Counted from the stretch's first letter, positions 1-64,000 are shown. The stretch is DNA of 64,000 nt from an uncultured Eubacteriales bacterium (GCA_905201285.1 CAJKNM010000001.1:4042-68041); one strand, 5' to 3'. Made by a program: numbers and translations. The notes: generated from the letters alone by a model not told the origin.

Positions 1-308
1 ATAATATCAAATGACTTGTCAGAATACGGCAGGCAGAACATATCCAGTACCGAAAAATGCAGTTTTGCGGAGCGGCTGCTTCGCTTTGCCTCTCTGATCA
101 TTTCTTCCGAGGAGTCTGTTGCTTCAATGTGCTTTGCGGCGCCTGCGATATTTTTTGCGATAAGTCCCGTTCCCGTTGCAAGCTCCAGAACCATCTTGCC
201 CTTAACAACGGGCCGAATCAGTTCATACAGCTTTTCGTATGCTGCCCGGTCTTTGCGCATAAATCTGTCATACAGACCGGCATTTCTGTCCCAAAAATTC
301 TTTTTCAT
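1..308 (-). CDS. Class I SAM-dependent methyltransferase, N-terminal part (gene runs off the window edge)
   Basis: Manual reverse translation from ATG at 308: MKKNFWDRNAGLYDRFMRKDRAAYEKLYELIRPVVKGKMVLELATGTGLIAKNI... with motif I VLELATGTG. AAGGAG RBS upstream. Absent from the ORF track because it is truncated by the window edge. Confidence 0.75.
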   Translation of the reverse strand, partial: MKKNFWDRNAGLYDRFMRKDRAAYEKLYELIRPVVKGKMVLELATGTGLIAKNIAGAAKHIEATDSSEEMIREAKRSSRSAKLHFSVLDMFCLPYSDKSFDI

Positions 309-348
309 ACCGTTTCGCTCCTTAAAAACCGCATCTTACGGCCGTCAA

Positions 349-2076
349 TCACACCGTCCAGCTTTGTCCCGTAAGTTGAAGGTCGGACATCCTTTTAAAT
401 ATTCCGTCTTTGTGAATAAGCTCATTAGGGGTGCCTTGTTCCGCAACAACGCCGTCCGACAAAACGACGATTTTATCCGCTCCGGCAACCGTTCTCATTC
501 GGTGTGCGATAATAAGAACCGTTTTATTTTTTATAAGCCTTGAAAGCGCAGTCTGTATTGCCGTTTCGTTTTCAACATCAAGACTTGCCGTTGCTTCATC
601 CAAAAGTATGATCGGAGCATCTTTAAGAAAAGCTCTTGCAATGGAAATTCTCTGACGTTCGCCGCCCGACAGCTCACAGCCGTTTTCACCGATATTCGTA
701 TTCCATTTGTCGGGAAGCTTTTCGGCGAATTCATCGCAGTTTGCAAGGCGTGCCGCCGCCAAAACCTCCTCATCGGTCGCTCCTTTTCTTCCGAGCCTGA
801 TATTTTCCATAATCGTATTATCAAACAGCGTAACGTCCTGAAACACAATGGAATAAAGCGTCATAAGCGTTTCGGGATCAATCTTTGAAATATCCGCTCC
901 GCCGACAGTGATTTTTCCTTTTTGATTATCCCAAAACCGTACCGCAAGCCGGGACACGGTCGTTTTTCCGCCGCCGGAGGGACCGACAAGTGCGGTCACC
1001 TCGCCCTGCTTTGCTGTAAATGACACGTCCTTAAGTACGGTTTCGCCGCTGTTGTATGAAAATCCCACATGGTCAAAGACAATATCACAGCCGTTGTTTG
1101 TGAGCGTATCGCTCCCTGTCTGAACGGGGTAATCGAAAATTTCGTTCATTCTCGCAACGTTCGTGCGCATCGCAATGATTGCCGCAAGATTCAAAAGCGA
1201 GCCCTGCATCGGGTCGTAGAGCCTTGACGCCACAAGCAAAAACATAAAAAACGTAAGCACATTGAGATTTCCTTTTGTAAGCAGAACCGAGCCGGTAAGC
1301 GCAACCGAAGCAATACCGAGTTTGAGTATCATACTTGCGCCCGTTACAAATATTGCGGTGGTAATCTCTGTTTTTATGTTCTGGCTCTCTACCCTGCGAA
1401 TCTTCTTTTTCAAAAGCCTGAGATAATTTTCCTCGGCATTGTTTGCCTTTAAGTCGCGCACCGACTCGATATATTCCTGTATCCCGTCCGCACAAGCCAT
1501 TTTTACCGCCATATTTTTCGATTGCGCTCTGTCCTGAACCTTATAGCTCAGAAGCACTGTCAGTACGGAAACTGGGATTACCCAAAGTGCGGACAACGCC
1601 ATACGCCAATCAAACACGAACATTCCCGCCGAAATAATCACCGTTGAGATAATCGAACCGAACAAGCCGGGAATAAAATGAGAGGAACTTTGTTCAATAA
1701 CCTGGCAATCTGCCATAATGGTGCTCGTAAGATCGGCAAGATCTTTTTTACCAAAGAATGAAAGCGGCAGTCTGCGTAATCTTTCGGCAAGGCTCAACCG
1801 TCTTTTTCCGCTTTCTTCGTATGTTGTAAAATAAGTGTTGTTATATTGAAACCATGTTGTAAGAAGTATCAGTCCGATGCAAACAACCGATCCTGCTGCG
1901 TAAAATGCGATTCTGCCGCCGATAGCGCCGCCGAGCATATCCGCAACAATATAATACAGCAAGGCGGCAGGCAGCATAAACGCTATATTTTGAAATACGC
2001 AGGCGATGATTCCTTTAACAAGTCCCTTTGCGCCTTCTTTTGATGACGCTGTTGCTCTTTGTATCAGCTTTATCAT
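349..2076 (-). CDS. ABC transporter permease/ATP-binding protein (type I exporter half-transporter)
   Basis: 575 aa. N-terminal 6-TM region, Walker A GPSGGGKTT, signature LSGGERQR, Walker B IILLDEATASLD. Confidence 0.9.
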   Translation of the reverse strand: MIKLIQRATASSKEGAKGLVKGIIACVFQNIAFMLPAALLYYIVADMLGGAIGGRIAFYAAGSVVCIGLILLTTWFQYNNTYFTTYEESGKRRLSLAERLRRLPLSFFGKKDLADLTSTIMADCQVIEQSSSHFIPGLFGSIISTVIISAGMFVFDWRMALSALWVIPVSVLTVLLSYKVQDRAQSKNMAVKMACADGIQEYIESVRDLKANNAEENYLRLLKKKIRRVESQNIKTEITTAIFVTGASMILKLGIASVALTGSVLLTKGNLNVLTFFMFLLVASRLYDPMQGSLLNLAAIIAMRTNVARMNEIFDYPVQTGSDTLTNNGCDIVFDHVGFSYNSGETVLKDVSFTAKQGEVTALVGPSGGGKTTVSRLAVRFWDNQKGKITVGGADISKIDPETLMTLYSIVFQDVTLFDNTIMENIRLGRKGATDEEVLAAARLANCDEFAEKLPDKWNTNIGENGCELSGGERQRISIARAFLKDAPIILLDEATASLDVENETAIQTALSRLIKNKTVLIIAHRMRTVAGADKIVVLSDGVVAEQGTPNELIHKDGIFKRMSDLQLTGQSWTV

Positions 2077-2079
2077 AAT

Positions 2080-3861
2080 TCATCCCTCCAATGCCGTTTC
2101 GTTTGAAACCTTCCATTTAACGGAAGATTTATAGTCGTTTTGCATCTTTGCATACAAGCCGTTCTTTTTCATAAGCTCGTTGTGCGTCCCGCTTTCAACG
2201 ATTTTCCCATCCGCAATCACATAAATACAATCTGCATTTTGAACGGTCGAGAGCCTGTGTGCAATCATAATAACGGTTTTTCCTTTGGAAAGCTCCGAAA
2301 AAGCCGCCTGCACCTTAACCTCGTTATCGGGATCGGCAAAAGCCGTAGCCTCGTCAAGAATAAGAACAGGTGCATTTTTAAGCACCGCTCTGGCAATCGT
2401 GAGCCGTTGCTGTTCGCCGCCGGAAAGATACACGCCTTTTGTGCCGATTACGGTATTGATTCCGTTCGGTAATTTTTCTATAATATCGTCGCAGCGTGCC
2501 ATTTTAAGCGCCTCGGCAACTTCGAGGTCGCTTGCATCGGGCTTGCCCATTTTGACGTTTTCCGAAACAGTCGCCTTAATAAGCTTCGAGTCCTGAAACA
2601 CAAACGAAACGCTTTCCATAAGTTTTTCCTTCGGAATATTGCGGATATCCGAGCCGCCTATTTTTATACTGCCGCCCTTTACATCGAAGAAACGGGCAAT
2701 CAGGCTTGCAAGCGTGGATTTTCCGCCGCCGGAGGGCCCTACAAAGGCAACCGTCTGTCCGGCGCCGATATTCATTGAAACACCTCGGATTACTTCTTTT
2801 TTGCCGTCATAGGAGAAATGTACATCAGAAAGAGTAACGGAGGAATCCTTCGGATATTCTTTTTTTTCGCTCTCCGGCATAAATGCGGCGCTTAAAACTC
2901 CGTCCACACGAGAAAGAGCGTCGCTTACAATCATACCGTCCTCGCTCATAAACATAATTCTTGTCAGCGTAAGCGAAATAACCGGTGTAATTATGATGTA
3001 GAATATGAGGTTTAGCAAAAATTCGTTTGTCACGCCGTTTGCACTAAACCATAAAGCACCGGCAATCAGAAAAGCAAATACTCCGTTTGCTGCCGCAGTG
3101 TAAATCATCATCGGCACACGCAAATCTTTGGTGTAGGCGATAACCCATTTTTCGTATTCGTCAATCGTGCCTTTGAATTTTTTGAAAGAAAATACCGATT
3201 GTCCGAATGTTTTTACCACGGGTATGCCGCGGACATATTCCACCGCCTCATTGGACATATTCTCCAGAGCGTTGTTATATTGCTTCATTTTTTCCGCCAT
3301 TCGTTTTCCCGTCATGGCAGACATAATCAAAAATGCAATAAATACCGGGACAAGGCTTAAAAGTCCCAGCCGCCAATCGAATACCAGGAGCATTGCAAGA
3401 AGTCCCAGAGGCGTTGCGATTGCCGCATATTTGTCGGGGAGGCGGTGAGCAAGATAAGTTTCCGCCGCACCGGTGGAATCGTTTACGATTTTTCTGAGCC
3501 TTCCGCTGCCAAAGCTGTCAACAAAGCCAAGCGGTAGCTTTGCGATATGTTCGGCAAGATCTATTCTCATATTTGTCGCTATTCTGAATGCGGCAATGTG
3601 TGAGCACATTAGTCCGCCGGTGTAAACAAGAAATGACAAAAAGGCAAAAACCACAGCCCAAATGCCGTTGCTTACGATGTTCACCGCCTCCGAAAAGTTC
3701 GGCGAAACCTCCAAAACCTCTTTGATGATTTTCCATATGTACCAAAACGGCACAAGCGCAATAAGCGCACTGACGGCAGACAGAATCCACGAGGCATAGG
3801 TGAAATTCCTGTACCTGCCCGCATAGGATAAAAGCCGTGATAAATTTGATTGCTTTTTCAA
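2080..3861 (-). CDS. ABC transporter permease/ATP-binding protein (partner half-transporter)
   Basis: 593 aa. GPSGGGKST, LSGGEQQR, VLILDEATAFAD. 3-nt gap to the downstream ABC gene, so heterodimeric exporter operon. TTG start with AGGAGG upstream. Confidence 0.9.
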   Translation of the reverse strand: MKKQSNLSRLLSYAGRYRNFTYASWILSAVSALIALVPFWYIWKIIKEVLEVSPNFSEAVNIVSNGIWAVVFAFLSFLVYTGGLMCSHIAAFRIATNMRIDLAEHIAKLPLGFVDSFGSGRLRKIVNDSTGAAETYLAHRLPDKYAAIATPLGLLAMLLVFDWRLGLLSLVPVFIAFLIMSAMTGKRMAEKMKQYNNALENMSNEAVEYVRGIPVVKTFGQSVFSFKKFKGTIDEYEKWVIAYTKDLRVPMMIYTAAANGVFAFLIAGALWFSANGVTNEFLLNLIFYIIITPVISLTLTRIMFMSEDGMIVSDALSRVDGVLSAAFMPESEKKEYPKDSSVTLSDVHFSYDGKKEVIRGVSMNIGAGQTVAFVGPSGGGKSTLASLIARFFDVKGGSIKIGGSDIRNIPKEKLMESVSFVFQDSKLIKATVSENVKMGKPDASDLEVAEALKMARCDDIIEKLPNGINTVIGTKGVYLSGGEQQRLTIARAVLKNAPVLILDEATAFADPDNEVKVQAAFSELSKGKTVIMIAHRLSTVQNADCIYVIADGKIVESGTHNELMKKNGLYAKMQNDYKSSVKWKVSNETALEG

Positions 3862-3937
3862 AACAAATTCCTCCTTACAGCAATTTTAATTATATGATAA
3901 AGAAAAGCTGCTTGACTTTTCCGATATCCGTAGTGTA

Positions 3938-3953
3938 GTTAGACAAGGCTAAC
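3938..3953. promoter_or_regulatory. GTTAG-N6-CTAAC palindrome (copy 1), between tetR stop and ABC operon start
   Basis: GTTAGACAAGGCTAAC read directly. Same half-sites and spacing as three copies at 10.9-11.2 kb. Confidence 0.45.
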
Positions 3954-3975
3954 CATTATTCCAAAAAATCAGGGG

Positions 3976-4593
3976 CTAAAACCCCATAATTTTTTTCCAC
4001 CCGGCAGCGTAAAAGGCTCTTAATTCCTCGGTGTATTTTACGGCGTCTTTATAGGGAATATCGTGAATAATAACCTCAAAGAATGCCGAAAACAATCCGC
4101 TTACAAGCATATGCTCAAGCGTCGGGTCAATCTCATATTCTGGATAACCGAGCTTTTGCATGGTGTACGCAAATTTATGCGTTGCGTCAACCTCTATTTC
4201 CACCATTTCGTGAATTAGGTTTTCGTATTTTGTACCCTCGGACGAACAAAGAATCAGCTTGAATTTCTCTTTGCCGGCATAACAGTAATCCAGCATTTCA
4301 CGCATTCCGTTACCGGCTTCGCTGTCCATTTTTTCACGCTGCTCCTTCGGCGAAAGCTTTTGAAAATAACCTTGGACTTTCTTAAACATAGCAAGAATCG
4401 TATCGTAGCATTCGCCGACAAGGGCGTCAAACAATTCCTCCTTGCTTTTATAATAGCCGTAAAACGCACCCGTAGTTACGCCTGCGTCTTTTACGATTTT
4501 GCGCAGAGAGGCGGATTGAAAACCTTTTTCGGAAAATTCCTTTTTTGCCGCAGACAGAATTGCGTCAAGTGTACTTATTTCATTATCAGCCAT
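3976..4593 (-). CDS. TetR/AcrR family transcriptional regulator
   Basis: 205 aa. N-terminal HTH ILSAAKKEFSEKGFQSASLRKIVKDAGVTTGAFYGYYKSKEELF is typical of the TetR_N domain. Confidence 0.9.
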   Translation of the reverse strand: MADNEISTLDAILSAAKKEFSEKGFQSASLRKIVKDAGVTTGAFYGYYKSKEELFDALVGECYDTILAMFKKVQGYFQKLSPKEQREKMDSEAGNGMREMLDYCYAGKEKFKLILCSSEGTKYENLIHEMVEIEVDATHKFAYTMQKLGYPEYEIDPTLEHMLVSGLFSAFFEVIIHDIPYKDAVKYTEELRAFYAAGWKKIMGF

Positions 4594-4616
4594 TATTTCC
4601 CCTCCGAAAAGCTATA

Positions 4617-4651
4617 TATAACACCGTTACATTTATTATAACAGTGTTATA
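4617..4651. promoter_or_regulatory. 13-bp inverted repeat upstream of tetR (probable autoregulatory operator)
   Basis: TATAACACCGTTA-N9-TAACAGTGTTATA (12/13 complementary), 24 nt upstream of the tetR start codon. Confidence 0.5.
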
Positions 4652-4736
4652 ACATCTTGTCAATAGGTTTTGAAAAATTTTTTGATTTTTATTTTTCGGG
4701 GTGCCGAGCATTGTGTTTGACTTGACAGCGAAAGCC

Positions 4737-4784
4737 TAAAAAGATGGTGTGGCAAATGAATTCATTTGCCACACCATCTTTTTA
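4737..4784. terminator. Bidirectional rho-independent terminator
   Basis: 40-nt perfect palindrome AAGATGGTGTGGCAAATGAATTCATTTGCCACACCATCTT flanked by A-run and T-run, directly after the stop of the SLH gene. Confidence 0.75.
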
Positions 4785-4793
4785 AGAGTTAGA

Positions 4794-5963
4794 TTATACC
4801 TGATTCTGTTCGGATTGTTCTATATTATCAATGTAATCCAAAAGCCGCATCATAACAGAAGCAAGCTGAGCGCGTGTTAAATTTCCTTTTGGCTCAATAA
4901 GCCCGTTGTCATGACCTTTTATAAGACCCATTTCATAACATATTGCCATACTTAGTTTTGCATAATCGGAAATATGTGTATAATCACTGTGCCTTTTAAT
5001 TTCATCGGAGTCGCCGGGCAATGCAATATCCTTATAGTTAAGATAACGCACTATCATTGCCGAAAGCTGCTCACGTGTAACAAAATTATCCGGAGCAAAT
5101 TCAGTTTTGCCGATACCTTTTACAATACCGTTTTTTGAACCCCAGGAAACATAATCCGCATAGTATTTATCTGCCGTAACATCGGTAAATGCCGATACTG
5201 TGCCTTCTATGCTGTCTTTTGAAAATCTTCCGAGAACCGTAATCGCCATTGCTCTTGTGACCGATCCCTCGGGGTCAAAAAGTGTATCCGAAATACCGGT
5301 AAATAATCCCGCTTTTACACAACCGTAAATATCGTTTTTTGCCCAATGTCCGTCAATATCAGTGAAATTTTTATCCGAATAAGATTTTGATGTATCCGGC
5401 AGGGTTATGTCGGGTTTTTTTATACCGCTGCCTGTGCCAAAACCTCCGCCGGAGGATGAGCCGCCTCCCGGCGAACCGCTTGAACGGGTTATGGTTACGG
5501 TGAACGGTTTTGACGAAGTGTCACCGTTTGTTTTGTTGTGTTCATCAACTGTCACAATCTTTGATTCAATCAATGAAATAGTTCTTTCGGCACTCCCGTT
5601 GTATGAATAGTTCAGCGTTGCTATTTTTTGCTTTCCGGCACTGTATTTATTTGTGTTTGAAAAAAAGCCGAAATAGAGACAGCCGTCTTTTACAGTCTGT
5701 ACTTTGGACTCGTTTTTCAATTCATCCGTCAAAGCAAGTGATGAAAATTCCACATCGCTTTGTGAAGGTTTTATACCGAATTCAGCCCCGGCAAATGCGG
5801 TGTCGGTTTCCAAATAAATATCAAAAGAAATGACCTTATCATTTTTACCGAGAGTAATACTTGTATTTGACGGAGTTATTTGTGCCGCATATGCAGAAAA
5901 AGAAGAAAAGCAAAAACAAAGAGCCGCACTCGCTGTCAGCAGTTTTTTTGTTAATCTGTTCAT
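4794..5963 (-). CDS. Cell-surface anchoring protein: signal peptide, cohesin-like module, Gly/Ser linker, three SLH repeats
   Basis: Start moved to MNRLTKKLL (AAGGAGG RBS). Signal peptide ...SFSAYAAQ. Linker SSGSPGGGSSSGGGFGTGSG. Three SLH-type repeats (FTDIDGHWAKNDI..., FTDVTADKYYADYV..., ISDYAKLSMAICYEMGLIKG...TRAQLASVMMRLL). Confidence 0.75.
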   Translation of the reverse strand: MNRLTKKLLTASAALCFCFSSFSAYAAQITPSNTSITLGKNDKVISFDIYLETDTAFAGAEFGIKPSQSDVEFSSLALTDELKNESKVQTVKDGCLYFGFFSNTNKYSAGKQKIATLNYSYNGSAERTISLIESKIVTVDEHNKTNGDTSSKPFTVTITRSSGSPGGGSSSGGGFGTGSGIKKPDITLPDTSKSYSDKNFTDIDGHWAKNDIYGCVKAGLFTGISDTLFDPEGSVTRAMAITVLGRFSKDSIEGTVSAFTDVTADKYYADYVSWGSKNGIVKGIGKTEFAPDNFVTREQLSAMIVRYLNYKDIALPGDSDEIKRHSDYTHISDYAKLSMAICYEMGLIKGHDNGLIEPKGNLTRAQLASVMMRLLDYIDNIEQSEQNQV

Positions 5964-6021
5964 AATATCCTCCTTGCTGTGCAGGGCTGTATCCAATATA
6001 CAGCCCTGCAAAATATGTAGA

Positions 6022-8475
6022 TTATTTTGTATAGTTCAGCCAAATTGCCATATAATCCTCTATGTCAATTTTTTGGTCGCCGTTAAAGTCGCAGTTTGAT
6101 GCGTCATTCCAGTTTGTGCTGTTTTTATCGGCACGATAATAAAGCTGTGCTTCGGTAATGTCTAAAAGGTCAACCTTTCCGTCGCCGTTTACATCATAAG
6201 TGAGCGCATCGGTAAATGTTGCCTCAGCCGGGTTGATTCCGTTTACAGTACCGTACATTACGTTTTTGCCCGAATCCCAACCCGATACCTTTAAATCAGT
6301 GATTTTCAGCGTTGCGTTTTCCGCATTCACCGTTATTTTTGCAATTTCAGCCGATTTGTCGGATGAAAACAGATTTGCGTCAGTATTTAAAAATCCCAGT
6401 ATTGCCATACCCGTATATTTACCGTCGTTTACTTCGCCGCTAATATCACCGATAATGGTAAACCCATTATCACCGATGATTTTAACGTCAGCGGTTGAGG
6501 TTTCAAATGTCAGCTGAACATTCGCAATTCTTGAAGCCTCGGAAAGCGAAAATGTGAAATATGATTTGCCTTTTTCAGCCGCAATTTTGTCAGCCGCCAG
6601 TGATGCTTTGGTTTCTATATTTTCTTTTTCGGGTTTGGTTGAGTCGGACTCCGTAACGGTTATCGTGCAATATGCGCTGATTCCGTTTGCCGCTGTTGCT
6701 GTGATTTTTGCACTTCCTGCTGAAACTGCATTTACAACGCCTTTGTTGTCAACCGTCGCAACGGCGATGTTCGAGCTTTCCCAAGTGACGGATTTATTTG
6801 CCGCCGTTTGAGGCAATACCGTTGCAGACAGCTGAAGCTTGTCGCCTTTTTTCATGGATGCGGAGGTTTTATTAAGCGTCACCTTTGTCACTTCATCATT
6901 ATTTCCGCCCGATATGGATGAATCGATTACCGCAAAATATCCCAGGCCGTCAGTCTGTACGGTAAATGTTTTGCTTACCATTGATGACGCAATCTCAGAG
7001 ACTTCGCCGTCGGCGTAAGAATACAGTTTTGCATTTTTTGAGTAACCGTCGGGCAGTCCGACGCTTACAGTGTAGCTACCCGCACCGTTGTCCGGAGTTG
7101 TCGAAATTTTGTATACACGCAAAGCTCCGTTGGAAGACTTCGCACTTAAGGCGTTATATTCATCGCCCGAATAAATTTCTTCCGCTATAAGATGTGAGTT
7201 AATCGGAAATTCACCCTCAACTTTGATTTTTTTATCAAGATTAATTAAATAAAAACTTCCTGCATTTATGGAGTCGAGATTCGACACATCGGGGAGGACT
7301 TCGTAGTTATATCCCCAGTCCGCAACATTGTTTACCGCCCAGCGTTCACCGCTCGAGCCTTTTTCAACATAAACCACCAATGATTTCGGGCTGTCGGGAA
7401 ACATATTGTAAGGCCCTACGGTATCATCGCCCGGAAAGCCCGTAACACTTGGCGGAATAACGACTCTTTGCAGATTTGTGCAGCCCTCAAATGCTGCAAG
7501 CGTTATATTCACGATTCCGTCGGGAAGAACCAGATTTGTAAGCGATTTGCAGTCTGTAAAGGCATACATTTCGATATTTGTTGCCGAGTCGGGAAAGTCT
7601 ATCGAAGAAAGACTTGTGCACCCTTTGAACAGGCTGTGAGAAATACTTGTCATACCTTTTGGAAGTTTTATATGTGTAAGCTTGGTGCAATCTTCAAACA
7701 CGCCTGAGTCAAGTTTTTCTACGGTGTCGGGAACGGTGACATCGGTCAGTCCTGTTTTTTCAAAAGCGTTGCCTCCTATGATTTTTATCGTTTCGGGTAT
7801 ATCGATATCGGTCAGATTTTCGGCGCAGTTAAATGCGCTTGCCCAAATTCGATCTACCGTTCTGCCGTTTACCTGCTCCGGTATTGTGTACCCGCCCTCT
7901 CTGCCACTTGGATAGGCTGTCAGAGTCAGGTTGGGATCATCATACTGCGGAGTACCGTTATCTACCCACGGTCCAAACATGACGCCGTTTTCGTCTGTGA
8001 CGTAGTATGGATTTTGTGGGTGAACCGTTATTTTGTCCATACTTGTGCAACCTTTGAATACATTTGCGGTTACATAGGTTGCCACCGCTGGAATTTCGCA
8101 TTCGGTCAGTTTGGGGCAATTTGCAAAGGCACTCAGACGGATAATCATATCCGCTCCGTCGGTCGGGTCTTCAAAAATTATTCGTTCAAGCTCTGTGCAG
8201 CCCTCAAATGCGTGATAGCCGATAACCTGAACACTGCCCGGAATTGTTACACTGGTAACATTATCGTTGTTTAAAAACGCTTCACCCGCAATTACGGTGA
8301 CGGTATCGGGTATTTTAATATCTCCGCCGTTTCCGTAGTAGCCAAGAAGCTCGCCGTCCTTTATGTTTGCGCCGATCAGTCCGTCGTTTCCTGCGGACAC
8401 GCTGACGGTCAAACCCATCAGCATAGCCGCAATGATTGTCAGCGCAGATAGTTTTTTTAGAATTTTACTTTTCAT
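6022..8475 (-). CDS. Secreted BspA-type leucine-rich-repeat protein with Big_2, cohesin-like and C-terminal dockerin modules
   Basis: 817 aa. Signal peptide. Repeated IP..V..IG..AF..C..L LRR_5 units. Big_2 (VTKVTLNKTSASMKKGDKLQLSATVLP...ITV). Tail YDVNGDGKVDLLDITEAQLYY...DFNGDQKIDIEDYMAIWLNY is a duplicated Ca-binding dockerin. Confidence 0.8.
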   Translation of the reverse strand: MKSKILKKLSALTIIAAMLMGLTVSVSAGNDGLIGANIKDGELLGYYGNGGDIKIPDTVTVIAGEAFLNNDNVTSVTIPGSVQVIGYHAFEGCTELERIIFEDPTDGADMIIRLSAFANCPKLTECEIPAVATYVTANVFKGCTSMDKITVHPQNPYYVTDENGVMFGPWVDNGTPQYDDPNLTLTAYPSGREGGYTIPEQVNGRTVDRIWASAFNCAENLTDIDIPETIKIIGGNAFEKTGLTDVTVPDTVEKLDSGVFEDCTKLTHIKLPKGMTSISHSLFKGCTSLSSIDFPDSATNIEMYAFTDCKSLTNLVLPDGIVNITLAAFEGCTNLQRVVIPPSVTGFPGDDTVGPYNMFPDSPKSLVVYVEKGSSGERWAVNNVADWGYNYEVLPDVSNLDSINAGSFYLINLDKKIKVEGEFPINSHLIAEEIYSGDEYNALSAKSSNGALRVYKISTTPDNGAGSYTVSVGLPDGYSKNAKLYSYADGEVSEIASSMVSKTFTVQTDGLGYFAVIDSSISGGNNDEVTKVTLNKTSASMKKGDKLQLSATVLPQTAANKSVTWESSNIAVATVDNKGVVNAVSAGSAKITATAANGISAYCTITVTESDSTKPEKENIETKASLAADKIAAEKGKSYFTFSLSEASRIANVQLTFETSTADVKIIGDNGFTIIGDISGEVNDGKYTGMAILGFLNTDANLFSSDKSAEIAKITVNAENATLKITDLKVSGWDSGKNVMYGTVNGINPAEATFTDALTYDVNGDGKVDLLDITEAQLYYRADKNSTNWNDASNCDFNGDQKIDIEDYMAIWLNYTK
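6025..6204 (-). other. Dockerin module (two F-hand repeats)
   Basis: DVNGDGKVDLLD and DFNGDQKIDIED loops separated by a Trp-containing linker STNWNDAS. Confidence 0.75.
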
Positions 8476-8487
8476 ATCTACTCCTTA

Positions 8488-10116
8488 TTAGAAATCGCTT
8501 AAGTTGTTGAATATTGCTATGTAGTCCTCAATGTCAACTTTGTTATCGCCGTTTACATCCATAGCTTTTGCCGTTTCCCAGTTTGTATCTGATGAGGTTG
8601 CCTGATAATATCTTTGTGCCTCGGTAATATCAATAATATCAACTTTGTTATCGCCGTTTACATCATAGCTCGGAACAAAAATGCTTGTCGAGGGTGCGGT
8701 GATTGTAACTGTGCCGTTCATAGCCGACTCCTCCTCACTGACAATGCCCGCTGCCTTAAAATCTGATATATCCGCTGTGATATTGCCTTTTGCACCGACT
8801 TTTAACGGAACGGAGATTTCGGCAAGTTTTGTTTTATTAGCGGAAGAGAAGCCTGTAACATTGCCCGTAATACCTAAGTATGCTTTTAATACAAGTTTGC
8901 CGTTTTCTTCTGACCATACAGATGTTCCGCCTATGAATTTATCGTTTGTTGAAACGATTTCTCCTTTGGCGACCTTTGATGAATCAAAAGATACCTTTAA
9001 AAGAACAGTATTAACATTCTCCGCACTGTCGAGATAAATGTTGTAAACAGCTTTTCCGTCTGTTATTTTATCCGCCTCGATTGAAACTGCTGCCGAAACT
9101 GTCTTAACGTCTGGTTCTGCGCCCGCAACGGCAATCTTTGTATTTTCGGGTGTATAATACTTTGTGTACGGTGAGGTTGATTCAAAAGCCTTGGCAACAT
9201 CTTCATTTTTTACAATTACCTTGCTGCCCGCTTTCATCTCGGTGCACACCTCGGAGCCGAGCGACGGAGCGGTTTCGTGTTCAAGTATAATTTCCTCGAT
9301 TGCCTTCATGCCGTTAAACGCATACCGCGCAATGCCTGTTACCGTTTGAGGAACCGTGATTTTCTTTAATGTTCCGTTTTCCTTAAATAACTGCGGACCG
9401 ATTTCGGTAACGGTCTTGCCATTGACAGAACCCGGAATTGTAAACTCCGTCTCCTGCTTGCCAAACGGATATGCAGTCATAACGGCGCCCTCTCCGCTTA
9501 CATCATACAAAATATTACCGTCAGACGCAAAATTTTCCGAACCGTCTGCAACGGATATAGATGTCAACGATGTGCAGCCGCGCAGAAAGTTGTTGTCTAC
9601 CGAGCTTAACTGTTTCGGTAATTCTATAGACGTCAGCGATGTGCAGCCGGCAAAAACATCATTTCTGAACCTCAGCGAGGATTCGTCGCTCCCGGCAAAT
9701 GTCACAGTTTCAAGTTTTGGGCAATCTTTAAATGCCGAAGCTGCAATCATTGACATAGTCCCCGGTATTGACACGCCCTTTAAATTCGGGCAATTTGCAA
9801 ATGCGTTCAAAGATACGGTATCATATCCTTCCGAAATTACAACATCTGTAATAATTTCGTTTGCTGTAAATGCCGCACCTACCGATGTTATCGCATATTC
9901 CGTTTCGCCAAACTTTGCAGTTGTCGGAAGTGTAATTTTGCCGTCGGTTCCTGTATATTTTGCAATACTTACTTTAAGCGAAGATCCGTATCCGCTTTTT
10001 TCTACAGTAAAATCCCCCACATCAACCGTTGCCGCATTCGCACCGACAGCGCTTATTCCCATAAGCATAACTGCCGAGCACATTGTTATCATTGCTTTTT
10101 TAAATAAATTTTTCAT
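8488..10116 (-). CDS. Secreted BspA-type leucine-rich-repeat protein with cohesin-like and C-terminal dockerin modules
   Basis: 542 aa. Signal peptide. LRR_5 repeats. Module ...LKAYLGITGNVTGFSSANKTKLAEISVPL... paralogous to the 258-aa protein. Tail YDVNGDNKVDIIDITEAQRYY...DVNGDNKVDIEDYIAIFNNL. Confidence 0.8.
   Translation of the reverse strand: MKNLFKKAMITMCSAVMLMGISAVGANAATVDVGDFTVEKSGYGSSLKVSIAKYTGTDGKITLPTTAKFGETEYAITSVGAAFTANEIITDVVISEGYDTVSLNAFANCPNLKGVSIPGTMSMIAASAFKDCPKLETVTFAGSDESSLRFRNDVFAGCTSLTSIELPKQLSSVDNNFLRGCTSLTSISVADGSENFASDGNILYDVSGEGAVMTAYPFGKQETEFTIPGSVNGKTVTEIGPQLFKENGTLKKITVPQTVTGIARYAFNGMKAIEEIILEHETAPSLGSEVCTEMKAGSKVIVKNEDVAKAFESTSPYTKYYTPENTKIAVAGAEPDVKTVSAAVSIEADKITDGKAVYNIYLDSAENVNTVLLKVSFDSSKVAKGEIVSTNDKFIGGTSVWSEENGKLVLKAYLGITGNVTGFSSANKTKLAEISVPLKVGAKGNITADISDFKAAGIVSEEESAMNGTVTITAPSTSIFVPSYDVNGDNKVDIIDITEAQRYYQATSSDTNWETAKAMDVNGDNKVDIEDYIAIFNNLSDF
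8491..8667 (-). other. Dockerin module
   Basis: DVNGDNKVDIID and DVNGDNKVDIED loops. Linker DTNWETAK. Confidence 0.75.
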
Positions 10117-10131
10117 AGCCTAATCTCCATT

Positions 10132-10908
10132 CTAATTATTTATTGTTGTTTTGTCTGCAAGCGGTCGCATCGAATCGATTCCGTCCCAAATCATAACAGA
10201 TACCGTTTCGGCTTGCCCGAAATCAATTCCGGTCGGTGATATTTCATTTTCGCCTTGCTTCAAGCCGATATTTTCTTTATACATTTTTACAAACCTGCCT
10301 TGAGTGTCATATAATGCATATATAACATCTGCAGTGCGATTATTTGATGAAAGAATATTCACCTTGTTTTTGTCAAAGCTCAATATACTGCATTCTCTGA
10401 CTGTATATTTTATAGCATCCTCAGATACGACTATTGTTCCTTTTACCGCATTGCCGTCAGTCTGCGCAATGCCGGCACACACTGCTTTAGTTACTGTTAC
10501 ACCAATCTCGCCAACCTTTGAAATATCAATAGGAACAGAAATCTGTGCCACCTTGATTTTATCGTCCGATGAGAACCCGACTTCTTGCCCGGTTCTGCCC
10601 AGATACACTTTTAACAAAGCATTGTGTTCATTGCTCCATTCACTGTGCAGTATATTAAAGCAGGCATTGTCCGCAAGGCTCATTGTTCCTTTTTCCTTTG
10701 ATGTAAATTCCATTGTAAATATCACCGTGCTCAATGAGCGTGTATTCTCTTTATACACATCGTAATCAATTCCTTCGGCCGCTCGCCTCGGCTCAAGAAT
10801 AATTTCGGTTTGCGGATTTGCACCCGCCTGTGCTGAAACAGATGTAATGCCTGCAGATAACAGTACGGCAGTCGTAAACAGGCTCATTATTTTTTCTTGC
10901 AGTTTCAT
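10132..10908 (-). CDS. Secreted protein with N-terminal cohesin-like module and a C-terminal beta-rich domain (no dockerin, no anchor)
   Basis: 258 aa. Signal peptide ...ITSVSAQA. LLKVYLGRTGQEVGFSSDDKIKVAQISVPI is clearly paralogous to the module in the 542-aa protein. First gene of the minus-strand operon. Confidence 0.6.
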   Translation of the reverse strand: MKLQEKIMSLFTTAVLLSAGITSVSAQAGANPQTEIILEPRRAAEGIDYDVYKENTRSLSTVIFTMEFTSKEKGTMSLADNACFNILHSEWSNEHNALLKVYLGRTGQEVGFSSDDKIKVAQISVPIDISKVGEIGVTVTKAVCAGIAQTDGNAVKGTIVVSEDAIKYTVRECSILSFDKNKVNILSSNNRTADVIYALYDTQGRFVKMYKENIGLKQGENEISPTGIDFGQAETVSVMIWDGIDSMRPLADKTTINN

Positions 10909-10927
10909 AATGTCACCTCTTTCTGTG

Positions 10928-10943
10928 GTTAGTGAAAACTAAC
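10928..10943. promoter_or_regulatory. GTTAG-N6-CTAAC palindrome (copy 2), 20 nt upstream of the 10908 start codon
   Basis: GTTAGTGAAAACTAAC read directly. Confidence 0.5.
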
Positions 10944-10991
10944 TTATATTTAAAAAAATAAATATTTGTATAAATCACTTCCTTTCATATA

Positions 10992-11007
10992 GTTAGTTTA
11001 GGCTAAC
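10992..11007. promoter_or_regulatory. GTTAG-N6-CTAAC palindrome (copy 3)
   Basis: GTTAGTTTAGGCTAAC read directly. Immediately followed by an 11-bp-stem hairpin. Confidence 0.5.
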
Positions 11008-11010
11008 TGC

Positions 11011-11042
11011 GGGTCTTGAAAAAAGAGTCTATTTCAAGACCC
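11011..11042. other. Perfect 11-bp-stem hairpin in the divergent control region
   Basis: GGGTCTTGAAA-aaagagtcta-TTTCAAGACCC. No flanking U-run on either strand, so not an obvious terminator. Confidence 0.5.
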
Positions 11043-11132
11043 GAATGTTTGGTCGTCACACCATAATTAACAAAACAGAGTATATCATACTATATATGTC
11101 TTGTCAATACTATAAAAAATTTTTGTAGATAC

Positions 11133-11161
11133 TTTACAAATGAATTTATTTATGTTATACT
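11133..11161 (+). promoter_or_regulatory. Sigma-A-type promoter for the S8 protease gene
   Basis: TTTACA-17 nt-TATACT with TGn extended -10. The copy-4 palindrome begins 8 nt downstream of the -10. Confidence 0.5.
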
Positions 11162-11168
11162 TTGTCTT

Positions 11169-11184
11169 GTTAGTCGTCACTAAC
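11169..11184. promoter_or_regulatory. GTTAG-N6-CTAAC palindrome (copy 4), overlapping the predicted transcription start of the protease gene
   Basis: GTTAGTCGTCACTAAC read directly. Confidence 0.5.
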
Positions 11185-11230
11185 CGTAAATAACGCCAAC
11201 TTATTTACGAAAGGATTTGCAAAATAAAAG

Positions 11231-14200
11231 ATGAATAATCAGATTTTTAAACGCATTGCAACCGCTTTTGTTTCCGCTTGCCTTTTTATTTCGGGTTCCG
11301 GGGTATTTGCGGAGACAAATGATATTTTTGCAGTGCCGTCAAATGATATTAATAAGAGCGGAGAAAGGGGAAATGTTCGCATTATTGTTGAGCTTGATGA
11401 CACTCCGCTTCTTTCTTACGGCGAAAAAATCAGCACATACTCAAATGTTCCCGATTTTCTCGCATCAAACGAAGCCAAAAGGATTGAGCAAAAGCTTGAG
11501 CAAAACCGCAAAGCCGTAAAAAAAGCGTTTGTGCAGAGCGGTATGGATTTCACAGTAAAGCGCGAATATTCGGCGGTAATGAACGGTTTGTCCGTGGAAG
11601 CCAATATTGATGACTTGAATGAAATCAAAGAAACTGACGGTGTAAAGGATGCTTTTGTTGCGGAATTTTATAGCCTTCCCAAGCCGGTAAATGCCTATTC
11701 AAACGGCGGAGTTTCCGCAATAGGCGGCGATATTGTCGGCGAAAAACTCGGTCTGACCGGTAAAAACAGTGCCGTTGCAATTCTTGATACGGGCCTCGAC
11801 TTATCCCATCCTGCTTTTTCATCGGTAAACAGTCCGAAATATTCCAAGGATGATATTGAAAATGTTATCAAAAACAATAAAATGACCATAGGTAAACTGA
11901 ACGTTTCAAAAGTCTATATAAATGACAAAATTCCTTATGCGTATGATTATGCCGATGTTGATACAAATGTTTCAGGCGGCGATTCTCACGGCACTCATGT
12001 TGCCGGAATTGTGGGTGCAAACGGAGGCGGAATTGTTGAGGGAGTCGCACCCGATGCACAGCTTTTAATTATGAAGGTTTTCGGCGACTCAACAGGCGGC
12101 GCATATGATGATGATATTTTGGCGGCTCTTGATGATTCCGTTAAATTCGGGGTGGATTCCATCAACATGAGCCTCGGCTCCACGGCGGGTTTTTCGGAAA
12201 GCGCATATAAATCCATGCGTGAGGTATATAACCGTGTAAAAAATTCGGGAATTGCTTTATATTGTGCTGCCGGCAATGAGTACAGTTCATCTTATCGGAA
12301 CACTGCCGGCAACGATCTGCCGAAAGCAACGGAACCTGACAACGGCACAGTAGCTTCGCCGTCTACCTATGATGCTGCTCTTTCGGTTGCGAGCATGAAT
12401 AATATAGAAACCACTTCGGTATATTTACTTGCAAGCGGCAGAAAAATCCGATATAACGACCCGTCCGAAAAACCGAGCGGTCAACTCACATCGCTTTCGG
12501 GTGCTTTTGAGTACGTTGATTGTGGTATAGGTGCGGCGGCAGATTTTTCAGATAAAAATTTAAAAGGGAAAATCGCTTTGATAAGACGTGCCGGTGAAGA
12601 AAACGGCGAAATTCTCACCTTTGCACAAAAAGAAACAAATGCAAAAAATGCAGGTGCGATTGCTGCGATTATTTACGATAATGTAGACGGTGCTCTTGTA
12701 AATATGTCAACCGACAATAAGATACCGTGTGTGTTTATCAGTAAGGCAGACGGTGAGTATCTTTGCGAACAAGCTGACAAACACCTTTCGGTAAGCGAAG
12801 ATTATGTTGACAGATTTAAAGATAGTTACAGCGGAAAGATGAGCGACTTTTCGTCTTGGGGCATCACTCCGGATTTAAAACTAAAACCTGAAATTACAGC
12901 TCCCGGAGGGGATATTTATTCCACACTTCCGAACGGGCTTTACGGAAATATGAGCGGCACATCGATGGCATCGCCGCATATGGCGGGGGCTGCGGCAGTT
13001 ATGCAACAATACATACTTGAAAATAAAAACGGACTGAATATGACAGCGGCTGAAAGAACCAGTCTTTTTAATGCTCTTATGATGAGTACGGCTGTTCCGG
13101 TCAGAGATGTAAACGGTATTCCGTATTCGCCGAGAAAACAAGGTGCGGGACTTGTTCAGCTCCAAAATGCCGTAAAAACAAATGCGTTTCTTTTAAATAC
13201 AGATAACGGCAGACCGAAAGCCGAATTAGGCTATAATAAAATCGGACAGTATACCTTTGATTTTAAGGCGGTGTCTGCAAGCGGCAACGATATTCAATAC
13301 GAGCCTTCGGTAACAGTTCTTACTGAGGACACCGTTATGGAAAACGGTGTTGTGTATATGGCGCAAAAAGCAAGAGAGCTTTCAAGCGAAGAGGTTACGA
13401 TAACCTTGCCGAAGAAAATAACGCTTGCGCCGAACGGAGAAACCGATATAAATGTAAAAATTGAACTTACGGAAAAAGGCAAAGCAAATCTGAAAAAAGA
13501 TTTTCCTAACGGTATTTATATTGAGGGTTATGTAACGCTTAATCCGATACAAAACGGCGAGGTGGCTCTTTCTTATCCGTTTATGGGGTTTTTTGGAGAT
13601 TGGCAGGCTCTTTCCATGTTTGATTCAGACATTTATGATGATGAAACTGCGTCAATCTGTGAAACGCAAATCGGACAGTTCAGAAACAGTGACGGAGGCG
13701 GATATATTCTGGGTCACAACTATTATGTTGACGGTTCGGAAGAATATAATGCCGATAAAATTGCGATAAAAGGGAACGAATCCGGCAAGAATGTTACCGC
13801 CGCCGTTTCTCTTTTGAGAAATGCCGACAAGCTTACATTTTCGGTGGAGGATATTGACGGAAATACCGTTTACAGCGAGAGCTTATCAAAGGTTTCAAAA
13901 ACGCATTACTCCTCCGAAGCCTTTTACACGCCTATGGCGGCAAAAGGCTGGGAGCCGTTTGATACATGGAATACTCCGCTTGGTGACGGAAGCTATGTTT
14001 ATAAAATCACGGCAGTGTTAGCCGGCAGGGAAGAAACAAGGTCTTTTCCGATAGTGATAGACAGTACGGCGCCGGAGGTATTATCAAGCAGAATTGAAGG
14101 CGCACGTTGGATTTTGAGCGTTCACGACAATCACTATATTCAGGGTATATGTGTAACGGCAAACGGCAAAGAACCGATAACAAAATGGATAGAACCGGAT

Positions 14201-15214
14201 GCCGAATCGGCTGATGCAATATCGGAAATTACATTTGATCTGTCATCTTCAGAATTTAAAGGACTGACGCAGGCAAAGATTGCACTGATAGATTATGCCG
14301 GAAACACATATCTTTCGGACTATTACTCGCTTTCGGGTGCGTCAATCGTATATCCTCAGTCGGTAACGCTTGACAAATCGTCGCTTATAATGACCGAGGG
14401 TGAAAGTATAAGGCTTTCAGCCGAGGTTATGCCCGGAAATGCCTCTAACAGAACGGTTGCGTGGAGCACTTCAAATGCCGAAACGGCAGAAGTAACTGCA
14501 GACGGAATTGTTAATGCAAAAAAGTCTGGGAGTGCGATTATTACGGCAGAAACAATAAACGGAATAAAAGCAAGCTGCGAGATAACCGTAAATGCCAAAA
14601 TGCCGGAAGCATTTTCTGTTGAGGCAGCCGTCACAGCTAAAAAGAATATCTTTGCCGGGGATATAATACCATTTGGATTTCAACTTGGTAATATGAAAAA
14701 AGTTGCAACCGTTTCATTTACATTTGAAAAGGATGCTGCCCTGCAATATGCAAATCTGATCGGCAAAAATGGATTTACACCGCTTGGAATCAAATGGAAC
14801 GATGATAATACCGCAACAATAGCGTTGTCATATTTGCAGAACGGAGCAGGGGGGAGTGTGAGCAAACCGGAGTTTTTTGATGTTGCCGAAGTTCAGTTTA
14901 AAGAGATTCTTTCCGATATGTCCGTCGGTATAAAGCTTATTGATGTTTCTGCAGCAGGATATGATGAAAACGGAAAAGCGGTTTATTTTACAACGAAGAT
15001 TACCGCAGAAAATGCAAATACAACCGTAATCAACAACCCAAGCTGTGATGTTAACAGCGACGGTATAATTGATCTTCTTGATATTACATATTGTCAAAAA
15101 TATTATCGAAAAGATAAAAGCTCATCAGAATGGAATAATTTTAAGCGTTGTGATTTGGATGGTAACGGTTTGATTGATATACAGGATTTAATTATTATTT
15201 TGAAAACAATGTAA
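11231..15214 (+). CDS. Subtilisin-family (S8) cell-envelope serine protease with PA domain, Big_2, cohesin-like module and C-terminal dockerin
   Basis: 1327 aa. Signal peptide. Catalytic Asp AILDTGLD, His HGTHVAGIV, Ser GTSMASPHMAG. PA insert GKIALIRRAG...AGAIAAIIYDN. Big_2 VTLDKSSLIMTEGESIRLSAEV...ITV. Tail CDVNSDGIIDLLDITYCQKYY...CDLDGNGLIDIQDLIIIL. Confidence 0.9.
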   Translation: MNNQIFKRIATAFVSACLFISGSGVFAETNDIFAVPSNDINKSGERGNVRIIVELDDTPLLSYGEKISTYSNVPDFLASNEAKRIEQKLEQNRKAVKKAFVQSGMDFTVKREYSAVMNGLSVEANIDDLNEIKETDGVKDAFVAEFYSLPKPVNAYSNGGVSAIGGDIVGEKLGLTGKNSAVAILDTGLDLSHPAFSSVNSPKYSKDDIENVIKNNKMTIGKLNVSKVYINDKIPYAYDYADVDTNVSGGDSHGTHVAGIVGANGGGIVEGVAPDAQLLIMKVFGDSTGGAYDDDILAALDDSVKFGVDSINMSLGSTAGFSESAYKSMREVYNRVKNSGIALYCAAGNEYSSSYRNTAGNDLPKATEPDNGTVASPSTYDAALSVASMNNIETTSVYLLASGRKIRYNDPSEKPSGQLTSLSGAFEYVDCGIGAAADFSDKNLKGKIALIRRAGEENGEILTFAQKETNAKNAGAIAAIIYDNVDGALVNMSTDNKIPCVFISKADGEYLCEQADKHLSVSEDYVDRFKDSYSGKMSDFSSWGITPDLKLKPEITAPGGDIYSTLPNGLYGNMSGTSMASPHMAGAAAVMQQYILENKNGLNMTAAERTSLFNALMMSTAVPVRDVNGIPYSPRKQGAGLVQLQNAVKTNAFLLNTDNGRPKAELGYNKIGQYTFDFKAVSASGNDIQYEPSVTVLTEDTVMENGVVYMAQKARELSSEEVTITLPKKITLAPNGETDINVKIELTEKGKANLKKDFPNGIYIEGYVTLNPIQNGEVALSYPFMGFFGDWQALSMFDSDIYDDETASICETQIGQFRNSDGGGYILGHNYYVDGSEEYNADKIAIKGNESGKNVTAAVSLLRNADKLTFSVEDIDGNTVYSESLSKVSKTHYSSEAFYTPMAAKGWEPFDTWNTPLGDGSYVYKITAVLAGREETRSFPIVIDSTAPEVLSSRIEGARWILSVHDNHYIQGICVTANGKEPITKWIEPDAESADAISEITFDLSSSEFKGLTQAKIALIDYAGNTYLSDYYSLSGASIVYPQSVTLDKSSLIMTEGESIRLSAEVMPGNASNRTVAWSTSNAETAEVTADGIVNAKKSGSAIITAETINGIKASCEITVNAKMPEAFSVEAAVTAKKNIFAGDIIPFGFQLGNMKKVATVSFTFEKDAALQYANLIGKNGFTPLGIKWNDDNTATIALSYLQNGAGGSVSKPEFFDVAEVQFKEILSDMSVGIKLIDVSAAGYDENGKAVYFTTKITAENANTTVINNPSCDVNSDGIIDLLDITYCQKYYRKDKSSSEWNNFKRCDLDGNGLIDIQDLIIILKTM
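15044..15211 (+). other. Dockerin module
   Basis: DVNSDGIIDLLD and DLDGNGLIDIQD loops. Linker SSEWNNFK keeps the conserved Trp. Confidence 0.7.
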
Positions 15215-15237
15215 AATATAAAAGGACATATCGCTGA

Positions 15238-15258
15238 AAAGGGGCAATATGCCCTTTT
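15238..15258 (+). terminator. Probable terminator of the protease gene
   Basis: AAAGGGGC-aatat-GCCCTTTT hairpin 24 nt after the stop. Confidence 0.45.
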
Positions 15259-15292
15259 ATATATGCAGTTATTTTGAGTGGTTTTAAAGAGT

Positions 15293-16778
15293 GGGGGTGC
15301 GGACATATTCTTGGACTGTTTTATGCTGCTAATCCAAGATTATGCCTGTACTCCACAGGACTCATATAGCCCAGCGATTGTTTGATACGTTTTGTATTAT
15401 ACCAAGTAATATAGTCGTTAATTTCATTTATAAAATCTTTCATTGAGACACCTATCCATGAACGCCCGTAAAACATTTCATTTTTTAATCTGCCGAAAAA
15501 TCCTTCACACGCTGCATTGTCAGGAGAGCAGCCTTTCTTTGACATAGAACGTGTTAATTCGGCGGCTTCCATACGTTTTATCCATCACGTCCAGCGATAA
15601 TGACAGCCTCTGTCTGTGTGTACAAGAGGATGCTCTGATGTTGATAATGTCCCAATAGCATCTTCAAGCATTTTATTAACCAAGATAGAATCAGGTGTCG
15701 TCCCAATATTCCATTTTACAACCATACCATCAAAACAATCAATAATAGGTGATAGATATACCTTCCCGGAAGGAATGGCAAATTCGGTTATATCCGTCAA
15801 CCATTTCTGATTGGGTTTTTCTGCATGAAAATCACGATTAATTACATTCTCAACTTCAGGAGTGATTTCACCTTTATATGAACTATATTTCTTTTGTCGT
15901 TTAGACATGACTAAGAGATTTTCAGATTTCATGATATCACGAACTATCTTTTCTGAAATAGTAATTCCCAGTCTTTTCAATTCCTGATGAATCCTTCTAT
16001 ATCCGTAGCACTTTCTATTCTCGTTGAATAATTCTATTATCTTTTTACGAATATGGCTGTATTTATCAGGTTGCTTTATTGCTGTTTTATGATAATAATA
16101 GCTGCTTTTTGCCATATTTAAAAGCCTTAACAAATTCGGCAGTGGATATCTGTCTTTCATAGCATCAATGACCACTGCTTTTTCATGGTTTTTTAGTTCC
16201 GTTACATTGATGCCGGGGTCTTTTTTTAACAAGTTCAATGCCTCTTTCAATACATCAACTTCCATTTGCAGCTGTTTAATTTGTTCCTGTAACTCAGAAA
16301 TATCCTGAGTCGGTATAGATTTCGTATTAAAATCAATATTCTCGCGTTTGATTTGTTTCTTTGATGACATAAGACCTGCAACTCCGTATTTTTGATACTG
16401 CCGATACCAAGCATATATACTCATACGGCTATATCCTATTTCTCTTGATACATATTCTACACCTTCTCCAAGAGAAAAGCAACGCTTTATTGCTTCTAAT
16501 TTTAAATTTATATCAGGATAACGTGGATGTTCAGGTGCATTAATATATTTTTGTTGAATTTGATAAGGTTTATTGGGAGAACCATGATAATCCTGTTTAT
16601 TTGCAAGCATATTTCTATACCAATCATATAGCGTATGTCGTGACGGATATCCTAGATATGTTATGGTTGCCTGAACAGATCCTAATCGCTCATATTCTTT
16701 TAATGCATGCTCTTTTTGTTCTTTTGTGTACATATATATTTTACTCCTTTCAGAGTCCAAGAATATGTCCGCACCCCC
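15293..16778 (-). mobile_element. IS3-family insertion sequence (1486 bp)
   Basis: Perfect 25-bp terminal inverted repeats: GGGGGTGCGGACATATTCTTGGACT at 15293-15317 and its reverse complement at 16754-16778. They enclose a transposase with HTH, leucine-zipper-like and rve (DDE) regions. No clear target duplication seen. Confidence 0.85.
15321..16733 (-). pseudogene. IS3-family transposase (single fused ORF) interrupted by one in-frame TGA
   Basis: The 448-aa and 83-aa ORFs are in the same frame: ...HTDRGCHYRWT-TGA(15585-15587)-WIKRMEAAELTRSMSKKGCSPDNAACEGFFGRLKNEMFY...WYNTKRIKQSLGYMSPVEYR. Real start is MYTKEQKEH at 16733 (AAAGGAG RBS). The upstream 66 codons of the tracked ORF cross the IR and are not coding. 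Confidence 0.8.
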
Positions 16779-16788
16779 CGCCCGCAGA

Positions 16789-17097
16789 TTACATATCCCG
16801 ATATTGCCAAATTGCATTGTTGGCAATGTCAACAAGCTCGCCGTAGCTATAACCATTTGTCTGTCCATTCTGCCAAGCGCTAAAGAATATGCGATTTGAT
16901 TTTGCTCTTGCATCGGCATATCCCAAACCATTCTGTACTTCTGTCAAAATATCGCCAATAAAGTTTTCAACAATGATTATTGCTTCATTCGTGGCATTGC
17001 AGGGTGCCGACTCTCTCGGCACTTCTGCTGCATTTGCAGAAAAAGAACTTATTAAAATTGATGCGATTGATAATATGGATATGATTGATTTCTTCAT
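16789..17097 (-). CDS. Small secreted protein of unknown function
   Basis: 102 aa. Signal peptide MKKSIISILSIASILISSFSANA. ATGA start/stop overlap with the upstream TnpV-like gene. Confidence 0.5.
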   Translation of the reverse strand: MKKSIISILSIASILISSFSANAAEVPRESAPCNATNEAIIIVENFIGDILTEVQNGLGYADARAKSNRIFFSAWQNGQTNGYSYGELVDIANNAIWQYRDM

Positions 17098-17480
17098 CTT
17101 GAAACACCTCCTGCATAAACTATATCTTCAAATACAAATTCTTCTGCGGTGTGTTTTATCTGCTCTATAGCAGAAAACCAGGCAAATTGGTCGTTAGCTT
17201 TGAGTTCTTCGGTGATGCCCTGTTTGATAACCAATTCTTTAATCAGTCTGTCAACCATTTCCTTTGCGGTTGTGTCAATTTCTTCAAGATACGCAAGCCA
17301 AGTTCCATTCATCATTTTCGTTGAGTAAAAGCAAGGTCTGTTTTCTTTGATAAATTTTGCGTGCACTCTGCCATATTTACCGATTTTATAGACTTTTTCA
17401 TCGGGTACAGTTAGGTTTGGAATGTAGTAATCTCCGTTTCTTACATACTCAATTCCATTTTCGATAAATCTTTCCTTCAT
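17094..17480 (-). CDS. TnpV-like protein (accessory protein of Tn4451-type mobilisable transposons)
   Basis: 128 aa. MKERFIENGIEYVRNGDYYIPNLTVPDEKVYKIGKYGRVHAKFIKENRP...LEEIDTTAKEMVDRLIKEL...GITEELKANDQFAW matches my recollection of the TnpV family layout. Confidence 0.65.
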   Translation of the reverse strand: MKERFIENGIEYVRNGDYYIPNLTVPDEKVYKIGKYGRVHAKFIKENRPCFYSTKMMNGTWLAYLEEIDTTAKEMVDRLIKELVIKQGITEELKANDQFAWFSAIEQIKHTAEEFVFEDIVYAGGVSR

Positions 17481-17688
17481 AGCGTAAACGCCTCCTTTAA
17501 ATTTGGTATCTTCATTTTATCAGAAGGCATTTAATTTGACGAATGTACGGATAAAAAAGAAAAAGCCAAAAACCCATTTTACTGAGTTTTCAGCTCTATC
17601 TTTTGCCTTTGCTATGCCAATTTAGCTAAATTTTCATGTTTTCAAAATTACTTCCTTATCTGGTCTTGGCATTTGCGGTGACCTTTAG

Positions 17689-18642
17689 TTATTTATTATA
17701 TGTTATTGTGACGGAGGTGCTGTTTTCGTCCCAGACAACCCTTCCGCCGACCGCCTGAACAACATCGCGGATAGGAAGAAGCACGCGGTTGTTATATTCA
17801 ATCGCCGGAGACGAAAGATATACTGTCTCTCCGTTAACGCGCATAAACTCACTTTCGGGCTTTATCAGAATTCTATAGCCGTCTATATCTATGCCGGCAT
17901 AGTTCATATCGTCATACCATTCGATTTTTGCGCCCATATCCTCTAATACCGAGCGAAGCGGAACGAGCGTGCGGAAACGTTTATTATCGGTCACGGGGGC
18001 CTGGTCAAAGTCAACCTCATCTCCGTTGACATAAACGGTTATAAGATTTTCGTAAGGAATTTCGTGAGCCTCGGCGTACGAGAGCGCGGTCGGCTCATCA
18101 CTGAGCTTACAGTAAATCTTAACGCCCGGGCTGTCGAGAAAGGCGTCCTCTGAGATTGAGTCCACCGTTGACGCAATCGATATCGACGAAAGATTCGGGC
18201 ATTTGGCAAATGCCTTTTCGCCTATTCCTCTCACGCCGTAAGGAACGGTTATCCCTATTAACGCCTCGCACTGATAGAATACGCCCTCTTCAATGGTGCT
18301 GATTCCCTTTGAAAGATGAACGGCTTTTATACTGCTGCTATAGGCGAAGCACATACTTCCGACAGAAGATATTGTATTCGGAAGGGTTACTTCGGTAATG
18401 TTCTCACTTCCGCCGAAAGCGCCGTCACCGAGCGCGGTAACCGAATACCCGTCAATCGTATCGGGAACATCCACGCGGCCGTTTATATCGTCAACTCCGG
18501 TAATCGTTGCAGAGCTTCCGATGACGGTATAGGTATAGATATCACTTTTATACGTATTTGCATCTGCGTCTTCCGCTGAAACCGTGCCGACGCACAAAAG
18601 TGAGATTATAAGCAGAAACGCAGCAAAAATGTGTTTCTTCAT
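17689..18642 (-). CDS. Secreted BspA-type LRR protein with C-terminal copper-amine-oxidase-N-like (stalk) domain
   Basis: 317 aa. Signal peptide. LRR_5 units (ITEVTLPNTISSVGSMCFAYSSSIKAVHL...). C-terminus RTLVPLRSVLEDMGAKIEWY...NNRVLLPIRDVVQAVGGRVVWD. Confidence 0.75.
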   Translation of the reverse strand: MKKHIFAAFLLIISLLCVGTVSAEDADANTYKSDIYTYTVIGSSATITGVDDINGRVDVPDTIDGYSVTALGDGAFGGSENITEVTLPNTISSVGSMCFAYSSSIKAVHLSKGISTIEEGVFYQCEALIGITVPYGVRGIGEKAFAKCPNLSSISIASTVDSISEDAFLDSPGVKIYCKLSDEPTALSYAEAHEIPYENLITVYVNGDEVDFDQAPVTDNKRFRTLVPLRSVLEDMGAKIEWYDDMNYAGIDIDGYRILIKPESEFMRVNGETVYLSSPAIEYNNRVLLPIRDVVQAVGGRVVWDENSTSVTITYNK

Positions 18643-18717
18643 TATTAATCACCTCATAATAAAATTTGTGCTTTTGACAAAACACAAATTCTATTATAAC
18701 ATATTTTAAAAGAAAAA

Positions 18718-19188
18718 TCAAATTTTTTTCAATTCGATGTTTATTTCACCGTTATCGACGGTAAGAACAGCGTATCCGCTTCTTGCCGTTCCGGGGTTTA
18801 CCACCCAAATATCGTTGTGTTCGAGAAGCTGACAGTGGGTATGACCGAAGATGCAAATGTCCGCCCCGAGCTCCTTTGCTTTCATTATTACACGAAGCGG
18901 CGACATCTTTACGCCATAGTTATGACCGTGGGTTAAGAAAATTTTCTTTCCGCAGAATTCAAAGAACCTGTCATAAGGAACATCACGTACAAACCAGTCG
19001 TTGTTGCCGAGGACATACGCAAACGGAATCCTCGGATAGGTTCTCATTATTTCCTCTGCATCGCTCTGCATGTCCCCCGTAAAAATAATAAGCTTAGTGT
19101 CGGGATTTTCCTTCATCGCTTTATGTATTCCCGCGGTGTAACGGTGGCTGTCGCTGAAAATAAGTGCTTTCAATGTTATTAACTCCAA
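18718..19188 (-). CDS. YfcE/MJ0936-family metallophosphoesterase
   Basis: Motifs FSDSH, TGDM, GNND, THGH, GHTH. TTG start. An alternative TTG at 19173 would give MKALIFSDSH. Confidence 0.85.
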   Translation of the reverse strand: MELITLKALIFSDSHRYTAGIHKAMKENPDTKLIIFTGDMQSDAEEIMRTYPRIPFAYVLGNNDWFVRDVPYDRFFEFCGKKIFLTHGHNYGVKMSPLRVIMKAKELGADICIFGHTHCQLLEHNDIWVVNPGTARSGYAVLTVDNGEINIELKKI

Positions 19189-19359
19189 TTCTTAAATATA
19201 ATTACAATACAGTCATATGTTTACATTAGACCTGTGCTAAGTATAGCATAAGCAAGGAAATACGTCAACCTTTGATAATAAATTGAAAAAAATAGCACAT
19301 ATTTAATTTTTCGGCATAGATTATAAGTAGCGGTAACTATTTTTATAAGGAGTGGGATT

Positions 19360-19626
19360 ATGAACTTAGAGGATATGATTAAAAATATGAATCCGCAGAT
19401 GCTTTCAAACGCACTGAGCAGGATGAACAGTATTTTGTCTCCCGAGCAGATGAAGCAGGTGGAAAGAGCAATCAAGTCAACCGATAAGGGTCAGCTAAAT
19501 GCGAAACTTAACAGCCTGACGGCGGAGGACCTCCGGCGTGAGCTTCAAAGCAATCCGGTGCTTGCGAAGCAGATGGCCGACAACCCTGAGCTTATGCAGA
19601 AGCTTAACGGAATTTTTAAGAAGTAA
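19360..19626 (+). CDS. Hypothetical small helical protein
   Basis: 88 aa. GGAG RBS. First of three tightly spaced co-oriented genes. Confidence 0.5.
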   Translation: MNLEDMIKNMNPQMLSNALSRMNSILSPEQMKQVERAIKSTDKGQLNAKLNSLTAEDLRRELQSNPVLAKQMADNPELMQKLNGIFKK

Positions 19627-19640
19627 CGAGGTGATGACAG

Positions 19641-19976
19641 ATGGCTGACGAGCTTGACTTATCAGGTGCGGTTGATATGCTTAAAAATATGCTGAATAAC
19701 GAAGAAGGCCAGCAACAGATACAGAATATTGTTTCGATGCTCGGTGGAGAGAACCAAGCCGAACAGCCGAAAAAGACAAACGATCCGGATAATATCGAGA
19801 TGATAATGAAGCTTCAAAAGGTTATGTCAATAGTGAATGATGCCGAGAACAGTCGCCAGGCGGCATTCCTGCGTTCGCTTGCACCGCTTCTTAAACCCGA
19901 GAGACGGGATAAACTCAATAAGGCTGTTCGCCTTCTCGGAATGGGCAAGGCGATTGAGGTCTTAAAACAGACATAA
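19641..19976 (+). CDS. Hypothetical protein
   Basis: 111 aa. GAGG RBS. 14-nt gap to the previous gene. Confidence 0.5.
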   Translation: MADELDLSGAVDMLKNMLNNEEGQQQIQNIVSMLGGENQAEQPKKTNDPDNIEMIMKLQKVMSIVNDAENSRQAAFLRSLAPLLKPERRDKLNKAVRLLGMGKAIEVLKQT

Positions 19977-19992
19977 CGGTATAGGGAGGTGT

Positions 19993-20568
19993 ATGGCTAT
20001 TTACAGACGGTACGGAACAACACCGGCCGGCGGAGGGCAGATGCCGAAGCCGCCGCACAATTCTATGGCACAGGGCGGCGTATCCGCGCCGAATAGGGAG
20101 TGTGGAGGAAATGCTTCCGAGCGGCGTGATACAAATTGCGGACGGCGTGATGCAAGTTGCGGCGGACAGCGAAACGGTTCGTTCCGCGGAAACGGGCAAG
20201 TTAACCGTGGAAATTATAGTAATCCTTCACAACGCGGCCATATGAATCCGCCGCCGGGTCATCATTCGACAAATCAATGCGGTCAAACGGATAAACGTTT
20301 CCGAACAGAGGAAGGCGAATACGAAAAACCGCGAAGGTCTCCGCCGCATGGTGGAGGGGCGTTAGGTATGCTGACGCGGTTCATACCTCAATCGGTGTAC
20401 AATCCCGAAACCGGAAAGGTGTTGGGGTTTATGTCGGCGGAGGATTTACTTATTGCGGCATTGATAATATTGATAATAGACAGCAGTGATGAAGAAACAG
20501 ATAATACGATGCTGGTATACGCCCTGATATATATACTTATATCGGATCATATCGACCTCCCGTTGTAG
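19993..20568 (+). CDS. Hypothetical low-complexity (Gly/Arg/Asn/Pro-rich) protein with C-terminal TM segments
   Basis: 191 aa. GGGAGG RBS. Tail LLIAALIILIIDSSDEETDNTMLVYALIYILI. Confidence 0.45.
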   Translation: MAIYRRYGTTPAGGGQMPKPPHNSMAQGGVSAPNRECGGNASERRDTNCGRRDASCGGQRNGSFRGNGQVNRGNYSNPSQRGHMNPPPGHHSTNQCGQTDKRFRTEEGEYEKPRRSPPHGGGALGMLTRFIPQSVYNPETGKVLGFMSAEDLLIAALIILIIDSSDEETDNTMLVYALIYILISDHIDLPL

Positions 20569-20654
20569 CGAAAGCCGTATGGACTGTGCCGAGGGTACAT
20601 TCAGGCGGCTTTCGTTGGATTCTCAAAAAAATCAAAAAAAATTTAAAAAATTGC

Positions 20655-20683
20655 TTGACATTTAAGTGGATATATGATAGAAT
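20655..20683 (+). promoter_or_regulatory. Promoter of tRNA-Thr
   Basis: TTGACA-17 nt-TAGAAT with TGn extended -10, about 30 nt upstream of the tRNA. Confidence 0.6.
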
Positions 20684-20714
20684 AGTCTTTGTCAGCGCGA
20701 TAGAGCGCCGAATT

Positions 20715-20790
20715 GCTGGTATAGCTCAATTGGCAGAGCAGCTGATTTGTAATCAGCAGGTTGTAGGTTCAAGTCCTATTACCAGCTCCA
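20715..20790 (+). tRNA. tRNA-Thr (anticodon UGU), CCA encoded
   Basis: Hand-folded cloverleaf: acceptor GCTGGTA/TACCAGC, D arm GCTC-AATTGGC-AGAGC, anticodon arm GCTGA-TTTGTAA-TCAGC, T arm GTAGG-TTCAAGT-CCTAT, then T-CCA. Confidence 0.9.
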
Positions 20791-20826
20791 AAAACGGCAA
20801 GGTTTTACACCTTGCCGTTTTTATTT
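20791..20826 (+). terminator. Rho-independent terminator after tRNA-Thr
   Basis: AAAACGGCAAGG-ttttaca-CCTTGCCGTTTT followed by T-rich tract. Confidence 0.8.
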
Positions 20827-20839
20827 GTATGATTGTCTG

Positions 20840-21169
20840 CTATGAAATGAGTTCAAATGTTACATTTGGAGTTTCCTTATGCACATCGTCAAAAATCTCA
20901 AGCATTGATACACAATATTCTCTTAAGTCATCGGGAAGCGTCAGGAAGCCATATATTTTCACTTTAATTCTTTCTCCATCCATCCATAAATATCTCATAC
21001 AATCCCACAAAGCATCCCAATTTTCACCGTAATATTCAGGCAGACCGAATTTTGTTTTTAAAATCAAGTGTATTTCACCCAAATACTTGCATCCGGTAAA
21101 ATCTAATATAATCGGGTTTTCTTTAATTGGTTTAAACGCATTTCTTCTGTATGCTTCTTCGTAATTCAT
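20840..21169 (-). CDS. Barstar-family ribonuclease inhibitor (immunity protein)
   Basis: 109 aa. GLPEYYGENWDALWDCM matches the barstar core LPEYYGENLDALWDCL. Confidence 0.85.
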   Translation of the reverse strand: MNYEEAYRRNAFKPIKENPIILDFTGCKYLGEIHLILKTKFGLPEYYGENWDALWDCMRYLWMDGERIKVKIYGFLTLPDDLREYCVSMLEIFDDVHKETPNVTFELIS

Positions 21170-21179
21170 TTAATCCCTC

Positions 21180-21341
21180 CTATTCAATCTCGATAAATGT
21201 GGCATAATGATCATAAGTTACAAATATTAATCCATCATTTGAAAACAGTATTCTCTCGGTTCCTCTGTATCCAAATTCATAATTAATGTCTGCCTCGTAC
21301 CAAATCCTGTTTGGGACGGCAGGTAAATGTATATCAAACGG
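21180..21341 (-). pseudogene. Barnase-family ribonuclease, C-terminal catalytic half only (5' truncated)
   Basis: PNRIWYEADINYEFGYRGTERILFSNDGLIFVTYDHYATFIEIE aligns with barnase GRTWREADINYTSGFRNSDRILYSSDWLIYKTTDHYQTFTKIR (Glu73, Arg83, Arg87, His102 equivalents present). The N-terminal half (Lys27 region) has no counterpart upstream. Its stop overlaps the barstar RBS. Confidence 0.7.
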
Positions 21342-21378
21342 GGTGACATTTAGTGTCGGGTTTTTAGCTTGTGCAGTC

Positions 21379-21407
21379 ATTATACACAAAAACCGGCAAA
21401 ATTGCAA
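21379..21407 (-). promoter_or_regulatory. Near-consensus promoter inside the tracked barnase ORF
   Basis: Minus strand TTGCAA-17 nt-TATAAT. The -10 overlaps the only internal in-frame ATG (21380), so a transcript from here would carry the barnase remnant as an untranslated leader of barstar. Confidence 0.45.
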
Positions 21408-21513
21408 ATAGTATGAGAAAATCATTTTCAGATGCTTTTTTTGATGGAGAAATGCCATTTCCGTGTATGAGGTTACTTTATTTCGGTGAGGAGTAAAAAT
21501 ATCGGGAAAAATA

Positions 21514-21542
21514 TTGACAATCACGTTATTTGGATTTATACT
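21514..21542 (+). promoter_or_regulatory. Promoter of manA
   Basis: TTGACA-17 nt-TATACT, 50 nt upstream of the manA ATG. Confidence 0.55.
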
Positions 21543-21591
21543 TATAAGTAGTAAAAAACGGCAGAGTGCCTAATTAAAAAGGAGACCAACT

Positions 21592-22557
21592 ATGAAAAAT
21601 GAACCTGTTTTGTTAAAACCGGCGTTTAAGGATTATATATGGGGAGGAACGCGGCTTCGCACCGAGTACGGAAAGGACTGTGATTATGACCGCATTGCCG
21701 AAAGCTGGGAGTTATCGGCGCATAAGGATGGCCAGAGCATAGTTTCAAGCGGCGAGTATTCGGGGAAGACATTAACCGAGTATATAGATGCCTGCGGCAG
21801 CGAGATTCTCGGCACGCGCGGCGCGGCGTTTGAGATGTTCCCCATTCTGATAAAGTTTATTGATGCAAAGGATAACCTTTCGATTCAGGTTCACCCAAGT
21901 GACGAGTATGCGCTTAAAAACGAGGGTGAGTACGGAAAGACCGAGGTTTGGTATGTTCTATCGGCCGAGCCGGGGGCGGCGCTTTATTATGGCTTTAACC
22001 GTGAAATAACGAAGGACGAATACCGCCGCAGGATTGCCGATAACACAATAACAGAGGTTCTGAACCGTGTTGAAGCCAAGGCGGGGGATGTATTCTTTAT
22101 TAAGCCCGGAACGGTTCACGCGATAGGAAGCGGACTTATGATTTGTGAGATTCAGCAGAATTCAAACACCACCTATCGTGTATATGACTATGACAGAAGA
22201 GGAGCGGACGGAAAGCCGCGTGAGTTACATATTGACAAGGCGGTTGACGTATCTGTGCTTGCTCCGTCGGATCAGGCGGACAGCAGCGGTAAGACTCAGC
22301 GGATGGACGGATATACCTTGAGGCTTATAGCAAAGTGCAAGTATTTTACCACAGAGAGAATCGAGGTTTCGGACAAGGCGGTATTGGAAGTCGACCGTGA
22401 AAGCTTCCGTTCAATAATTGTGACGGACGGCTGTGCAAAAATTAAAATGAACGAAGCTGAGCTTGATGTCAAAAAGGGTGACAGTGTGTTTGTTCCTGCG
22501 CAGAGCGGAAGTATTGAAATCGACGGAAGCTGCGGAATATTACTTTCGTATGTATAA
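21592..22557 (+). CDS. manA: Mannose-6-phosphate isomerase, class I
   Basis: 321 aa. YIWGGTRL, SWELSAH, LIKFIDAKDNLSIQVHP, GKTEVWYV, GTVHAIG. Confidence 0.85.
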   Translation: MKNEPVLLKPAFKDYIWGGTRLRTEYGKDCDYDRIAESWELSAHKDGQSIVSSGEYSGKTLTEYIDACGSEILGTRGAAFEMFPILIKFIDAKDNLSIQVHPSDEYALKNEGEYGKTEVWYVLSAEPGAALYYGFNREITKDEYRRRIADNTITEVLNRVEAKAGDVFFIKPGTVHAIGSGLMICEIQQNSNTTYRVYDYDRRGADGKPRELHIDKAVDVSVLAPSDQADSSGKTQRMDGYTLRLIAKCKYFTTERIEVSDKAVLEVDRESFRSIIVTDGCAKIKMNEAELDVKKGDSVFVPAQSGSIEIDGSCGILLSYV

Positions 22558-22589
22558 CGGCGGAACAAAAATAGAGCAGGAGAAGAAAG

Positions 22590-23771
22590 ATGAATAGTTT
22601 TGTTACGGAGCCGGAGAGAAGGCTTGAGATCAAAGAAAAGTATGATGTGGTTGTTGCCGGCGGAGGTATTGCGGGGATTTCCGCCGCCCTCGCGGCGGCG
22701 AGGGGCGGAGCAAAAACGCTTTTAATCGAAAGGGAGTTTTCGCTCGGCGGACTTGCGACGCTCGGGTTGGTTACTATTTACCTGCCGCTTTGCGACGGCA
22801 AGGGAAGGCAGGTCAGCTTCGGCATAGCGGAAGAGCTGTTCAGGCTTTCGGTTAAGTACGGAGCGGAGGCGAATTATCCCGAGATGTGGCTCTCGGACCA
22901 TACGGTCGAGGAGCGTGCGAAAGGGCAGAGGTTTGAAGTAAGGTATGACGCAAATGTTTTTGCTATTTTGTGTGAGCAAAGGTTAAAGGAAGAGGGCGTA
23001 GATATTTTATACGGAACCTCGGTTTGTTCCTGTGATGTTAATAACGGTCGGATAAACGCTCTTATTGTTGAAAATAAATCGGGGAGGTATGCGGTTGAAG
23101 CGGGCGCAGTTGTTGACGCGACCGGGGATGCGGATATATGTGCTTTTTCGGGCGAGGAAACAGTTCTGTATGAGCCTAAGAATATTCTTGCCGCTTGGTA
23201 TTATGCGGTTGAGGGCGGAACTAACAAGCTTCATATGCACGGCTTTGCCGAAGGCTCAAATGAGGACGTTAGGCTTCTTTCTCAAAAACGTTTCTGCGGA
23301 ATTGACGGAAATGAAATATCCGAGATGGTACAGATGGCACATAATGAAATTCTGGCGGAATTTTTAAGGAAAGGCGGAGTCAGCGAGGAACACTCGCTTT
23401 CGTCAATCGCCGGAATTCCTCAGCTGAGAATGACAAGGCGGCTTGCCGGCACCTGTGAGATGACGACCGAAAAAGAGGGTGAGAGCATCGGAACAAGCGT
23501 GGGTGTAATTTCAAACTGGAAGAAGCGCGGGCCCGTTTATGAGGTTCCGTTTGAGTGCTTGTACGGAAAAAAGGTAAAAAATTTGATTACTGCTGGGCGC
23601 TGCATATCGGTATCGGACGAGATGTGGGATATTTCGAGGGTGATTCCGTGTTGTGCGGTTACCGGCGAGGCCGCAGGAACAGCGGCGGCGATGACCGACG
23701 ATTTTTCGACTTTGGAGGTTGAGTCACTTCAAAGCAGACTGGAGGCGGCCGGAGTTAAGCTTCATATATAA
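22590..23771 (+). CDS. FAD-dependent oxidoreductase
   Basis: 393 aa. Dinucleotide fold YDVVVAGGGIAGISAALAAARGGAKTLLIE. Confidence 0.8.
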   Translation: MNSFVTEPERRLEIKEKYDVVVAGGGIAGISAALAAARGGAKTLLIEREFSLGGLATLGLVTIYLPLCDGKGRQVSFGIAEELFRLSVKYGAEANYPEMWLSDHTVEERAKGQRFEVRYDANVFAILCEQRLKEEGVDILYGTSVCSCDVNNGRINALIVENKSGRYAVEAGAVVDATGDADICAFSGEETVLYEPKNILAAWYYAVEGGTNKLHMHGFAEGSNEDVRLLSQKRFCGIDGNEISEMVQMAHNEILAEFLRKGGVSEEHSLSSIAGIPQLRMTRRLAGTCEMTTEKEGESIGTSVGVISNWKKRGPVYEVPFECLYGKKVKNLITAGRCISVSDEMWDISRVIPCCAVTGEAAGTAAAMTDDFSTLEVESLQSRLEAAGVKLHI

Positions 23772-23785
23772 AGGGTGAGAGGGAT

Positions 23786-24640
23786 ATGAGTACGCATGAG
23801 CGCACAGCGTTGATTGCATTATGGATAATTGCGGCGATACTTGTCTGCTGTGCCGCGTATATCGGTTTGGTTGACCGCGGATATGACGAGGTTTCGTTTA
23901 TTGATGTTGGTGAAGCGGATTCGGCGTTTATCAAGACGCGGCATCATAAGGCGGTGCTTATAGACGGAGGAAACACCGGCTCGAGTGAGTATACCCTCAC
24001 CAATTATCTGCGTTCAGGTTTTACCCCAAGGCTTGATGCGGTGTTCGTTTCGCATATGCATGATGACCATATGAACGGTGTGATTGAGCTTATTAACGGC
24101 GGTTATCCAATATCACGCATATATGTTTCAAGGTCCTCGGGTGCGTGTGATGAATTGTCAAAGCCCGCGGAGGAGCATAAAATTCCTATTTTTGAAATTC
24201 AAAAGGGCGATATTATAGATATTGACAATACTAAGTTTACAATTATGTCTGATGGATATTCGGCGGCAGATGATGACGAAAATGACCGGTCCTTGATTAT
24301 CAGAATGGATTGCGGGAAAAATTCGTTTTTGTTCACGGGTGATGCAACCTCGAATGAAGAAAGCGAAATCCTAAATGATAATATTGACGTTGACTTTTTA
24401 AAGGTCGGACATCACGGCTCAAAGACCTCATCTTCTCCGGAGTTTATTGAAAAGGTAAGTCCTCAGCTTGCTGTAATCAGTGTAGGATTGAATAACTCAT
24501 ATCACCATCCTTCGCCGCAAACGCTTGATACGCTGGAAAAACAGAGAGTTCCAATTCTCAGGACGGACTATGACGGAACTGTCACGGTGATAATGACCGA
24601 GGATGATATACGAAATATCTGTACGAGTGAGCATAACTGA
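23786..24640 (+). CDS. ComEC/Rec2-related metallo-beta-lactamase-domain protein (single N-terminal TM, no competence channel domain)
   Basis: 284 aa. DVGEADSAFI, HMHDDHMNG, FTGDA, VGHHGSKTSS. Sits directly upstream of holA, as comEC does in Bacilli. Confidence 0.75.
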   Translation: MSTHERTALIALWIIAAILVCCAAYIGLVDRGYDEVSFIDVGEADSAFIKTRHHKAVLIDGGNTGSSEYTLTNYLRSGFTPRLDAVFVSHMHDDHMNGVIELINGGYPISRIYVSRSSGACDELSKPAEEHKIPIFEIQKGDIIDIDNTKFTIMSDGYSAADDDENDRSLIIRMDCGKNSFLFTGDATSNEESEILNDNIDVDFLKVGHHGSKTSSSPEFIEKVSPQLAVISVGLNNSYHHPSPQTLDTLEKQRVPILRTDYDGTVTVIMTEDDIRNICTSEHN

Positions 24641-24691
24641 GACAGGTAATGCGTGATTCGATAGAAAGCATTGCCGGGAAAGGATAAATTT

Positions 24692-25705
24692 ATGACGTAT
24701 GACGAACTGACAACCAAAATAAAGAGCGGAAAGTTAAGCGGAATATTTTTCTTCTATGGTGAGGAAAGGTATCTGCTTGAAAAAAGCATTGCGCTTATCA
24801 AAAAAAAGGTAATTACCCCGGGGACAGAGGCATTTAACTTCTTTAAGTTCGATGGGAAGAAGGTCGCTATAGATGAAATTTCCGCTGCTGTTGACAGGTT
24901 CCCTCAGATGTCGCCGATGAAGCTGATAATCGTCAAAAACAGTGGAATGTTAAACAATGCGGTACTCAAGGAATTTAAAATAATAAAGAAGATAGTTGTT
25001 CCGTCAGACACCTGTCTGATATTTGTTGAGGACAGCTTTGACAAAAAGAAACTGAAAAATCTTTCGTTCATCGAAGACGGCGGCGGTGTTGTCTCGTTTA
25101 ACTATATGCCGTTTAATAAGCTTGAAATCTGGATAGAGAAGCGGTTTAAGTCAGAGGAAAAGGAAATTTTAGAAAGGGATACGCGGTATATCCTTCAGCT
25201 TTGCGGTCAGTCGCTTGAGAAGCTGACGCGCGAATGTGAAAAGCTTAGCCTGTATACCGGAGAAAGGCGAAAAGTCACCCGTCGGGATATAGACGCAGTG
25301 ATTGAAAAAACGGTAGAATTCACCACCTATAATATGGTTGATAATGTTGTGTCGGGGCAGGTGGGAAAGGCATTTGAACAGCTTAAATATCTGCGCGATA
25401 CAGATGAAAAACCGTTTTATATATTAAATTTGGTTATGTCGCGTCTGTCAGAGCTTCTGCTTTGCAAGCTTCTCAAAGAGGACGGACTTTCAACAGCGGA
25501 AATCGGGAGTTATTTCGATTTCCCGAGGCCCGCATTCGTTGTAAACAAAACTATTGAAGAAAGCCGAAGCTTCAGCGAGAAATATTTAAAATCTATGATA
25601 AACAGGGGTCTTTATTATGACCTCGAATGTAAACAGGGGCGACTTTCGCCGTGGCCGGCACTGGAATTATACCTCGCCGAGCTTACCGACAGAAAGCGCA
25701 GGTAA
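24692..25705 (+). CDS. holA: DNA polymerase III delta subunit
   Basis: Start trimmed to ATG MTYDELTTKIKSGKLSGIFFFYGEERYLLEK. Typical HolA N-terminus and length (337 aa). Confidence 0.8.
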   Translation: MTYDELTTKIKSGKLSGIFFFYGEERYLLEKSIALIKKKVITPGTEAFNFFKFDGKKVAIDEISAAVDRFPQMSPMKLIIVKNSGMLNNAVLKEFKIIKKIVVPSDTCLIFVEDSFDKKKLKNLSFIEDGGGVVSFNYMPFNKLEIWIEKRFKSEEKEILERDTRYILQLCGQSLEKLTRECEKLSLYTGERRKVTRRDIDAVIEKTVEFTTYNMVDNVVSGQVGKAFEQLKYLRDTDEKPFYILNLVMSRLSELLLCKLLKEDGLSTAEIGSYFDFPRPAFVVNKTIEESRSFSEKYLKSMINRGLYYDLECKQGRLSPWPALELYLAELTDRKRR

Positions 25706-25706
25706 A

Positions 25707-26468
25707 TCACGATGCCACAACCGTTATGCTGACATCCCTGCCGCATTTTATTCCCGCTTCGCCGAGGGCGCAGACAACTGTCTGCTCGGCGAGCTTCGGA
25801 TAATTATTCTCTTCGCTCAGATGGCCGAGAATTATCTGTTCGGTCCCCATTTTCACTAAGAATTCAGCCGCCATTCCCGCTTCATCGTTGGAAAGGTGAC
25901 CCAGAGCGCCTCTGATGCGGCGTTTCAGCGCAGGGGGATAGCTTCCTATTTCAAGCATGTTTACATCGTGATTTGATTCTAAGAGAACAGAGCGGCTTCC
26001 TTTGATTGCCGCGAACAAATCCTTTTTAAGCTCTCCTATGTCGGTCGCAACCGACATTTTTTCGCCTTTGTGCATAAAGCTATAGCCAACAGGCTCAGCC
26101 GCATCGTGGGGAACGGGGAAGGGTTTTACTCCAATCTCGCCTATCTCAAACGCCGAGTCGGTTTTGAAAGTTTGCACAAGCCCGTCGTCGATTTTGCCGA
26201 GCTGACCGTGCATTGCGTCCCAGGTTCCCTCATTTGCCCATACGGGAAGCTTATATCTTCGCATCATCACGCCGACTCCGGCAATGTGGTCGATGTGTTC
26301 GTGAGTGACGACTATCGCCGAGAGTTCCTCGGGGGCAACGTCAATACCACGCAGGGCGGTTTCAATGCACTTTCCGCTTACACCGCAGTCAACCAATATT
26401 TTTGTTTTATTTGCAAAAACTAAAGCCGCGTTACCGCGGCTTCCGCTTTTGAGTGGAATAAGCTTCAT
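25707..26468 (-). CDS. MBL-fold metallo-hydrolase (YycJ/WalJ-like)
   Basis: 253 aa. GSRGNAALV...VDCG, THEHIDHIAG. Confidence 0.8.
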   Translation of the reverse strand: MKLIPLKSGSRGNAALVFANKTKILVDCGVSGKCIETALRGIDVAPEELSAIVVTHEHIDHIAGVGVMMRRYKLPVWANEGTWDAMHGQLGKIDDGLVQTFKTDSAFEIGEIGVKPFPVPHDAAEPVGYSFMHKGEKMSVATDIGELKKDLFAAIKGSRSVLLESNHDVNMLEIGSYPPALKRRIRGALGHLSNDEAGMAAEFLVKMGTEQIILGHLSEENNYPKLAEQTVVCALGEAGIKCGRDVSITVVAS

Positions 26469-26498
26469 AAAAATCAGTCCATTCTGCTCTTTTATACG

Positions 26499-27785
26499 TT
26501 ATACTGCATTTGTGTGCAGCTCTTTATCGATATTTCTTCGCGCTATCTGTGCGCCGATGCTTCTAAGCTTGGCCTCAAAGTTCTCATAACCCCTGTCGAT
26601 GTATTTTAGGTTATAAATCTCGGTTACTCCATGTGCCATAAGTCCGGCAATAACCAAAGCCGCACCGGCACGGAGGTCAGTGGCGTGAACGGGCGAACCC
26701 GCCAGGTGGTCACAACCTTCGACCGCGGCAACTCTGCCGTCAACGGATATGTGCGCCCCCATTCGATTCAGTTCATCTACATATTTAAAACGGTTGTCCC
26801 ATACATTCTCGGTTACAAGGCTTGTGCCGTCGGCAATAGTCAAAAGCGTAAGCATCTGTGGCTGAAGATCTGTCGGAAAACCGGGGTACGGCTGGGTTTT
26901 AATATTTGTTCTTTTAAGACGTCTGCCGTCAGTATATACACGGATAGCTTCATCGTATTCTTCGATTCCGACACCCATTTCTTCAAGCTTTGCGCTCAGC
27001 GATTCCATATGAGTGGGAATGATGTTTGTTATGGTGACATCGCCGTGCGTAGCAGCGGCAGCAATCATAAACGTCCCCGCCTCGATTTGGTCGGGAATAA
27101 CGCTGAATTCGCCGCCGTGAAGCTCAGGCACACCCTTAATTTTTATAACATCGGTTCCTGCGCCCTTGATGTTTGCACCCATACAGTTTAAGAAGTTTGC
27201 AACATCGACGATGTGCGGTTCCTTTGCGGCACTTTCGATAACAGTGATGCCCTCAGCAAGCGTTGCGGCAAGCATTATGTTTATTGTTGCGCCGACGGAT
27301 ACAACGTCAAGATATATATTGTCGCCCACAAGGTTGTCGGCGCGGAGGTCTACCATTCCGTGGTCAACCTCAACCTCGGTTCCTAAAATCTTGAAACCTT
27401 TTATGTGCTGGTCTATCGGTCTGACACCAAAGTCACAGCCGCCGGGCATTCCTACCCTTGCACGGTGAAAACGGCCGAGCAGAGCACCCATAAGATATGA
27501 TGATGCCCTTATGCGGCGAACCGTTTCATAATCCGCTTCATATTTATTAAGATTTGTACAGTCAACCTCGACCGTGCTTTTTTCGACAAATGCTGCACTT
27601 CCGCCAAGGCCGTTTATTATGTCAAGGAGAACATCAATGTCGCTGACGTGAGGAACATTTTCAATTCTGCACTTTCCTTTTACCATAATTGACGCGGCTA
27701 AAATTGCAACGGCAGAATTTTTTGCACCGCTGATTTCAACCTCTCCGCTGAGCCGCGCCCCTCCTAAAATAACGAGTTTTTCCAT
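26499..27785 (-). CDS. murA: UDP-N-acetylglucosamine 1-carboxyvinyltransferase
   Basis: Start trimmed to MEKLVILGGARLSGEVEISGAKNSAVAILAA. PGGCDFGVRPIDQHIKG contains the active-site Cys. Confidence 0.9.
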   Translation of the reverse strand: MEKLVILGGARLSGEVEISGAKNSAVAILAASIMVKGKCRIENVPHVSDIDVLLDIINGLGGSAAFVEKSTVEVDCTNLNKYEADYETVRRIRASSYLMGALLGRFHRARVGMPGGCDFGVRPIDQHIKGFKILGTEVEVDHGMVDLRADNLVGDNIYLDVVSVGATINIMLAATLAEGITVIESAAKEPHIVDVANFLNCMGANIKGAGTDVIKIKGVPELHGGEFSVIPDQIEAGTFMIAAAATHGDVTITNIIPTHMESLSAKLEEMGVGIEEYDEAIRVYTDGRRLKRTNIKTQPYPGFPTDLQPQMLTLLTIADGTSLVTENVWDNRFKYVDELNRMGAHISVDGRVAAVEGCDHLAGSPVHATDLRAGAALVIAGLMAHGVTEIYNLKYIDRGYENFEAKLRSIGAQIARRNIDKELHTNAV

Positions 27786-28172
27786 ATTAGATACTCCCAC
27801 CAATCGGATTTTATCTAAGGAATAAGAGTATGTCCGCAAAGCCGCGGCCTCTCCTACGCCTAACCATATATATCAGCTATATATTGTGTCAAACATTAAT
27901 ATTATATCAATATTTTGTTACAAATGCAATACATTTTTAAAAATTTGTACATTATTTTAATTTTATACATTAAAACACCGCGATATTCACTCTTCCGCTT
28001 TAAAAGACGGATAAAAGAAAGAATCGCGTTTTGTGACATATCTCAATTTGATATTATACCATAAGGATATTACAGGCGCGTTACACAAGTATTACATATT
28101 TCCAAAACATTTTGGCTTGTTTTGCATAATATATACCGAGAGCGGATTTTTCGGACAATAGGAAGTGAAAAA

Positions 28173-28739
28173 ATGGCAGTAAAAATATTTGTAGACGCCG
28201 GTCACGGCGGAACGGATCCCGGGGCGGTAGGCAACGGGGTAATAGAGCAGTATGTAAATTTAAGCGTGGCGACTCAGCTGGCCGCTTTGCTTGAAGCGGG
28301 CGGATATGAGGTTAAGCAATACAGAACAACCACAACCGAGAATGTTCTTCCCGGGAAGAGCGCCGACCTTACTAATCGCGCAAGAATGGCAAATGAATGG
28401 GGAGCCGACTATTTTGTGAGCATTCATACAAACAGCTCGCCGAATCCTGCAGCAAACGGCTTTGAAGCATATATCTACAGACTTGGCAACAAGGCTCAGC
28501 CTCTTGCCGAATCTATAGTTAAATCGTTTGTCAGCCGTCTTGGGTCTAAGGATAACGGAGTACATGCGGCGAACTTCGCAGTTCTTCGTCAGACTCGTAT
28601 GCCCGCGGTGCTTCTTGAACTCGGGTACCTCAGCAACCCGACAGAGGCGCTCAACCTCAACAGCCCCGCGTGGCGGACAGCGGCGGCCGAGGCAATATAT
28701 GCTGGCATATATAACTATGTCAAGCCATATTCATATTAA
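28173..28739 (+). CDS. N-acetylmuramoyl-L-alanine amidase (Amidase_3)
   Basis: MAVKIFVDAGHGGTDPGAVGNG..., SIHTNS, LLELGYLSNPTE. Start trimmed to the ATG after a GGAAG RBS. Confidence 0.85.
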   Translation: MAVKIFVDAGHGGTDPGAVGNGVIEQYVNLSVATQLAALLEAGGYEVKQYRTTTTENVLPGKSADLTNRARMANEWGADYFVSIHTNSSPNPAANGFEAYIYRLGNKAQPLAESIVKSFVSRLGSKDNGVHAANFAVLRQTRMPAVLLELGYLSNPTEALNLNSPAWRTAAAEAIYAGIYNYVKPYSY

Positions 28740-29025
28740 TAAAGAGTTGACGGTGTAAAAAACGTACCGACAGCAGTCTGCTTCGCTCAGACTGCTATGT
28801 GCAAAGCTTACCCTTCAGCGTACCCGAATACGTTTTCGGGTAATCCAAAAGTGCGCTCATGGCGCACTTTTGGTTCGGTTTGCACATTCTGTGCGTTTTT
28901 TTCTTGCTCCCAAGAGGGACTATATCTTTTATAGCCCCTTTTTTAAATATTTAAGAGAAAGTTATTCTTGAAATTCAGAGAAATTTGTAGTATAATCTAC
29001 TAAAATACTTCACGGAGGTGACATT

Positions 29026-29604
29026 ATGAATATTTGTGTTTACGGCGCATCCAGCGACGCCATTGACAGAGAATACATAACCACAGTTGAAAAAATGGGA
29101 GAGGAAATGGCCGGGCGCGGTCATAATCTTGTTTACGGTGCAGGCGCTCAGGGACTTATGGGTGCCGCTGCACGTGGAGTAACAAAGGGCGGAGGAAAAA
29201 TCATCGGTGTTTCACCTTCATTCTTTAAGGTGGACGGCGTTCTCTATGATAAATGCACCGAAATGATTTTTACAGAGACAATGCGCGAACGCAAGCAGAT
29301 TATGGAGGAACGCTCTGATGCCTTTGTTATGACTCCGGGCGGAGTCGGGACTTTTGAGGAATTTTTTGAAATTCTCACTTTAAAACAGCTTAACCGTCAT
29401 CAAAAAGCGATTGCCGTTTTAAACCTAAAGGGTTATTATGATGATATAGCACAGCTTATGACCCATGCTGCGGCTGGAGGATTTATGAAGGAAGAAACCC
29501 TTAATCTTTATAAATTCTTTACTGATTATAATGAGATGCTTGATTATCTTGAAGCCTACAAACCGCATAACATTGATATTAAGACGATGAAGCATATCGG
29601 GTAA
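29026..29604 (+). CDS. LOG/TIGR00730-family Rossmann-fold nucleotide-binding protein
   Basis: 192 aa. GGAQGLMG, PGGVGTFEEFFE. Confidence 0.85.
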   Translation: MNICVYGASSDAIDREYITTVEKMGEEMAGRGHNLVYGAGAQGLMGAAARGVTKGGGKIIGVSPSFFKVDGVLYDKCTEMIFTETMRERKQIMEERSDAFVMTPGGVGTFEEFFEILTLKQLNRHQKAIAVLNLKGYYDDIAQLMTHAAAGGFMKEETLNLYKFFTDYNEMLDYLEAYKPHNIDIKTMKHIG

Positions 29605-29635
29605 TTAAATTTATCTTACAATATCATAACGGCTA

Positions 29636-29664
29636 TTGACGGATTGATAAAATAATGATATGAT
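29636..29664 (+). promoter_or_regulatory. Promoter of the Lrp-aminotransferase operon
   Basis: TTGACG-17 nt-TATGAT with TGn extended -10. Confidence 0.5.
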
Positions 29665-29710
29665 TAAATAAGTATTCTGCGTATTTTACGCATTAATTTG
29701 GAGGTTTACT

Positions 29711-30220
29711 ATGTCTGATTTCGATTCTAACAAAAAGAGTGAAAAGGTTTTGGCGCTTTTGCATGACGACTGTCGCAGATCGCTTGAGCAGATGGCAACT
29801 ATGCTTGATATGCCCATGACAGAGGTCGCCGAAACTATTGATAAAATGGAGGCCGATGGCATCATATTGGGCTATGGCGCGCACATAAATTGGGATAAGG
29901 CATACGGCTCCGACGCGGTCGCGGCTTATATTGAGCTTCGCGTTACACCGCAGAGAAACCGCGGCTTTGACAGAATTGCGGAGAGAATATATCAGTTCCC
30001 CGAGGTTAAAGCCGTAAACCTGATGAGCGGAAGCTATGACTTTGGTATAACCGTCCAGGGCAAGGACATCCGCGAAATATCTTTGTTTGTATCAGAGCAT
30101 CTTGCGCCGATGGAATCTGTTGTCGAAACGGCGACGCATTTCGTTTTAAAGCGCTATAAATATGATGGTATTGTATGCTGTAAGCCAAGCAAGGACGAAA
30201 GAGAGGTTATGTCCTTATGA
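29711..30220 (+). CDS. Lrp/AsnC family transcriptional regulator
   Basis: 169 aa. HTH plus C-terminal AsnC-type ligand-binding fold. 4-nt overlap with the aminotransferase gene. Confidence 0.85.
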   Translation: MSDFDSNKKSEKVLALLHDDCRRSLEQMATMLDMPMTEVAETIDKMEADGIILGYGAHINWDKAYGSDAVAAYIELRVTPQRNRGFDRIAERIYQFPEVKAVNLMSGSYDFGITVQGKDIREISLFVSEHLAPMESVVETATHFVLKRYKYDGIVCCKPSKDEREVMSL

Positions 30221-31389
30221 GTTTGGATTTTAAAAAGTTGATGAATAACACCGCGTGTTCTATTCCGCCCTCGGGCATACGAAAGTTTTTCGATATTGCC
30301 GCTGAGATGGAGGATGCGATTTCTCTCGGTGTGGGCGAGCCGGATTTTGTTACGCCCTGGCATATACGTGATGAGGGTATTTATTCCCTTGAAAAGGGAA
30401 TGACATATTATACCTCGAACTCAGGACTGAAGGAGCTTCGCGAAGAAATCTGTAACTATTTAAACCGAAGGTTCAGCCTTAAATATGAGGCGAAGTCTCA
30501 GGTTCTTGTAACAGTCGGGGGAAGCGAGGCGATTGACCTTTGTATACGCTCTCTCGTTCAGCCAGGCGATGAGGTTATTATCCCCGAGCCGAGCTTTGTC
30601 TGCTATAAACCTATTGCTCAGCTGGCAGGCGGCGTGCCGGTGACTATTGAAACTAAAGCTGAAAATAACTTCCGCCTGACCGCGGATGAACTGAAGGCGG
30701 CGATTACGCCTAAGACCAAGCTTCTTGTCTTGCCTTTCCCGAATAACCCGACCGGCGGAGTTATGGACAAGCAGGATTTAGAGGAAATCGCCGAGGTATT
30801 AAAAGATACCGATGTGCTTGTGCTTTCGGATGAAATTTATGCTGAACTGACATATGGTGATAAGAGGCATTTTTCGATTGCTCAGATACCCGATATGTAT
30901 GAGAGAACAATTCTGGTAAGCGGCTTTTCTAAGGCGTTTGCTATGACGGGTTGGAGACTCGGCTATGCCTGCGCTCATCCCGAGCTTATAAAGATAATGA
31001 CGAAGGTTCACCAGTTTGCCATTATGTCTGCGCCTACAACGGCTCAGTTTGCCGCAATCGAGGCGATGAGAAACGGTGATGATGATATCGAGATGATGCG
31101 AAGCGAGTATGATATGCGCAGACACGTTATGGTTAAGGGATTTAACGATATGGGTTTGGATTGCTTTGAACCTCTCGGTGCGTTCTATACATTCCCATCG
31201 ATTAAGAGCACAGGTCTTTCGTCTGACGAGTTCTGTGAGAGATGTTTGCGTGAGAAGAAGGTCGCTGTCATTCCGGGTACCGCTTTCGGCGAATGCGGTG
31301 AAGGCTTTATCCGCTGTTCTTATGCGTATTCAATCGATAGCATTAATGAAGCGCTGAACCGTATAGAAGCTTTTGTAAAGCACAGATAA
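30217..31389 (+). CDS. Pyridoxal-phosphate-dependent aminotransferase, class I/II
   Basis: 390 aa. SGFSKAFAMTGWRLGY contains the PLP lysine motif. Confidence 0.9.
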   Translation: MSLDFKKLMNNTACSIPPSGIRKFFDIAAEMEDAISLGVGEPDFVTPWHIRDEGIYSLEKGMTYYTSNSGLKELREEICNYLNRRFSLKYEAKSQVLVTVGGSEAIDLCIRSLVQPGDEVIIPEPSFVCYKPIAQLAGGVPVTIETKAENNFRLTADELKAAITPKTKLLVLPFPNNPTGGVMDKQDLEEIAEVLKDTDVLVLSDEIYAELTYGDKRHFSIAQIPDMYERTILVSGFSKAFAMTGWRLGYACAHPELIKIMTKVHQFAIMSAPTTAQFAAIEAMRNGDDDIEMMRSEYDMRRHVMVKGFNDMGLDCFEPLGAFYTFPSIKSTGLSSDEFCERCLREKKVAVIPGTAFGECGEGFIRCSYAYSIDSINEALNRIEAFVKHR

Positions 31390-31450
31390 TTAGTTTAAAA
31401 GCCCTGCACAATACGGCGGGGCTTTTAAATTGAATTTTTAGTTGCAGATA

Positions 31451-31651
31451 CTACCTTTTGTTAAACAGCATTCCTATAATTTCGGAAGATCCTCTGGCTA
31501 TAAGCCGTCCTGCGGAATCTTTTAACGTACCGCTGGACGAGTCGTAAATTCCCAAGAGTCTGCCGAGGTTATCCTTGGCATATTTCATATTACCGACTGT
31601 ATCAACTCTCCCAAACATTTTTCCGGAATTGTTAGAAAAATTATTAAACAT
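31451..31651 (-). CDS. Small hypothetical protein (66 aa)
   Basis: MFNNFSNNSGKMFGRVDTVGNMKYAKDNLGRLLGIYDSSSGTLKDSAGRLIARG... with GGGAGGTG RBS. Before the IS insertion it lay 30 nt downstream of the 347-aa gene. Confidence 0.4.
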   Translation of the reverse strand: MFNNFSNNSGKMFGRVDTVGNMKYAKDNLGRLLGIYDSSSGTLKDSAGRLIARGSSEIIGMLFNKR

Positions 31652-31670
31652 TATTCTCACCTCCCTTCCG

Positions 31671-31678
31671 ATAATCAG
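31671..31678. repeat. Target-site duplication, left copy (ATAATCAG)
   Basis: Identical 8-mer directly abuts both IS ends. Confidence 0.7.
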
Positions 31679-33255
31679 TAGCCACGTGCAAAACTCCAAA
31701 GATTTAGAGTTTATGCGATTTTACGGATGTGGCAAATCCGTTTTGTCACTATAAATTTAATATTGAATGTATAGAAAAAACCACTCTGATTTGGTATAAT
31801 ATAGTTGTAAACAAAATCCCACAAAGGAGAGTGGTTTTTATCTATCGTCAAGAAATTTTAAAAGACGTCAGTCTTTTTACTTCACAACCAAAAGCTAAAT
31901 TTTACGATGAGCTATTCATCAATTTGGACTTAAGCTGTATTCCGGCTTACAATTCCAAAATCGGTCGTGCCGGTTATAGCAATCATTCTATGATTTGTGC
32001 CTTTATCGTTATGAAATGCGAGGGTTTCTCTCAAATTTCCGACTTACACGATTATCTGTCAAATAACTTAATTATTGCCCATTACTGTGGCTTTGACATA
32101 TCTCGTGAATTACCTTCTTATGCAAAATTCACCAGATTTATCCGTGAATTTGATAACGATATGCTTCAAACCGTTATGCAGTCGCAGGTATTGAAAGCCG
32201 CCGGTTTATCTTTGATTGATTCATCTTTTATCGCTTTGGACGCAACTCCCGTTAAGGCTAATTTTTCTAACAACAATCCAAAATCCTTTAAAAAGGATAA
32301 GTTTTCTAAAGCCTCTCCTCCAAAGGCTGACAAGGATTGCAGACTTGCTGTTCAAACCGCTTCAAATCAGCATAACGAAAAGAATTATCAATTCTATTGG
32401 GGTTACAAAAATCATATTCTTGTCGACTGTATATCGGGCTTACCCGTTTGTGAATTAACAACCGGTGCCAATGTTTCCGACAGTTCTGTAACTCTCGAAA
32501 TTCTCAAAAAAGCAAATTCTTTTCTTCCGTTAGCGGAATGTACATTTTTAGCTGATAAAGCCTATGATGTTAAAGGTATTTACAACGCTGTTCATAATAC
32601 ATACAACAGTGATTGCTTTATTGCCTTAAACAAACGAAATACCAAAAGCCCTAAAAAGCTGCCTTCCGGAAATATTATTTGCGAAGCCGGACTTGCAATG
32701 CATAAAGACGGCAGATTTTCAGACAACGGTCGCACGCGGCAGAAATACTGTTGTCCGTTTAAACGCTCTAAAAGCGGCAGCTGCCCCTGCAATCTTAAAT
32801 GCTGGAATAACGGAAAGAAAAATCGTGGCTGCACTAAATACGTAACTATTCCGAATGATTACAGGCTTTCTATTGACAGAAGCTCAATAGCTTTTAAATC
32901 CGTTTATGCTCTCAGAACAGAAGCCGAAAGATACAATTCGCGCTTTAAGCAGGCAGGCTGCGAGAGAGTTTTTGTCCGCAGCGGCAATTCTGTAAAAAAT
33001 CTTAATACAATTGCTCATATATCGCTTTTATCAATTGCAATTGCTGCCGTTATCACTAAGAAAGATGTTTCTTATCGCAGCGTGAAAACTTTAAAACGAC
33101 TTGCCTGACTCTTTTTAAACTGAAAATTTTTGAATTTCACCGTAAGGTTTGTTTGCTATACCCTTTTTTGCTATTATTCGCTTTTGTTGCTTTGTTTGGC
33201 TTTGTTGATGTTTTATTTACTTTTCATTTCATTTCATATGTTTTGCACCTCTCTA
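31679..33255 (+). mobile_element. DDE-transposase insertion sequence (IS4/IS5/IS1182 superfamily), 1577 bp
   Basis: Terminal IRs TAGCCACGTGCAAAAC (left) and reverse complement of GTTTTGCACCTCTCTA (right), 13/16 matching, flanked by the 8-bp direct repeat ATAATCAG. Single transposase ORF inside. Confidence 0.8.
31831..33108 (+). CDS. DDE transposase (DUF772-type N-terminus plus Transposase_11-type catalytic domain)
   Basis: AGYSNHSMICAFIVMKCEGFSQISDL..., ALDATPVKA, WGYKNHILVD, FLADKAYD, RTEAERYNSRFK. Start uncertain (in-frame GTG at 31831 abuts the AAGGAGA RBS, ATC at 31840 also possible). Internal TGgTATAAT -10 near 31795. Confidence 0.75.
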   Translation: MVFIYRQEILKDVSLFTSQPKAKFYDELFINLDLSCIPAYNSKIGRAGYSNHSMICAFIVMKCEGFSQISDLHDYLSNNLIIAHYCGFDISRELPSYAKFTRFIREFDNDMLQTVMQSQVLKAAGLSLIDSSFIALDATPVKANFSNNNPKSFKKDKFSKASPPKADKDCRLAVQTASNQHNEKNYQFYWGYKNHILVDCISGLPVCELTTGANVSDSSVTLEILKKANSFLPLAECTFLADKAYDVKGIYNAVHNTYNSDCFIALNKRNTKSPKKLPSGNIICEAGLAMHKDGRFSDNGRTRQKYCCPFKRSKSGSCPCNLKCWNNGKKNRGCTKYVTIPNDYRLSIDRSSIAFKSVYALRTEAERYNSRFKQAGCERVFVRSGNSVKNLNTIAHISLLSIAIAAVITKKDVSYRSVKTLKRLA

Positions 33256-33263
33256 ATAATCAG
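33256..33263. repeat. Target-site duplication, right copy (ATAATCAG)
   Basis: See left copy. Confidence 0.7.
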
Positions 33264-33266
33264 CAC

Positions 33267-34310
33267 TTAATACCTTCCGATAAGCAGTTTATTAAGTCTC
33301 CTTTCCTCAAAAAAACCAATATCTGCATTCATTCTAAGATGCCTAACTGTTAAGTCATAATTCTTAAATTTTTTAGAAACTGCTCTGTTATTCATATTTA
33401 CGCAGTTTAATTCTCGAAGTAAAATACGAATATTTTTTTTGTGAAGATGTCCTTTCTTCATCCATCCGGTTATATCTCCGTAAACTTCGTTAAGCAACGC
33501 CTGAATATCGTCAATTATATCTTTAAATTTATCATTAAACTTTTCCTTTAGTGCAAAAATGTACCCAACTGCCCCGTTAAACGCGCTTTCGTAATTTTGT
33601 ATTTTTTCCTGACGAGATCCCGACGTAAATATATCCATTAAACTTTCGGCCCCCGACCCAAACTGAGTTCCCAAGTCTAAAGCGCTTCCTAAGTCTCCGC
33701 CTAAGGCAGATGAAATATATCCACCAATATATCCTCCGATAAATTCGGCAGCAAATCTGACAAGAGGATTCCCCTTTTTGGCTGATCGATATGCTTTAAA
33801 TTCGTCTGATAAAAACGAGCATACGCCTTGAAAATCATTATCTACAGACAAACTTTCATCTATAAAAGATTCATACTTTCTTTTAATTAGATTATATTTT
33901 TTTGAATATAAACCGGTCGCTTCATAATCAAATACATCATATTTTTTGGTAAACCAAAGTGCATTGTTTATTTGAATTGATAAATAAAAAAATATTCGCT
34001 TTAGTGCAGTCCCGTCGGCTTCTATAGCAGCATTAAAGCCTAACATCTTATTAACAATATCTTTTATTCCGTAAAAATAACTTTCCTCGTCTGTGGAATG
34101 ACTCATTTCATTTATTTTTTTCTTTATTTCATTTGCATAGTCAAACGGAGAATAATTATCCAAGCTTAGCAAAAAGTACGCTTTGCAAAATTTAAACGTT
34201 AATTCAAAATTTTTATACCCATTTTTTAAAATCCGTTTATTGTGCGGCCTTTCGTAGTAAGCTAAAACCGGATTTAACATTTTAACCGATGTTGATTGTT
34301 TTTCCATCAC
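33267..34310 (-). CDS. Hypothetical 347-aa protein with central glycine-zipper-like segment
   Basis: No recognisable enzymatic motif. FAAEFIGGYIGGYISSALGGDLGSALDLGTQFGSGAES. AT-rich codon usage unlike the neighbours. No signal peptide. Confidence 0.6.
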   Translation of the reverse strand: MMEKQSTSVKMLNPVLAYYERPHNKRILKNGYKNFELTFKFCKAYFLLSLDNYSPFDYANEIKKKINEMSHSTDEESYFYGIKDIVNKMLGFNAAIEADGTALKRIFFYLSIQINNALWFTKKYDVFDYEATGLYSKKYNLIKRKYESFIDESLSVDNDFQGVCSFLSDEFKAYRSAKKGNPLVRFAAEFIGGYIGGYISSALGGDLGSALDLGTQFGSGAESLMDIFTSGSRQEKIQNYESAFNGAVGYIFALKEKFNDKFKDIIDDIQALLNEVYGDITGWMKKGHLHKKNIRILLRELNCVNMNNRAVSKKFKNYDLTVRHLRMNADIGFFEERRLNKLLIGRY

Positions 34311-34455
34311 TTTAGCCCTCGTTTCTTCTTATTTTGCTTTATTATAACACAAACACTTGAAATAGTCAATATTAAAAAACTTGTAATACATTGTTTTTGT
34401 AAGTGATAAATATTGTTATTATGTAAGTAAATATTATAACTTGGGTGATGTTTAA

Positions 34456-34803
34456 ATGAAATCTATAGGAAAGAATATTCGGATGGAAAGGCATAAGCAA
34501 AACTTAACCATTGCACAGCTTGCGGAAAAAAGCGGGATTTCCGATAATTTTTTAGGTAATATAGAACGTGGAATTGATGTGCCGTCGGTAAAAACATTAA
34601 TTAAAATTGCTAACAGTCTTTCCGTTTCATCGAATGAACTGCTTAAAGATGAACTAAATGTAATAAATACAGATATTTCAGTAAAAAACAAAATTGCTTT
34701 TGAAATATATAATATAGTAAAAGGATTAAAAAGCAGGGAAGCAGAAACAGTATTATTTCTCGCAAGGGAAATAAAAAGGCTATCCCAGAATCAAGAGAAA
34801 TAA
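34456..34803 (+). CDS. XRE-family helix-turn-helix transcriptional regulator
   Basis: 115 aa. IRMERHKQNLTIAQLAEKSGISDNFLGNIERG. Divergent from the 347-aa gene across a 145-bp AT-rich spacer. Confidence 0.85.
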   Translation: MKSIGKNIRMERHKQNLTIAQLAEKSGISDNFLGNIERGIDVPSVKTLIKIANSLSVSSNELLKDELNVINTDISVKNKIAFEIYNIVKGLKSREAETVLFLAREIKRLSQNQEK

Positions 34804-34825
34804 CTGTAACTTTTTCGACTGCTCG

Positions 34826-34868
34826 AAGGGGCTGCGGCAAAATGAATTTCATTTAGCCGCAGCCCCTT
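34826..34868. terminator. Bidirectional terminator between XRE gene and mutS2
   Basis: AAGGGGCTGCGGC-17 nt loop-GCCGCAGCCCCTT followed by TTT. Confidence 0.7.
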
Positions 34869-34873
34869 TTCGG

Positions 34874-37246
34874 TCATTTTAATTCCGCGATGGTGACACC
34901 GTTTTCGCCCTCGCCGTATTTGCCGAGGCGGAAGCTTTTCACGTGGGGGTGACGGCGAAGCATAGTTTGTATGCCGGCACGAAGCGTTCCCGTACCCTTT
35001 CCGTGAATTATGCTGACAGTGTTAAGCCCCGCCATCGCACATTCGTCAAGAAACTTATCCGTTTCCATTTCGGCTTCTTCAAGCGTCATTCCTCTGAGGT
35101 CTATCTCGGATTTAACCGAGTCTCGGCGGAGTCCGCCGCCATATGTCGATACTTTTTTATAGCGTTCGGGTTTCTTTCCCTCCTCCTCGGCAATAAGCGT
35201 CATATTGTCTGCCTTAGCGGTAATCTTCATTATTCCGACCTGAATCACGGCCGTACCGTCTTTTTTGTTAATAGATAATACACTTCCCTTATCACCTAAG
35301 TCATTAATCATTACCTCAGCGCCGAGCTTAAGCGAATTCAGGTTTACGCCTGCTCCTCTCGGAGCGTTTGCCTTTTTTATCTTGGGCGATTTATTGTTCT
35401 TAAGCTTAAGACCCAATTCACGTTTTAATTCCTGAATCTGTCTGAGCGCTTCTTTTTCATCGTGCGCCTTTTGTGCCGCCTGAATCTCTTCAAGCATTTT
35501 ATCAACGTCATTTTGGGTCTTTAAGATAATTTTTTCGGCCTTTTCTCTTGCGCGGTCATAAATTTTATCCTTTTGCTTTTCTATTTTGTCGCGCTCAGCC
35601 GCGAGTTCAGCCTTAAGGCGCTCGGTTTCGGCACGAAGCCGTGCTGTTTCCTCTGAGTTCTTTTCCGCCGAAATTCGGTTATCCTCTATCTTTGACAGTA
35701 CGTCCTCAAACCGAATATTTTCATCTGAAAGCATTTTACGCGAGTTTTCTATAATCCGTTTCGGAAGCCCGAGCTTTTCGGAAATAGCGAACGCGTTACT
35801 ACGGCCCGGAACGCCTATAAGCAAGCGGTATGTCGGGCTGAGAGTGGTCACATCAAATTCACACGAGGCATTTTCGATTCCCGGTGTGGTGAGTGCGTAG
35901 AGTTTTAGTTCGCTGTAATGCGTTGTCGCCGCTATTTTCGCGCCGGCATTTCTGAAATCCTCAATTATTGCGGTCGCAAGGGCCGCGCCCTCGGTCGGGT
36001 CGGTTCCCGCTCCAAGCTCGTCAAAAAGTACAAGACAGCCGTCTGTTACCTTTTCGGAAATTTCAACAATGTTTTTCATATGCGATGAGAAGGTTGAAAG
36101 GCTCTGTTCTATGCTCTGCTCATCGCCGATGTCTGCAAATATATCGGCACAGACCGACAGCTCTGTCTCATCCGCCGCAGGAACGTGAAGTCCCGCCTGT
36201 GCCATAAGGCAAAATAGACCGAGTGTTTTCAATACAACCGTTTTACCGCCTGTATTTGGTCCGGTGATTATCAGCGTGTCGAAGGTTGTTCCCAATTCAA
36301 TGTCTACGGGAACAACCTTCGACTTATCTATAAGCGGATGTCTGCCTTTATGAATCTTAAAGACTCCGCCGCGGTTCATCTTCGGCATTACCGCCTTCAT
36401 ATCAAGTGAAAGCCGTGCCTTTGCCACCACAAAATCAAGATGAATCAATGTTTCAAAGTTAAGACGTATCTCTTCGATGAACTCAGAGACATCATTTGAA
36501 ATATCGAGCAGGACTTTTTCAATCTCCGCACGCTCTTTTACGGTGAGTTCGTTTAGGTCATTGTTTGCGTTTACCACACCCTCGGGTTCGATAAAAACGG
36601 TAGAACCAGAAGCCGACATATCGTGGGCGATACCCCGCACCTCACCGCGAAACTCTGATTTAACGGGAACAACATAGCGGTTGTTTCGGACGGTGACGAT
36701 TGCGTCCTGTAAAAACTTTCTGTAATACTGTGAATGTATCATAGAATCAAGCGTGTCGCGGATTTTTGAAGATGTATTTTTAATTTTCCTGCGGATTCCC
36801 GCAAGCTCGGCGCTTGCGCCGTCCGCCATTTCGTCCTCGGATATAATAGAGGTTGTTATTCTTTCTTCAAGTCTCTTGTTAGGTTCAAGCTCTGTGATAT
36901 ATCCCGACAGGACGCCTGTCTGTTCGGGCGTGTACTGCTTCATCACCCTTGCCCCTTTTAAAATTCGGGAAATGTTTAAAAGCTCTGACATAGAAAGCCC
37001 GCCGCCTGCGTTCAGACGCTTGACAGACTCGGATATATCAGAGATTCTGACAATTTCGGGTGAGCCGAATTTCAACAGAAGCTGAACCGCCGCATCCGTT
37101 TCATCAAGGGTTTGTTCCACTGCACGGATATTGTTTGTCGGAACAAGCTTTAAAGCGAGTTCCTTTGCCGCGTCGTTTTTCGCAAGTGCGGCAAGCCTTT
37201 CGAGTATTTTATCAAATTCAAGAGTTTTCAGAGATTTATGTTCCAT
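34874..37246 (-). CDS. mutS2: Endonuclease MutS2 (MutS domain plus C-terminal Smr)
   Basis: 790 aa. Walker A GPNTGGKTV, FDELGAGTDP, coiled-coil region, Smr tail IIHGKGTGTLR. Confidence 0.9.
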   Translation of the reverse strand: MEHKSLKTLEFDKILERLAALAKNDAAKELALKLVPTNNIRAVEQTLDETDAAVQLLLKFGSPEIVRISDISESVKRLNAGGGLSMSELLNISRILKGARVMKQYTPEQTGVLSGYITELEPNKRLEERITTSIISEDEMADGASAELAGIRRKIKNTSSKIRDTLDSMIHSQYYRKFLQDAIVTVRNNRYVVPVKSEFRGEVRGIAHDMSASGSTVFIEPEGVVNANNDLNELTVKERAEIEKVLLDISNDVSEFIEEIRLNFETLIHLDFVVAKARLSLDMKAVMPKMNRGGVFKIHKGRHPLIDKSKVVPVDIELGTTFDTLIITGPNTGGKTVVLKTLGLFCLMAQAGLHVPAADETELSVCADIFADIGDEQSIEQSLSTFSSHMKNIVEISEKVTDGCLVLFDELGAGTDPTEGAALATAIIEDFRNAGAKIAATTHYSELKLYALTTPGIENASCEFDVTTLSPTYRLLIGVPGRSNAFAISEKLGLPKRIIENSRKMLSDENIRFEDVLSKIEDNRISAEKNSEETARLRAETERLKAELAAERDKIEKQKDKIYDRAREKAEKIILKTQNDVDKMLEEIQAAQKAHDEKEALRQIQELKRELGLKLKNNKSPKIKKANAPRGAGVNLNSLKLGAEVMINDLGDKGSVLSINKKDGTAVIQVGIMKITAKADNMTLIAEEEGKKPERYKKVSTYGGGLRRDSVKSEIDLRGMTLEEAEMETDKFLDECAMAGLNTVSIIHGKGTGTLRAGIQTMLRRHPHVKSFRLGKYGEGENGVTIAELK

Positions 37247-37327
37247 AATTTAAACTGCCTTTCTGTGTCCGTGAAGTAACCACAGCCCTCCGCTTTTCTT
37301 TTGATTTAACCGTTTAAGTTCTGAAAG

Positions 37328-37864
37328 CTAATTGTTATTCACAAACTTTGTATTATAGTTTTCGATGCAATGCCGAATTATTTCGACCGCGGCATCACGG
37401 CCCTGAACCTCATCAACGGCGGTTGCCTTGCCCTCAAGCTGTTTGTATACCGAGAAGAAGTGACGCATCTCTTCAAATATGTGCGGCGGGAGGTCGGATA
37501 TATCGGCATATGCGTTATACGAGGGGTCTTCAAACGGAATGGCAATAATTTTTTCGTCGTTCTTTCCGTTGTCAATCATCTTTATAACACCTATCGGATA
37601 ACAATGAACCAAAACAAGCGGGTCAATCTCTTCCGAAGTCAAAACCAGCACGTCGAGGGGGTCTCCGTCGTCGGCATAGGTTCTCGGTATAAAGCCATAA
37701 TTGGCGGGATAGTGAGTCGAGGTATATAAGATTCTGTCAAGAATAATAAATCCGGTTTCTTTATCAAGCTCATACTTTTTCTTGCTGCCCTTTTTGATTT
37801 CTATAACCGCAAGAAAGTCCTCGGGTGAAATTCTTTCGGGTCTGACGTTGTGCCAAATATTCAT
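37328..37864 (-). CDS. ppa: Inorganic pyrophosphatase, family I
   Basis: 178 aa. EIKKGSKKKYELDK, YPANYGFIPRT, DGDPLDVLVL. Confidence 0.9.
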   Translation of the reverse strand: MNIWHNVRPERISPEDFLAVIEIKKGSKKKYELDKETGFIILDRILYTSTHYPANYGFIPRTYADDGDPLDVLVLTSEEIDPLVLVHCYPIGVIKMIDNGKNDEKIIAIPFEDPSYNAYADISDLPPHIFEEMRHFFSVYKQLEGKATAVDEVQGRDAAVEIIRHCIENYNTKFVNNN

Positions 37865-37934
37865 ATAAAACTCCTCCTTATATTCTTCTTAAATTGTTAT
37901 ATTATTGATTGTTTCCATATTATAAACAGGTTAA

Positions 37935-40295
37935 TCAAGCTATTCCGATAAGGATACAGATTGTATGCACGGCAAAGGCGCAAATCCACGCAATCAAGCA
38001 TTGAAGTATCACGATTCCCATTGCCCAGCGGCCGCCGAGTTCGCGCTTGATTGATGCGATTGCGGCAACGCAAGGAGTATAGAGCAGACAGAATACCAAA
38101 AGCGACAGGACTCCCGAGGTTGAGAGAATCGTGTAAAGCTCGCTTACACTCCCGATTAAGACCGAAAGCGTTGATACCACGCTTTCCTTTGCCATAAATC
38201 CGGCGATAAGCGAGGTTGAAATCCGCCAGTCTCCAAAGCCGAGGGGCTTGAATACAGGCGAAATAAATCCTGCTATCCCCGCAAGAATACTGTCCTGAGA
38301 GTTTTCAACTATATTTAATCTGAGGTCAAATTTTTGCAGAAACCACACAATGACAGACGCCACGAATATTACAGTAAAGGCACGTTCAACGAAATCCCTC
38401 GCCTTGTCCCACAAAAGCATCATTACGTTTTTTGCCCCCGGCATACGATAGTTGGGAAGTTCCATAACAAACGGAATGGCTTCGCCCTTAAAGATAGTCT
38501 GCTTCGAGATAAGCGCAGTGAGGATTCCCATTGCTATTCCGAATATGTAAAGACAGACCATCACAAGCCCGCCGTGCCGCGGAAAGAATGCCGCGGTAAA
38601 GAACGCATAAATCGGAAGCTTCGCGGTACAGCTCATAAACGGGGTCAGCATTACTGTCATCTTCCGGTCGCGGGCGGACGGAAGGGTGCGGCTTGCCATA
38701 ACACCGGGAACGGTACATCCGAAGCCTATCAGCATAGGAACGATACTTCTTCCCGAAAGTCCTATCTTTCGGAGAAGCTTATCTGTCACAAAGGCAACAC
38801 GCGCCATATATCCGCTGTCCTCAAGCATTGACAGAAAGAAGAACAGCGTGACGATAATCGGAACAAAGCTGAGGATACTTCCGACACCGCTGAATATTCC
38901 GTCTACAATCAGCGAATGCAGAACAGGGTTTATATTCCATGCCGAAAGAAGCATATCAACCGATTCGCACACCCAGTCTATGCCCGATTCAAGAAGCCCT
39001 TGAAGCCATGAGCCGATTACGTTGAACGTAAGGTAAAACACAAGCGCCATTATTCCGATAAATGTCGGAATGGCAGTGTACTTTCCGGTCAGAACAGCGT
39101 CAATTTTTCGGCTTCTTATATGCTCCTTGCTTTCCGATGGTTTGACCACGGTCTTTTCACACAGTCTTGTGATGAAAGAAAATCTCATATCGGCTATTGC
39201 GGCGGAGCGGTCAAGGCCGCGTTCTGTTTCCATTTGACAGATGATATGCTCAATCATTTCCTTTTCGTTTTGACTTAGCTTCAATGCGTTCTCTACAATA
39301 GAGTCACCCTCTATCAGCTTGCTTGCCGCAAATCTGAGGGGAATCCCGGCGGCCTTTGCATGATCCTCTATCAGGTGCATTATGCCGTGAAGACAACGAT
39401 GAACGGCACCGCCTGCCTCGTCTTCGGAACAGAAGTCCAAACGCATAGGCCTTTCGCGATACTTAGCTATATGAAGTGCGTGACGAATAAGCTCATCAAC
39501 ACCTTCACCCTTTGCAGCGGAAATCGGAACGACAGGTATGCCCAAAAGCCGTTCCATCTCGTTTATTCGTATTGTTCCGCCGTTATTTCTCACTTCATCC
39601 ATCATATTAAGCGCGAGAACGGTCGGAACGTTTAACTCGATAAGCTGCATCGTGAGGTACAGATTCCGTTCGATATTTGTGGCGTCAATTATGTTTATAA
39701 TTCCGGTCGGCTTTTCGTTCAAAATAAATTGGCGTGAAACGATCTCCTCGCTTGTGTACGGCGAAAGCGAGTAGATTCCCGGAAGGTCGGTGACACGTGT
39801 GTCGGGGTGACCGACGATTCGTCCGCTTTTTTGGTCAACCGTAACGCCGGGGAAGTTCCCGACGTGTTGATTTGAACCCGTCAGACAGTTAAACAGAGTT
39901 GTCTTGCCGCAGTTCTGATTCCCGGCAAGGGCAAAGGTCAAAACCGTACCCTTGGGCAGGGGATTTTCGTTTTCCTTGACGTGATACCTTCCATCCTCAC
40001 CCAAACCCGGATGCTCGGATACCGCGGCGGTACCGATGGGCCTTGCGCAGGGCTTTTGACAATCTGCCCGCGACAGCTCTTCAACAGTAATTTTTTCGGC
40101 ATCGGCGAGACGGAGCGTCAGTTCATAGCCATGGATTCTGAGTTCCATAGGGTCGCCCATAGGGGCATATTTCATAACGGTTACCTCGGCACCGGGAATA
40201 ACGCCCATATCCAAAAAATGTCGGCGAAGAGAGCCTTCACCGCCAACGGCGCAAATCCGCGCAGGAACACCTATTTTTAAATCTTTAAGAGTCAT
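37935..40295 (-). CDS. feoB: Ferrous iron transporter, FeoA-FeoB fusion
   Basis: 786 aa. N-terminal FeoA SH3-like domain (LRRHFLDMGVIPGAEVTVMKYAPMGDPMELRI), G-domain GNQNCGKTTLFN/DLPG, then polytopic membrane domain. Confidence 0.9.
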   Translation of the reverse strand: MTLKDLKIGVPARICAVGGEGSLRRHFLDMGVIPGAEVTVMKYAPMGDPMELRIHGYELTLRLADAEKITVEELSRADCQKPCARPIGTAAVSEHPGLGEDGRYHVKENENPLPKGTVLTFALAGNQNCGKTTLFNCLTGSNQHVGNFPGVTVDQKSGRIVGHPDTRVTDLPGIYSLSPYTSEEIVSRQFILNEKPTGIINIIDATNIERNLYLTMQLIELNVPTVLALNMMDEVRNNGGTIRINEMERLLGIPVVPISAAKGEGVDELIRHALHIAKYRERPMRLDFCSEDEAGGAVHRCLHGIMHLIEDHAKAAGIPLRFAASKLIEGDSIVENALKLSQNEKEMIEHIICQMETERGLDRSAAIADMRFSFITRLCEKTVVKPSESKEHIRSRKIDAVLTGKYTAIPTFIGIMALVFYLTFNVIGSWLQGLLESGIDWVCESVDMLLSAWNINPVLHSLIVDGIFSGVGSILSFVPIIVTLFFFLSMLEDSGYMARVAFVTDKLLRKIGLSGRSIVPMLIGFGCTVPGVMASRTLPSARDRKMTVMLTPFMSCTAKLPIYAFFTAAFFPRHGGLVMVCLYIFGIAMGILTALISKQTIFKGEAIPFVMELPNYRMPGAKNVMMLLWDKARDFVERAFTVIFVASVIVWFLQKFDLRLNIVENSQDSILAGIAGFISPVFKPLGFGDWRISTSLIAGFMAKESVVSTLSVLIGSVSELYTILSTSGVLSLLVFCLLYTPCVAAIASIKRELGGRWAMGIVILQCLIAWICAFAVHTICILIGIA

Positions 40296-40371
40296 TTGCT
40301 TTTCTCCTGATTGCTTGTACTTAGTATATACTATGTATATGAAATTTAACTTATTATAATTTTATCGCATA

Positions 40372-40387
40372 TTGACAAAAGTGTCAA
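40372..40387. promoter_or_regulatory. Palindrome overlapping the predicted -35 of the feoAB promoter
   Basis: TTGACA-aaag-TGTCAA. On the minus strand TTGACA-17 nt-TAAAAT forms a promoter reading into feoAB. Confidence 0.4.
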
Positions 40388-40441
40388 GTATGTTTGATGT
40401 TTAGATAGCGTCAAATAAAAATAAAATTTTGAAAATTTCTC

Positions 40442-40470
40442 TTTACATTTGTCACATTGTGTGGTATACT
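40442..40470 (+). promoter_or_regulatory. Promoter of the uracil permease-pyrR operon
   Basis: TTTACA-17 nt-TATACT with TGn extended -10. Confidence 0.55.
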
Positions 40471-40599
40471 GTCTTTAATTGAATAGCTTGTCTTTAAAGA
40501 GCGATGCGGGACATCGGCAAGACGACATTTTTATCGGTTCGGAATTTTCTGTGACTATGCCTTATTATGCCTTGTCTGCGTGCGCGGACAAGGCTTTTT
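40471..40599 (+). promoter_or_regulatory. Transcription-attenuation leader, probably PyrR-dependent, ending in an intrinsic terminator
   Basis: Terminator GCCTTGTC-tgcgtgcgcg-GACAAGGC-TTTTT at 40569-40599, 30 nt before the permease start. Upstream segment CTTGTCTTTAAAGAGCGATGCGGGAC repeats the CTTGTC arm, allowing alternative pairing. pyrR is encoded in the same operon. Confidence 0.5.
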
Positions 40600-40628
40600 A
40601 AATTTTAATTTAACAGGGAGAGTTGAAA

Positions 40629-41975
40629 ATGTCAAACAAAAACGAAGGCATCTTTGATGCCAGAAAACTCGGCTCGGGCAAGATGCTGGTTCTCGGAATT
40701 CAGCATATGTTCGCTATGTTCGGTGCAACGGTGCTGGTTCCGATTATTACCGGACTCAGTGTATCATCCACACTTCTTTTCGCGGGTTTAGGAACCCTTT
40801 TGTTCCACATCCTGACCAAGGGTAAGGTTCCTGCCTTCCTCGGTTCGTCATTCGCATTCCTCGGCGGATATGCAGCGGTTTCTCTGCTTTGCGAACAGAA
40901 CTCGATAGACAACTTTTCGGCTTATGCCGGTGTCGGTGTCGCTGTTGCGGGTCTGATTTATGTTGTTCTCGCGGTTCTGTTTAAGATATTCGGTGCGCAA
41001 AAGGTAATGAGATTCTTCCCGCCGATTGTAACGGGTCCTATAATTATCGCGATAGGCCTTACACTTTCGTCATCGGCTATCACGAACTGCTCGGCTAACT
41101 GGTGGCTTGCTATGGTTGCGGTTGCGGTTATCATCGTATGCAACATCTGGGGCAAGGGAATGGTTAAGATTATACCGATTCTCATAGGTGTTATCGTATC
41201 TTATCTTGTTGCGGCCGTTACCGGAAACGTAGATTTCACTTCTGTTAAAGAAGCGGCATGGATTGGCCTTCCTGTTGTTTGGCATAACACAGCTCTTTCG
41301 CTTATCGGTGATTCAAGCACAAACTCGTCAGTTGTGATTACCTCAATCATAACGATTGCTCCTATCGCTATCGCTACTATTATCGAACATATCGGTGATG
41401 TTTGCGCTATATCATCAACGGTTGAAAGAAATTACATTCAAGACCCCGGTCTTCACAGAACTCTCCTCGGCGACGGTCTTGCAACCTCGCTTGCGGCGCT
41501 GTTCGGCGCTCCGGCAAACACAACCTACGGCGAAAACACCGGTGTTTTGGCTCTTACAAAGGTTTATGACCCGAGAGTTATCAGAATCGCGGCGTACTTT
41601 GCAATCCTGCTTTCGTTCTCGCCTAAGTTTGCGGCATTCATAAACTCTCTGCCGACTGCGGTTATCGGCGGCGTTTCTATGGTTCTCTATGGTATGATTT
41701 CGGCGGTCGGCGTCAGAAACGTGGTTGAGAACAAGGTTGACTTTACAAAGTCAAGAAATGTTATTATCGCGGCTCTTATAATGGTTCTTTCAATCGGTAT
41801 CAATTACAGTAAAGCGGGTGCGATAAGCTTTACTATAGGCTCTGCAACAATCAGCCTCACCGGTCTTGCTGTTGCCGCTCTTGTCGGAATTATTCTCAAT
41901 GCAGTCCTCCCCGGTAAGGACTATGAGTTCGGCAAAGATCTTCAAGGTGACACTTCGGTGAACTTTGAAGTATAA
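40629..41975 (+). CDS. Uracil/xanthine permease (NCS2 family)
   Basis: 448 aa from ATG MSNKNEG. About 12 TM segments. LGIQHMFAMFGATVLVP and ENTGVLALT motifs typical of UraA/PyrP. Confidence 0.85.
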   Translation: MSNKNEGIFDARKLGSGKMLVLGIQHMFAMFGATVLVPIITGLSVSSTLLFAGLGTLLFHILTKGKVPAFLGSSFAFLGGYAAVSLLCEQNSIDNFSAYAGVGVAVAGLIYVVLAVLFKIFGAQKVMRFFPPIVTGPIIIAIGLTLSSSAITNCSANWWLAMVAVAVIIVCNIWGKGMVKIIPILIGVIVSYLVAAVTGNVDFTSVKEAAWIGLPVVWHNTALSLIGDSSTNSSVVITSIITIAPIAIATIIEHIGDVCAISSTVERNYIQDPGLHRTLLGDGLATSLAALFGAPANTTYGENTGVLALTKVYDPRVIRIAAYFAILLSFSPKFAAFINSLPTAVIGGVSMVLYGMISAVGVRNVVENKVDFTKSRNVIIAALIMVLSIGINYSKAGAISFTIGSATISLTGLAVAALVGIILNAVLPGKDYEFGKDLQGDTSVNFEV

Positions 41976-42071
41976 TTTATAAGAACTTTATCAGAATATT
42001 TAAAGGACTGGCGGCTGAAGCCACCGGTCCTTGCTTCTTTATAATACTGAATTTTAATGTTGGTGATGTGT

Positions 42072-42611
42072 ATGAAGTTTAAAGCAGAGTTATATGATGA
42101 AAAGGTTCTCGGAAGGGTTATAACAAGGATTGCCCATGAGATTTCGGAACGAAATGAGTCCCTTGATGACATCGTTTTGGTCGGAGTGAAAACACGCGGT
42201 GTGCCGTTCGGACAAAGACTTGCGAAGTGCATACACGATAAGATCGATGAATCAGTTAATGTTCCGGTGGGGGCGCTTGATATAACCACTTTTCGCGATG
42301 ATATAGATAACGGGGACAGAAAAAGACAGCTCAATAACAGCGAGATGCCGTGTGACATTAACGGAAAGACAGTAATTATTACAGATGACGTAATATGCAC
42401 AGGCAGGACGGCAAGGGCCGCTATTGACGCTTTGATTACCTTCGGAAGGCCGGCGAAGATACAGCTTGCAGTGCTTGTGGACAGAGGACACAGAGAGGTG
42501 CCGATTCGTGCCGATTATGTGGGAAAAAATATTCCCACATCGCATCTTGAGACTATAAAGGTTGGCTTTGCCGACACAGACGGCAGGGATTTTGTTGAAA
42601 TATATGAGTGA
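42072..42611 (+). CDS. pyrR: Bifunctional pyr mRNA-binding attenuation protein / uracil phosphoribosyltransferase
   Basis: MKFKAELYDEKVLGRVITRIAHEI..., PRPP loop VIITDDVICTGRTARAA, VLVDRGHRE. Confidence 0.9.
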   Translation: MKFKAELYDEKVLGRVITRIAHEISERNESLDDIVLVGVKTRGVPFGQRLAKCIHDKIDESVNVPVGALDITTFRDDIDNGDRKRQLNNSEMPCDINGKTVIITDDVICTGRTARAAIDALITFGRPAKIQLAVLVDRGHREVPIRADYVGKNIPTSHLETIKVGFADTDGRDFVEIYE

Positions 42612-42629
42612 TATGTAAGGAGCCCAACT

Positions 42630-43070
42630 ATGAAGAAATTTTTTCAGGAATTTAAAGATTTCGCTATGCGCGGAAGCGTAATAGATTTAGCGGTCGGTGT
42701 TATCGTCGGCGGTGCGTTTCAAAAAATAGTCAATTCTCTTGTGACAGACATTATCTCGCCGATACTCGGGTTGTTTGCAAAAGAGAATTTTAACGGACTT
42801 TCGCTTAACGTAATGGGTGTTTCAATTCAATACGGTTCGTTTATAACCGAGGTTATAAACTTTATAATTATGGCATTCGTGATTTTTGTAATGGTAAAAA
42901 CGCTCAACAAAATAGCATCATTTCACAAAAAACCGGAAGAAGAGGAACAGACCGAGAAAAAGTGTCCGTATTGTATGTCAAAGATTGATATAAATGCAAC
43001 CCGTTGTCCTTATTGCACCTCGGTTCTTGAAGAAGAACCCGATGAAGAGCCAACCGAAAGCGCCCTGTGA
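42630..43070 (+). CDS. mscL: Large-conductance mechanosensitive channel with C-terminal zinc-ribbon extension
   Basis: [37 protein letters not shown] is the MscL TM1 signature. Extra tail [22 protein letters not shown] (CxxC-N10-CxxC). Confidence 0.85.
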
Positions 43071-43073
43071 TTA

Positions 43074-45626
43074 TCATAGGGCGCTTTCGCTTAAATATTC
43101 ACGAAGCTCAGCCTCGGCGGCTTCGACCTCGCCGAGAAATTCTCTCGCAGATACCCGATATGCACCGTTACCGAGAATTATGAGCTGTTCCATATAGTCA
43201 GAGGTGGCGACCTTTACATTATAGTTCTTCCCGAGCTTATGCGTTGCTTTTTCTATATAAGAATCCGCGGTTTCGGCTTCCTTTGTATAGACGACGGTTA
43301 TGTTTCCGACTTTTTCTATACTGCCGTGGTTTCCCTTTACTTTATACGCGTCAAAAACGAGAATTACCTCCGCTTTTCGCATTGCACAATACGCACAAAG
43401 GCGATTGGCAAGTGTTGCCCTTGCGAGGTCTAAATCGTCTTCGGCGAGCTTCTTCAGCGAATCCCATGCAAATATTATGTTGTATCCGTCAACGAGGACA
43501 TAATTTCCATCCTTAGGCTTTCGGCGGGTTCCCGTTCGGACGGGAGAAGAATCATTTTTCGGCGTATTCAGAGCATGATGAGCTCTGCGTCGGACCTTTC
43601 CGTAGGTTTTTTCAAATATTTTCAATAATTCTTCGTCATCGGAAAACCCGACGTGATTCTGTCTTACCGGCGGTTCACTCTGCCGAACAACGGGCGTTTC
43701 AAGCTGAGCCGCTGGGAGGTGCATATGACTGAAGACCTCATCCCACTTAACAGTGTATCCTGCCCCATGAGAACAAAACACAGAATCGGCGGTGTTTTCG
43801 ACATCGGCCTCGGCGCTGTATCCGATTTCGTCTATTACCTTTTGGGGGTCGGAACACGGCTCATAGCCGCTGACTTCAAGCGACATTCTGCCCTTGCCCT
43901 TTGTATAGGCAATAAGTTCCGGGTTATAATCACTCATCGCCGAAACAGGTGCGTTTCCGCGGATAATCGAGGTATTCCCGAATGTTTCGGGAGAGGTAAA
44001 TCGGCCGCCCATACGGTTTATATCGGTCATTGCACGTCCAACAGAGTCGGTGAGAAGCTCAATCGTAAACCTGTACCACGGTTCGAGAAGGACGCTTTCG
44101 GCCTGCATCAACCCCTGTCTCAAAGCACGATAGGTTGCCTGACGGAAGTCACCGCCCTCGGTATGCTTTAGGTGTGCCTTGCCCGAAATCAGAGTGATTT
44201 TCATATCGGTTATCGGTGAGCCGGTAAGCACACCGATGTGCTCTTTCTCTTCAAGGTGAGTCAGAACAAGCCGCTGAAAGTTTCGGTCAAGATCGTCCTC
44301 ACTGCATTTAGCGGCAAATTTAAGGCCGCTGCCGCGGTCGAGCGGTTCGAGTAAGAGGTGAACCTCGGCATAGTGCCTGAGCGGTTCATAATGGCCGACG
44401 CCCTCTACACGATTTTTTATTGTTTCTTTATAGATTACACCGCTTTTTTCAAGTTCTATATCCATTCCGAAACGTTCGGACGCAATTCTTTTCACTATTT
44501 CAAGCTGAACTTCGCCCATGAGCTGAATGTTAATGTGATTGAGCCGGCTGTCTTTTACAACATGAAGCTGTGTTTCTTCTTCCTCAAGCTGACGGAGGTT
44601 AGTTATTGCCGTATGCTCATCGAACCCGGGTGGAAGCTTGACAGTATAGGTGAAAACCGGTTCGAGGGTCAGCGGCTCTGAGTCCTGTTCGGCCCCGAAT
44701 CCCTGACCGGGATATGTGCCGGTGAGACCCGTTACCGCACACACGGTTCCGGCCGGCGCTTTCTGAACATTCTTATATTTGAGTCCGGAATATATGCGTA
44801 TTTCGTTTGCTTTTTCCGACAGATTAATATCCAATACATCTTTAACATTCAGACTTCCGCCCGTTATCTTCATATAGGTCAGACGCTTGCCCTTTTCGTC
44901 CTCGGATATTTTAAAAACCTTTGCTCCGAATTCCGGGGTTCGACTCGGCTCGATTGTATAGGCCTCAAGAGCGGCGAGAAGTTCGGAAATTCCGCTTAAT
45001 TTAAGCGCAGAACCGAAAAGACACGGGAAAATCCGCCGCTGTGAAATTGCGGCGGTAAGGGACGCATCCGATACTGTACCGCTTTCTAAAAATTCGTCCA
45101 ATAATTCTTCGCTGCACATCGCCGCCGATTCGGCAAAATCATAAGATTTTGTATCGGCATTAAAATTAACACAGCCATCGCCGAATTTTTCGCGAAGTTC
45201 GCTTAAAAGTTCATCCTGATTTGTGTCAGGTAAGTCCATCTTGTTTATAAAAATAAAGACCGGAATTCCGTGACGTCTGAGAAGCTTCCAGAGCGTTTCG
45301 GTGTGCGGTCGGATGCCGTCTGACGCACTGATGACAAGTATGGCATAGTCAAGAACCTGAAGGGTTCTTTCCGCCTCGGCGGAAAAGTCAATATGCCCCG
45401 GGGTATCAAGCAGAGAGATATAAGTCCTGTCGGTTTCGATTATTGCCTGCTTTGAAAAAATGGTGATTCCGCGTTCACGTTCTATACTTTCGGTGTCAAG
45501 AAAGGCATTGCCGTGGTCTACTCTTCCCGGCTTTTTAATCTGACCGCTCAGGTATAAAAGCCCCTCTGAAAGAGTGGTCTTTCCGCTGTCAACGTGCGCA
45601 AGTATTCCTATCACTAATCTTTTCAT
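43074..45626 (-). CDS. TetM/EF-G-like translational GTPase fused to a C-terminal Rae1/YacP-type NYN ribonuclease domain
   Basis: 850 aa from MKRLVIGILAHVDSGKTTLSEG (GGAGA RBS). G1 AHVDSGKT, G2 RGITI, G3 DTPGH, G4 NKMD, G5 GSALK. Collinear with ribosomal-protection proteins for about 640 aa. Last 143 aa (43077-43505) contain LVDGYN, VFDA, ETADSYIEK, VATSDYMEQ and SAREFLGEVE, as in B. subtilis Rae1. Confidence 0.85.
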   Translation of the reverse strand: MKRLVIGILAHVDSGKTTLSEGLLYLSGQIKKPGRVDHGNAFLDTESIERERGITIFSKQAIIETDRTYISLLDTPGHIDFSAEAERTLQVLDYAILVISASDGIRPHTETLWKLLRRHGIPVFIFINKMDLPDTNQDELLSELREKFGDGCVNFNADTKSYDFAESAAMCSEELLDEFLESGTVSDASLTAAISQRRIFPCLFGSALKLSGISELLAALEAYTIEPSRTPEFGAKVFKISEDEKGKRLTYMKITGGSLNVKDVLDINLSEKANEIRIYSGLKYKNVQKAPAGTVCAVTGLTGTYPGQGFGAEQDSEPLTLEPVFTYTVKLPPGFDEHTAITNLRQLEEEETQLHVVKDSRLNHINIQLMGEVQLEIVKRIASERFGMDIELEKSGVIYKETIKNRVEGVGHYEPLRHYAEVHLLLEPLDRGSGLKFAAKCSEDDLDRNFQRLVLTHLEEKEHIGVLTGSPITDMKITLISGKAHLKHTEGGDFRQATYRALRQGLMQAESVLLEPWYRFTIELLTDSVGRAMTDINRMGGRFTSPETFGNTSIIRGNAPVSAMSDYNPELIAYTKGKGRMSLEVSGYEPCSDPQKVIDEIGYSAEADVENTADSVFCSHGAGYTVKWDEVFSHMHLPAAQLETPVVRQSEPPVRQNHVGFSDDEELLKIFEKTYGKVRRRAHHALNTPKNDSSPVRTGTRRKPKDGNYVLVDGYNIIFAWDSLKKLAEDDLDLARATLANRLCAYCAMRKAEVILVFDAYKVKGNHGSIEKVGNITVVYTKEAETADSYIEKATHKLGKNYNVKVATSDYMEQLIILGNGAYRVSAREFLGEVEAAEAELREYLSESAL

Positions 45627-45688
45627 AATAATCTCCATATTCTCCTTGTTCGCCGCCCTGTGTCGACACAAACAGTTTATCCGTCCTT

Positions 45689-47470
45689 TTATTCGGCAGA
45701 GCCGAGCTGGCTGTTATAAAGCTCGGCATAGAATCCGTTAAGCTTCATCAGCTCGCTGTGTGAACCTTGTTCTATAATATGCCCGTCACGCATTACGAGT
45801 ATTACGTCTGCGTTACAGATTGTGGAGAGCCGATGCGCGACGATAAAGCTTGTCCTGCCGCGCATCATTTCTTCAAACGCCTTTTGAATACGAATTTCGG
45901 TTCGGGTATCAATAGAGCTTGTCGCCTCGTCGAGAATCAGCATAGGCGGAAGAGAAAGCATGACGCGGGCAATGCACAGAAGCTGTTTTTGTCCTTGTGA
46001 GATATTCTCTCCGTTTTCTGAGATAACCGTATCATATCCGTCGGGCAGACGCTTTATAAAGCTGTGAGCGTGCGCCGCCTTTGCCGCGGCAATAATTTCT
46101 TCGTCTGTCGCATCGGGTTTTGAATAAGCGATGTTATTTCGTATTGTGTCGGACTTCAGCCATGTGTCCTGAAGAACCATGCCGAAGTTTCCGCGGAGGC
46201 TGTCACGTGTTATATCTCTTATATCGGTGCCGCTGACCTTTATGCTTCCGCCGGTCACGTCATAGAACCTCATCAGAAGGTTAATAAATGTGGTCTTTCC
46301 ACAGCCGGTCGGCCCGACAATCGCTATTCTCTGACCCGGATGTACATTTAAGTTAAAGCCCTCAATCAGCGGAACATCGGGAAGATACGAAAAACTGACA
46401 TCCTCGATGTCCACACTTCCGTCAGCGTTATTTAAAACGCGTGCGTCCGGCTTGTCGGGGAGCTGAGAGGGTTCTTCTATCAGGTCAAACAGGTGCTTTG
46501 CGGAAGCAAACGCATTTTGAAGCTCGGTTACCACGCCCGAGATTTCGTTAAACGGTTTGGTGTATTGGTTCGCGTATGTCAGGAAGCAGGTAAGCTCGCC
46601 GACGGTTAGGGCAAGACCCGCACCGAAGCTTCCGAGAACGGCGAAGGCGCCGGCAACGCCGACCGTTGCATATACCAGATTATTAACAAATCTTGTTGAG
46701 GGGTTTGTGAGTGATGAGAAAAATACTGCCCTCATTCCGACGTGCTGAAGCCTTCCGTTTATACCGTCAAACCGGCGTTGTGCTTCATTCTCATAGCCAA
46801 AGGCACGAACAGGCTTTTGGTTTCCTATAATTTCTTCGGTGAGAGAGGTGATTTGACTTCTTATTTCGGTCTGCTGTCTGAAAAGCTCATACGTGTGGCT
46901 TGAAACAAATCTTGCAACAAAGAATGACAGCGGAGACATAACCACTACTGCCGCCGTTATTATCGGGTTGATTTTGAACATAAATATGAGTGTTCCTAAA
47001 ATGGTGGCAACGCCGGTGAAGAATTGTGAAAAACCCAGGATAAGTCCGTCGGACAACTGGTCGGCATCGGTGGTTATACGGCTGATTATGTCACCATAGC
47101 CAACCGAATCGATGAATTTGAGCGGAAGTTTCTGCATTTTTGAAAACGCCTTATAACGTACGTCGTTTACGACACCATAGGCAATCCGGTTATTGAAAAT
47201 ACCCATAAGCCACTGTGCGGCGGCGGTCAGAACCGTCACGATTCCGAGACGTATAAGTATAGGAAGAAGTGCGTCAAAATCAACCCTTCCGCGGCCGACA
47301 ATCAAATCGACACCGTTACCGATTACTATAGGCGCATAAAGGGTGAGCGCCACGCTTACCGCCGCAAATATAAGTGACATAATAAATGAATATTTATAGG
47401 TGCTTATCAGCTTTAAAACTTTAATAAGCGTATTTTTTTCGATGGAGCTTGTTTTCGGTTTTTTACTCAT
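45689..47470 (-). CDS. ABC transporter permease/ATP-binding protein
   Basis: Start trimmed to MSKKPKTS (ATGA overlap with the upstream gene). GPTGCGKTT, ISQGQKQL, MLILDEATSSID. Confidence 0.9.
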   Translation of the reverse strand: MSKKPKTSSIEKNTLIKVLKLISTYKYSFIMSLIFAAVSVALTLYAPIVIGNGVDLIVGRGRVDFDALLPILIRLGIVTVLTAAAQWLMGIFNNRIAYGVVNDVRYKAFSKMQKLPLKFIDSVGYGDIISRITTDADQLSDGLILGFSQFFTGVATILGTLIFMFKINPIITAAVVVMSPLSFFVARFVSSHTYELFRQQTEIRSQITSLTEEIIGNQKPVRAFGYENEAQRRFDGINGRLQHVGMRAVFFSSLTNPSTRFVNNLVYATVGVAGAFAVLGSFGAGLALTVGELTCFLTYANQYTKPFNEISGVVTELQNAFASAKHLFDLIEEPSQLPDKPDARVLNNADGSVDIEDVSFSYLPDVPLIEGFNLNVHPGQRIAIVGPTGCGKTTFINLLMRFYDVTGGSIKVSGTDIRDITRDSLRGNFGMVLQDTWLKSDTIRNNIAYSKPDATDEEIIAAAKAAHAHSFIKRLPDGYDTVISENGENISQGQKQLLCIARVMLSLPPMLILDEATSSIDTRTEIRIQKAFEEMMRGRTSFIVAHRLSTICNADVILVMRDGHIIEQGSHSELMKLNGFYAELYNSQLGSAE

Positions 47471-49218
47471 TTCGATATCCTTTCTGCGGCTGTGCCGGCC
47501 AACTCCTCGGGAATCTGTGTTGCACATATCTCGCGGTATATTTCGCAACTTTCAAGAAGCTCTTTATGCATGCCCATTCCTACGGCTGAGCCGTCATCCA
47601 GAACAAGAATCAAATCTGCATCGCGGATGGTTGAAATTCTCTGTGATACGATTACCTGTGTCATATTGGGATTAGCCTTTGAAAGAGCGCGGCGAAGCCT
47701 TGCTTCGGTCATAAGGTCAAGGGCGGATGAGCTGTCATCGAGTATCAGAATCTCGGGGTCTGAAACCAGCGCCCTTGCAATCGTAAGCCTTTGACGCTGT
47801 CCGCCGGAAAAATTCTTGCCTTCCTGAGAAACAGAGGTGTCAAGACCGTCTTTTTCAAAGATAAAGTCATACGCCTGGGCGGTTTTAAGGGCGTTGATTA
47901 TTTCGTTATCATCCGCGTTTTCATTGCGCCAGCGCATATTTTCACGGATTGTTCCCGTTAGGAGTGATGCCTTTTGAGGAACATATCCGATTTTTCCGCG
48001 GAGCTGTTTGAAGCTCATATTTCTGACATCCGTGCCGTCAATTTTGACACTTCCCGAGGTGGCATCATAAAATCTCGGTATCAGGTTGACAAGCGTACTC
48101 TTGCCTGAACCTGTTCCGCCTATTATGCCTATATTTTGACCGCGTTTTAGCTTAAAGCTGATGCCGGACAGCGCATCCTCTTTAGAACCCGAATATTCAA
48201 AGCTGACATTGTCAAATTCCAGTACGGTGTCGCTGCTGTCTGCGACGGCCGCGTCTGCGGCATCGTCGGTCATATCGGGCTGAAGCTCTAATACCTCGGC
48301 AATACGCGTTCCCGATGCCATTGCTTTGGTCAGCGTAACTATGAGCTGGGCAAGCACAAGCATGGCAACAAGAATCTGGGTGAGATAGTTCACCATCGCG
48401 ACAACCTCGCCCTGCTGCATACCGCCTATGTTTACGCGGATTCCGCCGACCCAGAGCACAGCGATAACGGCGAGGTTTACAACTATATAAGTCAGCGGGT
48501 TCATCAATGCCGATATGCTTCCGACCTTCTCGTTTATGCTCATAAGCTCGGCGTTTGCGTCAGAGAAGCTTTCTATTTCGGCACCTTGACGCGAGAAGGC
48601 TCTGATTACACGGACCCCGGTCAGGTTTTCGCGGGTGATTTGAGATACCCGGTCAAGACTTGTTTGAGCCTTTTTATAAAAGGGAACGGAAATATGCATC
48701 AGAATATAGATTAAAAGCCCCATAACGGGAACGGCAACCAAAAATACAACAGCCACCCTTGCGTCAAGCATAAGCGCCGCCGCCATTGCGCCGATAACGA
48801 TAAAGGGCGAACGCAAAAACAAACGAAGAAACATATTAACACCCGATTCGGCGCGGTTGATGTCGCCTGTGATTCTTGTGATAAGCGAGGATGTGCCGAA
48901 TTTGTCAAGCTGTGACATAGACAGCGAGTTAATTTTTTTGAACATATCTCGGCGGACCGCCGTTCCGAAGCCGTAGGCGGCCCTTGCCGCAAAGAACTGC
49001 GCCGTAAGGGCGCTGCAAAGGCCTAAAATTCCCATAAGAACAAGAACGCCGCACATTTTAAGAATATATTCTCTGTCAGAGCCGGCAATACCGGTATCGA
49101 TTATGTGTGCCATAATGACGGGAACGGTCAGCTCAAAACAGGCTTCCAAAAATTTAAACAGCGGAGCCATTATACATTCCTTTATATATCCTCTGAGGTA
49201 TTTTATCAATTTAAACAT
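47467..49218 (-). CDS. ABC transporter permease/ATP-binding protein
   Basis: Start trimmed to MFKLIKYLRGY. GGTGSGKST, FSGGQRQR, ILILDDSSSALD. Heterodimer partner of the downstream gene. Confidence 0.9.
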   Translation of the reverse strand: MFKLIKYLRGYIKECIMAPLFKFLEACFELTVPVIMAHIIDTGIAGSDREYILKMCGVLVLMGILGLCSALTAQFFAARAAYGFGTAVRRDMFKKINSLSMSQLDKFGTSSLITRITGDINRAESGVNMFLRLFLRSPFIVIGAMAAALMLDARVAVVFLVAVPVMGLLIYILMHISVPFYKKAQTSLDRVSQITRENLTGVRVIRAFSRQGAEIESFSDANAELMSINEKVGSISALMNPLTYIVVNLAVIAVLWVGGIRVNIGGMQQGEVVAMVNYLTQILVAMLVLAQLIVTLTKAMASGTRIAEVLELQPDMTDDAADAAVADSSDTVLEFDNVSFEYSGSKEDALSGISFKLKRGQNIGIIGGTGSGKSTLVNLIPRFYDATSGSVKIDGTDVRNMSFKQLRGKIGYVPQKASLLTGTIRENMRWRNENADDNEIINALKTAQAYDFIFEKDGLDTSVSQEGKNFSGGQRQRLTIARALVSDPEILILDDSSSALDLMTEARLRRALSKANPNMTQVIVSQRISTIRDADLILVLDDGSAVGMGMHKELLESCEIYREICATQIPEELAGTAAERISK

Positions 49219-49523
49219 AATGTAAAAAATCTCCGTTCCGCCGCAGAGCGGCAAGATTCTCTGTTGATTGTACTATTTGATTATAAAAATTATTAGGACA
49301 ATTTATATTATTTTATCATATTTTTCGGAAAATAACAACAATTTAAACAATAATTATTATACATAAATTCCGGCCTTGCGGCGGGACAGGTGTGTAAAAT
49401 TTGCCAACGACACTAAATGACACTTTGTTTTGTGTAAGAATATGAATGTGAGCGGCGGAGATGTGTAAATTAACCTGCTCCGGCCGCTTAATTTAGAAAA
49501 TTTTATGAAGGGAGTGGCATATA

Positions 49524-50426
49524 ATGCCGAATTTTACTACACCGATTCCGCCGAAGCTGACGGGAAACTCAGCGGAGGATATCGGTAAAATCAAACAGTG
49601 GGGAACAGCACTTGTGGACGAGCTGACCTATTTGTTTAATAATCTGGACAGCGGAAATGTAACGGAGGCAGCCTCGGTTAAGGCAGAGAATATTGACGCC
49701 ACCAACGCGCGGATAAGCAATGCGCAGATAGGGAAGCTTTCGGCCGATAAGTTAAAGGCAGGAAGCATAGATACGGGGGTTGTTAATGTAAGGGATAAGA
49801 ACGGAAGGCTGAGTATTAGCGGTTCAAGCATAGTGATAAGCGACGGAAGCCGAAAAAGGTTTGTTGCTGAATATGATAAACAAAGCAATGCTTTCAGGTT
49901 TGTTCTTTATAATAAGGACGGCGACCCGACAGTCGGAATAGGAAGCAGCGGAGATGCGGTTTTCAACGGTACGGTAGAGAGCAGTACGATATATGCGTCT
50001 ACAATCATAGGAACGGACAGTGCGTCATATCAGAATGAAAACGGCGGAGTTTTTGCGAATATAAACCAAACGGGAATTAAGATAATGCAGGACAAAAACG
50101 GACGGCAGCAGAAGCTGGGAATGACGGTCGCAAACGACGGAACAGCGTATCTGATTCTGGGAGCGGGTGACGGAAACGGTAAGATGACCTTTAACGGAGT
50201 GACATATACCAACGGGTCGTTTGTGGTTGAAAAATGTGATAAGTATACAAGTATGGGCATAATCGGCGGAAAGCCGTTTATAACCTTTTGGGACGAAAGC
50301 GGGGATTTATGGCTGAACGGAAACAAGGTTTATATGAACGGCACAGATGTGAATCTTAAGCTTTCAAATATTGAAAGTGAAATTAAAAGTATTAAAAGCC
50401 GCATAAGTGCGCTTGAGAGCAAGTAA
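49524..50426 (+). CDS. Phage tail-fibre/receptor-binding-like protein
   Basis: 300 aa. N-terminus MPNFTTPIPPKLTGNSAEDIGKIKQWGTALVDELTYLFNNLDSGNV typical of siphophage Gp58-like fibre proteins as I recall them. C-terminal coiled coil LKLSNIESEIKSIKSRISALESK. Own terminator hairpin at 50438-50468. Confidence 0.55.
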   Translation: MPNFTTPIPPKLTGNSAEDIGKIKQWGTALVDELTYLFNNLDSGNVTEAASVKAENIDATNARISNAQIGKLSADKLKAGSIDTGVVNVRDKNGRLSISGSSIVISDGSRKRFVAEYDKQSNAFRFVLYNKDGDPTVGIGSSGDAVFNGTVESSTIYASTIIGTDSASYQNENGGVFANINQTGIKIMQDKNGRQQKLGMTVANDGTAYLILGAGDGNGKMTFNGVTYTNGSFVVEKCDKYTSMGIIGGKPFITFWDESGDLWLNGNKVYMNGTDVNLKLSNIESEIKSIKSRISALESK

Positions 50427-50567
50427 AAAAAGCTTATGCGTTTCCGAAAAAAGTCGGGAAACGCATGGACGCAATAACCTCTTATCATTTCTTACCCTGC
50501 GGATAAGAGAGTTTTATTACTATATTATATATTATGCCGATGCAGGGCGGCGGATAAGGAGATTATT

Positions 50568-52196
50568 ATGAATGAATCATATAACGGAAAAATAAAGCAG
50601 GAGTTTTTTTCAAAGGTAGTAGAGTCTTTTAATATGTATAAGGAACATAAAAAGGCGCTTGACAGACGTATAATCGAGAATAATCGGTGGTTTAAGGCGA
50701 GGTATAACAACAATAAAATTGAGATTGACGAGCCGGTGACACCGTATCTGTTTAATATTATTGCGAACAAGCACGCCGATGCGATGGATAATTATCCTGA
50801 ACCGAATGTTCTTGAAAGAGAGGAAAGCGACCGCGAGACAGCCGAGATGTTTACAAAAATCCTGCCGCTTCAGCTTGACCTGTGCGGATTTAAAAGAACA
50901 TACAGCCGTGCGTGGTGGTACAAACTCAAAAACGGAGCTTCGTGCTATGGGGTATTTTATAACCCGACCTTGTGCGGAAGTATGGGCGAGATTGACATTA
51001 AAAAAATTGATTTGCTGAATATCTTTTGGGAACCGGGAGTGACTGATATTCAAGACAGCAAGTTTTTGTTCATAACGGCTCTGTGCGATAATGATGCATT
51101 AAAGGCGAAGTATCCGCAGTACGCGGACCGTTTCAGCGGCTCTGCTGCCCTGGACACAAGAACATATGACGATATGGAAAGCGGAACAAACACAGATATA
51201 TTAAAGGATAAAAGTCTTGTGGTGGATTGTTACTATAAAAAACAGCGCGGAGATACGCATACGGTAGAGCTTATAAAGTTTTTTGACGATACGATTCTCG
51301 ATGCATCGGAGGATCGCGGCGACTGTGGATTGTATGATCACGGTATGTATCCGTTTGTTTTTGACGTGCTGTATCCCGATGAGGACAGTCCTGTAGGGTT
51401 CGGAATGGTTGACATAATTAAAAATCCGCAGATGTATATAGACAAACTTGATGCGATTATAAGCAAAAATGCAATGATTTCGGGAAAGACAAGATTTATG
51501 ATAAAAGACAACGGGGGACTTAATGAATATGAGCTGACGGATTTGTCAAAGGATATAATTCATTCGGCGGGTTCGGTCGGTGATGACAACATTCGTGAAC
51601 TTCAGGCAAAGCCGCTTCATCCGTTTATTATTCAGCACCGTTCAAACAAGATAAATGAGATAAAAGAAGTATCGGGAAATCTCGATTTTCAACAGGGAGA
51701 CGTAACCGGCGGCGTAACGGCGTATTCTGCCATTGTTGCCCTTCAGCAGGCAGGCGAAAAGCTGTCACGCGATATGATAGGCGAGGGATATGAGGCATAC
51801 AAGAGAATTATCTATTTCTGTATTGAGCTTATTCGTCAATTTTATGATGAGCCGCGTTCATATCGTATAGCAGGCGATGACGGCGGATGCGAGTATGTTA
51901 CCTTTTCAAACGAGAGCCTGAGGGGAGCAGGAACGCGGCTTCCTGCTGAATTTGATATTGCGGTCAGTGCGGAAAAAAATAATCCGTACAGCAGAGTGGC
52001 ACAAAATCAAACGCTTACGGATTTATGGAAGATGGGTCTTTTCCATAGGGACACAATACGCGAATCAATCCTTATGCTTGAATGTATGCATTTAGACGGA
52101 AAAGAAAAACTGATTGAAGGACTTCGTAAAATCGCATCAGAGCAAGACCCTGCCGATAACGGCAAGGCTGTCGCGGAAGGAAATCCTGAGCGATGA
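50568..52196 (+). CDS. Phage portal protein
   Basis: 542 aa. Size and acidic C-terminus fit a portal and it sits in a phage-gene context. The family assignment is from general resemblance only. Confidence 0.6.
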   Translation: MNESYNGKIKQEFFSKVVESFNMYKEHKKALDRRIIENNRWFKARYNNNKIEIDEPVTPYLFNIIANKHADAMDNYPEPNVLEREESDRETAEMFTKILPLQLDLCGFKRTYSRAWWYKLKNGASCYGVFYNPTLCGSMGEIDIKKIDLLNIFWEPGVTDIQDSKFLFITALCDNDALKAKYPQYADRFSGSAALDTRTYDDMESGTNTDILKDKSLVVDCYYKKQRGDTHTVELIKFFDDTILDASEDRGDCGLYDHGMYPFVFDVLYPDEDSPVGFGMVDIIKNPQMYIDKLDAIISKNAMISGKTRFMIKDNGGLNEYELTDLSKDIIHSAGSVGDDNIRELQAKPLHPFIIQHRSNKINEIKEVSGNLDFQQGDVTGGVTAYSAIVALQQAGEKLSRDMIGEGYEAYKRIIYFCIELIRQFYDEPRSYRIAGDDGGCEYVTFSNESLRGAGTRLPAEFDIAVSAEKNNPYSRVAQNQTLTDLWKMGLFHRDTIRESILMLECMHLDGKEKLIEGLRKIASEQDPADNGKAVAEGNPER

Positions 52197-52835
52197 ATAG
52201 TCCGTGTTTACGGCCGTCAGAAGAATATCGTCACCGCGATAGTCAAGGCGGCGGCAATATATCGTGCCGTTCAGAATAAACAGGCCGATTTCGTCTCCTG
52301 AAAGCTGAGGAGTGTATTTGATAAATTTAATCTCGCCCTTGCAGAGCACAGGCTCCATACTGGTATCGGTGATACATACGGCGGCATCGGCGTTATCGGG
52401 GGCATCAAGTTCGATTTCAAAACAGTCTGAGGTGCAAAAGAGACGGTCGGATGCCATCGGTGACAGATGTGTATAAACGGGAAGCCTGCGCCGCGATGAA
52501 CCTTGACGAAGACGCATTGCGTCATATTCATAGTTAAGACAGTTATATACCGCGGCGCGCCCGGCGTCATCAAGACCGGTTAACTTGCTGATTGCACAGA
52601 GGTCAAGAACGCGATGTCTTTTGAGACTGTCGGACGCAAAGTATTCAGAGATATTGTCTATTCCGTATTTTGCACAGATACGCAAAAAGACATCAATAGA
52701 CGGCTCTGACTTGCCGGTTTCCCACGAGCTGAAAGTGGATTGGCTTACACCGAGCCAATTATATACGTCACGCTGTGACAATCCGGCGTCTTTGCGTGCT
52801 TGCTGAAGCTTCTGACATATGTTTTTGTTTGCCAT
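52137..52835 (-). CDS. Phage CI/LexA-like repressor (XRE HTH plus S24 peptidase-like domain)
   Basis: 232 aa. HTH LQQARKDAGLSQRDVYNWLGVSQSTFSSWETGKSEP. C-terminal TDTSMEP...GDEIGLFILNGTIYCRRL resembles the S24 Ser/Lys dyad region. Its 3' end overlaps the portal 3' end by 60 nt. Confidence 0.8.
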   Translation of the reverse strand: MANKNICQKLQQARKDAGLSQRDVYNWLGVSQSTFSSWETGKSEPSIDVFLRICAKYGIDNISEYFASDSLKRHRVLDLCAISKLTGLDDAGRAAVYNCLNYEYDAMRLRQGSSRRRLPVYTHLSPMASDRLFCTSDCFEIELDAPDNADAAVCITDTSMEPVLCKGEIKFIKYTPQLSGDEIGLFILNGTIYCRRLDYRGDDILLTAVNTDYSSLRISFRDSLAVIGRVLL

Positions 52836-52959
52836 AATTTATTTACTCCGTTTCGCCGTGTGAAGTCGGTATTGTAGGACTAATCTTGTTGTAAGAAAAA
52901 GGAAAGCCCGTATATGAATTTTAACCAAATAAGAATAATGGCCCTAATAACCGCTATTA

Positions 52960-53075
52960 TATAATATCATATTTATAGATATTTGTCAACATAATATGAT
53001 ATTTTTTGATAAAGTTTTATTGACTATCGCATAATTCGATATATAATATTAAGTATAACCGATATTTCGATATTA
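52960..53075. promoter_or_regulatory. Phage immunity-type control region with repeated operator-like sites
   Basis: Two 11-bp palindromes AATATCATATT (52963) and AATATGATATT (52993). Promoter TTGACT-16 nt-TATAAT (53020-53047). Three CGATAT hexamers (53036, 53060, 53068). Confidence 0.45.
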
Positions 53076-53114
53076 TTGTCAGGAAAATACCAAAAGGAAA
53101 GGAGATGATACGAT

Positions 53115-53312
53115 ATGACACATCCCGACATAGTTACAGCAGAGATATTCGGTGGTTATCCATCGCGGGACATAGAAGAACGTTTGGGAGAGTGCATATA
53201 CTGTGAACAGCCTGTTTATGATAACGGCGAGGCAGTACAGAGCACTGACGGATTGTTCTGCAATATGGATTGTTGCTGTGAATATTATGAAATCACAAAT
53301 ATAAACAGATAA
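53115..53312 (+). CDS. Small Cys-rich hypothetical phage protein
   Basis: 65 aa. CIYC...CNMDCCC. AAGGAGA RBS. Confidence 0.4.
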   Translation: MTHPDIVTAEIFGGYPSRDIEERLGECIYCEQPVYDNGEAVQSTDGLFCNMDCCCEYYEITNINR

Positions 53313-53328
53313 AACTCAAACAGAAAGG

Positions 53329-53721
53329 ATGTTTAAAATGACGTTAAATAATGTAAAGGAAGTAAAGGAATGGCTTAGAAATATTCCGCTTGTTAAGGCG
53401 GAACTGACTTTAAAGATAAAGTTTTATCAAGAGCTTGAAAATGAATTCAATAAGGCAGAGGATTTTGAAAAATCACTTAGATATTACCGCGGTCAGATAG
53501 AGAGCCTTCAGCATAAGATGGAAACACTTATGGAGGATGTGGACAGGCTTTTCGGAATTTTGGACGAGAACGAAAGGCTTGTTATGGTTGCGAGATACAT
53601 AAATCTGATTCGGTGGGATTATATAGAGTTCCATGTGTTCTACAGCAGAAGGCAGGCAATCAGAGTCCATGACCACGCCCTTTTAAAGCTTGTGGGACAG
53701 GCGGTAGGTGAACAGGAATGA
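53329..53721 (+). CDS. Phage transcriptional regulator with sigma-70 region-4-like HTH (ArpU/RinA-like role)
   Basis: 130 aa. ERLVMVARYINLIRWDYIEFHVFYSRRQAIRVHDHALLKL. Positioned just upstream of the terminase genes. Confidence 0.5.
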   Translation: MFKMTLNNVKEVKEWLRNIPLVKAELTLKIKFYQELENEFNKAEDFEKSLRYYRGQIESLQHKMETLMEDVDRLFGILDENERLVMVARYINLIRWDYIEFHVFYSRRQAIRVHDHALLKLVGQAVGEQE

Positions 53722-53939
53722 ATGAAGAAAAAGAGCTTATTAACGATAATCGGAATGAAAGCGAAGAACTCGAACCGAAAATTTCGGATAGGGCGTATGA
53801 CAAGCTTGTTCAGCTTATGTCCTGCGAGAATGAAAGAGTTGCTTTAGCGGCGGCCAAAGAGATTATGTCAATCTATGAAAAAGAAGACACGGCCGCGGAC
53901 GGCGATATAAGCTTAGAGGTTACCATTAAGGTTATTTGA
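53718..53939 (+). CDS. Small acidic hypothetical phage protein (possible small-terminase remnant)
   Basis: 73 aa. 4-nt overlap with the upstream gene. No motif recognised. Confidence 0.35.
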   Translation: MNEEKELINDNRNESEELEPKISDRAYDKLVQLMSCENERVALAAAKEIMSIYEKEDTAADGDISLEVTIKVI

Positions 53940-53969
53940 CGGGTGATAATGCACGGGGGGATAATGTAA

Positions 53970-55379
53970 ATGAAGAAATCAAGAAAAGAAAAGCTATACT
54001 TAGAGCTTACAAAGACACAAAAGCAGTTTATGGATGCAGAGGCGGACGAGGTATTGTTCGGCGGAGCCGCGGGTGGCGGAAAGTCATACGGACAGCTCGC
54101 AGATGCTCTGATTTACGCGCTGAAATACCCTAAAAGCCGCCAGCTTATACTCAGAAAGACGTATCCCGAGCTTGAACATTCGCTGATTCTGGTTTCTCTC
54201 GGGTTCTATCCTAGGGCTGTCTGCACTTATAACTCAAGCAGCAGGAAATGGAATTTTTTAAACGGTTCTATAATTGAATTTGGTTATTGTGCAGCCAAAA
54301 CCGATGTGCTTAGGTATCAGGGTGCGGAATATGATGTGGTGAGATTTGATGAGCTTACTCACTTCACCGAGGATCAATATACATACTTAATTTCGAGAGT
54401 GAGGGGTGTAAATCCCTACCCGAAGATGGTTAAATCAAGCACGAACCCCGGCGGAGTAGGACACAACTGGGTTAAACACAGGTTTATAGACGGCTTTGAA
54501 CCGAATAAGGTTCATACGGATAAAGAGACCGGGGCGCGCCGGCTCTTCATACCGTCGTATGTAAATGATAATGTGTTCCTTATGCGTGCCGATGCCGATT
54601 ATATAAACAGGCTTAAACAGCTTCCTGAGAAGGAACGAAAGGCACTTTTGTGCGGCGAATGGGATATATTTGACGGTCAGGTTTTTGCCGAATGGAGGAA
54701 TTCGGCATTGGGGAGAAAGACCCGAAGATGGTCGCACGTGATTGAACCGTTTGAGATTCCTAAGGAGTGGCGGAGGTATCGGGCTTTTGACTTTGGATAT
54801 TCAAAACCCTTTGCCGTGTCTTGGTATGCGGTTGACGGTGACGGAAGGGCGTATAATTATCGTGAGCTTTACGGATGCACGGGTGAGCCGGATGTGGGAA
54901 TCCGCTGGACAGCGCAAAAAATTGCGGATGAGATACGAAAGATAGAGGAAACCGAGGATTCGGGGCTGCACATAACCGGGGTGGCGGACCCCGCCATATG
55001 GAATAACACAGGAACCGAGGATGGAAGTATAGCTGATATGATGGAGAGAAGGGGAGTTTATTTTGAAAAGGGAAACCACAACCGCCTTGCCGGAAAGATG
55101 CAGGTTCATTACCGGCTTGCGTTTGATGAGGAAGGCCTTCCTATGATATATTTTTTTGAAAATTGCAGAAATATTATAAGAACGCTTCCGCAGCTGGGCT
55201 ATGATTCCACCCGGCCGGAGGACGTTGACACCTCTCAGGAGGATCACCTCTATGATGCTTTGAAATATTTTCTGATGATGAATCCCATCGGGATGAGACC
55301 GTGCAGTGAACCGAAAAAGAAAGAATTTAATCCTCTCGACACAGAAGAAATAAGTCTGTATCCGAGATTTATAGTTTGA
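53970..55379 (+). CDS. Phage terminase large subunit
   Basis: 469 aa. Walker A FGGAAGGGKSY, Walker B-like VVRFDELTHF, C-terminal nuclease-type acidic motifs (AFDFGYS, GVADPA, QEDHLYDALKY). Confidence 0.85.
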   Translation: MKKSRKEKLYLELTKTQKQFMDAEADEVLFGGAAGGGKSYGQLADALIYALKYPKSRQLILRKTYPELEHSLILVSLGFYPRAVCTYNSSSRKWNFLNGSIIEFGYCAAKTDVLRYQGAEYDVVRFDELTHFTEDQYTYLISRVRGVNPYPKMVKSSTNPGGVGHNWVKHRFIDGFEPNKVHTDKETGARRLFIPSYVNDNVFLMRADADYINRLKQLPEKERKALLCGEWDIFDGQVFAEWRNSALGRKTRRWSHVIEPFEIPKEWRRYRAFDFGYSKPFAVSWYAVDGDGRAYNYRELYGCTGEPDVGIRWTAQKIADEIRKIEETEDSGLHITGVADPAIWNNTGTEDGSIADMMERRGVYFEKGNHNRLAGKMQVHYRLAFDEEGLPMIYFFENCRNIIRTLPQLGYDSTRPEDVDTSQEDHLYDALKYFLMMNPIGMRPCSEPKKKEFNPLDTEEISLYPRFIV

Positions 55380-55447
55380 GACTTTCGTTTTTGGGTGAGT
55401 ACGTGGTCGCGGAATAAACTAAATGAGAGTGACACATTCTGTCACTC

Positions 55448-56359
55448 TCATTTTAATGTTGCTACATATTTTTTAATCATAAAAACGGGGTGATAGGATT
55501 CCTTAGCCTTTCGCATCCCGGGAATCCCCATATCCTCCTCACGGTTTACATAGGTATAATCCTGCCATTCGTGCTCTAAAAACTGTTGATTTATCATAGT
55601 GAATGCACCTTCGCATTCGGGGTCAACGTGTTCAAAATGAATAACAACGGTATCACCGCACAGCGGTTCGCCAAAGGTGAAGGCAACAAGCCTTCCGCCC
55701 ACGCGGAGGCCTCCGCCGATATAGCCGAGAGATGCCCAACTGTTCAAGAATTCACAGATTGCCTCGCGTTCCTCACTAATGCTTTCGGCCTCCCAGCCCT
55801 TTCCGACCTGCCATTCGTCAAACAGATTCATACACTCGGCGTTATTTTCGGGCGTCAGCCGGCAATATTCCCAGTCGGGGTACAGCTTTTTAAATCTGTT
55901 TATGTGGTTCTTTTTAGAGTGAAACTTCTTTCCGGCGAGTTTTGTGAGTTCGTCAATCCTATAGACATAGTCAAAGTTGTTTCTGTCCTCGGTTATGATA
56001 AATTTATCCGGAAATTCTTCAACAAGCATTTTCATTGTGTTTTCATCATACAGATGAATGAGCGGTTCATCACCGCTTTCTTTAAAGTAATCCAAAAGTT
56101 CATCTATAAAATGCTTTATGCTTCGGGTTGTTCCGTCGGGGTTTTCAAATCCGATAGGAAAGCTCGCACTTCGCGGCCCGTCGGTGTGCTTCGGCAGGAC
56201 ACAAAGCATATCGTCGATGACGGCATACTTCATATCATAGCTCTTTCGCCACATATAGAGATAAGAAAACGAAAATTCCGAATTCTTGCTCTTTCTTCGG
56301 CGAAGAAATTCGTTGATGAACTCTTTTTTATCGAGAGTAATATCGTTTAATTCCAGCAT
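55448..56359 (-). CDS. DUF2156 (phosphatidylglycerol lysyltransferase C-terminal-like, GNAT-fold) protein
   Basis: Start trimmed to MLELNDITLDKKEFINEFL (AGGAGG RBS). SEFSFSYLYMWRKSYDMKYAVIDDML matches the family N-terminus as I recall it. Confidence 0.65.
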   Translation of the reverse strand: MLELNDITLDKKEFINEFLRRRKSKNSEFSFSYLYMWRKSYDMKYAVIDDMLCVLPKHTDGPRSASFPIGFENPDGTTRSIKHFIDELLDYFKESGDEPLIHLYDENTMKMLVEEFPDKFIITEDRNNFDYVYRIDELTKLAGKKFHSKKNHINRFKKLYPDWEYCRLTPENNAECMNLFDEWQVGKGWEAESISEEREAICEFLNSWASLGYIGGGLRVGGRLVAFTFGEPLCGDTVVIHFEHVDPECEGAFTMINQQFLEHEWQDYTYVNREEDMGIPGMRKAKESYHPVFMIKKYVATLK

Positions 56360-56367
56360 AAATCCTC

Positions 56368-56970
56368 CTATTTTATAAATTCGCGGACGCGGAAGGTAAC
56401 GCCGCAGTCCTCCGCAACTTTGCGGCATTGCTCAATTTCCTCGGGTTTCATTATATCCACAACAGACAGCACGACCTTCGGTACGTGCTGCTTTGCGAGC
56501 CTTGCAAATTCCAAAAGACCGGCATATGCTTCTTCGCCGAACTCGCTTTTACAGAGCTTTTGATACTTTTCGGCGTTTTCGGCGTTAAGACTGATTGAGA
56601 CACAATCTATTATCCCCTCAAGCTGCGGCGTTATATCCCTCTTATATATCATATTCGCCTGACCGTTTGTGTTAATGCGGATTTTAATATCCGGATGATT
56701 TTTTTTGAGCCATTTTGCGATTTCTATAACAACGTCGGCTCTCATCATAGGTTCGCCATAGCCGCAAAAAACAACCGCATCATATTCTGAAAGGTCGCGC
56801 TTTTCAAAGTCGGCCTTAATTTCATCCACGGCAGGCTCATGGTCGAGCCAGAGATTGTCCTTTCCGTTTACCGTGTCATGCTTATTTCTCACGCAGAAGG
56901 AACAAGCGTTGCTGCAGCGGTTTGTGATGTTTACATATAATGAACTTCCGAGCTCATATGTTATCGTCAT
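56368..56970 (-). CDS. Small radical SAM protein of the TatD-associated type
   Basis: 200 aa. MTITYELGSSLYVNITNRCSNACSFCVR gives the CxxxCxxC cluster at the extreme N-terminus. tatD lies 2.5 kb away. Confidence 0.75.
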   Translation of the reverse strand: MTITYELGSSLYVNITNRCSNACSFCVRNKHDTVNGKDNLWLDHEPAVDEIKADFEKRDLSEYDAVVFCGYGEPMMRADVVIEIAKWLKKNHPDIKIRINTNGQANMIYKRDITPQLEGIIDCVSISLNAENAEKYQKLCKSEFGEEAYAGLLEFARLAKQHVPKVVLSVVDIMKPEEIEQCRKVAEDCGVTFRVREFIK

Positions 56971-57037
56971 TTAATATCACCTCTTGATAATATTTTAACA
57001 TATTATATCCGAATTGTCAAAAATCAGACTAAAAAAT

Positions 57038-57478
57038 CTAAAGATTTTCAATTTCCATAATTTTTTCGACACGGCGTGAATGTCTTCCGCCGAGATGCGT
57101 CTGAGCGAGATAGGCCTTGACTATTTCGAGTGCGAGGTCGGGGCCTGTGATTCTTTCGCCGAGGCAGATAATTTGTGCGTCATTATGCTGTTTCGCCATT
57201 TTTGCGCTGTATGTATCGGTGACGTGCGCCGCACGGATTCCGCGTACTTTGTTTGCAGCAATGCTCATTCCTATACCTGTTCCGCAAATCAGAATTCCGC
57301 AGTCAAAATCCTCATCTCTTACCGCAAGGCTGACGGTTTTGGCAATATCGGGATAGTCCACCGATTCGGGGGTGTCTGTTCCGAAATCCTTGACCTCAAA
57401 ACCGTTTTCGGTCAGATATTCCTTAATATACGCCTTGTGATTGATGCCGCCGTGGTCGCTTCCTATTGCTATTCTCAT
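57038..57478 (-). CDS. rpiB: Ribose-5-phosphate isomerase B
   Basis: 146 aa. MRIAIGSDHGG, ILICGTGIGMSIAANK. Confidence 0.9.
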   Translation of the reverse strand: MRIAIGSDHGGINHKAYIKEYLTENGFEVKDFGTDTPESVDYPDIAKTVSLAVRDEDFDCGILICGTGIGMSIAANKVRGIRAAHVTDTYSAKMAKQHNDAQIICLGERITGPDLALEIVKAYLAQTHLGGRHSRRVEKIMEIENL

Positions 57479-57713
57479 AATTTATCGCTCCTTTGGACTT
57501 GCCGCCCTAAATTCTTCTCTTGTTACATAATATATCAAACATTAACAAAAAAATCAACCCAAACAAAGCCAAAAATTCTTTAATATTATAGTTGTATTTG
57601 GACAAGTTTAATAGTATAATATAAGTACGATAATAAAAAACAATATTACAGACTGAAAAACGGGCTGTGTTTACCGAAAACAAATTTACTTGACTTTATT
57701 GGAGGTATTGATA

Positions 57714-59435
57714 ATGGATTATAAAAAGGAATATCAGAGATGGCTTGATAATGCCGATGCGGAAACCGTGGCTGAACTCAACGGAATTAAAGATGATGAG
57801 AAAGAAATCGAAGAACGCTTTTATAAGAACCTTGAATTCGGAACGGCCGGCCTGCGCGGAATAATCGGCGCAGGTGCCAATCGTATGAACTCATATGTTG
57901 TAGGTCAGGCAACTCAGGGTCTTGCAAACCAGCTTATTAAGACGAATCCCGCGGGAATGGAACTGAGCGTTGCTATCGCGTATGACAGCCGTATTAAGTC
58001 TGACGAATTCGCGAGGACATCGGCCGCGATACTTGCGGCAAACGGAATCAAGGTATACCTGTTTGAAGAGTTAAAACCGGTGCCCGAACTTTCATTTACC
58101 GTTCGCTATAAAAAGGCGACGGCGGGAATCGTTATAACAGCAAGTCATAACCCGGCGAAGTATAACGGATATAAGGTTTATGGCGCTGACGGCGCACAGC
58201 TGAACCCTGAGCTTGCAGCGGTTGTGCTTGAAGAAATCGAGAAGACAGATATTTTCACGGGGGTTAAGACCTGCGATTTCGATAAGGCTGTTGCCGAAGG
58301 CGCTATTGTGATGATCGGCGATGAGGTAGAGGAGGCATACCTTGATTGCGTTCAGTCACAGTGCATAAACCCCGAGCTTGTCAGAGAAAAGGGCGACACG
58401 CTTAAATTTGTTTACACGCCGTTTCACGGAACAGGAAACAAGCCTGTCCGCAAGATTTTAAAGAGGATTGGCTTTGATAACGTCATCGTGGTAAAGGAAC
58501 AGGAAATGCCGGACGGAAGATTTCCGACCGTTAAGTCGCCAAACCCCGAAAATAAAGAGGGCTTTAAACTTGCCATCGGCTATGCCAAGGAATGCGGCGC
58601 GGATTTGATTATAGGAACGGACCCGGACGCTGACCGCGTCGGAATTATAGTTAAAAATAAAGAGGGAGAGTATGTAAACTTTACCGGAAACCAGGTAGGC
58701 GCTCTGCTTTCCGAATACATTCTGTCGTCGCTTAAAGAGCGCGGAGAGCTCCCGAAGGATGGATATATAGTAAAGACGATAGTTACCACCAACCTTGTCA
58801 AGGCAATCTGCGCCGCTTACGGCGTTGAGATGAAGGAGGTTCTGACCGGATTTAAGTTTATAGGAGAGAAGATTAAAGAGTCAGAGCAGACAGGCGTCGG
58901 AACATATCTTTTCGGATTTGAAGAGAGCTATGGCTATCTTAAGGGAACATACGCACGCGATAAGGACGCGGTTGTTGCGACAATGCTTATCGCAGAGATG
59001 ACGCTTTATTATCGTGAAAAAGGAATCACCCTTTCGGAACAGATGGAGAATATCTATAAAAAATACGGCTATTATGTTGAGTACGTTGAATCCGTTGTTA
59101 TGGAGGGTATGGACGGAAGCGCAAAAATTTCCGGAATTATGGGTAACCTTCGCAGAAATACCCCGCAGAGCGTTGCGGGAAAGAAAGTTGTGGCCGTACG
59201 CGACTATGAGACATCGGTTCGTACCGAGATTGAAAGCGGCAAGGCGGAGAAGATTCTTCTTCCTAAGTCAAACGTAATTTACCTTGAGCTTGAGGATGGC
59301 AATAACTTTGTTGTCCGCCCCTCGGGAACCGAGCCTAAAATTAAGCTTTACTGCCTGATGCGCGGGGGGAATAAGGCTGAGGCTGAGGCCCTTGTCGAGG
59401 CCGTCAAGGCAGATATTAAAAACATTGTAAAATAG
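57714..59435 (+). CDS. Phosphoglucomutase/phosphomannomutase family protein
   Basis: Active-site TASHNPAKYNGYK, Mg loop GTDPDADR, sugar loop GFEESYGY. Confidence 0.9.
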   Translation: MDYKKEYQRWLDNADAETVAELNGIKDDEKEIEERFYKNLEFGTAGLRGIIGAGANRMNSYVVGQATQGLANQLIKTNPAGMELSVAIAYDSRIKSDEFARTSAAILAANGIKVYLFEELKPVPELSFTVRYKKATAGIVITASHNPAKYNGYKVYGADGAQLNPELAAVVLEEIEKTDIFTGVKTCDFDKAVAEGAIVMIGDEVEEAYLDCVQSQCINPELVREKGDTLKFVYTPFHGTGNKPVRKILKRIGFDNVIVVKEQEMPDGRFPTVKSPNPENKEGFKLAIGYAKECGADLIIGTDPDADRVGIIVKNKEGEYVNFTGNQVGALLSEYILSSLKERGELPKDGYIVKTIVTTNLVKAICAAYGVEMKEVLTGFKFIGEKIKESEQTGVGTYLFGFEESYGYLKGTYARDKDAVVATMLIAEMTLYYREKGITLSEQMENIYKKYGYYVEYVESVVMEGMDGSAKISGIMGNLRRNTPQSVAGKKVVAVRDYETSVRTEIESGKAEKILLPKSNVIYLELEDGNNFVVRPSGTEPKIKLYCLMRGGNKAEAEALVEAVKADIKNIVK

Positions 59436-59483
59436 ACAGTGTACGCTGCTTTATAAAAGAGACAGGAAAAGGACAGAAGGATT

Positions 59484-60248
59484 ATGCTATTTGACACACA
59501 CGCTCATTTTGACGATGAGCAGTTTGATAAAGACCGTGACGAGGTTTTAAAGAGTCTGAAAAACTATGGGGTAACAAATATAACGAACATCGGCTCGAGT
59601 ATGCAGACGTCAAGAAGTTCGGCGGGGCTTGCCGATAAATATGATTTTGTGTATGCGTCGGTAGGGGTTCACCCGAGTGAGACGGGCAATCTGACAGAAT
59701 CGGATATGGATGAGCTTGAGGCTCTTGCTCAAAGGCCAAAGGTTCGTGCAATCGGTGAGATTGGGCTTGACTATCACTATCCGGATGATGTTCCGCCCGA
59801 GATACAGAAGAGATGGTTTATACGTCAGCTTGAGCTTGCTCGAAAGCTTAATATGCCGGTCATTATTCACGATAGGGATTCAAAGGGCGAGTGCCTTGAA
59901 ATCCTTAAGGAGAAGAAGATTTCAAACGGCGTTGTACACTGCTTTTCGGGAAGTGCGGAGACTGCAAGAGAAATCCTGAAGCTGGGTATGATGATTTCTT
60001 TCACCGGTGTTCTGACCTTTAAAAACGCAAAGCGTGCCGTTCAGGCGTGTGAGGTGATTCCGCTTGACAGACTGATGATAGAGACCGATTGCCCTTATAT
60101 GGCACCCGAACCGCATCGCGGAGAACGGAACTTCAGCGGCTATGTTGAGTTTGTCGCACGGAAAATGGCGGAGATAAAAGACGTTTCGTATGAAGAAATA
60201 TGCGAAATAACAACGAGAAACGCCAAACGTTTTTACGGAATTAAATAA
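59484..60248 (+). CDS. TatD-family metal-dependent hydrolase
   Basis: 254 aa. MLFDTHAHFDD, AIGEIGLDYHY, VIIHDRD, VVHCFSG, IETDCPY. Followed by hairpin AAACGGCTCAAGAG...CTCTTGAGCCGTTT. Confidence 0.9.
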   Translation: MLFDTHAHFDDEQFDKDRDEVLKSLKNYGVTNITNIGSSMQTSRSSAGLADKYDFVYASVGVHPSETGNLTESDMDELEALAQRPKVRAIGEIGLDYHYPDDVPPEIQKRWFIRQLELARKLNMPVIIHDRDSKGECLEILKEKKISNGVVHCFSGSAETAREILKLGMMISFTGVLTFKNAKRAVQACEVIPLDRLMIETDCPYMAPEPHRGERNFSGYVEFVARKMAEIKDVSYEEICEITTRNAKRFYGIK

Positions 60249-60306
60249 TAAACGGCTCAAGAGGGGTATTCTCTTGAGCCGTTTATGAATTTTTTTGAGA
60301 AAACAC

Positions 60307-60335
60307 TTGACAAGCAATGAAAAACCTGTTATAAT
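60307..60335 (+). promoter_or_regulatory. Promoter of the rpmG-secE-nusG operon
   Basis: TTGACA-17 nt-TATAAT with TGn extended -10. Confidence 0.65.
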
Positions 60336-60442
60336 AATCTTACCTCTGTAAAAGGGGTTTTATTTGTGTTGACGAAAGCCCTGCTTTTGAAATCAATTTG
60401 AATAAGGTTGAAATTAAATTGAAATAATGAGGTGAACATAAG

Positions 60443-60592
60443 ATGCAGACAAAAATCACATTGGCGTGCACAGAGTGCAAGCAGAGAAATTATGATACAA
60501 CAAAGAACAAGCAGAACTGCCCCGACAGATTGGAACTTAAAAAGTACTGCCGTTTCTGCAAAAAGCACACACTGCATAAGGAAACGAAATAA
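60443..60592 (+). CDS. rpmG: 50S ribosomal protein L33
   Basis: 49 aa, below the track cut-off. Manual translation [58 protein letters not shown]. Confidence 0.9.
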
Positions 60593-60605
60593 GGAGTGTA
60601 GGATT

Positions 60606-60815
60606 ATGGATCAGGCAAAGCCTAAGTTTTTTGCAAAAATAGCAAATTATTTTAAAGATGTAAAGGCCGAGATGAAAAAGGTTGTATGGCCTTCCCTCGA
60701 AAAGGTAAAGCAGAACACCATTACCGTTCTTGTTTACGTTTTGATTGTAGGTGTTGTTATTTGCGGCCTTGATTGGCTGTTTACGTGGCTCATGTCACTG
60801 TTTCTTAACAGATAA
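60606..60815 (+). CDS. secE: Preprotein translocase subunit SecE
   Basis: 69 aa. MDQAKPKFFAKIANYFKDVKAEMKKVVWPS...single TM. Lies between rpmG and nusG. Confidence 0.85.
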   Translation: MDQAKPKFFAKIANYFKDVKAEMKKVVWPSLEKVKQNTITVLVYVLIVGVVICGLDWLFTWLMSLFLNR

Positions 60816-60847
60816 TTACAGGAGGGAAGGGATTTTTCCCGATTTAT

Positions 60848-61372
60848 ATGGCTTCAAAAGACGCGAAATGGTATGTTGCACATACTTATTCCGGCTATGA
60901 AAATAAAGTAATGGCCGATATAATGAAAACCGTCGAGAACAGAAATATGTCTGACGTTATACAAGAGATTAAGGTTCCGATGGAAGAGGTTGTCGAGGTT
61001 AAGGACAACAAAAAGAAAACGGTTGAGCGAAAGATCTTCCCCAGCTATGTTATGATTAAAATGATTATGACTGACGAGAGCTGGTACGTTGTCAGAAATT
61101 GCCGCGGCGTTACGGGCTTTGTCGGCCCGGGTTCAAAGCCGGTTCCGCTCACTGACACTGAGGTTGAGGCTATGGGACTTGAACACAAGTCCGTACAGCT
61201 TGACTTTAAAGAAGGCGATAATATCAGAGTTAAATACGGTCCTCTTGAAGGCTTCGTAGGGGTCATCACCGAAATCCTGATGGACAAGAAAAAGGTTCAC
61301 GCAAGGGTTTCGATGTTCGGCCGCGATACCGATGTTGAGCTTGAATTTAATCAGGTAGGAACTTTGGTTTAA
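60848..61372 (+). CDS. nusG: Transcription termination/antitermination factor NusG
   Basis: 174 aa. KWYVAHTYSGYENKV, FPSYVMIKM, KOW motif GDNIRVKYGPLEGFVGVI. Confidence 0.9.
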   Translation: MASKDAKWYVAHTYSGYENKVMADIMKTVENRNMSDVIQEIKVPMEEVVEVKDNKKKTVERKIFPSYVMIKMIMTDESWYVVRNCRGVTGFVGPGSKPVPLTDTEVEAMGLEHKSVQLDFKEGDNIRVKYGPLEGFVGVITEILMDKKKVHARVSMFGRDTDVELEFNQVGTLV

Positions 61373-61501
61373 TCGCATAGAATTGTTACCCACACGGCTG
61401 AGTCCGTTTATATATTCCGTCGCTCTGCGGCGGTTGTGGGAGGGATGCGCATACGTATTCCCGATATTACCACGTTTGTGAAATGAGGAGGTGTATTCAT
61501 A

Positions 61502-61927
61502 ATGGCACAGAAAATTACCGGTTACATTAAACTGCAGATTCCCGCAGGTAAGGCTACTCCGGCTCCCCCGGTTGGTCCTGCTCTCGGTCAGCATGGTGTT
61601 AATATCATGGACTTTACAAAGCAGTTTAACGAGAAAACTCAGAAGGATGCAGGCCTGATTATCCCGGTTGTTATTACCGTATATCAGGATCGTTCCTTTA
61701 CCTTTGTTACAAAAACTCCGCCGGCTCCTGTTCTTATCAAGAAGGCTTGTAAGATTCAGAGCGGTTCGGGCGTACCTAACAAGACAAAGGTTGCACAGCT
61801 CAGCAAGGCTGACCTTAAGGCTATCGCTGAACAGAAGATGCCCGATCTTAACGCTGCTTCAATCGAAGCCGCAATGTCAATGATCGCCGGCACAGCCCGT
61901 TCAATGGGTGTTACTGTTGAAGAATAA
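61502..61927 (+). CDS. rplK: 50S ribosomal protein L11
   Basis: 141 aa. [34 protein letters not shown]. Confidence 0.95.
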
Positions 61928-61996
61928 TTCGACGGTTCTTAAAATAGTGGGAGGGGCGCAAGACGTCCTGCTGAACCACCATAGGAGGATTTTAAA

Positions 61997-62689
61997 TTGA
62001 AGAAAGGTAAAAAGTATCAGGACAGCGTAAAGCTGCTTGAAAAGGGTAAGTTATACGACACCGCTGACGCTTTGGATTTGGTTTGCAAGACTGCAACCGC
62101 AAAGTTTGACGAAACTGTTGAACTTCACGTTAAGCTCGGTGTTGATTCAAGACACGCTGACCAGCAGGTCAGAGGTGCTGTTGTACTTCCTAACGGAACA
62201 GGTAAAAATGTTCGCGTTTTGGTTTTCGCACGCGAGGGCAAGGCTGATGAAGCTAAGGCTGCAGGTGCGGATTATGTAGGTGCGGAAGAGCTCGCACAGA
62301 AGATTCAGTCAGAGAACTGGTTTGATTTTGATGTTGTTGTTGCAACCCCGGATATGATGGGTGTTGTCGGCAGAATCGGTAGAATATTGGGCCCGAAGGG
62401 ACTTATGCCTAACCCGAAAGCCGGTACGGTTACACCTGATGTTACCCGTGCAATAAACGAGATTAAATCAGGTAAGATTGAGTATCGTCTCGACAAGAGC
62501 AATATTATCCACTGCCCCATCGGAAAGGCTTCCTTCGGAGCAGAGAAGCTTGCGGCTAACTTTGAGGCGCTTATGGGCGCAATCATAAAGGCAAGGCCCG
62601 CAGCAGCAAAGGGTCAGTATTTGAGATCGGTTACCATTGCTTCTACAATGGGCCCCGGTATTAAGTTGAATCCGAACAAGCTTGTATAA
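61997..62689 (+). CDS. rplA: 50S ribosomal protein L1
   Basis: 230 aa. TTG start. [35 protein letters not shown]. Confidence 0.95.
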
Positions 62690-62699
62690 GATAAAAATT

Positions 62700-62873
62700 A
62701 AATTAATATAGGTTCCGCAGACAGCAGGTGGCTTTGCCGTAAATCCTGCCGAGGATAAAATGCAAATTTATTGCAATATCTCCCTGTGTGTCTGCTTGAT
62801 GCATAGGGTTTTTCATTGGCTCTGCTGATGATATTCCATAGCGGAATTAAAAGGCAGAAAGGAGGAAATTATA
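62700..62873 (+). ncRNA. Ribosomal protein L10 leader-like structured 5' UTR with attenuator hairpin
   Basis: 174-nt untranslated region before rplJ. Hairpin CCCTGTG...CATAGGG followed by TTTTT at 62782-62813. Position matches the Firmicutes L10(L12) autoregulatory leader. No covariance model was run. Confidence 0.5.
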
Positions 62874-63452
62874 TTGCCAAGTCAGAAGGTTTTAGAAAGT
62901 AAAAAGGCGATAGTTGAACAACTCAAGGAAAGATTTCAGAACGCTCAGGCAGGTGTTCTTGCCGATTACAGAGGTTTGACGGTTGCTCAGGATACTGAGC
63001 TTCGTGTTAAGCTGAGAGAGGCGGGCGTAGAATACGCCGTTGTTAAGAATAACCTTACTCGTTTCGCTGTAAACGAGCTCGGTATGAATGAGCTTGATGA
63101 GGTTCTTCACGGACCGACAGCCATTGCTACAAGTGAAACAGATGTTGTGGCTCCGGCTAAGGTTCTGGTTGATTTTGCAAAGGATAACGAGGCTCTTGAA
63201 ATCAAAGGCGGCTTCATAGACGGAAAGGTTGTATCTCTTGATGAAATCAAGGTATACGCATCAATCCCGTCAAAGGAAGTTCTTATTTCAAAGATGCTTG
63301 GTTCGCTGCAGTCACCTATCAGCAAACTTGCAAGAACGTTGCAGGCTATTGTTGACGAGGAGGCTACACCCGGAAAGGCTGCTGAAGCGGCTCCTGCTGA
63401 AGAAACAGCTCCTGCTGAAGAAGCTTCTTCAGATACAGCAACCGAAGAATAA
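62874..63452 (+). CDS. rplJ: 50S ribosomal protein L10 with Pro/Ala/Glu-rich C-terminal tail
   Basis: 192 aa. TTG start after GGAGG. VADYRGLTVAQDTELR. Tail PGKAAEAAPAEETAPAEEASSDTATEE. Confidence 0.9.
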   Translation: MPSQKVLESKKAIVEQLKERFQNAQAGVLADYRGLTVAQDTELRVKLREAGVEYAVVKNNLTRFAVNELGMNELDEVLHGPTAIATSETDVVAPAKVLVDFAKDNEALEIKGGFIDGKVVSLDEIKVYASIPSKEVLISKMLGSLQSPISKLARTLQAIVDEEATPGKAAEAAPAEETAPAEEASSDTATEE

Positions 63453-63516
63453 TTTTCGGATTGTGATTATTTATTAAAAAACTTAAAGAAATTTTATAAT
63501 ATGGAGGAAATTTAAA

Positions 63517-63885
63517 ATGGCTGATGTAACAAAGATTCTTGATGAAATAAAAGAATTAACATTACTTGAAGTAAATGATTTGGTAAAAGCTTTGGAAGAG
63601 GAGTTCGGTGTATCTGCTGCTGCTCCGGTTATGGTTGCAGGTGCTGCAGGTGCCGGCGACGCTGCTGAAGAAAAGACTGAATTCGATGTTATCCTTGCTG
63701 CTGCTGGTGACCAGAAGATTAAGGTTATCAAGGTTGTAAGAGAAATCACCGGTCTTGGCCTTGCTGATGCAAAGGGTCTTGTTGACGGTGCTCCTAAGCC
63801 CGTTAAGGAAGGCGCTTCTAAGGACGAAGCTGAAGAAATCAAGACTAAGCTTGAAGAAGTTGGCGCAACTGTTGAACTTAAATAA
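63517..63885 (+). CDS. rplL: 50S ribosomal protein L7/L12
   Basis: 122 aa. [31 protein letters not shown]...[28 protein letters not shown]. Confidence 0.95.
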
Positions 63886-63900
63886 GTTTAGAACATTAAA

Positions 63901-63926
63901 AAAGGTCGGGATTTCCCCGGCCTTTT
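63901..63926 (+). terminator. Terminator/attenuator after rplL
   Basis: AAAGGTCGGG-atttc-CCCGGCCTTTT hairpin with T-run. Confidence 0.65.
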
Positions 63927-64000
63927 AGATTACGGTTTGAGAGGCTGCCCGTTTGGGCGGCCCCTTACTGCGTTGACAGACCTTGACAGACAAAAATTTC

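Follow-up and report, generated by a model that had tools for sequence, protein, structure and literature searches.

The gene considered here lies on the minus strand at positions 43074..45626 (stop codon included) of the window, by which we mean the whole 64,000-nucleotide stretch of DNA from an uncultured Eubacteriales bacterium that was analyzed. The coding sequence is complete and encodes a translational GTPase fused to an NYN nuclease, 850 amino acids in total. The ORF list and the Pfam architecture agree on this assignment. The GTPase domains and the NYN_YacP domain are all detected by Pfam in a single frame, as expected from the original prediction of one 850-codon ORF carrying both modules. 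The ATG-initiated product begins with MKRLVIG, and the family consensus start in an alignment of 75 sequences is MKRLVIGILAHVD. The ORF list also gives a longer reading of 865 aa from an upstream TTG at 45671, while an alternative ATG at 45638 would add four residues. A Shine-Dalgarno-like GGAG (45633..45636, minus strand), read from the sequence 6 nt 5' of the ATG, is a putative ribosome-binding site; a stronger AAGGAGA is read at 45641-45647, in front of the alternative ATG at 45638.

Residues 1-593 constitute the GTPase body. The G domain (residues 4-223; 44958..45617, minus strand) matches Pfam GTP_EFTU with E = 5.8e-52 and contains the G1 motif AHVDSGKT (residues 10-17), the RGIT motif (residues 52-55), the G3 motif DTPGH (residues 74-78) with a catalytic-type His78, the G4 motif NKMD (residues 128-131), and the G5 motif GSALK (residues 205-209). 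The motifs are invariant or nearly so across the fusion family (75 sequences; 77 representatives at 50% identity), and His78 is invariant in the 75 sequences. Both Pfam and the family alignment thus support the earlier description of the protein as a complete translational GTPase with five intact G motifs. The G' insert is short and Tet-like, TetO aligning in one stretch and EF-G in two.

The G domain is followed by domain II (residues 233-304; 44715..44930), which is recognized by Pfam EF-G_D2 with 28.4 bits against a cutoff of 27 and is β-rich in the AF2 model, and by domain III (residues 322-393; 44448..44663), for which EFG_III gives 25.2 bits and so narrowly misses the gathering score of 27. 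Domain IV (residues 397-509; 44100..44438) and domain V (residues 512-593; 43848..44093), likewise on the minus strand, are matched by EFG_IV (E = 4.4e-20) and EFG_C (E = 2.5e-19), respectively. Domains II-V are therefore arranged in the EF2/EF-G order with an EF-G-like fold, and a Foldseek search with the body returns ribosome-bound EF-G structures with E = 1.4e-51 over about 680 columns; the mean pLDDT of the AF2 model of the fusion is 79.5. At the tip of domain IV there are two conserved, family-specific motifs, GVGHYEPLRHYAEVHL (residues 409-424; nt 44355-44402, minus strand) and KAHLKHTEGGDFRQA (residues 483-497; nt 44136-44180, minus strand), and His485 aligns with the loop-tip His of EF-G.

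The relation of the body to known factors is mixed. With EF-G it has the overall fold in common (Foldseek E of the order of 1e-51), and domain IV taken alone scores somewhat higher against EF-G (43.9 bits) than against TetO (34.7 bits) and TetM (31.4 bits). In contrast to EF-G, the G' insert is shorter, loop I of domain IV is four residues shorter and has a different conserved motif, and a nuclease is added. We have also considered the possibility that the protein is EF-G itself, and rejected it, the score for TIGR00484 being 286.8 against a cutoff of 659.4 and that for PRK12740.1-5 being 339 against 583. The collinearity with TetM, TetO, and EF-G had been put at about 640 aa; it is shorter, residues 1-591 of the fusion corresponding to residues 1-613 of TetO.

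The segment between domain V and the nuclease spans about 115 aa and is a linker only in part. Residues 594-636 (43719..43847, minus strand) form an element that is conserved in the family, with the motif Y..D..N..SVFCxHGAG..V.W..V...MH, and that is modeled by AF2 as helix, β-hairpin, and helix (helices at 594-601 and 628-634, strands at 615-619 and 622-626) with a pLDDT of about 76-84. No Pfam model matches this element, and it is absent from TetM and EF-G. It is followed by a basic, Pro-rich tether (residues 637-707; 43506..43718, minus strand), disordered in the AF2 model, with pLDDT below 50 at residues 644-668 and 670-702. The length and sequence of the tether vary among relatives, except for the motif EELLKIFEKTYG (residues 665-676; nt 43599-43634, minus strand), in which Glu666, Leu667, Ile670, Phe671, Glu672, Tyr675, and Gly676 are invariant in the closer relatives. 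The earlier description of the segment as a basic Pro-rich linker accordingly applies to the disordered part at about 637-707 and not to residues 594-636, which are conserved and confidently modeled.

The C-terminal part of the protein (residues 708-850; 43077..43505, minus strand) is an NYN_YacP (Rae1-type) endoribonuclease domain, as assigned by Pfam and by alignment with YacP. PF05991 matches residues 710-845 with E = 5e-47 and 160.4 bits, the gathering score being 24.6; the match covers model positions 1-138 of 166, so that about 28 C-terminal positions are missing. The identity of this domain is 44.9% to Rae1 over 136 aa and 50.7% to a clostridial stand-alone YacP, and the comparison with B. 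subtilis YacP/Rae1 (PDB 5MQ8/5MQ9) gives E = 1e-24. The motifs LVDGYN, VFDA, ETAD, and ATSD are retained, in keeping with the Rae1/YacP match that had been noted for this region. By alignment, Asp713, Asp759, Asp788, and Asp810 correspond to Asp7, Asp53, Asp81, and Asp104 of Rae1, and all four are invariant in the fusion family. Asp7 and Asp81 are reportedly the residues that were mutated in the original Rae1 work. The fusion thus shares with Rae1 the NYN_YacP fold and the four acidic residues, and probably also the chemistry and the kind of substrate, namely mRNA on stalled or collided ribosomes. It differs in that Rae1 is a free protein, while here the NYN domain forms the C-terminal end of a GTPase of 850 aa encoded at an unrelated locus and lacks the last positions of the Pfam model; recruitment to the ribosome would in this case be built in. 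An assignment as the free, single-domain YacP (about 170-180 aa) that closes the cysS-mrnC-rlmB(yacO)-yacP cluster was rejected, because the domain is fused and stands at another locus.

Tet-NYN_YacP fusions in Clostridia have been described by Atkinson 2015 (BMC Genomics), whose Additional file 8 contains ten fusion sequences from nine species, and by Matelska et al. 2017 (NAR); both studies were computational and left the function open. The architecture, which is also found in Pfam-annotated databases, is thus not a discovery of the present work. The original prediction knew of no characterized member, which holds for function, as we found no functional study of any member in the literature searched, but not for the architecture, which has been in print since 2015 and 2017. 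Judged by domain order and by motifs shared with all sequences shown in Additional file 8 (GHFEPLRHYAEVHL, KHTEGGDFRQA, SVFCxHGAG, and LLVDGYNIIFAW), the 43074-45626 protein is a member of this Clostridia-wide family of Tet-like GTPase-NYN_YacP fusions, from which it shows no architectural difference; the present member comes from an uncultured gut lineage.

The family is much larger than the ten published sequences. An exhaustive search with the linker and NYN half as the query gave 420 clusters at 50% identity with E ≤ 1e-30, and each of the best 150 of the 420 aligns through both the linker and the NYN domain, which corresponds to at least 150 clusters with the same architecture; the full-length members among the best 150 are 799-1156 aa long. 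A genome scan yielded at least 591 confirmed relatives in species-level genomes, and the carriers are nearly all labeled Clostridia. The nearest database relatives are metagenome proteins with 91-99% identity. ORF calling found a single ORF of 839-925 aa with both the G1 and the NYN motifs in 72 of 80 species-level loci, and a fusion ORF found by tblastn at one further locus (L029) brings this to about 73. The remaining seven comprise six that are ended by a contig edge and one (L073) with a frameshift at residue 183/184, within the G domain and away from the junction. A genuinely split GTPase/NYN version was not encountered among the 80 loci, and the genomes with an uninterrupted fusion ORF include isolates.

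The fusion gene is chromosomal and occurs once in every fetched locus (flanks up to 10 kb). Full synteny is observed with a relative of 91% identity. Plasmid matches are rare and fall on non-mobilizable replicons that are rich in housekeeping genes. Over 76 loci, no neighbor or partner gene is conserved, and neither ssrA/smpB nor any other rescue gene is linked to the fusion.

It had been suggested to ask whether carriers lack a stand-alone yacP. On the L089 contig, which also encodes the fusion, the mrnC gene of a cysE-cysS-mrnC operon is not followed by yacP, and no second NYN gene is present in the window or in 83 loci (80 from the genome scan plus L001-L003; flanks up to 10 kb). Of the related mrnC loci, 26 with 3 kb or more of downstream sequence were compared; 25 are free of any NYN ORF, and most of these are not tied to a fusion-carrying genome. 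At four loci (L100, L117, L119, and L138), a SigH-like sigma factor gene directly follows rlmB, with a gap of 22 nt in L100, while an in-clade control (L132) retains rlmB-yacP; as a further control, the same HMM detects B. subtilis Rae1 at E = 3e-44. Given the empty yacP slot at 25 of these 26 loci, free Rae1 has probably been replaced by the fusion in these lineages. In gut Clostridia, the cysS/mrnC/rlmB operon is seen both with and without yacP.

In complexes of EF-G and TetM with the ribosome, the A site would already be taken up by domain IV of the factor. The original prediction had both modules docking there, a view that is now outdated, as it rests on a 2017 docking hypothesis for Rae1, while the cut is now mapped to the tail side of the ribosome. 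On stalled ribosomes, the Rae1 cut in the mRNA lies 12 nt upstream of the codon in the A site (PMC12407103), and in B. subtilis it makes trans-translation substrates on collided ribosomes (PMC13622287, a 2026 preprint). On a single ribosome, the factor-binding site is on the mRNA-entry/A-site side and the mapped Rae1 cut on the exit (tail) side.

The reading that we propose, and to which we give an even chance, is that the fusion acts as a ribosome-tethered Rae1, cleaving mRNA where ribosomes have stalled or collided, and that it has probably taken the place of free Rae1. The GTPase body would dock at the factor-binding site of a blocked ribosome, either one that has stalled and whose A site is accessible or the rear one in a collision, still waiting to translocate. 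Docking would raise the local concentration of the tethered nuclease, which would cut the mRNA at or beside the docked ribosome and supply a substrate for trans-translation, as has been reported for free Rae1 in B. subtilis. The factor would then hydrolyze GTP on the sarcin-ricin loop and be released, so that each binding event would allow one time-limited attempt at cleavage. Since the factor site and the Rae1 cut are on opposite sides, the tether would have to reach round the 30S subunit, or the factor would have to act from the trailing ribosome of a collided pair.

A bolder form of this proposal, which we put forward tentatively as possible rather than probable, is that a GTPase-gated Rae1 replaced free Rae1 across much of Clostridia and licenses stall- or collision-coupled cleavage through the GTPase-associated centre. 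Its EF-G-like body would recognize a ribosome unable to translocate or decode, the leash of about 70 aa would be long enough to bring the nuclease to the mRNA between collided ribosomes, and the factor would be reset when GTP is hydrolyzed. The range of such a replacement, equally tentative, might take in Oscillospirales, Lachnospirales, Monoglobales, and Acetivibrionales and extend as far as Desulfitobacterium. If true, this would add a new kind of factor to those described for ribosome rescue in bacteria, and it would show the side of the ribosome from which Rae1-type nucleases act.

The concept of a ribosome-state sensor coupled to an mRNA-cutting nuclease that leads to rescue is shared with SmrB of E. 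coli, MutS2 of B. subtilis, and Cue2 and Hbs1-Dom34 of yeast, and MutS2 is likewise an NTPase joined to a Smr nuclease-type domain. The analogy is functional only, as there is no kinship in sequence or fold and none of these systems has a translational GTPase body fused to a nuclease. Work of 2025 and 2026 has recast Rae1 as a cutter of mRNA on stalled or collided ribosomes that feeds trans-translation, and a Rae1 fused naturally to a factor-site GTPase offers both a clue and a tool for the question of its recruitment; the Rae1-GTPase fusion is not mentioned in PMC12407103 or PMC13622287. The existence of cultured, genetically tractable carriers (C. thermocellum, C. cellulolyticum, R. albus, and D. 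hafniense) makes the hypothesis directly testable.

The nuclease could instead be directed at rRNA (or tRNA): from a body docked on the 70S ribosome or on a late assembly intermediate, the NYN domain would cut or trim rRNA in processing or ribosome decay. We consider this unlikely. In EF-G and TetM complexes, a factor at the GTPase centre has its C-terminus near the rRNA of the decoding and factor-binding regions, and the charge-rich, family-specific tip of domain IV could recognize an rRNA feature. Such a role would also fit the usual neighbors of yacP, mrnC and rlmB, which are rRNA-processing genes: mrnC encodes Mini-III, involved in 23S maturation, and yacO/rlmB a methyltransferase, and YacP was tied to rRNA/tRNA maturation through its operon with them (Atkinson 2015; Matelska 2017). 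However, the fusion gene has no conserved rRNA-processing neighbors, and only 4 of 89 loci show linkage to gltX/cysS/mrnC. Moreover, the identity of 45-51% to stand-alone YacP and the unchanged active site suggest the same kind of substrate, and the only experimental data on the nuclease family concern translation-dependent mRNA cleavage and the rescue of stalled or collided ribosomes (PMC12407103, PMC13622287).

It is improbable that the protein is a genuine tetracycline ribosomal protection protein with an accessory RNase domain, despite several features that point that way. Over the whole length, HMM and PDB searches match Tet proteins best, in one collinear stretch. The G motifs of the five-domain body are intact, and its G domain, with the short G' insert, is Tet-like. 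Relatives are named TetM/TetW/TetO/TetS family proteins by PGAP, and in this window the gene is preceded on its own strand by the gene pair of a heterodimeric ABC exporter. That linkage, however, is limited to the immediate lineage. The general model tet_protect (NF012153) gives 392.6 bits (E = 2.6e-117), about half its curated cutoff of 775, and the specific models are far below theirs, with 272 against 1100 for tet_protect_M_W, 232 against 1420 for Tet(M), 256 against 1425 for Tet(Q), and 285 against 900 for Otr(A). Over the whole protein, EF-G (226 bits) is nearly equal to TetO (242) and TetM (235) in the PDB matches, and on domain IV it is the better match. Loop III of domain IV in TetM and TetO has a conserved Y-S-P-V motif, whose Pro509 is placed in the tetracycline site, against C1054 (PMC8161019). 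The TetO segment 506-YYSPVST-512 aligns with 484-AHLKHTE-490 of the fusion, Pro509 corresponding to Lys487, and both AHLKHTE and KHTEGGDFRQA, which stand in place of the loop, are conserved across the fusion family.

The fusion does have in common with TetM and TetO the EF-G-like five-domain body and the short-G' G domain, collinear over about 590 aa, and presumably the ribosomal factor site. A Tet-type protein of about 640 aa that ends soon after domain V was rejected as a description, the protein having 850 aa: where TetM and TetO have a short C-terminal segment, the fusion continues past the end of the TetO alignment (residue 591) with a 40-aa element, a 70-aa tether, and the NYN domain. 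The gene is also chromosomal, non-mobile, syntenic in close relatives, and present in at least 591 species-level genomes without mobile-element context, and no report of tetracycline resistance from any member of the family was found in the literature searched. The caution in the original prediction against annotating the gene as a tetracycline-resistance gene by default is thus well placed, with tet_protect below its cutoff and the Pro509 loop missing; cleavage of mRNA on stalled ribosomes is a likelier role for the protein than tetracycline resistance. This matters for annotation, as the chromosomal fusion genes are often auto-labeled TetM/TetW/TetO/TetS, and Clostridia of the human and animal gut, Agathobacter rectalis among them, carry the family in abundance. 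Resistome counts may therefore be inflated, the HMM cutoffs, the Pro509 loop, and the lack of mobility all speaking against a resistance label.

It is very improbable that the protein serves in defence or in translation shutdown triggered by stress or phage, as a toxin-like ribosome-dependent RNase unleashed on infection, although toxins are commonly ribosome-dependent RNases and prophage remnants (portal, terminase, and S24/HTH repressor) lie 4-10 kb away in the window. No family in the PADLOC-DB defence models was matched at E ≤ 0.01, and no antitoxin, immunity protein, or sensor partner is conserved in 76 loci. Homologues do occur in two "Bacteriophage sp." records, but both are unverified virome scaffolds: one carries addAB, feoB, gltX, and dinG, which indicates bacterial DNA, and the other is without a phage hallmark. 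Neither the PADLOC search nor these records support the phage-induced role raised in the original prediction, and the gene is present as one copy per fetched locus in hundreds of species with conserved synteny.

The chance that adjacent Tet-like GTPase and yacP genes were joined by mis-assembly or a frameshift is negligible, as the junction is found within one ORF in about 73 of 80 independent species-level genomes, the linker motifs are conserved in frame across the family, and the R. albus 7 protein YP_004106010.1, one of the fusions listed in Additional file 8, aligns end-to-end with 54% identity (residues 2-845 against 3-849). In the window, a MutS2 gene is located 6 kb from the fusion gene.

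In the window, the fusion gene occupies positions 43074..45626 of the minus strand as a single uninterrupted frame of 850 codons, opening with an ATG (MKRLVIG...). Starting instead from a TTG at 45671 would give 865 aa. Direct reading of the sequence shows a GGAG 6 nt ahead of the ATG, and the same Met opens the consensus of 75 relatives in the family alignment. The original prediction, that one ORF joins a GTPase to a Rae1/YacP NYN domain, was to be checked with Pfam HMMs, and these place all modules in the one frame: GTP_EFTU at residues 4-223 (E = 5.8e-52), EF-G_D2 at 233-304, EFG_III at 322-393 (25.2 bits, marginally under the cutoff of 27), EFG_IV at 397-509, EFG_C at 512-593 and NYN_YacP at 710-845 (E = 5e-47, 160 bits against a cutoff of 24.6). 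The G motifs are intact as described, including His78 of DTPGH according to the conservation mapping. Collinearity with TetO is likewise present, but ends at residue 591 rather than extending over some 640 aa, and the basic, Pro-rich linker exists, yet domain V is separated from the NYN domain by roughly 115 residues that amount to more than a simple linker. The C-terminal domain aligns with the crystallised YacP/Rae1 of Bacillus subtilis (5MQ8/5MQ9) with E = 1e-24 and 44.9% identity. It keeps the motifs LVDGYN, VFDA, ETAD and ATSD, so that D713, D759, D788 and D810 correspond to D7, D53, D81 and D104 of Rae1, and the acidic residues of the NYN core are invariant in the family alignments.

Conservation was mapped on the protein with 77 full-length representatives (50%-identity clusters) and cross-checked with 75 closer relatives and 12 very distant members. 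Two strongly conserved, family-specific motifs are located at the tip of domain IV, namely G-x-G-H-F/Y-E-P-L-R-H-Y-A-E-V at residues 409-422 and A-H-x-K-H-T-E-G-G-D-F-R-Q-A at 484-497. The segments that hold them, residues 409-424 (window 44355-44402, minus strand) and 483-497 (44136-44180, minus strand), stand out for their many invariant His, Glu, Lys, Arg and Asp residues (H412, E414, R417, H418, H485, the near-invariant K487, H488, E490, D493 and R495). Domain V is followed by a conserved segment (residues 588-636, Y..D..N..SVFCxHGAG..V.W..V...MH) that has no counterpart in TetM or EF-G, and then by a variable, basic, Pro-rich stretch whose sole conserved feature is ELxxIFxxTYG (666-676).

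The AlphaFold2 model built with the family alignment (mean pLDDT 79.5, pTM 0.55) is confident for the five GTPase domains and the NYN domain, gives residues 594-634 as a small helix/beta-hairpin/helix element (pLDDT about 76-84) and leaves 644-702 disordered (pLDDT < 50). Since confident domains flank this disordered region, the nuclease is predicted to be tethered flexibly by about 70 residues and not to be rigidly docked. Foldseek groups the GTPase body with structures of EF-G in its ribosome-bound state (E = 1e-51 over about 680 aligned columns), and no PDB entry spans both halves. We have also considered a relocated Rae1 tail in the linker, prompted by a weak HMMER pairing of DEELLKIFEKT in the linker with SEEVLKTFEKL at the Rae1 C-terminus. 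This was ruled out, as the linker has no PDB matches, none of 10 isolated linkers matches the NYN_YacP profile and some longer family members retain the YacP tail at their own C-terminus. A zinc site in the post-domain-V element (candidates C591, C618, H620 and H636) is not supported either, both cysteines being invariant only in close relatives and substituted in distant members.

The architecture is already catalogued and functionally unexplored. Additional file 8 of Atkinson 2015 lists proteins from R. albus 7, E. eligens, E. rectale, B. proteoclasticus, C. cellulolyticum, C. lentocellum, L. phytofermentans, C. thermocellum and D. hafniense, all of which carry the fusion-family motifs, and the Tet-NYN_YacP fusion is also described by Matelska et al. 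2017. The gene studied here, whose product shares 54% identity with its R. albus counterpart across residues 2-845, is thus a further member of this family, from an uncultured gut Clostridium. The earlier statement that no characterised member is known holds in that no functional study was found in the searched literature, but the architecture itself was in print; the fusion goes unmentioned in the two latest papers on Rae1, of which one is a survey of the nuclease in 18,663 genomes. For readers of surveys of trGTPases or PIN domains the gene is no surprise and its interest is moderate; what is new here is how large the family is (hundreds of species instead of ten), the tests excluding a Tet function, the anatomy of the C-terminal half, the lack of a conserved gene context and the analysis of the yacP slot.

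As to the family size, the first protein search returned 120 clusters of 58-99% identity, all of 841-881 aa and identical Pfam architecture. With only the linker and NYN half as query, HMMER was run exhaustively against 1.84 billion representative proteins and gave 2,995 matches at E <= 1e-3, of which 420 reach E <= 1e-30; the best 150 all span linker and NYN, with full-length members of 799-1156 aa. The long members (960-1156 aa) were inspected for additional domains and show only G-domain insertions and longer linkers. Scanning one genome per species yielded at least 591 confirmed relatives.

The usual place of yacP in Firmicutes is at the end of the gltX-cysE-cysS-mrnC-yacO(rlmB)-yacP cluster, before sigH (Matelska et al. 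2017), and the yacP slot was therefore inspected at mrnC loci and at the fetched fusion loci as a proxy for replacement of the free gene. At one locus (L089), a 68%-identical fusion gene lies 4 kb from a cysE-cysS-mrnC cluster on the same contig, where mrnC is followed by unrelated genes and no yacP. We fetched 53 metagenomic mrnC loci related to this one and scanned them with an HMM of the fusion-family NYN domain, which recovers B. subtilis Rae1 with E = 3e-44 as a positive control. Among the 26 loci whose sequence continues for 3 kb or more past mrnC, one (L132) has an NYN ORF and the others have none; in L132 the genes follow the classical order cysS-mrnC-(two-gene insertion)-rlmB-yacP, and its YacP of 178 aa covers the whole Pfam model. 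The insertion between mrnC and rlmB (positions 1464-3214 of L132) encodes an AAA_21/AAA_15 ATPase and a DUF4276 protein and looks like a small defence-type cassette within a housekeeping operon.

At four other mrnC loci (L100, L117, L119 and L138), a SpoU-type rlmB has a gene for a SigH-like sigma-70 protein directly after it, with a gap of 22 nt in L100, so that yacP is precisely missing from its slot; nusG-rplKAJ come next in three of the four. A further yacP-less mrnC locus (L097) belongs to the same assembly as the fusion-bearing locus L003. In the window (region 57690-63885), the genes ahead of nusG-rplK-rplA-rplJ-rplL (60848-63885, with an L10 leader RNA between rplA and rplJ at 62697-62823) are tatD and one for a phosphoglucomutase, and the rlmB-yacP-sigH genes usual at this place in Firmicutes are missing. 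No second NYN gene was found in the window or in 83 loci (80 genome-scan loci and L001-L003). These observations are consistent with, and not proof of, the fusion replacing free Rae1. An ancestral linkage to gltX/cysE/cysS/mrnC was too weak to retain, with 4 of 89 loci against about one expected by chance.

The proposed delivery of the nuclease to the A site is outdated. A-site entry of Rae1 is an idea of 2017 that the same laboratory described in 2025 as mainly docking-based (PMC12407103), and the argument that both modules go to the A site falls with it. Besides, domain IV of a bound EF-G or Tet-type factor would itself occupy that site. The original observation is confirmed, and its interpretation is partly supported. 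According to a preprint of September 2026, the rise in tmRNA tagging after ribosome collisions requires Rae1 (PMC13622287), and the fusion is a timely, testable lead for this newly defined ribosome-rescue pathway.

Taking together the complete GTPase, which presumably is active at the factor site, the specialised domain-IV tip, the long flexible tether, the intact Rae1-type nuclease and the housekeeping-type genomic behaviour, we propose that the GTPase body would bind the factor site of a ribosome unable to proceed, that the tether would allow the nuclease to reach mRNA nearby, that the cut could feed trans-translation and that GTP hydrolysis would release the factor. In our view, the most economical geometry would have the body on the second of two collided ribosomes, the trailing one. 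Judging from structures of disomes and of EF-G in the literature, this ribosome, held pre-translocation, would be the natural EF-G substrate, and its mRNA entrance would face the tail of the stalled leader, where Rae1 cuts. The main rival to such mRNA cleavage is an rRNA-directed role, which was suggested by Atkinson and is hinted at by the mrnC/rlmB neighbourhood of free yacP.

The evidence speaks against a tetracycline-resistance function. The top NCBIfam model, tet_protect, scores 392.6 bits where its curated cutoff is 775; the specific Tet models all fall further under their cutoffs, and the EF-G models nearly match the tet_protect score. Among PDB sequences, TetO (242 bits), TetM (235) and EF-G (226) are close together. 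The G domain is Tet-like, aligning in one stretch with a short G' insert. Domain IV by itself scores higher with EF-G (43.9 bits) than with TetO or TetM (34.7 and 31.4 bits), and the loop-tip histidine of EF-G aligns with the invariant His485 of the family. Aligning 506-YYSPVST-512 of TetO with 484-AHLKHTE-490 of the fusion makes Pro509, which a review places in the tetracycline pocket against C1054 (PMC8161019), correspond to the near-invariant Lys487.

Public names of relatives are inconsistent, from 'TetM/TetW/TetO/TetS family tetracycline resistance ribosomal protection protein' to 'NYN domain-containing protein', 'translation factor GTPase family protein' and 'small GTP-binding protein'. 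One and the same pipeline annotates the 933-aa fusion of Agathobacter rectalis (L143, NZ_CP143948.1) as a TetM/TetW/TetO/TetS tetracycline-resistance protein and the 862-aa fusion of Monoglobus pectinilyticus (L144, NZ_OY725736.1) as a 'translation factor GTPase family protein'. The warning against a default tet annotation is justified by the below-cutoff HMMs, the replaced Pro509 loop and these labels, and the family repeatedly gives rise to false calls of tetracycline resistance. The A. rectalis fusion gene has a BrnT/CopG toxin-antitoxin pair immediately upstream, on the opposite strand.

A further point against a Tet function is that the gene does not lie on mobile DNA. No conserved neighbouring gene family was found in 76 loci, the largest being a generic ABC ATPase in 8 of them at scattered positions. 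Plasmid carriage was considered and set aside: plasmid matches are few, 27 of 29 are on non-mobilizable replicons, and the two that are fused, those of A. rectalis and M. pectinilyticus, lie on large replicons of 252 and 518 kb carrying the housekeeping genes map, secA and ssb. Phage carriage was likewise rejected; it was suggested by two human faecal virome scaffolds named 'UNVERIFIED: Bacteriophage sp.', of which L085 (MT835514.1) is bacterial chromosomal DNA with addA/addB, feoB, gltX and a DinG-like helicase, and L084 (MT835563.1) shows no phage hallmark among the ORFs checked. In L085, gltX directly follows the fusion gene. The phage-induced or defence role raised earlier is thus not borne out, there being no PADLOC match and no conserved neighbour, and the phage records being unverified scaffolds.

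The fusion is not an artefact, the same ORF being uninterrupted, at 839-925 aa with G1 and NYN motifs, in 72 of the best 80 of the at least 591 relatives. The apparent split or frameshifted versions have other explanations: L029 is intact by tblastn and was missed by the motif regex, six loci (L080 among them) end at contig edges, and L073 has one frameshift at residue 183/184, inside the G domain and away from the junction. The HMM scores, the intact loci, the absent conserved context and PADLOC match and the nature of the phage scaffolds together make the artefact, tetracycline and defence readings unlikely.

Locally, the fusion gene follows, on the same strand and after a gap of 62 nt, two overlapping genes for half-transporters of a heterodimeric-type ABC exporter (47467-49254 and 45689-47548, minus strand, ABC_membrane and ABC_tran each). 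The gap contains no terminator-like site and only a weak promoter-like match, and the pair is apparently co-transcribed with the fusion gene. A perfect 12-bp palindrome in the gap, TGTGTCGACACA (45659-45670, minus strand), overlaps a weak -35-like TCGACA and might be an operator, or chance. On the other side, mscL converges on the fusion gene, its stop codon 3 nt away. B. subtilis Rae1 cleaves the bmrBXCD mRNA, and the pair recalls exporters of the BmrCD type. A 91%-identical relative, known from human gut metagenomes, shows the same arrangement; a functional operon as a family trait was rejected, the pair being confined to these two and absent from L001, L003, L089 and the 76-locus survey. 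We place no functional weight on the ABC/mscL arrangement because it is not conserved beyond the close relative.

No structured RNA or attenuator was found near the fusion gene; in the window, Rfam matches only the L10 leader and a single tRNA, both away from the gene. A MutS2 gene (34874-37246, minus strand; 790 aa with MutS_V, MSSS and Smr) lies at a distance of about 6 kb. It is a homologue of the B. subtilis ribosome-collision sensor and is syntenic in the 91%-identical relative; its nearness is probably a coincidence, as other carriers do not share this neighbourhood. A prophage remnant (49524-56428) directly upstream of the ABC genes contains a P22-like portal (50568-52196), an HTH/S24 LexA-like repressor (52137-52835, minus strand) and a large terminase (53970-55379). 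It looks old and fixed, because portal and repressor occupy the same place in the 91%-identical relative.
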